Positions 1 to 32,000 of a stretch of 32,000 nucleotides of DNA are shown in pieces. How positions within the stretch are numbered: the first letter of the stretch is position 1; every line of letters begins with the position of its first letter. A program made the position numbers and the translations under genes. The notes beneath the pieces were generated by a model, which worked only from the letters and a program-made list of their open reading frames with translations, did no database searches and was not told the DNA's origin. Origin of the DNA: Thermococcus sp. JdFR-02 (GTDB taxonomy: Archaea > Methanobacteriota_B > Thermococci > Thermococcales > Thermococcaceae); the NCBI GenBank assembly GCA_002009975.1, contig MTLP01000028.1, positions 24,546 through 56,545 on the forward strand. The letters are read 5' to 3'.

Positions 1-1274
1 GAGAGCCTTTGGAGATTACATACGATTATTCTGAGGTTAATGTTAGTGTGTGGAAAAGAAGGGAAAAAGGTGTCTGGAGATATAGAGAGCTTTTGCCAAA
101 AGTTAAGCAAATAATAACCCTAAAGGAAGGGGGAACACCTTTAGTTAGGGCAAAGATTGGGGAGGAGTTAAAACTCAACGTTTTTATTAAAGATGAAACG
201 AGAAACCCTACTGGCTCTTTTAGGGATAGACTTGTTACAGTTGCGGTTTCTTATGGTTTGGATTTTGTGGAAAATGGCTTTATTGTTGCAAGTGATGGAA
301 ATGCTGCAGCATCTCTAGCTGCTTATTCAGCAAGGGCTGGAAAGGAATCCTTTGTTGTTGTTCCAAGGAGGGTAGATAAGGGGAAGCTCATACAGATGAT
401 TGCTTTTGGAGCAAAGATAATTCGCTATGGCGAGAGCGTTGATGAGTGTATAGATTATGCAAAAGAGTTAGCCAAGCTTAATGGTCTTTATGATATAACG
501 CCAGAAAACAATATCATCGGTTTAGAGGGACAGAAAACGATTGCTTTTGAGCTTTGGGAAGAGTTGAATCCTACTCATGTTATAGTTCCTACTGGGAGTG
601 GAAGCAACTTGTACAGTATTTACAAGGGATTTAGAGAACTCTTAAAGCTTGACTTAATTGACGAGCTTCCAAAACTCATTGCAGTTCAAACAGAAAAATG
701 TTCTCCGATAGCAAGTGAGATTTTGGGAACTAAAGCTAAAAGGGAATTTACAAAAGCTTTAGGATTGTACGTTAAAGACCCAATAAATAAGGAGAGAGCT
801 GTAAAAGCTGTAAAAGAAAGCAAGGGAACTGCGGTTCTTGTTAGGGAGGATGAACTTGATATGGGGGAGAGGCTTTTAGCAAAAGAGGGCGTTTTTGCAG
901 AATACGCTTCTTCAGTTGTGATTCCGGCATTAATTAAGCTTAATGGAGAGGGATATTTTGAAAAGGATGATAAAATCGCTTTAATAGTTACCAGCTCTGG
1001 ATTAAAGGGATATTATATTGAAGCAGAAAGGGAAAGATTCTCAATTGGTGGAACAAAGCTGGAAATCCTAAAACTGCTGAAAGAAAAAGAACGCTATGGC
1101 TATGAGATCTGGGAAAACTTAGAGAAGCCTTTAAAGTATCAAGCCATCTATCAACACATAAAGGAGCTTGAAAGTTTAGGATTGATAGAAGAGGCGTACA
1201 CAAAGGGAAGGAGGATTTACTATAAGCTGACTGAGAAGGGTAGAAGGGTTTTAGAGAACTTTGAGGAAATTTAG
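1..1274 (+). CDS. Threonine-synthase-like (fold-type II PLP) protein with a C-terminal PadR/ArsR-like winged-helix domain; 5' partial
   Basis: The frame is open to the window edge (no stop upstream of the TTG at 9). ThrC/CysK-type blocks are present: FIKDETRNPTGSF-R-DR, ASDGNAAASLAAYSARAG and VPTGSGSN (phosphate loop). The C-terminal 75 aa (KLEILKLLKEKERYGYEIWENL...YQHIKELESLGLIEE...YYKLTEKG) match a wHTH pattern. Confidence 0.8.
   Translation, partial: EPLEITYDYSEVNVSVWKRREKGVWRYRELLPKVKQIITLKEGGTPLVRAKIGEELKLNVFIKDETRNPTGSFRDRLVTVAVSYGLDFVENGFIVASDGNAAASLAAYSARAGKESFVVVPRRVDKGKLIQMIAFGAKIIRYGESVDECIDYAKELAKLNGLYDITPENNIIGLEGQKTIAFELWEELNPTHVIVPTGSGSNLYSIYKGFRELLKLDLIDELPKLIAVQTEKCSPIASEILGTKAKREFTKALGLYVKDPINKERAVKAVKESKGTAVLVREDELDMGERLLAKEGVFAEYASSVVIPALIKLNGEGYFEKDDKIALIVTSSGLKGYYIEAERERFSIGGTKLEILKLLKEKERYGYEIWENLEKPLKYQAIYQHIKELESLGLIEEAYTKGRRIYYKLTEKGRRVLENFEEI
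1047..1271 (+). other. Winged helix-turn-helix (PadR/ArsR-like) domain at the C-terminus of the ThrC-like protein
   Basis: Pattern 'RYGYEIW...L......YQHIKELESLGLIE....GRRIYYKLTEKGR' is typical of PadR-like wHTH recognition helix plus wing. Confidence 0.6.
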
Positions 1275-1561
1275 TCCATAAAATGCTTTTCTATTTCTTT
1301 TACTATCTGCAATCCATTTTCTGCTAAGCTTTTAAGCTTTTTAATGTTCTCTTCAAAAGTCATATTATTTATGATGTTCTCGAATTTGTTTATATCTTCA
1401 ATCAGCTCTGGCATTTTCTTTTCCAGTATTTCCCTTAAATCACTTATATCATCCAAGATGTAGTATGCAGTGTCCTGAAATACCTCTACATTGTCAAAAT
1501 TGGCAACTAAATCTTCCAAATCCTCCTTAATTTGCTGCATTATTATTCTGATCTCTTTCAT
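1271..1561 (-). CDS. Hypothetical small acidic helical protein (about 96 aa)
   Basis: ORF-track ORF 1271..1570. The ATG at 1561 is preceded by ACGGTG and an upstream ATATAAAA box on the minus strand. The sequence is Glu/Asp/Ile/Lys-rich and heptad-like. No recognisable family. Confidence 0.5.
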   Translation of the reverse strand: MKEIRIIMQQIKEDLEDLVANFDNVEVFQDTAYYILDDISDLREILEKKMPELIEDINKFENIINNMTFEENIKKLKSLAENGLQIVKEIEKHFMD

Positions 1562-1628
1562 GTTTGACACCGTTATGATTTCCTATTTTATATCTTAAAA
1601 ATCTTATCTTTAATAAAGGTAACAAACC

Positions 1629-2021
1629 TCATGGTTCAAAGAGCTTTGTCATGCATCCAGCAATAAATCCACCTATTGCATCATCCAAGAAAGGAGGTAG
1701 CTCTTTCAAAATTCCAGGCTTTTTTGTATCGTAATAGAAGAAATTAAAGAGTGCCCTCTTCCCTCCAATATACTCTGCTATGTCAATTCCTATTAGCTCA
1801 TCTGCAATCAATTCAACGGGATCACCTTTAACTTTAAAATTCTCGTCTAAAAGTAGAGCAGCTTTTAAAAGGGCTTGAACATTTAAATCTTCTAAATAGT
1901 GAAGCATTAATTTTTTGAGCCTCTCCCTAACCTTTTCTCTATTCTCACCGATATAAAGCTCTAATGCAGAGTCGAGCATCTTTTCAAGTGTTATACCTTT
2001 TGATTCAAGCTCTTCTATCAT
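1629..2021 (-). CDS. PgpA-family (phosphatidylglycerophosphatase A-like) soluble protein; possible CobZ-like alpha-ribazole-phosphate phosphatase
   Basis: The ATG at 2021 has GGTGG 4 nt upstream, and the track start at 2045 is GTG. Motifs ADELIGIDIAEYIGG and FLDDAIGGFIAG resemble the PgpA 'DE.(I/V)G' and 'DD..AG' blocks. The gene lies near cbiB/cobD. Confidence 0.45.
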   Translation of the reverse strand: MIEELESKGITLEKMLDSALELYIGENREKVRERLKKLMLHYLEDLNVQALLKAALLLDENFKVKGDPVELIADELIGIDIAEYIGGKRALFNFFYYDTKKPGILKELPPFLDDAIGGFIAGCMTKLFEP

Positions 2022-2118
2022 TTTCCCACCATAGCTAAGTTGCACTTTGTATTAATAAGGCAATCGCTTCGGAAGGCTTTAGTAATTTAAATATACAACA
2101 GCAATTGTGGTGACTAAA

Positions 2119-2610
2119 ATGAAACTCAAACGCAAGCTAATCGAGTTTATGGTGAGGCATGATCTAATACCTGCAAGAATCAAATGGGAGAAAAGTGCAA
2201 ATGGTGTTGGCAGGCTTTTCAATGATGTTTTTCACATGCTTAGCAAAGAGGATAGGGGAAAATTAGGAGAGCTAATGTACAAATGGGGTGTAAACGATGC
2301 AGATAGAATTGTTGAGATGCTGGAAATAGAGAGAGATTTGCACGGATGTGCAGTTGCATTAATGGCTACGAATGGTATTTTCGGGATAAAGAGTCATATA
2401 GTAAAGGAAAGTGATAACGAAATAATAATTCATGTGACAAAATGCTTATGGAAAGATAAGGAAGGTTGGACACCTGAAGTCTGTGCATCAATTGAAAGAT
2501 ATGAGATTGGACTGATACATGGGATAAACAAGAATGTTAGATATTATTGCACCAAAAGAAGAAGTAAAGGCGATAAGGTATGTGAGGCAATCTTGAAATA
2601 TCAACAATGA
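2119..2610 (+). CDS. Hypothetical Cys-containing protein (about 163 aa)
   Basis: ORF 2107..2610. The ATG at 2119 is about 25 nt downstream of the ATTTAAATAT box (2085..2094), suggesting a leaderless mRNA. Scattered Cys residues (HGC, TKCLW, EVCAS, YYC, KVCE). It weakly resembles ATC-hydrolase-like small proteins; this is not verified. Confidence 0.55.
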   Translation: MKLKRKLIEFMVRHDLIPARIKWEKSANGVGRLFNDVFHMLSKEDRGKLGELMYKWGVNDADRIVEMLEIERDLHGCAVALMATNGIFGIKSHIVKESDNEIIIHVTKCLWKDKEGWTPEVCASIERYEIGLIHGINKNVRYYCTKRRSKGDKVCEAILKYQQ

Positions 2611-3242
2611 GATAATTTAAACTTCAAATACCAATATCTCTCGCTCTCTTCAACGCTCTTCTCTTTAAGTTTAAACCTCTTTTCAAAGAACGGCGCTTTT
2701 AAAACAATCGTATGAAATTCTGCAAACTCTCCCACTGGATCTATACCATCATTTTCTTCCAAAAAGCGTTCTAAATCTTTAATATCCCTGAACGTATAGC
2801 CAAGCCACTCCTTTGAGAGCTTTTCTTTGTTTATTGCTATGATTGAATATTCAAAACCAGAATTTAGGATTTCTTTCGCCAATTCAAACGTATCTTTTTC
2901 CCAAAGAGGCTCCAAAGCCTTTACTCCACTCTTTTCTGCCAAAAGATTAACCCATTTCAAATGATCTTCAAGCAAAACATCGCCAGCAATTAGATAATCA
3001 ACATCAAGCGATTTTATAAATTCAGCTAAAGCTTCGCTTCCCTTTGCCATATCAAAGATTAAGAGTTCCTTTCCCATATCTTCTGCCAAAAGCTTCAAAG
3101 CGTTAAGGTTTTCAAAGTGCGGCGAAATTCCAATAGTCGTTTTTAAGGCTAAAAGATAAGGAACTTTTATTCCCTGTTTTTCCGCTAGGTAAGTAGCATA
3201 AAGCCCATCTTTTCCGCCTGAAAAGAAGGCAATCCCTTTCAA
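2601..3242 (-). CDS. MJ0570/Dph6-like N-type ATP pyrophosphatase paralog (PP-loop superfamily)
   Basis: N-terminal IAFFSGGKDG (PP-loop SGGxD[S/G]) and C-terminal GEFAEFHTIVLKAPFF (compare the GEGGE(F/Y)ET block of diphthine-ammonia ligase-type proteins). Size is about 213 aa. Confidence 0.65.
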   Translation of the reverse strand: MKGIAFFSGGKDGLYATYLAEKQGIKVPYLLALKTTIGISPHFENLNALKLLAEDMGKELLIFDMAKGSEALAEFIKSLDVDYLIAGDVLLEDHLKWVNLLAEKSGVKALEPLWEKDTFELAKEILNSGFEYSIIAINKEKLSKEWLGYTFRDIKDLERFLEENDGIDPVGEFAEFHTIVLKAPFFEKRFKLKEKSVEESERYWYLKFKLSHC

Positions 3243-3487
3243 AGTACTTCACCTACTCTTGCCTCTTCATATTCCTCCCTGATTTTTTGCAATTCTTCTT
3301 TGTCAACATAGGGAATTACTGCACCACAATTTAAACAAAGCCATGGATAAGCTTTAATCGTGCCTTTCAAAGACTCCAAAACGCCTTTTCTCCAAGGGGC
3401 TCGCCAAAAGTACATTGCGTAACCTTCTTGATGACTTTTCCCTTTGACCATGCTTCCTCCACAGAATGGGCATTTTTTAGTTTCCAT
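3239..3487 (-). CDS. Small zinc-ribbon protein (about 82 aa)
   Basis: CPFCGG...CLNCGA, two CxxC pairs. The ATG at 3487 is preceded by GGTGGT and a TTTATATTTTT box. Its stop overlaps the start of the downstream Dph6-like gene by 4 nt. Confidence 0.6.
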
Positions 3488-3498
3488 AGATACCACCA

Positions 3499-3512
3499 AA
3501 AATATAAACACT
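3499..3512. promoter_or_regulatory. Shared A/T box in a 43-bp divergent intergenic region (Zn-ribbon operon to the left, cbiB to the right)
   Basis: AAAAATATAAACAC reads as a TATA-like element on both strands. It is about 20-30 nt from the ATG at 3531 (leaderless cbiB mRNA likely) and upstream of the GGTGGT RBS of the minus-strand gene. Confidence 0.4.
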
Positions 3513-3530
3513 TTGGACATTTTATCCTTT

Positions 3531-4388
3531 ATGTTTGAGTTGGTTTTAGCATTAATATGGGATTTGATCTTAGGTGAACCTCCAGCTAAGCTTCACCCAA
3601 CTGTTTGGTTTGGTAGATTAATTGGATTCTTTGATGAAGCGTATAAAAGAAAGAATGCTTTTTTAGACTTCTTTGCTGGAGCTTTTGTCTCTCTAATCAT
3701 TATAATCTTTGCTTTTTTGCTTTCAAAAGTTCCAAATTTCTTGCCTTTTCCCCTAAGCTCCCTTTTGAGCATTTATCTTCTTAAAAGCTCTTTTGCAGTT
3801 AAAAGCTTAGCCCAGCACATAAAAAACACGATTAGAGAGGACATTCAAGAACAGAGAAAATACGTAAGCTGGATTGTAAGTAGAGATGTTAAAGGATTGG
3901 ATAGAGCTCATTTAAATTCAGCTGCAATAGAAAGCTTAGCCGAAAACATAGTTGATAGCATACTTTCTCCTCTCTTTTACTACCTTCTCTTCGGCTTAAG
4001 CGGTGCTTTGGTTTATAGAGCAATAAACACAATGGACGCAATGATAGGTTACAAAGACGAGAAGTACTTCTATTTTGGGAAATTTATCGCAAGATTGGAT
4101 GATTTGGCTAATTTTATTCCAGCCCGTTTAGCTGTGATTTTATTCCTACCTTTCAGTCCTAGGAGAGTTTGGCATCACTATCGCTTAGCAAAGTTTAAAG
4201 TCAATGCTGATAAACCAATCGCATGCATGAGCGCGGTTTTAGGTGTTTGGTTAGAAAAGATAGGGGTTTATAAGTTTCCGGGAAGAGAGCCAACTTTGGA
4301 AGACATAAGGAGGGCTTTAAAGATTTATTGGATTGTGGTTGGAGAGTGGGTTTTAATTTTGCTTATTTTTAGTTGTCTCACGTCATAA
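3531..4388 (+). CDS. cbiB: Adenosylcobinamide-phosphate synthase CbiB (CobD family membrane protein)
   Basis: N-terminal [20 protein letters not shown] signature, a multi-TM profile, and 'DAMIGYK' and '[14 protein letters not shown]' blocks. The ATG at 3531 is chosen because the track start at 3444 would overlap the divergent gene. Confidence 0.85.
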
Positions 4389-4449
4389 ATCTTGCACAAA
4401 AATTATTTAACAATTTTCACAATTTCAAACTTAATTGGAGTGACTTGAA

Positions 4450-5436
4450 ATGCTAAAGCCCATAAATTTCAAAGCTCATCATGGAGGCGCAAGGGAAGAA
4501 AGACTCTTAGATTTTTCCGCTTCAATTAATCCCTACAAGCCACATTGGTTAAATGATATGCTTGAAAGGACTAGAGCCTTAAGCAACAGATACATCTATT
4601 GGGAGAGCCTTGAGGAAGAGCTTTCAAATTTGATTGGTGAAGAAGTAACAATTACAGCGGGAATAACGGAAGCGTTGTATTTGATTGGAATCTTGGCTTT
4701 AAGGGAATGGCGAAAGGCGATAATTCCTAAGCACACTTACGAGGAGTATGAGAGAATTGCAAGAGTATTTGGTGCTGAGATAATAAAGGCTTCAAATGAG
4801 CCTGAAAAATTAGCAAATTTTGTTGAAAGGCAAAGTGTCGTTTTCTTTTGCAATCCAAATAATCCAGATGGAAAATTTTACACACCAAAAGAACTCAAGC
4901 CTTTAATCCAAGCTGTTGAAGATGAAAAAGCATTATTGGTTTTAGATGAAGCCTTCATAGACTTTGTTAGAAATGCAAAAACTCCTGAAGGAGAGAACAT
5001 TGTAAAGCTCAGAACCTTCACGAAGAGCTATGGAATGCCCGGAATTAGGGTTGGCTATGTAGTTGGGTATAGTGAAGCTTTCAAGAGCGTTAGAATGCCT
5101 TGGAGCATTGGCGCTTTAGGTTACGCTTTTTTAGAGTTCTTGATCAAAGATGAATTCCACTTTTTAAAAGAAACTATGCCTTTAATTTGGAAGGAAAAAG
5201 AGCGCATGGAAAGGGAGCTTAACGTCAAAAGTGATGCAAACTTTTTTGTAAAAAATGTTGGAAATGCAGGGAAAGCTGTGAAGTTCCTAAAGCAAAGGGG
5301 AATTTTAGTTAGAGATTGCTCATCTTTTGATTTGCCAGAGCTTATTAGGTTTAGCGTAAGAAAGAGAAATGAGAATGACAAGCTTATTGGAGCGTTAAAA
5401 GAGTATCTTGGTGAAGGAGATGATTCTTCGATTTGA
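4450..5436 (+). CDS. cobD: L-threonine-O-3-phosphate decarboxylase CobD (class I/II aminotransferase fold)
   Basis: N-terminal HGG motif followed by DFSASINPY, NPNNPDG, and FTKSYGMPGIRVGY (PLP lysine present). GGAGTGA RBS before the ATG at 4450. Immediately downstream of cbiB. Confidence 0.8.
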   Translation: MLKPINFKAHHGGAREERLLDFSASINPYKPHWLNDMLERTRALSNRYIYWESLEEELSNLIGEEVTITAGITEALYLIGILALREWRKAIIPKHTYEEYERIARVFGAEIIKASNEPEKLANFVERQSVVFFCNPNNPDGKFYTPKELKPLIQAVEDEKALLVLDEAFIDFVRNAKTPEGENIVKLRTFTKSYGMPGIRVGYVVGYSEAFKSVRMPWSIGALGYAFLEFLIKDEFHFLKETMPLIWKEKERMERELNVKSDANFFVKNVGNAGKAVKFLKQRGILVRDCSSFDLPELIRFSVRKRNENDKLIGALKEYLGEGDDSSI

Positions 5437-6157
5437 AGAGCTTGAAAAAATTGGTGAAATCTATGTTAATCCGAGGAATTTCAAAGTTAAGCCATTATTT
5501 CTTAAAACTTGGAAAGATTTGCTTTCTTTGGATGAGAACATTTATGGTTTGTATGCAAAAACAATTTACAACTCAAGGCAGAGGTTTCTGGTAAAAGATA
5601 ATGGAGATTTGAAAAAGGCTAAAAAGCTGATAGAACTTTACAAAGAATTTAAGGAAAATCCGTTGAGGTTTTGCCATGAGGAGTACTACCGCTTTCACTT
5701 AGAGAATGCTAATTTTAAGGATTTGCCGCTTGGACAGGGATTTATGAGTTCAAAAATAGTTTTGGTTGGAGAAGCCCCCGGAATTAAAGGGTGCGGTTTT
5801 ACGGGGATTTGCTTTTATAGAGACAAATCTGGAATGCTTTTGAGGAAAACCTTATTTTCCTTAGGAATTAATCCAGACTTTTTGTATATCACAAACGTTG
5901 TCAAATGCACACCGCCAAGGAACAAACTCATGAAGGGCTTTGATGAAAGAGAGTTGGAACTTTTAAAGAGAGAACTTAAAATCATTGATGCCAAAGGGGT
6001 TTTTGCAATTGGTAGAACGGCAGAAAAAGCCTTGAAGAAGCTGAAAATTGATGTTATTTACCTTAAGCACCCTGCTTGGTACATTAGAAGAGGAATTAAT
6101 GATCCAAATGAAGAAATTCTTGAGGAGTATTCCAAAATAGTTGAGGCGTTTAAATAG
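5420..6157 (+). CDS. Uracil-DNA glycosylase superfamily protein (family 4/5-like) with an N-terminal extension
   Basis: Motif A is VLVGEAPGIKGCGFTGICF..DKSGMLL, followed by ITNVVKCTPPRNK and motif B LKHPAWY. The ATG at 5420 has GGTGAAGGAG upstream and overlaps the cobD 3' end by 17 nt. Confidence 0.7.
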   Translation: MILRFEELEKIGEIYVNPRNFKVKPLFLKTWKDLLSLDENIYGLYAKTIYNSRQRFLVKDNGDLKKAKKLIELYKEFKENPLRFCHEEYYRFHLENANFKDLPLGQGFMSSKIVLVGEAPGIKGCGFTGICFYRDKSGMLLRKTLFSLGINPDFLYITNVVKCTPPRNKLMKGFDERELELLKRELKIIDAKGVFAIGRTAEKALKKLKIDVIYLKHPAWYIRRGINDPNEEILEEYSKIVEAFK

Positions 6158-6205
6158 AAAGAATTTTAAAGCCCTTTAAATAGTTAAGGCTTAGGTGGTA
6201 GTAAG

Positions 6206-6529
6206 GTGAGAACTGAAAATAAAATTGCGCTCATTTTTTATGGCATTGGTGCATTGGGTGGAGCTATAAGCGGTGTTCTATCTCTTAGTGCTAACCTTGG
6301 CTATGTTGCAGGATTGCTGCTCTATTTGGTCGCTCCAAAGATTGTAATGGTAGTTGTGAAGGATTTGCCAGAAGAGCTTAGAGACGAGAGAGCTCTCTTA
6401 AGAAAAGGATTTTGGAGCTTCATGTTATTCTGGCTCTACTTCACAATCCTATTCTACAATGCATTAAATCCACAATCTCCAATATTCTATTCAAACAGAA
6501 GCTTGCTTTACAATATGACATTGGGGTGA
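6206..6529 (+). CDS. Small integral membrane protein (3 predicted TM segments), unknown function
   Basis: GTG start with AGGTGGT RBS and hydrophobic segments. Its stop is 4 nt before the rpiA start, so the two are probably co-transcribed. Confidence 0.6.
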   Translation: MRTENKIALIFYGIGALGGAISGVLSLSANLGYVAGLLLYLVAPKIVMVVVKDLPEELRDERALLRKGFWSFMLFWLYFTILFYNALNPQSPIFYSNRSLLYNMTLG

Positions 6530-6533
6530 TTCA

Positions 6534-7214
6534 ATGGAAAAACTCAAGAAAATGGTTGCTAGGGAAGCCTTGAAATACATTGAAGATGGCATGATAGTTG
6601 GCTTAGGAACAGGTTCAACTACTGCTCACTTCATTCAGCTGTTGGGAAAGCTGGTTATGGAAGAAGAGCTTGAAATTTATGGAATTCCAACTTCATATCA
6701 AGCTAAACTTCTTGCTTTGGAAAGTGGGATTCCGATTATTGATTTAGACGAAGCAGATGCAATAGATGTAGCTATTGATGGTGCGGATGAAGTTGATCCT
6801 GATTTAAACCTCATAAAGGGAAGGGGAGCAGCTTTAACAATGGAGAAGATAATTGATTATCGTGCTGGAACTTTCATAGTCCTCGTTGATGAGAGCAAAT
6901 TAGTTGATTATCTTGGACAAAAGATGCCAGTTCCTATAGAGGTTATTCCCGCAGCTTGGCGCGTAATAAAGGAAGAGCTTGAGGTTTTTAATGCAACTGC
7001 AGAGCTTAGGATAGCCAAGAATAAAGACGGACCAGTTGTAACTGAAAATGGAAACTTCATCTTGGATGCTAAGTTTGAGAGAATTGAAGATCCTCTCGAT
7101 ATAGAAATCGAGCTTAACAATATTCCTGGCGTTGTTGAAAACGGTATTTTTGCTGATATAGCAGATATCGTTTTGGTTGGAACAAAAGAGGGCGTTAAAA
7201 AGTTAGAGCGTTAA
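6534..7214 (+). CDS. rpiA: Ribose-5-phosphate isomerase A
   Basis: GLGTGST, DGADEVD and IKGRGAALTMEK motifs. 226 aa. Confidence 0.93.
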   Translation: MEKLKKMVAREALKYIEDGMIVGLGTGSTTAHFIQLLGKLVMEEELEIYGIPTSYQAKLLALESGIPIIDLDEADAIDVAIDGADEVDPDLNLIKGRGAALTMEKIIDYRAGTFIVLVDESKLVDYLGQKMPVPIEVIPAAWRVIKEELEVFNATAELRIAKNKDGPVVTENGNFILDAKFERIEDPLDIEIELNNIPGVVENGIFADIADIVLVGTKEGVKKLER

Positions 7215-7215
7215 G

Positions 7216-7223
7216 TTTATAAA
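7216..7223 (+). promoter_or_regulatory. Archaeal TATA box for the tRNA-Leu gene
   Basis: TTTATAAA is centred about 30 nt upstream of tRNA position 1 (7250). Confidence 0.6.
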
Positions 7224-7249
7224 TCGCTCATTATTAGAATTTTACGAGT

Positions 7250-7337
7250 GCGGGGGTTGCCGAGCCTGGTCAAAGGCGGTGGACTCAAGATCCACTCCCG
7301 TAGGGGTTCGAGGGTTCAAATCCCTCCCCCCGCACCA
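7250..7337 (+). tRNA. tRNA-Leu (anticodon CAA), genomically encoded CCA
   Basis: Manual fold: acceptor GCGGGGG/CCCCCGC, 3-bp D stem GCC/GGC, anticodon stem GTGGA/TCCAC with loop CT-CAA-GA, long variable arm TCCCGTAGGGGTTC, T arm GAGGG-TTCAAAT-CCCTC, discriminator A plus CCA. Confidence 0.93.
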
Positions 7338-7403
7338 CAAATTTTCTATAAAAAGTTTGATCAAATTTGTGCACATCTTCTAACTTTAAGATAATATGCA
7401 CAT

Positions 7404-8795
7404 CTAAGCAGTTTCTTCTGATTTTTCGATTATCCTCTTCATCCAAGAACCTTTCAAAAACCATGCTAATCCTACACCAGCGGCGATGAAGTTACTCAAG
7501 CCCATTCCTAAAAAGACTCCAGTGGAAGATTTCATCACTATGTACCCAAAAATATAGCTTAGAGGAATTCTCAATCCCCAAAGACGGAACATATCTATAA
7601 CCATAGACTTCTTTGTATGTCCAGCGCTTCTAAAAACATTTGTAACTACCATAAAAACTCCATCGAATACAGGAACCGAAATGAGAAAATACTTCAAAAC
7701 AATCCTGCTTTCTTCTATTACTGCTGGATCATCTAAAAAGAGCTTAAATACTGGAACTCTGAATATTGCAAGCAAAAGAACAGCAACACTTGCTATAGTG
7801 AAGTTAATCAGCATTGTTCTCTCAGCTATCTTTTTAGCTCTCTCATACTTTTCTGCTCCTATATTTTGAGCTATCATCGTCCCCATAGCCATGGAAATTC
7901 CACGTGCTACGTTAGCTAAAAAGTTAACCAAACGGGTCGTGATTGTGTAAGCTGCATACGTAACATCTCCAAAGCCGAAGATAATTCTTGTTAAAACAAC
8001 AAAACCAAAGCTGTTAGCTGAGGAGCCTATACTTGAAGGTAAACCAACTTTAAAGATTTTCTGGTAAAAATCAAAATCTGGTCTGAGGGTATCTCTCGTT
8101 AAGTGTAATCCAACTTTTCCAGTTAAAAGGAGATAAGCACCTATAACTGAGCCTATGCTATTTGAAAATATTGTTGCCAACGCTGCCCCTGTAACTTCCA
8201 ATTTTGGAAAGCCAAAGAGCCCGAAAATGAGTATTGGGTCTAAGACCATGTTTAGCCCGACAGTGAGGAAGCTTATTTTTACTGGTGTTTTTGTGTCCCC
8301 AACTGCCCTCATAAGGAAGCTGAAGGAGAAGAAAGTGAATGCAAAGGGTATTCCAGCAAATATTACCCTAAGATACCCTAAGGCATAGGGATAAACAGTT
8401 GGAGTTACTTTCATAAAATTTAGTGCATAGGGAGATATCCAATAACCTACAATTGCAACGATAGATGCAAATATAAGCATGAGTGAATACAATGCGCCAG
8501 CGGCTTTGTTGGCTTTTTTATATTCTTCAGCTCCTATGTATTGTCCAACGAAGGCAAATCCTGCAGTTGTAAATCCCATACCCAAGCTCATCAAAGTCCC
8601 AATTAGTGGCCATGCTGTCCCTGGAGCTGATAATGCTTCTCTTCCAAGTTTGCCTAACCAAAATGTGTCGGTGATGTTATAAACCACCTGAATTAGGTTA
8701 TTTACTATTAAAGGTCCCGCTAATCGGAGTAGTGTTCTCTCTATGCCCCCGCTGACTATCTCCTCACGCATTTTTTGGATTTTTTCATCTTTCAT
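7404..8795 (-). CDS. MATE family efflux transporter (paralog 1)
   Basis: 12-TM profile. The N-terminal 'LAGPLIVNNLIQVVYNITDTFWLGKLG' block is typical of MATE/NorM-DinF proteins. The ATG at 8795 is preferred over the TTG at 8801. Confidence 0.88.
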   Translation of the reverse strand: MKDEKIQKMREEIVSGGIERTLLRLAGPLIVNNLIQVVYNITDTFWLGKLGREALSAPGTAWPLIGTLMSLGMGFTTAGFAFVGQYIGAEEYKKANKAAGALYSLMLIFASIVAIVGYWISPYALNFMKVTPTVYPYALGYLRVIFAGIPFAFTFFSFSFLMRAVGDTKTPVKISFLTVGLNMVLDPILIFGLFGFPKLEVTGAALATIFSNSIGSVIGAYLLLTGKVGLHLTRDTLRPDFDFYQKIFKVGLPSSIGSSANSFGFVVLTRIIFGFGDVTYAAYTITTRLVNFLANVARGISMAMGTMIAQNIGAEKYERAKKIAERTMLINFTIASVAVLLLAIFRVPVFKLFLDDPAVIEESRIVLKYFLISVPVFDGVFMVVTNVFRSAGHTKKSMVIDMFRLWGLRIPLSYIFGYIVMKSSTGVFLGMGLSNFIAAGVGLAWFLKGSWMKRIIEKSEETA

Positions 8796-8827
8796 GCTCA
8801 ATCAGACAAAAATCGAAATGTTATGAT

Positions 8828-10204
8828 TTAAGTGTTGTGGTCTATGATGCGCCTCATCCAAGTACCGCGGAAGAACCAGGCAAGAGCTATCAAAGCAGTG
8901 AGAAGATTGCTTAATCCCATACCAAGCCACACGCCAATAGTACTGTTAAAAAAGATGCCCAAAGTATATGCAAGGGGTATTCTTAGAGCCCAGAGCCTTA
9001 GGATTCCAAGGATCATAGCCTTTTTGGTGTGTCCTGCGCTTTGGAAGACGTTACTTACAGCTGCGAGTATTCCAAAGAATGGCAGCGAGAATGCGAAGTA
9101 CTTTATGAATCTCGCACTTTCAGCCAGAACAGCCTTATCCTTTATGAAAAAGCCAAAGATTTGAGGTCTGAAAATAACAACGAGGGCTGTTCCAATGCTT
9201 AGAATTATGAAGTTGGTAAACATTGCTTTTTCGGCTATCTCCTTTGCTCTCTCATACTTCTCCGCTCCAACGTTTTGACCTACCATGGTTCCCATGGCTT
9301 GACTTATGCCGTTGGCAAAAGCAAACATAAAGTTCGTTAATCTGTTAGCTATCGTGTATGTTGCAAAGGCTACAGTTCCATAGGCATAGATTATCCTTGT
9401 GAGGACCACGAATCCAAATGCATCTGTAGAGAAGCCAACACTTGAAGGCAATCCCACTTTAAAGATTCGCTTATAGAATCCCCAGTCAGGTTTTAGGGTT
9501 TTGAGTGTGAGATGTATTCCAACTTTGCCCTTGAAGAGCAGATATCCGCCTATGATGGAACCAATGCTGTTCGAAAACATAGTTGCCACTGCAGCCCCAA
9601 TGACGCCCATTCTTGGGAAGCCAAGCCATCCAAAGATTAGTATCGGGTCTAGAATTATGTTAAGAACGATGGTAAACATGTTTATCTTGACTGGTGTTTT
9701 AGTGTCCCCAACAGCCCTGAGAAGGAAGTTAAAGGCAAAGAGTGTGAAGGAAAAAGGAATTCCAATGAAGATTATTCTTATGTAACTTAGCGCGTAGGGA
9801 TACACTTCAGGGGTAACGTTCATAAAGTCAAGAGCAAATGGAGCTATTATTATTCCAAAGAGAGCAACAAAAGCAGAGAACAACATCATCATGGAGTATA
9901 ATGCACCGGCAGATCTGTTTGCTTCATCGTACTTCTTTGCACCTACATATTGACTCACAAAGGCAAATCCCGCAGTTGTGAATCCCATTCCAAGACTCAT
10001 AAAGAACCATACTAGAGGCCAAGATGTACCAGGGGCAGAAAGTTCTTCTCTCCCAAGCTTGCCTAACCAAAATGTATCAGTTAAGTTGTAGAGAACTTGA
10101 ACCATATTGTTGATGATTAGGGGATATGCCAGTCTAAGGAGGGTCTTTTCTATGCTGCCTTCAATGATTTCCTTGCGCATCACTTGAATTTTCTCTCCAT
10201 TCAT
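8828..10204 (-). CDS. MATE family efflux transporter (paralog 2, tandem duplicate)
   Basis: Collinear with, and clearly homologous to, the downstream MATE gene along its whole length (for example TDTFWLGKLGRE(A/E)LSAPGT and AVGDTKTPVKI). The ATG at 10204 is preferred over the TTG at 10213. Confidence 0.88.
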   Translation of the reverse strand: MNGEKIQVMRKEIIEGSIEKTLLRLAYPLIINNMVQVLYNLTDTFWLGKLGREELSAPGTSWPLVWFFMSLGMGFTTAGFAFVSQYVGAKKYDEANRSAGALYSMMMLFSAFVALFGIIIAPFALDFMNVTPEVYPYALSYIRIIFIGIPFSFTLFAFNFLLRAVGDTKTPVKINMFTIVLNIILDPILIFGWLGFPRMGVIGAAVATMFSNSIGSIIGGYLLFKGKVGIHLTLKTLKPDWGFYKRIFKVGLPSSVGFSTDAFGFVVLTRIIYAYGTVAFATYTIANRLTNFMFAFANGISQAMGTMVGQNVGAEKYERAKEIAEKAMFTNFIILSIGTALVVIFRPQIFGFFIKDKAVLAESARFIKYFAFSLPFFGILAAVSNVFQSAGHTKKAMILGILRLWALRIPLAYTLGIFFNSTIGVWLGMGLSNLLTALIALAWFFRGTWMRRIIDHNT

Positions 10205-10339
10205 AACAATCAAATCCCAATCGAAACGTTATTATAAAAAGTTTATCGTGGACAAATTATCCTAGATGACGAGAGGAGAATTTTTCTTTCTCGTTTTATG
10301 CTAACAATTCTCAATTAGTAGTTTATTCGAAAGAATAGC

Positions 10340-10409
10340 ACGGAAGACAGCAAGTTATGAAAACAAATTAAACAAAAGGAGAAAAGTTAAGAGACCTCAG
10401 AAGAGGTCT
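10340..10409 (-). terminator. ppsA terminator region: GC-rich hairpin over the stop codon followed by oligo-T tracts
   Basis: Minus-strand RNA AGACCUC-UUCU-GAGGUCU (10392..10409), then CTTAACTTTTCTCCTTTTGTTTAATTTGTTTTC. Archaeal termination typically uses T-tracts. Confidence 0.5.
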
Positions 10410-12763
10410 TCCTCGTCCTTAAAGAGTTGCCTTCTTGCTGCTTCAAGCATGAGCTTTCTCTCTTCTTGGGCAACTACTTGTCTAATTAGTTGTACTGCAT
10501 CTGGGTTAGCTGAGATACTGTCAATGCCAAGTCTTACTAAAATTCTCGCCATCTTTGGATCGCTTCCAGCTTGTCCACAGATGCTTGTCTCAAATCCGTA
10601 CTTCTTAGCTACCTTGATGACGTACTTGATTAATCTAACAACTGCTGGGTGTGTCTCATCGTAGAGTTTTGCAACTCTCTCGTTGTCTCTATCTAATGCT
10701 AAGGTGTATTGTGTTAGGTCGTTTGTACCAAAGCTTATGAAGTCGATTCCTTCCTTAGCCAAGTCTTCGATGATTAAAGCAGCTGCTGGAACCTCAATCA
10801 TGACACCAAAGGCAACATCCTTGTGTGGCTCTAAGCCAACCTCTCTTGCGATCCTCTTAGCCTCTCTAAGCTCTTCAACTCTGCTTACTAATGGAAGCAT
10901 TACACCGACGTTGTTATAACCTTCTTCGACGACCTTCTTGATTGCTGTGAACTCTGCCTTAAGCAATTCTGGTTGATCAATGCTTCTTCTAATTCCTCTC
11001 CATCCAAGCATTGGGTTTCTTTCGTCTGGCTCGTCTTCTCCACCTGGCATTTCCTTGAACTCGTTTGTTGGGGCATCTAATGTTCTATACCAGACTGGTC
11101 TTGGATAGAATGCAGCTGCAACGGTTCTAATTCCATCGGCTAATCTCTCAACAAGCTCATCAAATTTACCTTCCTTAATGAACTTGATTGGGTGTTGTCC
11201 AATTGTTAAGATCATGTGCTCTGCTCTTAGCAATCCAACACCATCTGCACCTGTGGCAGCTGCTCTCTCAGCTACCTCTGGCATTGAAACGTTAACTTTA
11301 ATTAGTGTTCCAGTTACTAATGGAGCACCTGCAACTACTGCTCCTGCAGCGGCTTTTTCTTCCTCTTTCTTCTCGACCAAGCTCTTTACAATACCCTTGT
11401 AAACTAAACCTCTTCCACCATCAACTGTTACATAGTCACCAGTCTTGAGTACTTTTGTTGCTTCTTTTGTACCAACTACACATGGAATTCCAAGCTCTCT
11501 TGAAACGATAGCTGCGTGGCTTGTTCTTCCACCTTCGTCTGTAATGATTGCTGCTGCTCTCTTCATTGCTGGAACCATATCTGGGTTTGTCATTGTTGTG
11601 ACTAAAATATCTCCTTCCTTAACCTTGTCAATTTCATCAGCTTCGAAGATAACGACAACTTTACCAGCACCGATACCTGGTGAAGCACCTAATCCCTTAA
11701 GAATAATTTCAGCTTCTTCAGTCATTTCAGCAGCCTCCTCAGTTGTGACCTCTTTTAATGTGGTAACAGGTCTTGATTGGACAATGTAAAGCTTACCATC
11801 ATCCTTATCATAAGCCCACTCAATATCTTGTGGCCATCCATAGTGCTCCTCAATCTTTTGTCCAATCTTAGCAACCTCAATAACTTGCTCATCTGTGAGA
11901 CATTGCTTCTCAACCCACTCTGGACCTAGGAAGTCAGCAACTTTAACGTAAATTGTTCCCTTTCCAGTCTCTGGGTTCCTAACAACCATAACTTCCTTCT
12001 TGGCGATGAATTTCTCCTTAATTGTCCATGTCTTCTTGTCAACTATGTACTCATCTGGGGTGACTGAACCGCTAACAACTGCCTCACCTAATCCCCAAGA
12101 AGCGTTGATCATTATCTCATCTCTATTGTTGTTAACTGGGTTAGCTGTGAACATAACACCGCTCTTTTCACTGTTAACCATCTTTTGAACAACAGCACTT
12201 AAGTAAACCTTTGTGTGGTCAAATCCTTGCTTCTCTCTATAGAATGTAGCTCTTGCTGTCCAAAGTGAAGCCCAACACTTCTTAACTTTCTCAATAACAT
12301 CATCTGCACCAAGAACATCTAAATAGGTTTCTTGTTGTCCAGCAAATGAAGCCTCTGGTAAGTCCTCAGCTGTTGCAGAGCTTCTAACTGCAACGTAGAC
12401 TGCATCTTTGTTAAACCTTGCACTTAGCTCTTTGTAAGCTTCTCTGATTTCCTTTTCAATCTCTTCGGGCATTGGAAGTGAAATAATCTTTTCTCTAATT
12501 TTAGCGGTGTTCTCTTGCAATTGCTTTGAGTCATCAACGTTTGTTTCTTTAATAACGTCCATAATCCACTCTTGCAAAGTTCTTCCATCTTCGACTTTAA
12601 CATTCTCGACGAAGTATTTGTATGCTTCAGCAGTAACACAGAATCCTGGTGGAACTGGAATTCCAACACTTGTCATTTCTCCAAGGTTTGCGCCCTTTCC
12701 ACCAACGAGTGGAACGTCTGTTTTTCTCAATTCCTCAAACCACTTTATGAATTTGTATGCCAT
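10397..12763 (-). CDS. ppsA: Phosphoenolpyruvate synthase (pyruvate, water dikinase)
   Basis: MAYKFIKWFEEL...VPLVGGKGANLGEM N-terminus, the phosphohistidine region TDEGGRTSHAAIVSRELGIPCVVG, and the C-terminal PEP-utilising TIM barrel (FGTNDLTQY). GGAGGG RBS. 788 aa. Confidence 0.97.
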   Translation of the reverse strand: MAYKFIKWFEELRKTDVPLVGGKGANLGEMTSVGIPVPPGFCVTAEAYKYFVENVKVEDGRTLQEWIMDVIKETNVDDSKQLQENTAKIREKIISLPMPEEIEKEIREAYKELSARFNKDAVYVAVRSSATAEDLPEASFAGQQETYLDVLGADDVIEKVKKCWASLWTARATFYREKQGFDHTKVYLSAVVQKMVNSEKSGVMFTANPVNNNRDEIMINASWGLGEAVVSGSVTPDEYIVDKKTWTIKEKFIAKKEVMVVRNPETGKGTIYVKVADFLGPEWVEKQCLTDEQVIEVAKIGQKIEEHYGWPQDIEWAYDKDDGKLYIVQSRPVTTLKEVTTEEAAEMTEEAEIILKGLGASPGIGAGKVVVIFEADEIDKVKEGDILVTTMTNPDMVPAMKRAAAIITDEGGRTSHAAIVSRELGIPCVVGTKEATKVLKTGDYVTVDGGRGLVYKGIVKSLVEKKEEEKAAAGAVVAGAPLVTGTLIKVNVSMPEVAERAAATGADGVGLLRAEHMILTIGQHPIKFIKEGKFDELVERLADGIRTVAAAFYPRPVWYRTLDAPTNEFKEMPGGEDEPDERNPMLGWRGIRRSIDQPELLKAEFTAIKKVVEEGYNNVGVMLPLVSRVEELREAKRIAREVGLEPHKDVAFGVMIEVPAAALIIEDLAKEGIDFISFGTNDLTQYTLALDRDNERVAKLYDETHPAVVRLIKYVIKVAKKYGFETSICGQAGSDPKMARILVRLGIDSISANPDAVQLIRQVVAQEERKLMLEAARRQLFKDEEDLF

Positions 12764-12783
12764 CTCAATCCCTCCATTTTTAG

Positions 12784-12800
12784 AATAACCGTTGGTGATA
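12784..12800 (-). promoter_or_regulatory. TGM-like (Thermococcales glycolytic motif) half-palindrome at the predicted ppsA transcription start
   Basis: The minus strand reads TATCAC-CAACG-GTTATT against the consensus TATCAC-N5-GTGATA (perfect left half, 4/6 right half). It lies 12 nt downstream of the TATA-like TAATTTTAAATA (12813..12824). Confidence 0.35.
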
Positions 12801-12849
12801 TACGGGGGAGGCTATTTAAAATTAACTGTTCAAGTGTGGTTTTTATATC

Positions 12850-12912
12850 TGTAAAACAAAAAAGAAGCTTTTCCTTTGCAAAAAATAGACCAAAAAAATT
12901 TTGGCTAAAGAC
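12850..12912 (-). terminator. T-tract terminator region downstream of the AglB-like gene
   Basis: The minus strand after the stop reads ...CCAAAATTTTTTTGGTCTATTTTTTGCAAAGGAAAAGCTTCTTTTTTGTTTT, with several T5-T7 runs. Confidence 0.5.
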
Positions 12913-15357
12913 TCAGAAAGAATGAAGTTCTAAAATGATCTCCAATGTATCTAATGCACTTTCAAGACCATAACTGTACTCCAATGCTCTCAAAATGTCA
13001 AGGGTAGCTTGCAGTGGGCGTGGTTCTTTTTGTAGGTCAAATGTTTCTTTAATGATTCTCAGGAGTTGCTCTTCCCTGTCTTTTAGCCCAGCAACGTGAT
13101 ATATGAAGAGAACGTTTGCATAAGTTGCCCTTGAATAGCCATATCCCGACTCTCCCTTAAATCTCCCATTTTCTTCTTGTTGGGTTGTTATCCATTCAGC
13201 GGCTCTTTTAACGGCTTCTAATGCTCTCTCATCTCCACTCAATTGATAGTACCTTGCTAAACCAAACGCTACTGCTATCGTTCCCCCCAAACTTGTTTTC
13301 TTCCATTGTCCATTGTCCTCTTGCTTCTCTAGGATTTTTTCAATGATATTTTGGGTTGTGGTTTCATTTAACACCCCAAGTTCATAGAGAATTGGCAGCA
13401 TTTGGGCTTCTGCTATTAAATCGCCTTTCGTGTCTTTTGGTGTGGTCATGATGTAATCTTCCTTTGTTCTTTCTTTCAGAAGGTTTAGTGCTTTTTGTTT
13501 TCCATCAAAGGGTAGATCTTTTAGTGACTCCATAGTTAGCGTTGTATATAATGTGAAGTCATTTGGTGGGATTCCCTCTATAAATCCACCGTTTTCGAGC
13601 TGTTTATAGGCTAACCATTTAAGGAGCCATTCATATCTCTCTTTTAATTTTTCATTTCCAGTTTCTTTGTAAAGATAAGCATAGAGCTTTGCAATTCTAG
13701 CATTTAAATAATAGTCGCCTTTATATCCCTCATCAAAATCTGCATAATTATAACCAGTCCAGAACTTTTCTAAAAATCTTATTATGCCTGAATACTTCCC
13801 GCTGTATTCTATTTTGTCCATATCTTTTGGATTTAATGCTGGATTTGGAATATACTTATAAACCTCAGAGTTTCCATTAACGAAGAGCGTTTTGAAGTGA
13901 GTATCATAAGTTACATATTCAAGAAGTCCGTATTTCAACAATCCCAGAGTTCTCATTCTTCTGTCAGTATAGATGTAAGTTGCGTTGTATTTCTCTATTA
14001 GTTTGTAAGCTCTCTCCCTTTGGACGGTTCCAAATATTGTGACGACATCGTTGTATGCTTGGATTGCCTCTCTTGGATCTGGGGCTTCACCCATAAAGCC
14101 TTGATAAACTTTCTTCCACATCACTATATCTTTTCTATGGGTGTTCCCAATTAATAGATATCCAACATCCCACCATGTTAAAAAAGTTGCATCCGTTGGC
14201 GTGTTTTCTTTAATCCATTCAAAAGCTTCCTTGTCCTTTACAGTTGGTGGGATTATGTACTTATACGAGGAATAGGCACCTTGAGCGATAGGAGTTAGAA
14301 TCAATAACGCTATTACCAGAGCTTTCATTTTTTTGCTTAAAATAACGCTTCTGAATAAGCTCGAACCTCTTCCCTTTATATCCTTAATAACTATGTAAAA
14401 AATCTCCTCAAGCTTTGGAATTAGCTCATCGTAAATGAACTCTGCAGCCATTATTGAGAGCGGAAAGCTGGCATAGGGATCTCTAAATCTAAAAGCAACG
14501 CTGCCTAAAATTAGAAATATCCATGCCCAGAGTGCAATCCCCTTTCTCACAACATCTCTCTCTAAGTATCTCTTTGTTGCCAATGTTCCAAACAGTAACT
14601 GAATGACCCCAATCCATTTGAAATATCCTAAAGCACTAACTTCCTCTCTTGGCATTCTAAGCAAAAGTCCAGCTATGAACCTGTTGATAGGTGGCAAAAA
14701 GTAAAGCACTACTCCTACTATAATGATGAGAGCAAAGTAGTGAAGATTCCTCTTGATCCATGGAAGCAGGTAGATTAGAATCATTATACCAATGACGCTT
14801 ATGAAGAACACCCAGCCTCTATGGGTAACCATGTAAATTGGGATTAGAACTGCCACACTCACCAAATATCTGATATCTTGACGTCTTAGGAATCTAATAA
14901 AGAGAAGCATGCCTATTGTAAACAGAAGAAGTCCTAAGTTTTCGGGAATGTAAAGGCTACTCCTGTACACAAAATTTGGGGCAAAGGCTAACAAAAGTGT
15001 TGCTAAGAAAGCTTTTTTCCCGCTTTTTAGTATTTCTTTAGAAAGGTAATAAAAAGCGGTTATAGTTAAGACTCCATAAATTGCTGGTAAGAGAAAGAAG
15101 GTGTAATCACTTGGGAAAATTTTGTAGATAACTGCACCGATTATATGGAAGAGCGGAGGATAGCTATAGGCTTTTAGTCCGAGGAGAGAACTTAAGTCTT
15201 TTGAAATTACCCCAAATCCTTCGTTAACTATTCTTAATGTAATGTCCCTGTGTAGGTATTCGTCATACGTAGCCAATAAGAGGTTTCTGTGAGGAATGAG
15301 GCGTATAATGAAAGATATGACGATTAAAATTGAGAGATATGCTTTTTCTCTCTTCAT
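12913..15357 (-). CDS. AglB/STT3-like oligosaccharyltransferase paralog (GT-C membrane domain + WWDxG core) with a C-terminal alpha/alpha-toroid-like domain
   Basis: Polytopic N-terminal 360 aa with a first-loop 'ATYDEYLHRD' (STT3 'DP(Y/W)..R'-like Asp motif). After the last TM comes 'EAFEWIKENTPTDATFLTWWDVGYLL' (WWD at 14168..14175, STT3/AglB WWDYG signature context). The C-terminal 290 aa carry QLENGGF, QEDNGQW and QQEENGRF repeats. Confidence 0.7.
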   Translation of the reverse strand: MKREKAYLSILIVISFIIRLIPHRNLLLATYDEYLHRDITLRIVNEGFGVISKDLSSLLGLKAYSYPPLFHIIGAVIYKIFPSDYTFFLLPAIYGVLTITAFYYLSKEILKSGKKAFLATLLLAFAPNFVYRSSLYIPENLGLLLFTIGMLLFIRFLRRQDIRYLVSVAVLIPIYMVTHRGWVFFISVIGIMILIYLLPWIKRNLHYFALIIIVGVVLYFLPPINRFIAGLLLRMPREEVSALGYFKWIGVIQLLFGTLATKRYLERDVVRKGIALWAWIFLILGSVAFRFRDPYASFPLSIMAAEFIYDELIPKLEEIFYIVIKDIKGRGSSLFRSVILSKKMKALVIALLILTPIAQGAYSSYKYIIPPTVKDKEAFEWIKENTPTDATFLTWWDVGYLLIGNTHRKDIVMWKKVYQGFMGEAPDPREAIQAYNDVVTIFGTVQRERAYKLIEKYNATYIYTDRRMRTLGLLKYGLLEYVTYDTHFKTLFVNGNSEVYKYIPNPALNPKDMDKIEYSGKYSGIIRFLEKFWTGYNYADFDEGYKGDYYLNARIAKLYAYLYKETGNEKLKERYEWLLKWLAYKQLENGGFIEGIPPNDFTLYTTLTMESLKDLPFDGKQKALNLLKERTKEDYIMTTPKDTKGDLIAEAQMLPILYELGVLNETTTQNIIEKILEKQEDNGQWKKTSLGGTIAVAFGLARYYQLSGDERALEAVKRAAEWITTQQEENGRFKGESGYGYSRATYANVLFIYHVAGLKDREEQLLRIIKETFDLQKEPRPLQATLDILRALEYSYGLESALDTLEIILELHSF
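12916..13785 (-). other. C-terminal helical-repeat (prenyltransferase/terpene-cyclase-like QW repeat) domain of the AglB-like protein
   Basis: Three spaced repeats of the form (W/I)(L/I)xxxQxxxNG(G/Q/R)(F/W) are separated by helical segments, as in alpha/alpha toroid folds. Confidence 0.45.
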
Positions 15358-15413
15358 TTTTGATACCCCTTAACTTTTTTAAGTTTTTAACCCACCTAAC
15401 TATTGGTGGTGTA

Positions 15414-16451
15414 ATGAGGGACTTAAAACTCTTTAGTTTGGCTTTTTTCAGTTACCTCCTCTTAACTCTTTATGCTAATATCTTTCTTAAACCTAAGCTT
15501 TATGCAGTGAATTTGGACATGTCGAGAATATGGATAGCTACACTTATAGCACTTACTTTTTACCTTTCTTTTGTCTTTGGATATTTTAAACCCATAAAGC
15601 TTCCCAAATATGTTTACTGGTTTATTGTTTTTATTCTATCCTTCGCTTTTGTTCCTTATGGACCAGTGACTGCTCTTTTATTCGTTTCCGCATACTTTGT
15701 CTATAAAGAGAGGTTATTTGAAAGATTTTCTTATTTCGCATTTTTTCTGGGTTTAGCAGTTGTTCTCTTTTCTTATTATTACGTTGGCATTCCCCTATTG
15801 AACTGGGAGGTTAGGTTCATCCTCTCCAAGATTCTTGTCTTATCTTCAGTTCTTTTCACCATTGGAATAGTTTATGTGGATAATCAAAAAGTTAAAGCTC
15901 TATTATTTATAATTGCGGAGATTCTTGCATTTTTGGGTACTTTTCGGTCTCTCATGCTTTTGATATTTGTAGCATACTTTGTTCCCTATTACCTAAAAAA
16001 TAAGGTAGATTTGAGATTGATAAGCCTCTTAACGCTAATTGGTTTAGCCTTGCTGTATCTGAGTGATAATCTAACCTCCTTGTTAGTGAGGATAGGTTTT
16101 ACTTTTTTAGTTTTCCATAATTTGGTTAATATTTCTCTTCCTTTTGGATTTTTTCATGGTTCTTTGCTCTTAAATTCTGATCCAAGGTGGAGAGTGGCTT
16201 TTATGTTTACTCTAAATGGGAGCTATACCTATTTTCTCTTTGGACAACCAATAGCGGATTTTGGAATTCTTGGAATTTTGGAGGCTTATTTGTTGGGAGT
16301 TCTGCTTAGACTGTCCAATAGGGATTTAAGGGGGAATGTAATGGTTCTCTCGCTTTTAATTTATGCTATAGAAACAGGTTTAGATGCATTCCTTCTCTCA
16401 AGTCTAATTCTTTTTGGTGGCATATTTTCTAAGGGTGAAGTACAAAGTTAA
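15414..16451 (+). CDS. Polytopic integral membrane protein (9 or more TM), unknown function
   Basis: The ATG at 15414 has a GGTGGTG RBS; the track start at 15330 would overlap the divergent AglB-like start. Very hydrophobic and Phe/Leu/Tyr-rich, with one larger loop (NSDPRWRVAFMFTLNGSYTYF). No motif recognised. Confidence 0.75.
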   Translation: MRDLKLFSLAFFSYLLLTLYANIFLKPKLYAVNLDMSRIWIATLIALTFYLSFVFGYFKPIKLPKYVYWFIVFILSFAFVPYGPVTALLFVSAYFVYKERLFERFSYFAFFLGLAVVLFSYYYVGIPLLNWEVRFILSKILVLSSVLFTIGIVYVDNQKVKALLFIIAEILAFLGTFRSLMLLIFVAYFVPYYLKNKVDLRLISLLTLIGLALLYLSDNLTSLLVRIGFTFLVFHNLVNISLPFGFFHGSLLLNSDPRWRVAFMFTLNGSYTYFLFGQPIADFGILGILEAYLLGVLLRLSNRDLRGNVMVLSLLIYAIETGLDAFLLSSLILFGGIFSKGEVQS

Positions 16452-16487
16452 ATACCCAAAGGGTAAAGCCTCCTTAAGGTGGGAGCA

Positions 16488-17720
16488 ATGAAGAGAAAGG
16501 GGATACTAATAATAGCTGATGGAATTGGAGATAGACCAATTAAAGAGCTTGAGTGGAAAACACCGGTGGAGCATGCAAATACGCCAAATCTCAATAGGTT
16601 AGCAAAGCTTGGCATTTGTGGAATGCAAGATCCAATTTTTCCGGGACAGCCAGCAGGGAGTGATACAGCCCATTTATCTTTACTTGGCTATGATCCATAT
16701 CAAACTTATAGGGGAAGGGGTTATTACGAAGCATTGGGTGCCGGAATAGATGTTAAGGAAGAGGATTTGGCTTTTAGAGTAAACTTTGCGACTATTGAAA
16801 ATGGGATAATTATTGATAGGAGAGCAGGAAGAATTTCAACGGAGGAAGCCCATGAGCTAGTCAAGGCAATACAGGAGAACGTTAAACTACCAGTGGAGTT
16901 CATTTTCAAAGGAGCAACCTCTCATAGGGCAGTTTTGGTTCTTAGAGGATTGGCTGAAGGTTACAAAGTTGGAGAAAATGATCCGCACGTTGAAGGAAGG
17001 TCACCTCATAAGTTTGACTATGAAGATGAAGCAAGCAAAAGAACAGCGGAGATTTTAGAGGAATTTGTAAGACAAGCTCATGAAATCCTTGATAATCATC
17101 CAATAAATGAAAAGAGAAGAAAGGAAGGAAAGCCCGTTGCAAATTATCTCCTCATTAGAGGTGCTGGAACTGCTCCAAAGATTCCAAAGAAATTCCCAGA
17201 GCAGTGGAAAGTTAGAGCTGGTGCAATTGTTGCCGTTGCTTTAGTTAGAGGTGTCTTGAGGGCAGTTGGGTTTGAAATAATCGAAGTTCTAGGGATTACG
17301 GGGGAATACGATACAGATGAAATGGCAAAGGCAAAAGCCGTTGTTGAGGCTTTAAAAGACTATGATTTCATATTCGTTCATTTCAAGCCAACAGACGCTG
17401 CTGGTCATGATGGTAATTATGCAAAAAAGATTGAGATGATTAAAAAACTCGATAGAATGGTTGGTTACATATTAGACAATGTTGACTTAGAAAAGACGAT
17501 TATTGCTTTAACAGGTGATCATTCAACGCCATGTGAAGTTAAAAACCACTCTGGAGACCCGGTTCCCGTAGTTATTGCAGGTGGAGGAGTAAGGATAGAT
17601 GATATCCAAGAGTTCGGCGAAAGGGCTTGTGCCAAAGGTGGTTTGGGGAGAATCAACGGCAAATACATCGTTCCAATAATGATGAATTTGATGGGAAGGG
17701 CTGAGAAATATGGGGCTTAG
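16488..17720 (+). CDS. apgM: 2,3-bisphosphoglycerate-independent phosphoglycerate mutase, archaeal type
   Basis: ILIIADGIGDRP, PGQPAGSDTAHLS, HFKPTDAAGHDG and TGDHSTPC motifs. AAGGTGGGA RBS before the ATG at 16488. Confidence 0.92.
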   Translation: MKRKGILIIADGIGDRPIKELEWKTPVEHANTPNLNRLAKLGICGMQDPIFPGQPAGSDTAHLSLLGYDPYQTYRGRGYYEALGAGIDVKEEDLAFRVNFATIENGIIIDRRAGRISTEEAHELVKAIQENVKLPVEFIFKGATSHRAVLVLRGLAEGYKVGENDPHVEGRSPHKFDYEDEASKRTAEILEEFVRQAHEILDNHPINEKRRKEGKPVANYLLIRGAGTAPKIPKKFPEQWKVRAGAIVAVALVRGVLRAVGFEIIEVLGITGEYDTDEMAKAKAVVEALKDYDFIFVHFKPTDAAGHDGNYAKKIEMIKKLDRMVGYILDNVDLEKTIIALTGDHSTPCEVKNHSGDPVPVVIAGGGVRIDDIQEFGERACAKGGLGRINGKYIVPIMMNLMGRAEKYGA

Positions 17721-17731
17721 CTCTCTATTTT

Positions 17732-18379
17732 TTAAACTATTTTTGCAAAGCCCTTTTCTATAGTCTTAGCATTACACCACTCTTCTGCAAGCTTTAGGAA
17801 CCTATCTATAACCTCAATGAGTAGACTTGAAGGGACATTAGGGACGCCACAGGCAACAACTAAAAATCTCCCGTCTTTTTTAACCATGGTGTACTGTGAG
17901 TCTCTATATGGGTAAACATGGAGAACCTTTTCTTCATCTGCAATTATTAGAGTGCCTTCTTTCAAAATCTTGAGCTTTCCTCCTATTGGTAAAAACTCTT
18001 CTCCTCCCTTTGAAAGCCTTAATATTGGAATCCCTCTGACATTTTCCATTTGGTATATTCCAATGGGTATGCAGTATTCAGCTGAAGCTAAGTTGCCAGC
18101 GTCAACAACGGTGTTTATTTTGGGAAAATTTCCTTTAAATGCTCTTCTTATCAGCGCTTCTGCGGAAGGTCTTTGTTTGGTTGGGTCTATTCCTATTCTC
18201 CAGTAAAAATCTCTATATGCTCTGACAATTTTGTTATCTTTTAGACTCTCTAAACTGCCATACTTTTTGAGTATATGGGAGACATCGAACTTAATTGATG
18301 GCTTTACTTGAGCATCAACTAATGCATAATATAGCTTGATCCCATATTTGTGATAAACATCTTTTGAGATATGCAACAT
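17732..18379 (-). CDS. Stand-alone B3/B4 (PheRS beta-subunit-like) tRNA-binding domain protein
   Basis: YRDFYWRIGIDPTKQRPSAEALIRR...INTVVDAGNLAS...PIG is the characteristic B3/4-domain pattern. 215 aa. Confidence 0.75.
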   Translation of the reverse strand: MLHISKDVYHKYGIKLYYALVDAQVKPSIKFDVSHILKKYGSLESLKDNKIVRAYRDFYWRIGIDPTKQRPSAEALIRRAFKGNFPKINTVVDAGNLASAEYCIPIGIYQMENVRGIPILRLSKGGEEFLPIGGKLKILKEGTLIIADEEKVLHVYPYRDSQYTMVKKDGRFLVVACGVPNVPSSLLIEVIDRFLKLAEEWCNAKTIEKGFAKIV

Positions 18380-18475
18380 ACTTTAAAAATGAGCTTTAGG
18401 GTATAATGAGTTTTCTTTCAATGATTATCGAAAGGTTAATATTTATGTTTTATAAATTTCCTTTTAGGTGATCCT

Positions 18476-19627
18476 ATGAACCCTCTTGAAGAAGCTTTAA
18501 AGATTAAAGACCAAATAATAGCTTGGAGAAGAGATTTCCACCAATATCCAGAGCTTAAGTATGAAGAAGAAAGAACATCAAAAATAGTTGAAGAGCACTT
18601 AAAAGAGTGGGGATATGAGGTAAGAAGAATTTCTACTGGAGTTATTGGAACCATTGGTGAAGGGGACAAGATGATTGCTTTAAGAGCAGATATGGATGCT
18701 TTGCCTGTTCAAGAGGAGAATGATGTTCCTTATAAGTCTAAGATTCCTGGAAAGATGCATGCTTGTGGTCATGATGCTCACACTGCAATGCTACTAGGAG
18801 CAGCAAAAATAATAGCGGAACATAAGGAAGAGTTAAATGGAAAAGTTAGGGTGATTTTTCAGCCAGCAGAAGAAGGAGGAAATGGAGCAAAGGTTATGAT
18901 AAAAGGAGGAGCCTTAGAAGGAGTAAATGCGATTTTTGGAATTCATGTTTGGTCAGAATTACCAAGTGGGGTTATTGGCATTAGGGAAGGACCTTTCTTG
19001 GCTGGTGCCGGCGAGTTCCATGTAAAGATTAAGGGTAAGGGAGGACATGGAGCTTCACCGCACGAAACCGTTGATCCAATAGTAGTAGCATCTCAAGCAG
19101 TTTTAGCTTTTCAAACGATTGTAAGTAGAAATGTGGAGCCAATTAAGCCTGCTGTTGTCAGTGTAGGAGCAATTCACGCTGGAACGGCTTTTAACGTGAT
19201 TCCAGAAGAAGCTGAAATGAAGGGGACTTACAGGTTCTTTGAGCCAGAAATTGGAAAGCTAATTGAAAAGAGAATAGACGAAATCTTAAGTGGAATAACA
19301 AAAGCTTACCACGCTGATTATAAGTTAAATATCGTTGAGTTAACTCCACCAACTATAAATCATTCTAAGATGGCTCAATTTGTTAAAGATGTTGCTCAGA
19401 GATATAGTATAGGAACAGTAAGTGAAGTTTCTTTAACAATGGGTGCTGAAGATTTCTCATTCTATTTACAAAAAGTTCCAGGGGCATTTGTTGCACTGGG
19501 AATTAAAAACAAAGCTAAGGGAATAATTTATCCACATCATCATCCAAAATTCAATGTTGACGAAGATATTTTGCATCTTGGGACAGCTTTAGAAGTTGCT
19601 CTGGCTTTTGAGTTTTTGAGATTATAA
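18476..19627 (+). CDS. M20D-family amidohydrolase (aminoacylase/carboxypeptidase type)
   Basis: RRDFHQYPEL, ALRADMDALP, MHACGHDAHTAMLLGAA, FQPAEEG and HHPKF motifs. 383 aa. Confidence 0.9.
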   Translation: MNPLEEALKIKDQIIAWRRDFHQYPELKYEEERTSKIVEEHLKEWGYEVRRISTGVIGTIGEGDKMIALRADMDALPVQEENDVPYKSKIPGKMHACGHDAHTAMLLGAAKIIAEHKEELNGKVRVIFQPAEEGGNGAKVMIKGGALEGVNAIFGIHVWSELPSGVIGIREGPFLAGAGEFHVKIKGKGGHGASPHETVDPIVVASQAVLAFQTIVSRNVEPIKPAVVSVGAIHAGTAFNVIPEEAEMKGTYRFFEPEIGKLIEKRIDEILSGITKAYHADYKLNIVELTPPTINHSKMAQFVKDVAQRYSIGTVSEVSLTMGAEDFSFYLQKVPGAFVALGIKNKAKGIIYPHHHPKFNVDEDILHLGTALEVALAFEFLRL

Positions 19628-19807
19628 CAATTTTTTAAAAATTTTCCAATCAATTATTTATTCTTTTGCCTAATTTTTGTTCTCATTGTTGTCATATTTT
19701 AAGTTTTTATTTACGTAAATTGTATTACTATTCAACATTTTACTAAATATCAACATTGAACTTTATATTTTTAAGAAAAATTACCAGAATACTTTACTCA
19801 TAGAAAG

Positions 19808-19815
19808 TTTTATAT
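19808..19815 (+). promoter_or_regulatory. Candidate TATA box of the giant protease gene
   Basis: AAAG-TTTTATAT is about 50 nt upstream of the ATG at 19866. A strong GGAGGTG RBS lies at 19854..19860. Confidence 0.4.
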
Positions 19816-19865
19816 CCTCGATGAGAGTAGTATAGAAATGAATACTTATATACGGAGGTGTACTG

Positions 19866-22800
19866 ATGAGTAGAAAAACTCTAAGCGTACTTATTATATC
19901 TTTAATGCTCTTTTCAGTAGTTCCAGTGGCTCTAGTAAGTGCGGGGGTTACTGATTCCGAACCCCAAGTATCTCATAAGGTTACAAAATTAGCTATTATT
20001 TCAAAAGAGCCAGAAACAGCAAAAGATCCAATGGAAAAAATTGAACCTAAATTGCTTGACATACTAAAAGGCAAAGTAGAAGTTTATGTCCCAGAAGTGA
20101 ATGGGAAAAAACTGCTACCTATACATATAGTTACAACTTCTGACATTTCTTCAAAGTTGAGAGGTGTGGAGGTAGTTGGCAAGAGTGAAATTGCGGGAAT
20201 GACAGTATATTTAGCGTTGGTTCCAATTAAAGAGGAAAGTGAGAGGATAATATTAAAGATTGCGTCCATTCCTGAAGTTGAAGCAGTTACAAGAACGAAT
20301 CCCTTTGAACCTATTGGAGACGTTAAGCCTATTGAAGAAAAAGAGAACCGAGAATTTGTTAAGATTCCAAAATCAAAGTTTTCTAAGTTAATAGAATTAA
20401 AAGGAGAATGGTTCCCAGAAGAGGTTAATGGTTATAGAGTAGTTAAACTGACAGATCTTCTTCCAGAGAAACTAAAAGAGCTACAGGATCAAAGTCTTGC
20501 AAGAAGAGGGGAGATAACTTTAGAAAAAAGAGAGGTTGAGGTTAAAAACCCAATTCAACCACAAGACTATTTTGCGATCTACCATCATGGAGCATTAAAT
20601 ACTTGGGTAGATTTGGGCATTACAGGAGCTGGGATCAATGTGGCAATAATTGATAGTGGCGTTGACTTTGGAAATCCAGATTTGCAAGATGCTTATGCTG
20701 TTGAAATGAATCCAGAAAGCCCGTATTATGGATGGCCAATAGCCTTTAGCGGACACTCAATGATTTGGTATCTTTTGATGAACATGACATTCCCAGATTA
20801 TATCTACTCCTGGTATGCTAACACTTCAAGATATGTCTTATCTCCAATAATAATGGAAGGAAACTTTAGCATAGGTTATAAAGGAAACTTCACCACAGTA
20901 TTCACTTCTATGGACTTGGCAAACGTTATTGATGATTATGAGAGAGCAGACATAATAAACGCAACACTTGACTGGATTGGAAATGTAAGCACTATTCTCT
21001 TGGTCGATGATGATGGAGAAGATCTTCTAGAAGAATTTTATGTAAATGCTTTAGACATCCTTGGAGTGAACTATACATATTACGAAGTCCCATATGGCAA
21101 GATAGGTCCCAACTCTACCGTAATGAGCAATTACGACTTGGTTATGTGGTTTACTGGAGCAACTTATAAAGACACCTTAACGGTTGAAGACATTGGAAAT
21201 CTAACAGAGTATTTAGATAATGGTGGAAAATTATGGTTCATTAGTCAGGACTACCTATATGACAAAGATGATGGTCCAATTTACACCAACAGGCATGTAA
21301 TATACAAGCAGGAGAATGCTACTGCACCACCAGAAGGTAATAGTACAGAACACTACTTCAATGTGACAGCTAGCGCTCCGATTCTTAGGGTTGTTACAAC
21401 AAGCGATTATAGCAACTTAGATATTGATATTGAGCTCTATTACTATAATGAAACAAGTGGAGAATGGGAATTTATTGACGATTCAGATGGCTTAGATTCA
21501 ATGGAAGAAATTATCATTGAAAATCCACTAATAGGTCAGTACATGGTTGATGTATATAGCTTTGAAAATCCAGAATATGACAATGCTACGTACACTATAA
21601 AAGTTGAAACTGCTAACATATCAGGATACTTTACTTATGAATATCTACATGTTGGGAATGTCTCCATAGAGGATATGCCAGTACCTACAGTGCTTGAAGA
21701 CTTTAATGGAGCAAAATATCGCGCAGGTGAGGTGTATTATGGAATTTACGAGAGTCCTACGGACATATGGGCAGACTATATAGTTCCCGACGAAAATGCT
21801 ACAGTCTTATTAAGAGGATACACTGCTTATGCAACTAATGGATCTACCATCTACCTTGTTAAATTGCCATTAAATAATAACTTAGAGGTTCCAACACAAA
21901 GCGAAGAAGTCCATTTAGGATTACATCCAGATTTAGCACTTTGGTTCTACTGGTATGGAGGATGGGTATTGGTAACAGATCCAAATAATGCAACGGTTTA
22001 TGACACAGTCTATGTGGACCTTACTCCAGTATGGGGAGTTCCAGATTTCAATGAGGATGTGGGACATACTAAAAATAATCCAGTGGTTCAATTAGACTTC
22101 TGGGATGCATTTAACGATGAATTTGGTCAAGATGGATACGCTGACCTTTCAGGTGGACTAATTTACTTCATAGCAGATGGACAAACACCAATACCCTATG
22201 CAGATATAGTTGCTTCTAGATGGGGACTTAACCTACCAATTCCAGAAAATGGTGAGTTAGTGGCGTTTATGATAGGTACGGACTGGATTGGAGGAGGAGA
22301 TCACGGTACATTATGTGCAGCTGCAGTTGGAGCAAGAGGAAGAACGTTTATGGGGTTAACATTTGGTACAGCAATTGAGGCAAAAATAATAGCTGAAGGT
22401 TCTCTCTATTCAGGTGGAAGTTGGTTTGACTACGTTTACTTTGCTGTTCAAGGTTACGATGGAGTCCCAGGCACAGGAGATGAAGCATTTGTTGTAAGCA
22501 ATAGCTATGGAAACTCCTACGTAATTAACAAAGGCTACTACTATGCAGATAGATTTATTGATTTTGTAACAACTCTCTATACTCCATGGGTAACGTTCCT
22601 CTTTGCTGCAGGCAATGGCGGTCCAGGTTATGGAACAGTTACAAGTGAGGGAGCTTCTCCAGGAGTAATTACTGTAGGAGCTGCAGTTGAATATGGATAT
22701 AGAAACTTATTTGGATACGATGGTGGTCCTTTAGGATACGAATTTGCAAATTATGGGGACGTTGTGGAGTTCTCTAACAAAGGTCCAAACGCATTGGGGC

Positions 22801-25800
22801 AAGTTGATCCTGACATTTTAGCAGTGGGTGCATTTGCACTGGGAAGTTTACCTGTTAACAGCATAGGAGATGGATTCTGGGCAAGCACTTTGTGGTCTGG
22901 AACAAGTCTAGCAACTCCAATGGCTGCTGGTATCACGGCTTTGGTTTACCAGGCATACTATCTAGCACATGGAACTTACCCAACAAGCCAAGAAGTTAGG
23001 GAAATCTTAATGAGTACAGCAGATAATGTAAATCACGATGTCTTTAGCCAAGGTGCAGGATTCCTAAATGCTTATAGAGCCGTTATGGCGGCATTAAACC
23101 AAGAGGGAATAGTTGTATCTCCATCACTATGGCAAGCTGGAGACTATAACGGACAAGAGTATAGGGCATTTGCAAAGATCATGTATCCTGGAGAAAGTGA
23201 CTCACAAGAGTTCGTAGTTAAAAACATGAATCAAGCTGCAGATAAAAATGTAAGCGTTTCAGCAGAGATTTTCGAAAAGATAGGAGAGACCACATTTGAG
23301 GTTTCTGTGGGAGGTTTGTATAGAATAGACCAATATATCCCAGATGATGCAGAATTAATGAAAGTCACAATGTACATTCCATACGAGCAATTCGATGAGG
23401 ATTGGGACTATTCATATGACACATACTTATATTTCGAGCTCTTTGCATGGACAGATACAAATGGTAATGGCACAGTCGAGTTCTGGTATGAGACAAATAG
23501 GATACAACATGCAGCAAAAGCTGGAACTACAGCATCAACAATGCTTGGAAATCCATGGGATAAATTCACAGATGGATTGCTCTTGAGAATTAGGGCTGGA
23601 GGCTATAACAATATAGTGAAGCTTGAGTTCTACAAGAGGGTTCCATGGGAGTGGGTTACAATTGATAATTCAAGCTTAATAGTTGCAGCTAATGGAAGTG
23701 CTACCTTCACAGCAACATTAACGGTTCCAGAAGATACACCATTTGGAGTATATGAAGGTGCTATTTACTTGAAATATGATGGAACCGAAACTACAATCCC
23801 AATAAGCGTTGTTGTTGCTTCACCAACGCCAGAATTTGAATTTGGTGGCGATATAAACGCAACAGGACTTTATGATAATTCAAATGTCTACGGCTATATG
23901 GACTGGTGGTGGAGATACGAAAGTGGAGACTGGAGATTGTTCTACTTTGACATAGGGGATGAGTACAGTATTGGTGACAACACTTACGTAGTAGCAGATG
24001 TCTCATGGGATGGATCCCTCCCAACTGATATTGACTTACATCTCCTAGGACCTGAAGAAGATGACTGGAGCTATTACTTCCCCGAGATTTATGGTCCATA
24101 CGCACTTAATGTAATTGCATCAAGTAAGGACACCTACATGGGGTCTGGAATATTCCAATTTGCAACTTCAAGCGGTGGAACAAGAGAGATAATAGCAGGG
24201 AAGGCACAAAATGGTTTGCACGCTTTATGGCTACACAATGTCCTCTTTGATGGAAATGCAAGCTTTAGAACATTCTATGGAAGAGTAGGTCTGCTTAATG
24301 TATATCCAAATGAGTGGAATGAATATATAACCCAAGAAAATGGAACAATGCAGTTCCTAGTTTCAAGAACAATAGACTTTGGAAATATCACAGCAAGTGC
24401 TAAGTCAGCAATTACTGAAGGATACAAGGATGTTTTGGCTCCTGATACGGGAGATAGCCATTATTATGCATTTAATGTCACCACAGGATCTGTGAGATTG
24501 CATGTTAAACTAACCAGCATTTACGACGATTTAGCTGGAGTAGACTTAGATTTGTATGTGTACTACAATGGACAATTGATTGGTTCTTCATTGTCTCCAA
24601 CTTCAGACGAGGAAGTTGTTGTGGATGACCCAGAGCCAGGAGAGTACATTATTGAGGTTTATTCATGGAATAATCCAGTTCCAGGAGAAGCTACATATGA
24701 CCTAGAAATATACGATTTTGGTGGAGAGAAGTTAGAAGTGTTGGACATTACGGAAATTGGGACTGAAGAGTACCAAATTGACCTAGCGTATCATGATATA
24801 CCTGTAAATGAGAGTACATTAGGAACTGAAGTGAAAGGCTTAGTATTCATAGGCTCAGACCTAGCGCCAAAGTTAGTTACGGTTCCAGTAACTCTTATTG
24901 TTGGCAACATCAGCTCAAGAGCAGATACGAGAATAGTTAATGTGATCTTAGAAAGTGAGGAAGATGTAATCAAAGTTGGAAGTACCGTTAGTATAAAAGC
25001 TACTATAGTCAATGAAGGTCCAGCAATTGCTTCAAATGCTGAAGTTGTGCTCTTTAAGGACAATGTTCCAATAGATAGGGTAGTGTTAGGAGACTTTAAC
25101 ATCAGTGAAGTTTATGAAGTGGTATTCAACGTTACTATAACGGACGACATAGCTCATGAATACAAAGTAGTTGTTAGCTCTGACAATGACTACAATATGG
25201 GCAACAACTACAACATAATGAACATTAAGGGTATGGAAGTTGAAGAATTCTTGTTCTCTGAAACAGGAAATGTCACAATAAACGCAGTCTTTGATGGAAT
25301 TGCGGAGGTTACTACGGTAGAGAAGAAGGAGAGAAAGATTGAGGTTACTGTGGATGGAACTCACGGTGCTATAGTTACATTAATGTTTAACCTACCACGT
25401 GACTTACACTACTACGATGTCATAATCTATGATGCAGATTTGATAAGTAGTAGAATAATAAGGGTAGCAACTTCGACAATTCTTGAAGTTAAAGTGCAAC
25501 TACATTCACCAGCACAAATTACCGTTGAATACATGACAGCTTCAGAAGCATTATACCAAATAGGAACCCTCTGGTATGTAGTCTACAACAAGAAACTTGA
25601 TACGTTTGAAGAACTCTACAATAAAGCTGTTGAACTTGGAATTGATAATGAAACGATTCAAGAGGCTCTACATCACAAAGAAATCGCTGAGCAATATTAT
25701 GAAGAAGCGGGCAAATTCGGTCCTATAATAAGGAATCTAACAAATCCAAAAGTGCTTCCATATTTGAGAAAAGCGTATATTCACATGAAGAGAGCAGTAG

Positions 25801-25823
25801 AAATTTTGACAGAAGCTTTGTAA
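19866..25823 (+). CDS. Secreted giant subtilisin-like (S8, pyrolysin-like) serine protease, 1985 aa
   Basis: Signal peptide MSRKTLSVLIISLMLFSVVPVALVSAG. Catalytic motifs are NVAIID(263)SGVD, GGGDH(813)GTLCAAAV, AAGN(917)GGPG and SGTS(1014)LATPMAAG. There are two PPC-like domains, a CARDB-like domain and a helical C-terminal tail. Confidence 0.92.
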   Translation: MSRKTLSVLIISLMLFSVVPVALVSAGVTDSEPQVSHKVTKLAIISKEPETAKDPMEKIEPKLLDILKGKVEVYVPEVNGKKLLPIHIVTTSDISSKLRGVEVVGKSEIAGMTVYLALVPIKEESERIILKIASIPEVEAVTRTNPFEPIGDVKPIEEKENREFVKIPKSKFSKLIELKGEWFPEEVNGYRVVKLTDLLPEKLKELQDQSLARRGEITLEKREVEVKNPIQPQDYFAIYHHGALNTWVDLGITGAGINVAIIDSGVDFGNPDLQDAYAVEMNPESPYYGWPIAFSGHSMIWYLLMNMTFPDYIYSWYANTSRYVLSPIIMEGNFSIGYKGNFTTVFTSMDLANVIDDYERADIINATLDWIGNVSTILLVDDDGEDLLEEFYVNALDILGVNYTYYEVPYGKIGPNSTVMSNYDLVMWFTGATYKDTLTVEDIGNLTEYLDNGGKLWFISQDYLYDKDDGPIYTNRHVIYKQENATAPPEGNSTEHYFNVTASAPILRVVTTSDYSNLDIDIELYYYNETSGEWEFIDDSDGLDSMEEIIIENPLIGQYMVDVYSFENPEYDNATYTIKVETANISGYFTYEYLHVGNVSIEDMPVPTVLEDFNGAKYRAGEVYYGIYESPTDIWADYIVPDENATVLLRGYTAYATNGSTIYLVKLPLNNNLEVPTQSEEVHLGLHPDLALWFYWYGGWVLVTDPNNATVYDTVYVDLTPVWGVPDFNEDVGHTKNNPVVQLDFWDAFNDEFGQDGYADLSGGLIYFIADGQTPIPYADIVASRWGLNLPIPENGELVAFMIGTDWIGGGDHGTLCAAAVGARGRTFMGLTFGTAIEAKIIAEGSLYSGGSWFDYVYFAVQGYDGVPGTGDEAFVVSNSYGNSYVINKGYYYADRFIDFVTTLYTPWVTFLFAAGNGGPGYGTVTSEGASPGVITVGAAVEYGYRNLFGYDGGPLGYEFANYGDVVEFSNKGPNALGQVDPDILAVGAFALGSLPVNSIGDGFWASTLWSGTSLATPMAAGITALVYQAYYLAHGTYPTSQEVREILMSTADNVNHDVFSQGAGFLNAYRAVMAALNQEGIVVSPSLWQAGDYNGQEYRAFAKIMYPGESDSQEFVVKNMNQAADKNVSVSAEIFEKIGETTFEVSVGGLYRIDQYIPDDAELMKVTMYIPYEQFDEDWDYSYDTYLYFELFAWTDTNGNGTVEFWYETNRIQHAAKAGTTASTMLGNPWDKFTDGLLLRIRAGGYNNIVKLEFYKRVPWEWVTIDNSSLIVAANGSATFTATLTVPEDTPFGVYEGAIYLKYDGTETTIPISVVVASPTPEFEFGGDINATGLYDNSNVYGYMDWWWRYESGDWRLFYFDIGDEYSIGDNTYVVADVSWDGSLPTDIDLHLLGPEEDDWSYYFPEIYGPYALNVIASSKDTYMGSGIFQFATSSGGTREIIAGKAQNGLHALWLHNVLFDGNASFRTFYGRVGLLNVYPNEWNEYITQENGTMQFLVSRTIDFGNITASAKSAITEGYKDVLAPDTGDSHYYAFNVTTGSVRLHVKLTSIYDDLAGVDLDLYVYYNGQLIGSSLSPTSDEEVVVDDPEPGEYIIEVYSWNNPVPGEATYDLEIYDFGGEKLEVLDITEIGTEEYQIDLAYHDIPVNESTLGTEVKGLVFIGSDLAPKLVTVPVTLIVGNISSRADTRIVNVILESEEDVIKVGSTVSIKATIVNEGPAIASNAEVVLFKDNVPIDRVVLGDFNISEVYEVVFNVTITDDIAHEYKVVVSSDNDYNMGNNYNIMNIKGMEVEEFLFSETGNVTINAVFDGIAEVTTVEKKERKIEVTVDGTHGAIVTLMFNLPRDLHYYDVIIYDADLISSRIIRVATSTILEVKVQLHSPAQITVEYMTASEALYQIGTLWYVVYNKKLDTFEELYNKAVELGIDNETIQEALHHKEIAEQYYEEAGKFGPIIRNLTNPKVLPYLRKAYIHMKRAVEILTEAL
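20766..22298 (+). other. Insertion of about 500-550 aa between the catalytic Asp and His of the S8 domain
   Basis: D263 codon at 20652..20654 and H813 codon at 22302..22304. The insert contains an alpha/beta module (TILLVDDDGE...YDLVMWFTG...GGKLWFISQD, about 20960..21270) and a PPC-like beta module (HYFNVTA...DIDIELYYY...GQYMVDVYSF...YTIKVE, about 21348..21608). Confidence 0.75.
24459..24719 (+). other. Second PPC (pre-peptidase C-terminal)-like domain
   Basis: HYYAFNVTTGSVRLHVKL...GVDLDLYVYYNGQLIG...PGEYIIEVYSW...ATYDLEIYDF. Confidence 0.6.
24930..25215 (+). other. CARDB-like (cell-adhesion-related, Ig-like) domain
   Basis: VGSTVSIKATIVNEGPAIASNAEVVLFKDNVPIDRVVLGDFNISEVYEVVFNVTI...DNDYNMGNN. 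Confidence 0.5.
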
Positions 25824-25832
25824 TCTTGAATT

Positions 25833-25868
25833 TCTCTTTTCTTTTTTAGTTTTTTAATTTTTAATTCC
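25833..25868 (+). terminator. T-tract terminator downstream of the protease gene
   Basis: TTTCTCTTTTCTTTTTTAGTTTTTTAATTTTTAATT lies directly after the TAA at 25821..25823. Confidence 0.55.
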
Positions 25869-25873
25869 GAAAG

Positions 25874-25881
25874 TTTTATAA
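25874..25881 (+). promoter_or_regulatory. Candidate TATA box for the stomatin-NfeD operon
   Basis: AAAG-TTTTATAA is about 50 nt upstream of the ATG at 25930, with a GGGGGT RBS at 25918..25923. Confidence 0.45.
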
Positions 25882-25929
25882 TGCTATTTTAATTAACTTA
25901 AGTTGGCAAAACTATTTGGGGGTATAGTA

Positions 25930-26829
25930 ATGCTAGGGACCCTTGCAATTGTGGTACTTGGAGTGTTTTTGCTTTTGATGCTTGTTTTAAGCGTGAAAGT
26001 GATACGACCATACCAAAAGGGCTTAGTTGAAAGGCTTGGAAAATTCAACAGAATTTTAGATCCTGGAATACACTTTATTGTGCCTTTTATGGAAAGTGTG
26101 AAAGTAGTTGACATGAGGGAGCACGTGATAGATGTCCCACCTCAAGAGGTCATTTGTAAGGATAATGTGGTTGTTACAGTAGATGCGGTTGTTTATTACC
26201 AAGTGCTTGATCCAGTAAAAGCTACTTACAACGTGAGCAACTTCTTAATGGCAATAATCAAACTTGCACAGACCAACTTGAGAGCAATAATTGGTGAAAT
26301 GGAGCTTGATGAGACCTTAAGCGGTAGAGATGTAATTAACGCTCGCTTAAGAGAGGAACTTGACAAAATAACCGACAGATGGGGAGTAAAAATTACGAGG
26401 GTTGAAATCCAGAGGATTGACCCACCAAGGGATATTCAAGAGGCAATGGCAAAGCAAATGACAGCTGAGAGAGAAAAGAGAGCAATGATTCTCCTAGCAG
26501 AGGGTGAGAGGGAGAGTGCAATTAAGAAAGCTGAAGGTGAAAAGCAAGCAAGGATTTTAAGGGCTGAAGGTATGAAACAAGAGCAAATTCTCGTTGCAGA
26601 GGGTCAAGCTGAAGCAATTAGAAAGGTTTTAGAAGCATTAAAGTTGGCGGATGAGAAGTATTTGGCTTTACAATACATAGAAAGACTACCAGAGCTAGCA
26701 AAATACGGAAACTTAATTGTGCCTTATGACACTGAGTCTTTAATTGGTCTCCTTAGAGTTCTTCAAAAAATTGGAAAAACAAAAATGCCTATAAGCACTG
26801 AAAACGTAGAAAAAACAGGTGAGCAGTGA
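25930..26829 (+). CDS. SPFH/band-7 protein (prokaryotic stomatin)
   Basis: N-terminal TM, then VKVIRPYQKGLVERLGKF..IL.PGIHFIVPF, and an EA-rich coiled coil (AEREKRA..LAEGE...AEGEKQA..L.AEG). The ATG at 25930 is preferred over the TTG at 25903. Confidence 0.92.
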   Translation: MLGTLAIVVLGVFLLLMLVLSVKVIRPYQKGLVERLGKFNRILDPGIHFIVPFMESVKVVDMREHVIDVPPQEVICKDNVVVTVDAVVYYQVLDPVKATYNVSNFLMAIIKLAQTNLRAIIGEMELDETLSGRDVINARLREELDKITDRWGVKITRVEIQRIDPPRDIQEAMAKQMTAEREKRAMILLAEGERESAIKKAEGEKQARILRAEGMKQEQILVAEGQAEAIRKVLEALKLADEKYLALQYIERLPELAKYGNLIVPYDTESLIGLLRVLQKIGKTKMPISTENVEKTGEQ

Positions 26830-27242
26830 TGGAATATCTTCCTCTTTTACTTTTAATTTTGGGCTTGCTTATAGTAGTGCTTGATATGATGATTACAGCA
26901 TTTATAACGCCAATTGGAATTGCATTTGCAACCTTAGGGCTTTTGTTAATGTTTAACGTTAATTTTAACGTTGCTTTTGTGATATCATTAATAGCCGCAG
27001 TTGTGAGCTATCACCTCTTTGCAAAGTTTATAAAAAAGGGCACTGAGGATATTGGAAAACCAAGATACACTTTTGAGCTGAAGGGCAAGAAAGGAAAAGT
27101 GAGTCATGTTAAAGGAGATGAAGTATGGGTAGAGCTTGAAGGAGAAGAATGGCTAGCTAAACCTCTTGAGGATGTGAATGAAGGGGATGAAGTAGTGGTT
27201 GTTGATGTTGATGGAATAAAATTAATTGTTCGTAAAGCTTGA
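26829..27242 (+). CDS. Short NfeD-family membrane protein (TM segments + C-terminal OB-fold)
   Basis: The ATG overlaps the stomatin TGA (ATGA). Two or three TM segments are followed by GKKGKVSHVKGDEVWVELEGEEWLAKPLEDVNEGDEVVVVDVDGIKLIV, a typical NfeD C-terminal beta-barrel. Confidence 0.8.
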   Translation: MEYLPLLLLILGLLIVVLDMMITAFITPIGIAFATLGLLLMFNVNFNVAFVISLIAAVVSYHLFAKFIKKGTEDIGKPRYTFELKGKKGKVSHVKGDEVWVELEGEEWLAKPLEDVNEGDEVVVVDVDGIKLIVRKA

Positions 27243-27289
27243 ATAAGTTTTTAAATCTCCATCCTCTTTTCTCTATTAAGGTGGATTAA

Positions 27290-27592
27290 ATGAAGATTTA
27301 TGTGAAAGTTTATCGCGTTCAGGGAGAGGTACTGTTAGCTGCTTGTGATGAGGAGTTAATTGGAAAAACCCTTAGAGAGGGGGAGCTTAAGTTAGAGGTC
27401 AAAGAACGCTTTTATAAAGGAAAATTGGTTGAAGTTAATGCCTTGGAGGAGCTTTTAGACGAAGCTACTATAGCAAACTTAGTTGGAGAGAGATGCGTGG
27501 GCAAAGCTATTGAGCTCGGTTATGTTGATAAAGATAGGGTACTTTACATCCAAGGAATTCCTCATGCACAGATGGCTAAACTTTTATGGTAA
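27290..27592 (+). CDS. DUF424-family conserved archaeal protein
   Basis: MKIYVKVYR..GEVLLAACDEELIGK...L.V...FYKG pattern. 100 aa. AAGGTGG RBS. Confidence 0.6.
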   Translation: MKIYVKVYRVQGEVLLAACDEELIGKTLREGELKLEVKERFYKGKLVEVNALEELLDEATIANLVGERCVGKAIELGYVDKDRVLYIQGIPHAQMAKLLW

Positions 27593-27609
27593 ACTGAGAG
27601 GTGATATCG

Positions 27610-28767
27610 GTGAGATTCTGTTATAGGTGTGGAATTAGTGAGAGTGAGGGAGGTCCTTTAATTGATGGATTATGCCAAGTTTGCTTTAGAAAGGAAAACC
27701 CAGTCCTTTTAATGGAAAGTGAGATAAATACAGAGCTTTGTCAAAACTGTGGAAGTTATAAGAAGAGAGGAGTTTGGGTTGACCCAAAAACTTATGAGCT
27801 CGACGAATTAATATTTGAAGTTGCTGATAATGCTTTAATTGAGAGCTTAACTTTCGATGAGAGGATCAGAGAGTTCCACATTGTTTCAAAAGAAGAGCTT
27901 GAAGAAATTGGTGATTTACCTATTGGAATTGCATATGTTAGCTATGAGCCAATTAACTGGCATATTGAGTATTTCCCAGCAATTGTAACTTATAACGTGG
28001 AAGTCAAAGCCAGAATTCATGAGCTACAGAGAGAGCTTCACCATGAAAAGAAAGAGATTATTGTCTATGTAAGGCAAACCGTTTGTCCAAGATGTCAAAA
28101 GTTCCTTGGTGGTTACTTTGAGGCTATTTTACAAGTTAGAGCTCAAGAAAGGGAACTGACGAAGGAAGAGAGGGAGGAGATTGCAAAGCTTGTTCAAGAA
28201 AAAGTCGATGAGATAATGAGAAAGGATAGAATGGGTTTTATTCAAGAAACAGTTGAACTTGAAGAAGGGATTGACTTTTACATGGGTTCGAAAGGCTCTG
28301 CAAGGAAATTAGCTCAAGCTATTAGAGATAAGTACGGTGGAGAAATAAGCGAAGCCTATGAGCTGGTTGGCGTGGATAGACAGACGAGTAAAGAGGTTTA
28401 TAGAACAAGTGTAAGTGTTAGACTTCCAAAGTTCAGAAAAGGTGATATTGTGGGGGATAAAAGGGGTAATGTTTACAGGGTTGAGGAAGTAAACGGAAAG
28501 GGGATGGGCTTAAGGAACCTCTCTACTCATAAGAGCGAGCATAAAGATTGGAAAGCGATAAAGAGGGAAGAGGTTGATCTAGTAGAACATGAGAAAAAAG
28601 AAGCCATGCTCACGAGTTTAACACCTAAAGAGGCTCAGTTTATGGACATGGAAAGTTATGAAACTTTTGAGATTGAGAAGCCGAGTATAGAACTTAAAGA
28701 GGGCGAAGTTTACAAGCTCGTGAAAATCAGAGGAAGATACTATATCGAAGGCAAAAAGAAAAACTGA
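27610..28767 (+). CDS. Archaeal NMD3-family protein (large-ribosomal-subunit biogenesis/export adaptor homolog)
   Basis: N-terminal Zn clusters RFCYRCG..GLCQVCF..CQNCGSY and later CPRCQ. The EAILQVRA block is typical of NMD3. The GTG at 27610 lies 7 nt after GAGGTGA; an alternative GTG is at 27601. Confidence 0.85.
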
Positions 28768-28834
28768 TTTTTCCACACTTTTGACCCATAATGTTTTTAA
28801 ATGTCTTTTCTTTTTGAATTTTAGGTGGACCAAA

Positions 28835-30160
28835 ATGACCAGGAGAGTTGTTATTATCGGTGGTGGAGCTGCGGGAATGAGCACAGCTTCGAGAGTGAAG
28901 AAGTTGAAGCCTAGTTGGGATGTTAAAGTTTTTGAAGCAACGGGATGGATTAGTCATGCCCCCTGTGGAGTTCCTTATGTCATTGAAGGAATTTCACCAA
29001 AGGAAAGGTTAATGCACTATCCCCCAGAGTTCTTTATCAAAAAGAGAGGTATTGACCTGCATTTAAATTCTAAGGTTGTTGAAGTCGAACAGGGTTATGT
29101 TAGAGTACAAGAGGGAGATAGGGAGAAAAAATACGACTGGGATTATCTAGTTTTTGCTAATGGCGCTTCTCCAAAGGTACTGCCAATTGAGGGTATTGAT
29201 TTAAAGGGTGTTTTTACAGCTGATCTCCCTCTAGATGCAGTTGCAATCCAAGAATACATGCAAAAATATGATGTTAGAGACGTCGTTGTAATTGGGACTG
29301 GTTACATAGCTTTGGAAATGGCTGAAGCATTTGTTGCTCAAGGTAAAAATGTCACACTAATTGGGAGAAGTGGAAGAGTTTTAAGGAAAACCTATGACAA
29401 GGAGATTACTGATGTAGTTGAGCAAAAACTTAAGGAACACTTAAATCTTAGATTAAAAGAGCTAACAGTTGAAATTAAAGGAAAAGAGAGGGTTGAAAAA
29501 GTAATAACTGATGCAAGCGAATACAAAGCGGATTTGGTTATTATAGCAACTGGAATAAAACCAAATATTGAATTAGCTAAGCAGTTAGGTGTTAGGATCG
29601 GTGAAACTGGGGCAATTTGGACAAATGAAAGGATGGAAACAAGTGTTGAAAATGTTTATGCAGCTGGTGACGTTGCAGAAACAAGACATCTAATAACTAA
29701 AAGAAGAGTTTGGATTCCTTTAGCCCCAGTAGGTAATAAAATGGGTTATGTCGCTGGCTCCAATATAGCGGGGAATAGTATAACTTTTCCGGGCATTTTA
29801 GGAACTCAAATAACAAAGTTCATGGATTTAGAAATTGGAAAAACAGGTTTAAGTGAGACAGAGGCAATAAAAGAAGGGTATGATGTTAAAACAGCATTTA
29901 TTGAAGCGAAAACAAAGCCTCATTACTATCCAGGAGCAAAGGAGATTTGGCTCAAAGCAATAGCAGAGAAAGAAACAAACAAACTCTTAGGCTTACAAGC
30001 AGTTGGAAGCGAAGTTTTACCAAGAATCGATGCCTTTGCAATAGCTTTGCAAGCAGGTTTTACAACTAAGGACTTATTCTTTAGCGACTTAGCATACGCA
30101 CCGCCATTTGCCCCGGTTTGGGATCCATTGATTGTTTTAGCGAGGGTCTTGAAGTTTTAA
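28835..30160 (+). CDS. CoA-disulfide reductase / NAD(P)H:sulfur oxidoreductase-type pyridine nucleotide-disulfide oxidoreductase
   Basis: [12 protein letters not shown] (FAD GxGxxG), the single redox Cys in SHAPCGVPY, a second Rossmann [15 protein letters not shown], and AAGDVAE. From memory it closely resembles the Pyrococcus CoADR. AGGTGG RBS before the ATG at 28835. Confidence 0.9.
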
Positions 30161-30915
30161 ACCCTTATTAAATATTTTTTGCTCTCTTCTCCAAATCCTC
30201 TGAAAGAACCGAGCTTTAGCTTTAACAATGCTTTATCAATATTTATTACCTTCATGGAGGCTATATGGGTAATCCCAGTTTCTTTAAAGAACTCTGGAAG
30301 TGCTTGAGCACTTGGACCGACTAAAATTCTAAGCTTAGCTTTTTTGGAACGTTCTAGAATCAGGTCTAAGGTGTCATTAATCAATGCTGAGCCGCTAATT
30401 AATAATGCATCCATCTTTGGCAGCAAACGATATTCTAAAGCATCGCTAAAGGTTTCTTTATCCATTATCTTTGGATTTCTCTCGAAAACATAGACTTCGT
30501 AACCTCTTTCCTTCATACTTTTAACCAGTGGGGGCATGTTTCCAATTAATGCTACTCTTCTAATTCCTTCAGTTTTAAAGACAATCTCACTCCCATCTTC
30601 TTCATTTGCACAGCTTAAATCAATGTAGTACTGGGAGACAGCATTTATTGCTGCTATTCCAAGTGTTCTCTCTATTATGTTCAGGCTGTTGGATTTTTCT
30701 ATAAAACTCTCAACGCTAATCTCTTCAAAGCTCGATTTGTAAACCTGTATTTCCTCTGGTAAAGTCATTGCAACTCCAAGGGCTTTTCCTTTTTTGCCTC
30801 CTATTAGAACATATGTGTAAGGCAAAGCAAAAGAGAAATCTAAGATTCTAAGATCTTCATTAATTATTGAGAGGGCTTTTTCCTTTAGCTCATCAATTAT
30901 CATTAAGCTCACCAC
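30157..30915 (-). CDS. DUF4213/DUF364 (Rossmann-like, putative metal-chelation) domain protein
   Basis: '[16 protein letters not shown]' followed by '[11 protein letters not shown]...' is the typical DUF364 pattern. 252 aa. Confidence 0.6.
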
Positions 30916-30921
30916 TGAATT

Positions 30922-32000
30922 TTAGCATCTTGACCCTTTTAACCCTTTTATTGGTATAAGGCTGAGGAAAACAAAAAGAGATGCTAATGCAAAGTTTGTT
31001 TGAAAGCCGAAGTGCTGAACTATAAATCCACTTGCAAAGCTTCCTATAATGAATCCGCTTGAATTAACCAAGTTGAAAACTCCCATGACAGTTCCTTTTT
31101 CATTTTCTCTAGCTAATTTCCCAATTATTGAAGTTGTGGATATGCCAATGAAGGACCATGAGTAGCCAGCCAGGAAATATGAGAGTATGGCAATTATAAA
31201 TGAGGCTACACTGTTGAGAAACACTCCTACAACTAGAAGGCTAATTCCAAAAAATCTCAAAATTAGACCTTCTCTGAGAACTTTGAATCCTTCTTTTTCC
31301 TTGAGCATAATTCCAACCCTTGTGTACATATATGCCGAAATTGATGAGTTTATTATTGCAGCTAAATAAACGTGGGTTTTTTCAAATCCCCTGAAGATAA
31401 GAAATACTGGGTATTGAGAGAAATATAGACCTGTGGCAATCCAAAAAAGCATAGATGAGGTATAAAATCTTTTAAATCTTGAAAGGCTTTTTAGGGCGTT
31501 GGGTATATGGAGCATGAAGTTTGGCATGTAGCGCATCTTTTCTGTAACATAGTTAACGAAGACTCCAATACTTTGTCTGTTGACATAAATTGGGGCTTCT
31601 CTAATCCATGAAAGACTTAGGATTATGGAGGGAATATTTAACAATGCAAATAAAATGAAAAGCTGTTTGATAGTCAAGATTCTTGAAAGGGCAAGCCCTA
31701 AGGATAATCCCAGCACCCATCCCCAGCCCCCAATTTCATTAAATTTCCCAATTCCATAGTCCCAGTTGAGCTTTCTTAAGCTCCTTAGGATGAGAACTAT
31801 TGAAACGGAAAGGGTTGTTGCTAAAAAGAAGGTATAGATAGAATTGAGGGCTATAACGCCTTCTACACTGTTTATGAATGGGAGTAACAATAGAAATAGG
31901 GTAACGCTCATGAATCCTGTTATTATGAAAACTTTTCTCTTCAAAGTTCTATCTGAAACTCTTCCCCAAAAGAGAGCACCAAGCATTGATGATAAGCTCC
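30922..32000 (-). CDS. MFS-type transporter (5' partial, continues beyond the window)
   Basis: 'GALFWGRVSDRTLKRK' (MFS loop 2-3 motif G..sDR.GR(K/R)) and about 10 TM segments. The ORF is open at the window end. Its stop is 6 nt upstream of the DUF364 start, so the two are a likely operon. Confidence 0.75.
   Translation of the reverse strand, partial: SLSSMLGALFWGRVSDRTLKRKVFIITGFMSVTLFLLLLPFINSVEGVIALNSIYTFFLATTLSVSIVLILRSLRKLNWDYGIGKFNEIGGWGWVLGLSLGLALSRILTIKQLFILFALLNIPSIILSLSWIREAPIYVNRQSIGVFVNYVTEKMRYMPNFMLHIPNALKSLSRFKRFYTSSMLFWIATGLYFSQYPVFLIFRGFEKTHVYLAAIINSSISAYMYTRVGIMLKEKEGFKVLREGLILRFFGISLLVVGVFLNSVASFIIAILSYFLAGYSWSFIGISTTSIIGKLARENEKGTVMGVFNLVNSSGFIIGSFASGFIVQHFGFQTNFALASLFVFLSLIPIKGLKGSRC

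Follow-up and report, generated by a model that had tools for sequence, protein, structure and literature searches.

Regulators that couple an effector domain derived from a PLP enzyme to a winged helix-turn-helix (wHTH) are represented by PdxR and GabR of the MocR type. In MocR proteins an N-terminal GntR wHTH is joined to a fold-type I aminotransferase domain, which keeps the PLP lysine. Among the archaeal vitamin regulators, ThiR combines an enzyme part, the ThiN domain, with a wHTH and serves thiamine. Classical PadR proteins are small and stand alone, with the ligand site at the dimer interface. The ligand of PdxR is PLP, and its targets are pdxST, pdxK and the importer gene pdxU; pdxU is found in the regulons of bacterial PdxR (MocR) proteins, and Archaea are without MocR (PMC5320631). 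RbkR is an archaeal vitamin regulator composed of an enzyme domain and a wHTH, which controls biosynthesis and transporter genes, and is a riboflavin kinase/regulator whose kinase is still active (PMC5397151).

The protein family analyzed here, a fusion of a threonine synthase (ThrC)-like domain and a wHTH, follows the same logic as PdxR and GabR. However, it differs from MocR proteins by a fold-type II domain, a PadR-type wHTH at the C-terminus and the absence of the lysine, and is an analogue of MocR, GabR and PdxR rather than a member. The initial annotation of this DNA had proposed a MocR/GabR-like logic on a fold-type II scaffold with C-terminal wHTH. The enzyme scaffold is also different from those of RbkR and ThiR, and in contrast to the active kinase RbkR the fused family is apparently catalytically dead. 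Unlike in classical PadR proteins, the wHTH is appended to a putative sensor domain of 340 residues. A literature search for threonine synthase-wHTH fusions, lysine-less fold-type II sensors, replacement of the catalytic lysine, ThrC active-site residues, B6 transporters and archaeal vitamin regulators revealed neither a description of this family nor of a B6-responsive regulator in Archaea.

The window, the whole stretch of DNA that was analyzed, comprises 32,000 nucleotides of Thermococcus sp. JdFR-02 (contig MTLP01000028.1). On the + strand, frame 3 has no interruption between the edge of the window and the stop codon TAG at 1272..1274 and encodes 423 amino acids (3..1271). The window edge truncates the ORF on its 5' side, with about 22 codons located outside according to the full-length homologue P0001 (445 amino acids, 94% identical, about 22 extra N-terminal residues). 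The N-terminus of P0001 reads MVRCSKCGRGYSSLIPPKCICGEPLEI, and its extra residues represent a CxxC...CxC (Cys4) zinc ribbon. Thus, positions 1-1274 contain the domains that were initially described but not the entire gene, the 5' end of which lies beyond the window. The following features were assigned:

1..1274, + strand: 3' 1.27 kb of the ThrC-like/wHTH gene (codons 3..1271, stop TAG 1272..1274)
114..992, + strand: ThrC-like fold-type II PLP domain, proposed sensor (residues 38-330; Pfam PALP, E 2e-66)
204..230, + strand: NPTGSFRDR, residues 68-76, position of the Schiff-base motif (NPTGSFKDR in ThrC)
222..224, + strand: Arg74, codon AGG, in place of the Schiff-base Lys (from the sequence and alignment columns)
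288..314, + strand: ASDGNAAAS, the asparagine loop (ASTGNTSAS in ThrC); Gly and Asn kept, both Thr replaced
498..539, + strand: TPENNIIGLEGQKT, aligned to NSVNPxRIEGQKT of ThrC; N, S and R of the loop replaced
585..608, + strand: VPTGSGSN, glycine-rich PLP-phosphate-binding loop, residues 195-202, retained
987..1010, + strand: VTSSGLKG, equivalent of TGxGLKD in ThrC, retained
1002..1043, + strand: flexible inter-domain linker, residues 334-347, the sole segment with pLDDT below 50
1053..1265, + strand: PadR-type wHTH, residues 351-421 (helix-helix-helix-strand-strand-helix)

The PLP domain has the fold of fold-type II PLP enzymes. Besides the Pfam PALP match (E 2e-66), its model superimposed on the ThrC structures 6nmx, 2d1f and 1v7c with target TM values of 0.82-0.85 (Foldseek), and the best sequence match to a ThrC in the PDB reached an E value of 8e-48. 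With ThrC (TIGR00260; 2d1f, 2zsj, 1v7c, 6nmx) the family shares this fold at approximately 32% identity as well as the PLP-phosphate loop, the asparagine loop and the TGxGLK motif; the N-terminal zinc ribbon is common to PRK08197-type ThrC. The NPTGSFKDR motif of the solved threonine synthases 2d1f and 2zsj aligned at the motif around Arg74, and the codon AGG at 222..224 faced their lysine, so that the exchange of the Schiff-base Lys for Arg in the initial annotation was correctly read. Because Arg replaces Lys, no internal aldimine is possible in the PLP-fold domain. The VPTGSGSN loop and the ASDGN block, which had been reported as kept, were both present, the latter as ASDGNAAA at residues 96-103. 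Two blocks of the window protein differ from ThrC: NSxNPxR-IEGQKT is replaced by TPENNIIG-LEGQKT, and ASTGNT by ASDGNA. The phosphate of O-phosphohomoserine is presumably bound by N, S and R in the NSxNPxR loop and by the Thr of ASTGNT, as in T. thermophilus ThrC structures.

Lysine was absent from 238 of 240 fused homologues obtained in two word-indexed searches (best 120 matches each). Within the R clade, comprising Thermococcales and Bathyarchaeia, the lysine column was inspected as suggested initially: of the 120 nearest cluster representatives 118 had Arg, and Lys was confined to Palaeococcus (P0019, P0024). The refuting outcome named initially, Lys in orthologs, thus occurred in this genus alone among them. 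Given this distribution, sequence comparison identifies Arg74 as a family trait and neither as a sequencing error nor as a quirk of the strain. Arg is one replacement among several: all 120 matches of the second search, forming a sister clade which spans Asgard, Nitrososphaerota and Thermoplasmata, carried I, V, L, M, T or S and mainly one of the first four. Altogether, the fused family reaches beyond Thermococcales to Bathyarchaeia, Asgard lineages, Nitrososphaerota, Thermoplasmata and Methanomethylicota.

The loss of lysine was closely coupled to the wHTH. In a sample of 150 representatives (clustered at 50% identity), to which two ThrC proteins from the PDB were added, 76 of 78 wHTH-bearing representatives had a residue other than Lys (two with Lys), compared to one of 72 without wHTH (71 with Lys; Fisher p = 2e-39). 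The 76 replacements were L (19), R (18), I (17), V (6), T (5), M (4) and others. The other PLP-site motifs were 84-100% conserved in the fused proteins, comparable to true enzymes: N68, P69, D75 and R76 (98% each) in the Schiff-base motif, G99 (95%) and N100 (85%) in the asparagine loop, G198 (94%) and G200 (100%) in the glycine-rich loop, and T330 (96%), G333 (98%) and K335 (94%) in the equivalent of TGxGLK. In the ThrC-specific NSxNPxR loop, by contrast, N, S and R are replaced.

The AlphaFold model (pLDDT 89.7) consists of two domains with a disordered linker between them. A C-terminal wHTH had been claimed initially, with structure prediction proposed as a check of whether it forms a separate lobe. 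Both points were confirmed, since the Pfam profile PadR (PF03551) matched residues 355-418 above its cut-off (E 2.3e-9, 37.6 bits versus 27), DSSP assigned the wHTH topology H-H-H-E-E-H to the model, and the wHTH is placed apart beyond the linker. This predicted structure, with its confident ThrC fold, is consistent with a sensor domain linked to a module for DNA binding. In passing the PadR profile and in its topology of wHTH and C-terminal helix, the C-terminal domain resembles PadR, LmrR and AspA; sequence matches in the PDB were AspA (4rs8) and PadR (9qbc). The recognition helix is likely located around YQAIYQHIKEL, and T351, K352, Y365, Y367, W370, Q384 and H385 were invariant in the wHTH of the family. 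A single-sequence model of the isolated wHTH was of low confidence (pLDDT 61.6) and gave weak fold matches to AF1382, LmrR, ArsR, PadR-like proteins and the wHTH of RbkR.

Outside Thermococcales the fused gene was found in a recurrent neighborhood. Vitamins are the typical substrates of ECF S components, and the family PF07155 includes riboflavin and HMP transporters, too. Of 23 distinct loci from outside Thermococcales, 16 had a PF07155 S component beside the fused gene and seven lacked it. Among 64 loci with canonical ThrC there was none (p = 2e-12 versus the fused loci); these served as a negative control that is mostly bacterial because the contig scan it was taken from used generic peptide patterns. 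The sole PDB match of the S-component profile was 4hzu_S (E 9e-28), the HmpT protein of L. brevis, which was initially predicted to be an HMP transporter and has been shown to carry pyridoxamine (PMC4860826). Both PdxU and PdxU2/HmpT are PF07155 proteins (PMC9997740). Matches to NCBIfam TIGR04002, the FolT family and RibU all remained under their cut-offs. Judged from this one PDB homologue, the S component would be PdxU2/HmpT-like and of the type importing B6 vitamers. The best 120 matches of the S-component profile search were from Bathyarchaeia only; the corresponding HMM had no match in the window or in loci L001 and L003, and no B6 genes were located within the window.

Furthermore, conserved palindromes adjoined the genes of the relatives. 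Neither the window nor the Thermococcales loci contained one. In the R clade, TAGTnnAGTTryAACTnnACTA is located directly upstream of the S gene, on its promoter. A blind metagenome scan with this 22-mer returned 80 loci, and in approximately 36 of them it was placed between an R-type fused gene and an S gene, or beside one of both where the contig was cut. Matches without these genes had unrelated neighbors (LexA-like repressor, ParA, internalin and others) and added no further members to the regulon. In the I/L clade, nine loci had the perfect palindrome GCCTATATATAGGC at a distance of 10-25 nt upstream of the regulator gene. Eight were assigned to Thor-, Prometh- or Bathyarchaeia, Nitrososphaerota or Nitrosopumilales and one lay on an unassigned metagenome contig; the palindrome is TATA-like and could in part be a promoter element. 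Candidate operator DNAs for the Thor- and Bathyarchaeia proteins are GCCTATATATAGGC and TAGTATAGTTAYAACTATACTA. Taking the neighborhood data together, the fused family probably regulates the ECF S component.

Since the catalytic lysine is missing, a wHTH is attached and the relatives lie beside a B6-type importer gene and a palindrome, a ligand-sensing DNA-binding regulator is the most likely function, and from the sequence data we consider this assignment quite likely. We also lean towards the reading as a whole, an enzyme-derived pseudo-enzyme that acts as transcription factor. An enzyme-derived ligand-sensing transcription factor had already been suggested by the initial annotation and gains support from the coupling of lysine loss and wHTH, the conserved PLP-site motifs and the S-gene and palindrome context of the relatives. 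The ThrC-like PLP-fold domain without internal aldimine would serve as a reversible small-molecule sensor, connected by a flexible linker to the PadR-type wHTH. A dimer of the protein would bind a palindromic operator overlapping the core promoter, and filling of the former PLP pocket would alter the affinity to DNA. The effector may be a phosphorylated B6 vitamer (PLP or PMP) that is held non-covalently; a B6 vitamer in this role is a plausible but tentative assignment. In most of the non-Thermococcales relatives the PdxU2/HmpT-like S component would be the controlled gene, and the family would correspond in function to PdxR of bacteria. With similar reservation, we propose the family as the missing archaeal B6 sensor, a lysine-less protein that may bind PLP or PMP reversibly, monitor the pool of free cofactor and repress a PdxU2-type importer via a clade-specific palindrome, and that in Thermococcales would be firmly tied into the psmB-FttA operon. 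If this proves true, the family would be the first case of a transcription factor with a fold-type II PLP domain as scaffold. An enzyme with a covalent cofactor would have turned into a reversible sensor by removal of one residue, which was replaced differently in two clades (Arg versus Ile/Leu/Val). Together with the predicted operators and the PdxU2-like importer, the fused family offers a testable B6-regulator candidate for Archaea, which lack MocR/PdxR.

In all sources examined the protein is named threonine synthase, and a working enzyme with an incidental extra C-terminal domain would account for the ThrC fold and the mostly retained PLP-site motifs. The name is spread by the NCBIfam equivalog NF004170 (PRK05638), which the protein matched with 743.4 bits (cut-off 421). 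However, this match spans profile positions 24-442 of 442 including the C-terminal wHTH; NF004170 is a model of the fused family, whose whole architecture is thus already present in NCBIfam as 'threonine synthase', and for this reason the name is not independent evidence. Alignment to ThrC profiles, recommended by the initial annotation, gave the PALP match (E 2e-66) and a score under the cut-off of TIGR00260 (161.6 versus 167.1 bits). Moreover, the window protein lacks the active-site Lys, as do 76 of the 78 fused representatives, which carry the chemically unrelated R, I, L, V or M instead, and the N, S and R of the presumed phosphohomoserine-phosphate loop are replaced. Bathyarchaeia also possess a separate K-type ThrC adjoining the fused gene which passes TIGR00260 (357.8 in L094). 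The window protein is therefore very probably not a threonine synthase, and a working enzyme appears extremely unlikely. If the B6-sensor reading is true, all public 'threonine synthase' annotations including the NCBIfam equivalog are wrong. The ThrC label on the fused family corrupts reconstructions of amino-acid pathways and predictions of auxotrophy. A bifunctional enzyme-regulator, with non-covalent PLP or other chemistry that does without Lys, is only slightly less improbable than a working threonine synthase. We know of no fold-type II PLP enzyme that works without lysine, and the variation of the replacement between clades, with Arg in one and Ile, Leu, Val or Met in the other, argues against a catalytic role at this position. 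In favor of the bifunctional reading are the conserved pocket and the archaeal precedent RbkR, in which a wHTH is joined to an enzyme that is active (PMC5397151).

A sensor of another compound is a more serious competitor, albeit an unlikely one. Here the effector would be O-phosphohomoserine, threonine, a phospho-amino acid or HMP-P, a precursor of thiamine similar to PMP, and the S component would import that compound or a precursor. The scaffold is of ThrC origin, and a genuine thrC is located divergently beside the R-type regulator in five Bathyarchaeia loci (L024, L026, L027, L094, L115), so that there is room for an effector from the threonine pathway. An HMP-related effector would agree with the early prediction for HmpT (PMC4860826) and with an AIRS-family gene of ThiL-like similarity 3' of the S gene in L005 and L093, but the ThiL-like match was below the cut-off and no better than those to HypE and SelD. 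Against a non-B6 effector, conservation extends to the PLP-phosphate loop and the ring contacts but not to the residues aligned to the substrate-phosphate site of ThrC, S components typically import vitamins, and the only structurally characterized relative of the S component carries pyridoxamine (PMC4860826). The B6 vitamer remains our preferred effector. For Thermococcales, the role of the protein could differ from that of its relatives. Gene order is psmB, aCPSF1/FttA and then the fused gene, which in Thermococcus and Pyrococcus starts 4-31 nt after aCPSF1, with a GGTG ribosome-binding site in front of it and without an evident promoter of its own; the three genes are apparently co-transcribed in Thermococcales, the window included. 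This arrangement, with neither S component nor family palindrome nearby, would suit a protein recruited to another job tied to the proteasome beta subunit and aCPSF1/FttA, for example as a constitutive nucleic-acid- or protein-binding factor instead of a metabolite-responsive regulator. Nevertheless, we regard recruitment as improbable, considering that the pocket motifs, Arg74 and the recognition helix A-I/V-YQH-I/L-KEL are kept from Thermococcales to the R-type proteins of Bathyarchaeia (about 45% identity), and that close spacing behind a housekeeping operon may just provide a regulator with constitutive expression.

Further observations concern possible targets in the window and in the Thermococcales loci. 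Neither family palindrome was present in the nearby promoters at 2046..2118 and 3488..3530, which had initially been suggested as targets. With mismatches and relaxed half-sites allowed, both palindromes gave only chance matches in coding regions of the window and the Thermococcales loci, namely at 20129, 21602 and 23110 in an ORF of 1985 amino acids and at 31833 in the ORF 30922..31986. The CobD/CbiB neighbors (3522..5436) were considered as a link to phospho-threonine and rejected, as their arrangement is not conserved in Pyrococcus and no operator was found. Upstream of the fused gene or of psmB in Thermococcus and Pyrococcus there was no convincing inverted repeat; the sole inverted pair, located upstream of psmB in L003, has arms of 11 nt that are 22 nt apart.

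Frame 3 of the forward strand runs without a stop from the left edge of the window to a TAG at 1272..1274, and positions 3..1271 encode 423 residues without a start codon. The full-length homologue P0001 (445 aa, 94% identical) extends the N-terminus by approximately 22 residues, which include a CxxC...CxC zinc ribbon. The window protein contained the following features:

Residues 38-330: fold-type II PLP-enzyme domain, PALP (Pfam, E 2e-66)
Residues 355-418: PadR-type winged helix (Pfam, E 2.3e-9, above the gathering score)
Arg codon AGG at 222..224: motif NPTGSF-R-DR, aligned with NPTGSF-K-DR in the solved threonine synthases 2d1f and 2zsj

In a confident AlphaFold model (pLDDT 89.7), obtained from a 74-sequence alignment, residues 334-347 form a disordered linker between a body resembling ThrC and a separate domain of H-H-H-strand-strand-H topology. 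Foldseek placed the body on ThrC structures with a target TM of 0.82-0.85. The initial annotation had described a ThrC-like domain with arginine in place of the Schiff-base lysine and a C-terminal wHTH. Frame, Pfam, motif, AlphaFold and Foldseek agreed with it in every element: the substitution was confirmed by the sequence and the alignment with 2d1f and 2zsj, the wHTH by the PadR score and its separate position in the model.

On the sequence evidence, absence of the lysine is characteristic of the family and tied to the DNA-binding domain. The lysine column in orthologues, proposed as a check in the initial annotation, gave the same picture. Among the best 120 cluster representatives, originating from Thermococcus, Pyrococcus, Bathyarchaeia, Odinarchaeota and 'Methanomicrobia' MAGs, the PadR domain was present in all 120 and Arg in 118, and Lys was found in Palaeococcus sequences only. 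An exhaustive HMMER search over 1.84 billion representatives yielded 150 proteins, which were sorted by an HMM of the C-terminal domain. Those with the wHTH comprised 2 with Lys and 76 without (L19, R18, I17, V6, T5, M4, F2 and singletons); those lacking it comprised 71 with Lys and one with Arg (Fisher p = 2e-39). This sole exception, P0139, looks like a truncated fusion. A second search with an Ile-type member revealed a sister clade (I/L clade) of approximately 495 aa from Bathyarchaeia, Nitrososphaerales, Thor-, Prometh-, Odin- and Sifarchaeia, with Lys in none of the 120 listed (I91, V14, L9, M3, T2, S1). Genome scans added Thermoplasmata, Methanomethylicota and Nitrosopumilales as hosts. 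Since the replacements vary (R; I/V/L/M/T/S), the state under selection would be 'not lysine' rather than Arg itself.

Four fused proteins, P0019 (Palaeococcus pacificus), P0024, P0133 and P0134, have Lys at the Schiff-base position and retain the family-specific substitutions ASDGNS and ...LIGIEGQKT. They may be reversions, AGR to AAR being one transition, and may bind PLP covalently.

Conservation of the PLP-site motifs in 80 fused proteins matched that in 72 canonical ThrC proteins lacking the wHTH. Conservation in the fused proteins was as follows:

N68, P69, D75, R76: 98%
G99: 95%
N100: 85%
K178: 95%
G198: 94%
G200: 100%
E300: 96%
T330: 96%
G333: 98%
K335: 94%

Purifying selection on a pocket that lacks its catalytic residue is the pattern expected of a ligand sensor. 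The ThrC loop NSVNPxR-IEGQKT reads TPENNIIG-LEGQKT in the window protein, and ASTGNT reads ASDGNA; from T. thermophilus structures, these ThrC positions presumably hold the phosphate of O-phosphohomoserine. The protein scored 161.6 against TIGR00260 (thrC), below the cut-off of 167.1. The only threonine-synthase model passed was NF004170/PRK05638, which has 442 positions, includes the wHTH and models the fused family itself under the name 'threonine synthase'. By sequence the window protein belongs to NF004170, and it failed the tests defining a threonine synthase. NF004170 is typed as 'equivalog: threonine synthase', though its members lack the catalytic lysine, and all source names of the proteins examined here (NCBI, UniRef, JGI) were 'threonine synthase' or 'pyridoxal-phosphate dependent enzyme'. 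This systematic misannotation gives the family a high practical relevance, and its experimental tractability is good.

In Thermococcus (L001:1403-5381) and Pyrococcus (L003:5410-9323) a proteasome subunit gene is followed by aCPSF1/FttA (KH plus beta-CASP) and the fused gene, a stretch that corresponds to DNA beyond the left edge of the window. No obvious promoter of its own was found for the fused gene in these two loci. The gap of 4-31 nt to aCPSF1/FttA and the GGTG ribosome-binding site before the start suggest that in Thermococcales the fused gene is co-transcribed, probably in third place in a psmB-fttA operon. Outside this order the recurrent neighbour was the S component of an ECF transporter (Pfam PF07155, E down to 1e-32). 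According to our own HMM it adjoined the fused gene in 16 of 23 distinct non-Thermococcales loci and canonical ThrC in 0 of 64 (Fisher p = 2e-12). In the I/L clade the S gene and the regulator gene are mostly transcribed divergently; in the clade of Arg-type proteins (R clade) the S gene lies directly 3' of the regulator gene on the same strand. In Bathyarchaeia a Lys-containing ThrC without wHTH lies beside the pair of R-type regulator and S gene:

L024:147-1466, minus strand
L026:3499-4809, plus strand
L027:3917-5233, plus strand
L094:483-1757, minus strand (passes TIGR00260, 357.8 bits)
L115:2399-3667, minus strand

This thrC may have given rise to the regulator by duplication, or it may belong to the regulon. 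A further locus (L010:1396-5918) encodes an S component extended at its N-terminus by approximately 150 residues with extra hydrophobic segments, accompanied by genes for ECF T (CbiQ) and a duplicated ABC ATPase; just 3' of the regulator are genes for an aminotransferase, a HAD hydrolase and a CysK-like PALP protein.

Each clade carried its own palindrome. In nine I/L-clade loci the regulator gene was preceded, at a distance of 10-25 nt, by the perfect palindrome GCCTATATATAGGC, with ATATATAA-N7 before it (five exact, four with 1-2 mismatches). Eight of these loci were assigned to Thor-, Prometh- or Bathyarchaeia, Nitrososphaerota or Nitrosopumilales, and one (L009) was on an unassigned metagenome contig. 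Approximately 700 kb of other fetched DNA contained one more match. L009 carries a second copy with one mismatch (GCCTATATATAAGC, 10859-10872). It precedes a gene of the DJ-1 family (minus strand, 10202-10792) by approximately 67 nt, and this gene may also belong to the regulon. In the R clade the S-component start was closely preceded by a 22-bp palindrome with the consensus TAGTATAGTTAYAACTATACTA. In a blind test a metagenome collection was scanned with TAGTNNAGTNNNAACTNTACTA, which returned 80 loci. In approximately 36 the site adjoined one or both of the two genes (R-type fused gene, S component); with both genes on the contig, it lay between the regulator 3' end and the S gene. In 28 of 31 loci with a detected S ORF the site lay upstream of the first possible start codon of that ORF, its end 1-39 nt away; in the other three the ORF call overlapped the site. 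All 27 complete regulators in the scanned loci were R-type. The remaining matches were unrelated and AT-rich, and were rejected as regulon sites. A palindrome over the core promoter beside the gene of a wHTH protein is the classical signature of a dimeric-repressor site, and we infer that the fused protein binds these neighbouring palindromes as putative operators.

Against the PDB the S-component profile gave a single match, chain S of 4hzu (E 8.8e-28), and matched no structure of RibU, FolT, ThiT, BioY or PanT, which to our knowledge are also deposited there. This chain is L. brevis HmpT, which carries pyridoxamine by mass spectrometry (PMC4860826). The known ECF importers of B6 are PdxU and PdxU2/HmpT, both COG4720/PF07155 (PMC9997740). 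Bacterial PdxR, a MocR regulator that senses PLP, controls pdxST, pdxK and pdxU, and Archaea are without MocR (PMC5320631). Since the PLP pocket is kept, a covalent tether is absent and a B6-type importer is adjacent, a phosphorylated B6 vitamer would be the most economical effector. This is the weakest step of the argument, because the S component had sub-threshold NCBIfam matches only, riboflavin and HMP carriers also fall within PF07155, a genuine thrC often adjoins the Bathyarchaeia regulator, and in two loci the S gene is followed by an unassigned gene of the AIRS family. The latter (AIRS/PurM superfamily, approximately 339 aa; L005:10235-11251 and L093:7315-8334) lies directly after the S gene and scored under all NCBIfam cut-offs (HypE, ThiL, SelD). 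As alternative B6 kinases remain to be found (PMC9997740), it is a speculative candidate for one.

In its predicted function the fused family resembles PdxR/GabR, a PLP-enzyme-derived sensor joined to a wHTH, and RbkR, an archaeal enzyme-derived vitamin regulator (PMC5397151). It is a member of neither, since its scaffold is fold-type II (type I in PdxR/GabR), its wHTH is PadR-type and C-terminal, and the lysine is absent. No published description of the family was found in the full-text literature searched, which covers few subscription journals.

Both family palindromes, the S component and B6 genes were absent from the 32-kb window, and the promoters proposed in the initial annotation (2046..2118 and 3488..3530) carried no family motif. 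The window protein shares its pocket and the wHTH recognition helix A-I/V-YQH-I/L-KEL with the R-type proteins of Bathyarchaeia; it would therefore be expected to respond to a similar effector and to have a related operator elsewhere in the genome. On the forward strand, a 167-aa ORF at 2107-2610 (weak sub-threshold ATC_hydrolase match) lies between PgpA-like and diphthamide-synthase-like genes and is missing in the otherwise syntenic L001 contig. At 3522-5436, also forward, a class I/II aminotransferase-fold gene comes after CbiB/CobD, a member of the adenosylcobinamide-phosphate synthase family. The pairing suggests the L-threonine-phosphate decarboxylase CobD and a pair for cobamide salvage; it is not conserved beside the Pyrococcus orthologue. 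Further genes of the window were two tandem MatE (MATE efflux) paralogues of 465 and 461 aa (7404-10213, minus strand) and a secreted-looking protein of 1985 aa (19866-25823, plus strand) with a subtilase-type GTSLATP serine motif, read from the translation alone.

What the first reader, a model, noticed from the sequence alone, without database searches (positions are those of the whole stretch)
19866..25823. 1985-aa pyrolysin-like S8 protease whose catalytic triad is split by a ~550-residue insertion
Textbook subtilase motifs are present: IIDSGVD, DHGTLCAAAV, AAGNGGPG and SGTSLATPMAAG. However, Asp263 and His813 are 550 residues apart, against about 30 in subtilisin and, as I recall it, well under 200 in pyrolysin. 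His813 to Ser1014 spans another 200 residues. The protein is far larger than characterised Thermococcales proteases. It combines a signal peptide, a propeptide-like region, the interrupted catalytic domain, a long beta-rich middle, a second PPC domain, a CARDB-like domain and a helical tail.
Basis: partly seen in the sequence, partly recalled or inferred. Interest (0 to 1): 0.65.

Follow-up and report, generated by a model that had tools for sequence, protein, structure and literature searches.

The report
Giant archaeal subtilase with nested insertion
This gene encodes a very large secreted subtilisin-type protease from a Thermococcus-like archaeon whose catalytic domain is interrupted by about 520 residues of extra folded domains; it is a real and uncharacterised enlargement of an insert already known from pyrolysin and tripeptidyl-peptidase II, and close relatives share it.

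Summary
ORF 19866-25823 (+) encodes 1985 aa with Asp263, His813, oxyanion Asn917 and Ser1014 at the stated motifs. Asp and His are 550 residues apart, against 32 in subtilisin BPN'. No alternative Asp unit lies near His813, and the four residues are conserved across 40 homologues. AlphaFold2 folds residues 225-1100 as one confident body (pLDDT 87, pTM 0.82).

The insert is nested and modular.
- A roughly 200-aa insert is the baseline of a large clade of giant archaeal and Chloroflexota S8 proteases (Asp-His spacing 203-240).
- Thermococcales orthologues add a beta-hairpin, an alpha/beta 'LLVDDDG' domain and a beta-rich segment, giving a spacing of 430-454.
- The window's lineage adds a PPC jelly-roll, giving 550.

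It is not the largest. Close relatives reach 592-612, and Thermoplasmata relatives carry a WD40 propeller at the same place (about 900).

The LLVDDDG domain has no Pfam model above threshold. It occurs in more than 5,400 protein clusters and is repeatedly attached to S8 and papain-type peptidases.

The most likely function is a secreted, N-glycosylated, envelope-associated endopeptidase that feeds peptide uptake; the role of the insert is inferred, not shown. I rate it a new variant of a known kind, of moderate interest.

The parts
19804..19860 (+). Promoter-like BRE/TATA element (AAAGTTTTATATCC, 19804-19817) and ribosome-binding site (GGAGGTG, 19854-19860)
   Evidence: Read directly from the sequence. 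The same AAAGTTTTATA motif precedes the next gene at 25869. This is a consensus-level call only.
19866..25823 (+). Complete ORF, 1985 aa, S8 subtilase
   Evidence: The identical protein is called on independent assemblies.
19866..19943 (+). Sec-type signal peptide (residues 1-26: MSRK, a hydrophobic core, then VSA|G)
   Evidence: By inspection of the translation. No predictor was run.
19944..20570 (+). N-terminal propeptide-like region (residues 27-235)
   Evidence: Conserved in orthologues (consensus) and free of N-x-S/T sequons. There is no Pfam Inhibitor_I9 hit, so the propeptide role is inferred.
20571..20717 (+). First piece of the S8 catalytic domain (residues 236-284) with catalytic Asp263 (20652-20654)
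   Evidence: BPN' 19-53 aligns to residues 250-284, and Vpr 8jmw 150-199 aligns to 226-276. Asp263, Gly265 and Asp267 are invariant. pLDDT is 84-97 in the model.
20718..22295 (+). Insertion between Asp and His (residues about 285-810; boundaries uncertain by about 10-15 residues on each side)
   Evidence: The AlphaFold2 strand at 798-802 lies 11 residues before the His helix and may be the canonical strand e2.
20718..20831 (+). Core insert, first part (residues 285-322; SPYYGWPIAF...SWYANTS)
   Evidence: Conserved in short-insert relatives P0029 and P0030 and in the WD40 relatives.
20832..20909 (+). Long beta-hairpin that opens the nested module (residues 323-348)
   Evidence: AlphaFold2 models.
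20910..21278 (+). Alpha/beta 'LLVDDDG' domain (residues 349-471), resembling the class I glutamine-amidotransferase fold and lacking a nucleophile
   Evidence: AlphaFold2 shows alternating strand and helix. D381, D382 and D383 are invariant or nearly so. Only sub-threshold hits to DUF4159, ThuA, DUF2194, ABC_transp_aux and GH42M. 5,435 representative clusters carry it.
21312..21629 (+). Internal PPC-type beta jelly-roll (PPC1, residues 483-588)
   Evidence: 36% identical to PPC2, E 4e-15. Foldseek matches the collagenase PPC 5sv5 and the KP-43 and Tk-SP jelly-rolls. Absent from most orthologues.
21633..21965 (+). Beta-rich segment that closes the nested module (residues 590-700)
   Evidence: Present in all Thermococcales orthologues and absent in P0029 and P0030. 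The AlphaFold2 model shows strands here.
21966..22295 (+). Core insert, second part (residues 701-810; HLGLHPD...YDTVYVDL...GQDGYADLSGG...LVAFMIG)
   Evidence: Conserved down to P0029, P0030, P0037 and P0038 and in Thermoplasmata and Chloroflexota loci. Contains several nearly invariant Asp residues.
22296..23105 (+). Second piece of the S8 catalytic domain (residues 811-1080) with His813, Asn917 and Ser1014
   Evidence: Pfam S8 profile positions 54-288. PDB matches to KP-43, SubHal, Tk-SP and Vpr.
23106..24425 (+). Beta-rich middle region (residues 1081-1520) with a weak Fn3-like signal near 1264-1308
   Evidence: fn3_5 at E 0.0011, below the cut-off. Conserved in orthologues and in P0029 and P0030.
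24426..24713 (+). C-terminal PPC domain (PPC2, residues about 1521-1616)
   Evidence: PF04151 at 36.8 bits against a cut-off of 25.9.
24948..25202 (+). CARDB-like domain (residues about 1695-1779)
   Evidence: PF07705 at E 2e-6, 28.4 bits against 22.7 when the segment is scanned alone.
25494..25820 (+). Conserved C-terminal helical tail (residues about 1877-1985)
   Evidence: A profile of the tails finds it in all Thermococcales orthologues and weakly in a pyrolysin-like protein (P0045, E 5.5e-4).
25826..25860 (+). T-rich stretch after the stop codon, terminator-like
   Evidence: Read from the sequence.

Best explanation
The gene encodes a secreted subtilase (family S8A) of a Thermococcales archaeon. 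Its catalytic domain is built from two pieces that lie far apart in the sequence: residues about 236-284, carrying Asp263, and residues about 811-1080, carrying His813, Asn917 and Ser1014.

The roughly 520 residues between them form a nested insertion in the surface loop that precedes the His helix. The layers are as follows.
- An older beta-rich insert of about 200 aa, shared by a large clade of giant archaeal and Chloroflexota S8 proteases.
- Inside it, in Thermococcales, a module made of a beta-hairpin, an alpha/beta 'LLVDDDG' domain and a beta-rich segment.
- In this lineage, an additional PPC jelly-roll.

Shown here: the motifs, their conservation, the modular make-up of the insert and its variation among relatives, and a confident single-body structure prediction.

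Inferred:
- The enzyme is an active endopeptidase made as a pre-pro-protein.
- It is heavily N-glycosylated on the inserted and C-terminal domains.
- It is held at the cell envelope through its C-terminal region.
- It degrades extracellular protein to peptides for uptake by a peptide-fermenting archaeon.
- The inserted domains sit beside the substrate cleft and serve as substrate-binding, access-limiting or stabilising decorations. They are not part of the catalytic chemistry.
For: Triad and fold.
- The motif positions are exact.
- S8 scores 96.7 bits, in two stretches.
- BPN' 19-53 aligns to residues 250-284, and KP-43 67-317 aligns to 812-1074.
- Asp263, Asn917 and Ser1014 are invariant and His813 is at least 90% conserved in 40 sequences.
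- Residues 690-1080 alone match the S8 profile only from position 54.
- In the short-insert relative P0029 and the pyrolysin-like P0045, one continuous S8 match spans Asp through Ser.
- The AlphaFold2 model of residues 225-1100 has pLDDT 87.1 and pTM 0.82. The Asp piece scores 84-97, and a helix starts at His813.
- Foldseek gives the best matches to KP-43, SubHal, Tk-subtilisin, Vpr and Tk-SP.

Nested, modular insert.
- A segment-by-segment BLAST across 53 homologues shows which segments each protein has.
- Asp-His spacing is 203-240 in 45 loci of the wider clade and 430-454 in most Thermococcales orthologues. It is 550 in the window clade and 592-612 in P0020-P0026.
- Spacing is 903 in P0034, which has a WD40 propeller at about 690-1000.
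- The model of the insert alone has pLDDT 90.4 and pTM 0.86.

Secreted and nutritional role.
- A signal peptide is visible in the translation.
- There are 35 N-x-S/T sequons against 14 +/- 3 expected. 19 lie in the insert and none in residues 1-262 or 811-1080, and orthologues show the same pattern.
- An M20 peptidase gene lies directly upstream and is conserved in a related genome.
- Two orthologues carry a fused fragment of an oligopeptide-binding-protein domain, SBP_bac_5.
- 'Pyrolisin-like' secreted serine endopeptidases are abundant in proteomes of protein-degrading Thermoplasmatales (PMC5103831).

Link between the accessory domain and peptidases.
- The LLVDDDG domain is found twice, C-terminal to the S8 domain, in Anaerolineae proteases.
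- It is also found with Peptidase_C1.
Against: - No activity, localisation or processing data exist for this protein or any orthologue that I could find.
- I could not read model coordinates, so the triad geometry and the position of the inserted domains relative to the cleft were not measured.
- The propeptide region has no Inhibitor_I9 match.
- There is no peptide transporter in the window.
- One short-insert relative (P0029) has Arg in place of the catalytic His, so not every member of the wider clade need be active.
- The alpha/beta domain has no significant match to any characterised family, so its role is open.
Confidence: 0.75

Rival explanations
1. The Asp263 region is a remnant or a separate upstream domain, and another Asp closer to His813 completes the triad. 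The catalytic domain would then not really be split.
For: Several nearly invariant Asp residues lie in 700-760: D705, D713, D718, D744, D756 and D760. The 'VYVDLT' stretch looks superficially like a strand that ends in Asp.
Against: Residues 690-1080 match the S8 profile only from position 54, and nothing there matches the Asp-bearing positions 1-53. The Asp263 segment aligns to BPN' 19-53 and to Vpr, and it carries the invariant D-S-G-V-D motif. In short-insert relatives a single S8 match runs from the same Asp motif to Ser. The conserved Asp residues of 700-760 are also present in those relatives alongside the canonical Asp.
Confidence: 0.03
2. The protein is a non-catalytic envelope or adhesin-like protein that merely keeps a subtilase scaffold.
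For: Many binding-type domains are present (PPC twice, CARDB, Fn3-like, jelly-rolls). The relative P0029 lacks the catalytic His.
Against: Asp, His, Asn and Ser, and the surrounding substrate-binding motifs (GTLCAAAV, AAGNGGPG, SGTSLATPMAAG), are conserved in the whole Thermococcales group. Such conservation is not expected in a dead enzyme.
Confidence: 0.07
3. The insert is removed or cut during maturation, by an intein-like or autoproteolytic step. The mature enzyme would then be a normal-sized or two-chain subtilase.
For: Subtilases commonly self-process. From my own recollection, pyrolysin matures by removal of N- and C-terminal parts. The models have a few low-confidence loops in the insert: around residues 628-631 in the insert-only model and around 625-634 in the 225-1100 model.
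Against: There is no Hint or intein match. The protein has a single Cys, at 817, and no splice-junction residues. The insert folds confidently together with the catalytic core (pTM 0.82), and it carries conserved sequons, as a permanent surface part would.
Confidence: 0.1
4. The enzyme is not a general endopeptidase. It would be an access-restricted exo- or oligopeptidase, or a specific processing protease, in which the inserted domains form a gate or ruler, as the Asp-His insert and double-Glu motif do in tripeptidyl-peptidase II.
For: The insert sits at the same topological position as in tripeptidyl-peptidase II (TPPII), and the family profile matches 3lxu at E 4.9e-35. An invariant acidic triplet, D381-D383, lies at the ligand-binding edge of the alpha/beta domain. 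The compact multi-domain model would allow a restricted cleft.
Against: The core insert shows no sequence similarity to the TPPII insert. The LLVDDDG domain also occurs far from the catalytic domain and in up to six copies in unrelated giant proteins, which fits a general binding or scaffold role better than an active-site ruler. The protein is secreted, whereas TPPII is cytosolic.
Confidence: 0.15

Closest known systems
Pyrolysin of Pyrococcus furiosus (MEROPS S08.100) and the pyrolysin group of subtilases
   Same: Both are hyperthermophile, signal-peptide-bearing, very large S8A proteases with a large insert between Asp and His and a long C-terminal extension. A pyrolysin-like Thermococcus protein (P0045) has an Asp-His spacing of 190 and weakly shares the C-terminal helical tail. 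Published work reports that inserts in the pyrolysin catalytic domain add stability and activity (Gao et al. 2017, seen only as a title in the reference list of PMC10580911).
   Different: The spacing here is 550, against about 190. The extra length consists of whole folded domains (alpha/beta, PPC, beta-rich) nested in the insert. The sequence relation is distant: 31% identity over 16% of the query. BLAST does not align the core insert to P0045. The protein has 1985 aa, against 1398 aa for pyrolysin (my recollection).
Tripeptidyl-peptidase II (PDB 3lxu)
   Same: It is an S8 enzyme whose Asp and His are separated by an insert of about 200 residues (my recollection), which matches the baseline spacing of this clade (203-240). 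The profile match is E 4.9e-35 over the His-Ser part.
   Different: TPPII is cytosolic and eukaryotic, and forms a giant homo-oligomeric exopeptidase. No similarity was detected in the insert itself. This protein has a signal peptide, sequons and extracellular-type domains.
Tk-SP (3afg, 9ues), KP-43 (1wmd), SubHal (5fax) and Vpr (8jmw)
   Same: These are the best sequence and structure matches for the His-Ser part of the catalytic domain. KP-43 and Tk-SP also carry a C-terminal jelly-roll that resembles the PPC domains here.
   Different: All of them have a short, ordinary Asp-His segment and are 400-800 aa long.
Subtilases with a PA domain inserted in the catalytic domain (cucumisin/SBT3 3i6s, C5a peptidase, lactocepin)
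   Same: They are the precedent for a whole folded domain inserted into the S8 catalytic domain without loss of activity. SBT3 appears among the matches.
   Different: The PA domain is inserted between His and Ser, is a single domain of about 120-150 aa, and belongs to a different fold. Here three or four modules are nested between Asp and His.
STABLE protease of Staphylothermus marinus
   Same: It is a surface-layer-bound giant archaeal subtilase said to generate peptides for energy metabolism (PMC9549277). Desulfurococcales relatives in the scan have an Asp-His spacing of roughly 250.
   Different: I did not have its sequence to test. The Desulfurococcales loci share no detectable similarity with the core insert.

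Membership tests
Peptidase family S8 (subtilases) | Catalytic residues in the order Asp, His, Ser, within the D-[ST]-G, H-G-T and G-T-S-x-A-x-P motifs | tested here: met
   Asp263, His813 and Ser1014 lie in IIDSGVD, DHGTLC and SGTSLATP and are conserved in 40 homologues.
Peptidase family S8 (subtilases) | Oxyanion-hole Asn | tested here: met
   Asn917 in AAGNGGPG is invariant.
Peptidase family S8 (subtilases) | Profile match above the curated threshold | tested here: met
   PF00082 scores 96.7 bits against 21.8, E 2e-27, in two stretches.
Peptidase family S8 (subtilases) | Subtilisin alpha/beta fold | tested here: met
   The AlphaFold2 model has pLDDT 87. Foldseek E-values are 1e-14 to 1e-12 to KP-43, SubHal and Tk-subtilisin. 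The alignment covers only about 280 columns, which is the His-Ser part.
Peptidase family S8 (subtilases) | Triad residues within hydrogen-bonding distance; serine peptidase activity | not testable with these tools
   Model coordinates are not exposed, and there is no experiment.
Pyrolysin group (Siezen and Leunissen classification) | Large insertions in the catalytic domain, notably between Asp and His, plus a long C-terminal extension | tested here: met
   The spacing is 550, and about 900 aa follow the catalytic domain.
Pyrolysin group (Siezen and Leunissen classification) | Clusters with pyrolysin or stetterlysin by catalytic-domain sequence | tested here: inconclusive
   The pyrolysin-like P0045 is a weak hit: E 1.2e-14, 31% identity over 16% of the query. 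The tail similarity has E 5.5e-4. No phylogeny with MEROPS holotypes could be made.
Tripeptidyl-peptidase II | Homologous Asp-His insert, a cytosolic location and a giant homo-oligomer | tested here: not met
   The insert of the short relative P0029 finds no TPPII match, even at E 10. This protein has a signal peptide. Oligomerisation is not testable.
PPC domain (PF04151) | Profile match above threshold | tested here: met
   PPC2 scores 36.8 bits against 25.9. PPC1 alone has no Pfam hit, but it is 36% identical to PPC2 and matches PPC structures.
CARDB (PF07705) | Profile match above threshold | tested here: met
   28.4 bits against 22.7 on the segment alone. On the whole protein it scores 21.8 bits, just below the cut-off.
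Class I glutamine amidotransferase-like clan (DUF4159, ThuA, DUF2194, ABC_transp_aux, GH42M) | Profile match above threshold to a member family | tested here: not met
   The window domain scores 12.8 bits against 25.9 for DUF4159. The best E-value among 19 homologous domains is 5.7e-4, and 7 of the 19 hit DUF4159 weakly. The PDB profile search finds nothing significant. The resemblance is at fold level only.
Class I glutamine amidotransferase-like clan (DUF4159, ThuA, DUF2194, ABC_transp_aux, GH42M) | Nucleophile Cys after the fourth strand (true amidotransferases) | tested here: not met
   The equivalent position reads W-F-T-G and varies (T, C, V, A) across homologues.
Intein or Hint domain (considered for the insert) | Hint-domain match and Cys, Ser or Thr splice junctions with a terminal His-Asn | tested here: not met
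   No Hint family appears in the scans. The only Cys in the protein is residue 817.

The most novel reading that the evidence does not exclude
The loop before the His helix of this S8 clade is an evolutionary hot spot. It has accepted at least four unrelated folded modules in different lineages: an alpha/beta LLVDDDG domain, a PPC jelly-roll, a WD40 propeller and further beta domains. These give Asp-His spacings from about 200 to more than 900 residues. The modules would build a substrate-capture or gating platform over the active site. The LLVDDDG domain would be an undescribed, widespread family (more than 5,400 clusters) of peptidase-associated accessory domains whose acidic triplet binds a cation or the basic end of substrates.
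Probability: 0.3. Interest if true: 0.6.

Novelty: new variant of a known kind. Interest (0 to 1): 0.42.

Why it matters
Protein architecture. This is a clear natural case of several complete domains, one nested in another, inserted into a catalytic domain that still appears to assemble. That is useful for understanding how much interruption an enzyme fold tolerates, and for engineering subtilases by domain insertion.

Archaeal physiology. Thermococcales live on peptides. This orthologous group is probably one of their largest secreted proteases, yet it has never been studied; work has concentrated on pyrolysin, Tk-subtilisin and Tk-SP. A hyperthermostable, glycosylated, multi-domain protease may have a different substrate range, for example insoluble or structural proteins.

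The accessory domain. The work also exposes a very common but unannotated extracellular alpha/beta domain that keeps turning up next to peptidases.

Tried and rejected
1. Searching the protein database with the 126-aa C-terminal tail returned nothing, not even the protein's own cluster. This is an index limitation. I replaced it with a local profile search over fetched sequences.
2. A sequence search of the core insert of the short relative P0029 against the PDB found only the Asp motif region and no TPPII insert. Homology of the core insert to the TPPII or pyrolysin insert therefore remains unproven.
3. Foldseek with the 876-aa model aligned only about 280 columns of the S8 core, so it says nothing about the Asp piece or the insert.
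4. Foldseek with the insert alone matched only jelly-roll and CBM-type beta-sandwiches, with low TM-scores. It gave no convincing match for the alpha/beta domain.
5. A PDB profile search with the alpha/beta domain found nothing significant. The top hit, a ParA-like PF-32 protein at E 0.0017 over 40 residues, is judged spurious.
6. The paper on pyrolysin inserts (PMC5311392) is not held, and the term 'IS147' retrieved only unrelated papers.
8. An intein, a gene fusion or an assembly artefact were considered and rejected. There is no Hint domain, there is only one Cys, and 28 independent homologues share the same continuous architecture.
9. Whether PPC1 was gained in the window lineage or lost several times elsewhere could not be resolved from a neighbour-joining tree.

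Full report
**1. Observation.**
The window holds an ORF at 19866-25823 on the + strand, 1985 codons with an ATG start. The four subtilase motifs are at the stated residues:
- IIDSGVD at 261-267
- DHGTLCAAAV at 812-821
- AAGNGGPG at 914-921
- SGTSLATPMAAG at 1011-1022

This gives Asp263, His813, Asn917 and Ser1014. Asp and His are 550 residues apart, and His and Ser 201.

Pfam finds Peptidase_S8 at 96.7 bits (cut-off 21.8) in two separate stretches; the better one covers residues 811-1065 and profile positions 54-288. It also finds PPC (best at 1530-1600) and a borderline CARDB. CARDB passes its cut-off when the segment is scanned alone.

The gene has a BRE/TATA-like element at 19804-19817, a GGAGGTG ribosome-binding site seven bases before the ATG, and a T-rich tract after the stop codon. 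It therefore looks like a unit of its own. The window has 38% G+C and otherwise holds housekeeping genes, including PEP synthase, MatE transporters, phosphoglycerate mutase, NMD3 and an M20 peptidase.

**2. Is Asp263 the catalytic Asp?**
Several lines agree.
- Subtilisin BPN' residues 19-53, which contain Asp32, align to residues 250-284. The solved Vpr peptidase aligns at residues 226-276 with 'AIIDTGVEYKHPDL'.
- In an alignment of residues 225-1100 with 39 homologues, Asp263, Gly265, Asp267, Asn917 and Gly-Thr-Ser1014 are invariant. His813 is conserved in at least 90%; the exception is P0029, which has Arg.
- Scanned alone, residues 690-1080 match the S8 profile only from position 54. There is thus no second Asp-bearing unit in the 120 residues before His813.
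- In relatives with a shorter insert (P0029, and the pyrolysin-like P0045), one continuous S8 match runs from the same Asp motif to Ser.
- AlphaFold2 folds residues 225-1100 with mean pLDDT 87.1 and pTM 0.82. The Asp segment scores 84-97, a strand at 258-262 precedes Asp263, and a helix starts at His813.
- Foldseek places the model with KP-43, SubHal, Tk-subtilisin, Vpr and Tk-SP, although the alignment covers only about 280 columns.

I could not read coordinates, so the triad distances remain unmeasured.

The exact borders of the insert are uncertain by 10-15 residues on each side. The sequence alignment puts the subtilisin strand e2 at 276-281. The model has a strand at 798-802, 11 residues before the His helix, which is where e2 lies in subtilisin.

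**3. What the insert is made of.**
A segment-by-segment comparison with 53 homologues shows that the insert is modular.
- Residues 285-322 and 701-810 form a core that also occurs in relatives with an Asp-His spacing of only 218-227 (P0029, P0030). It recurs in Thermoplasmata, Poseidoniales and Chloroflexota proteins.
- Between these two parts lies a nested module, residues about 321-690, which the short relatives lack.

A separate AlphaFold2 model of residues 320-705 (pLDDT 90.4, pTM 0.86) shows four elements:
- a long beta-hairpin (323-348)
- an alpha/beta domain of alternating strands and helices (349-471)
- a beta-sandwich (about 471-589)
- a further beta-rich stretch (596-700)

The sandwich is a PPC-type jelly-roll. 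It is 36% identical to the C-terminal PPC of the same protein (E 4e-15). It also matches the collagenase PPC domain and the C-terminal jelly-rolls of KP-43 and Tk-SP.

The alpha/beta domain carries an invariant or nearly invariant 'LLVDDDG' motif at the end of its first strand, together with W-F-T-G, Y-L-x-N-G-G and Q-D-Y-L motifs. It gives only sub-threshold hits. All of these fall in what I recall to be the class I glutamine-amidotransferase-like clan: DUF4159, ThuA, DUF2194, ABC_transp_aux, DMFA2_C, GH42M and DUF4350. There is no conserved nucleophile. Neither the PDB profile search nor Foldseek identified it.

**4. Relatives and evolution.**
The window protein has near-identical copies in metagenome assemblies (98% and 88%). 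Full-length orthologues are found in:
- Thermococcus sp. SY098, T. barossii, T. siculi, T. sibiricus and T. sp. 2319x1
- Pyrococcus kukulkanii
- T. paralvinellae and T. sp. M36

All are annotated only as S8 family serine peptidase or 'pyrolisin-like serine protease'. The locus is syntenic with a Thermococcaceae genome: the M20 peptidase lies upstream, and DUF424, NMD3 and a pyridine-nucleotide-disulphide oxidoreductase (Pyr_redox_2) gene lie downstream.

The Asp-His spacing varies as follows.

| Group | Asp-His spacing (residues) |
|---|---|
| 45 loci of the wider clade (Poseidoniales, Thermoplasmata, Chloroflexota, Sumerlaeota) | 203-240 |
| Most Thermococcales orthologues | 430-454 |
| P0027 and P0028 | 481-504 |
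| Window clade | 549-550 |
| P0020-P0026 | 592-612 |
| P0034 (Methanobacteriota archaeon), WD40 propeller at about 690-1000 between Asp193 and His1096 | 903 |
| One further archaeal locus | roughly 950 |

In a neighbour-joining tree the window clade sits among orthologues that lack the internal PPC. The PPC-bearing P0020-P0026 group is their sister. Gain versus repeated loss of that PPC is therefore unresolved.

The insert in the window is thus a lineage-specific enlargement of an old feature, and it is not the extreme.

**5. The LLVDDDG domain elsewhere.**
A profile of the domain finds 5,435 representative clusters at E 0.001 or better, and 2,865 at 1e-10 or better. Proteins carry up to six copies and reach 6,435 aa. 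The contexts are varied.
- Anaerolineae S8 proteases carry two copies C-terminal to a normal, uninterrupted catalytic domain.
- Two of ten sampled proteins combine it with a papain-family domain, and others with PKD, CARDB or thrombospondin repeats.
- Stand-alone 256-aa versions exist.

It is therefore a mobile extracellular domain, repeatedly recruited by peptidases of two catalytic classes, and no Pfam family reaches threshold for it.

**6. Function.**
The following points support a secreted, glycosylated protease with a nutritional role.
- The N-terminus is a typical signal peptide.
- N-x-S/T sequons are 2.5 times more frequent than composition predicts (35 against 14 +/- 3). 19 lie in the insert and none in residues 1-262 or 811-1080. 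The same distribution holds in eleven orthologues and in the WD40 relative.
- Two orthologues carry a fragment of an oligopeptide-binding-protein domain before the tail.
- An M20 peptidase is the conserved upstream neighbour.
- Proteomic work reports signal-peptide-bearing 'pyrolisin-like' endopeptidases as abundant in protein-degrading Thermoplasmatales (PMC5103831).
- The C-terminal 110-residue helical tail is conserved in all Thermococcales orthologues and weakly in a pyrolysin-like protein. A role in envelope attachment is only a guess.

The role of the inserted domains is inferred. From general knowledge of subtilisin structure, they emerge from the variable loop that borders the active-site His. 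They could bind substrate, limit access, stabilise the fold at high temperature (as is reported for pyrolysin's inserts), or carry glycans that protect against autolysis.

**7. Comparison with the known, and verdict.**
Large Asp-His inserts are a known trait of the pyrolysin group and of tripeptidyl-peptidase II. Whole-domain insertion into S8 catalytic domains is known from the PA domain of plant and streptococcal subtilases.

Two things are new here: the size of the insertion, and its nesting of three or four folded modules of unrelated folds, one of which belongs to an undescribed family. I found no paper on this orthologous group.

The truly lineage-specific part is about 320-345 residues. 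Orthologues are common. Longer examples exist. I rate it a new variant of a known kind, of moderate interest.

Noticed in passing
window 19866-25823 (residues 285-810 against 1-262 and 811-1080): N-x-S/T sequons are strongly enriched: 35 against 14 +/- 3 expected. They are unevenly placed, with 19 in the Asp-His insert and none in the signal and propeptide region or the His-Ser core. Orthologues and a WD40-bearing relative show the same pattern.
   Followed up: partly
window 20910-21278 (residues 349-471): The alpha/beta 'LLVDDDG' domain has no Pfam family above threshold. It is nevertheless found in 5,435 representative protein clusters, in up to six copies per protein, and together with S8 and papain-type (C1) peptidase domains.
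   Followed up: partly
P0034 (Methanobacteriota archaeon, 2639 aa), residues 193-1096; also locus L060: Relatives carry a WD40 beta-propeller and further domains between the catalytic Asp and His, giving spacings of about 900 and roughly 950 residues. These are larger than in the window.
   Followed up: partly
P0018 (Pyrococcus kukulkanii, residues 1752-1938) and P0021 (Thermococcus paralvinellae): Two orthologues have part of an oligopeptide-binding-protein domain (SBP_bac_5, profile positions 197-353 only) inserted between the CARDB region and the C-terminal tail.
   Followed up: no
P0029 (1483 aa, metagenome), around residue 435: A short-insert relative has Arg where the catalytic His should be ('SNRGTRC') but keeps Asp, Asn and Ser. 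It may be an inactive paralogue or carry a sequencing error.
   Followed up: no
window 25494-25820 (residues 1877-1985): The C-terminal tail of about 110 residues is predicted by eye to be helical and has no transmembrane segment. It is conserved in all Thermococcales orthologues and weakly in a pyrolysin-like protease. It may be an envelope-attachment or assembly element.
   Followed up: partly
window 12913-15357 (-) and 15330-16451 (+): An 814-aa membrane protein has PMT_2 and STT3 N-terminal similarity plus a GH127/squalene-cyclase-like part. It overlaps the start of an O-antigen-polymerase-like gene. Both are glycosylation-type genes lying a few kb upstream of a sequon-rich secreted protease.
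   Followed up: no
window 25903-27242 (+): A pair of SPFH/Band 7 and NfeD genes sits directly downstream of the protease. It is absent at this position in the two syntenic Thermococcaceae loci (L001, L002).
   Followed up: partly
window 18476-19627 (+): An M20 family metallopeptidase gene lies directly upstream on the same strand. It is conserved at the same place in locus L002 (75% identity) but not in L001.
   Followed up: partly
window 9-1274 (+): A 421-aa protein combines a pyridoxal-phosphate-dependent (PALP) enzyme domain with a C-terminal PadR-type winged-helix domain, an enzyme-regulator fusion.
   Followed up: no
window 7404-10213 (-): Two adjacent MatE-family transporter genes (465 and 461 aa) lie in tandem. 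A single gene in locus L003 is 60% and 64% identical to them, so they are probably a tandem duplication.
   Followed up: no
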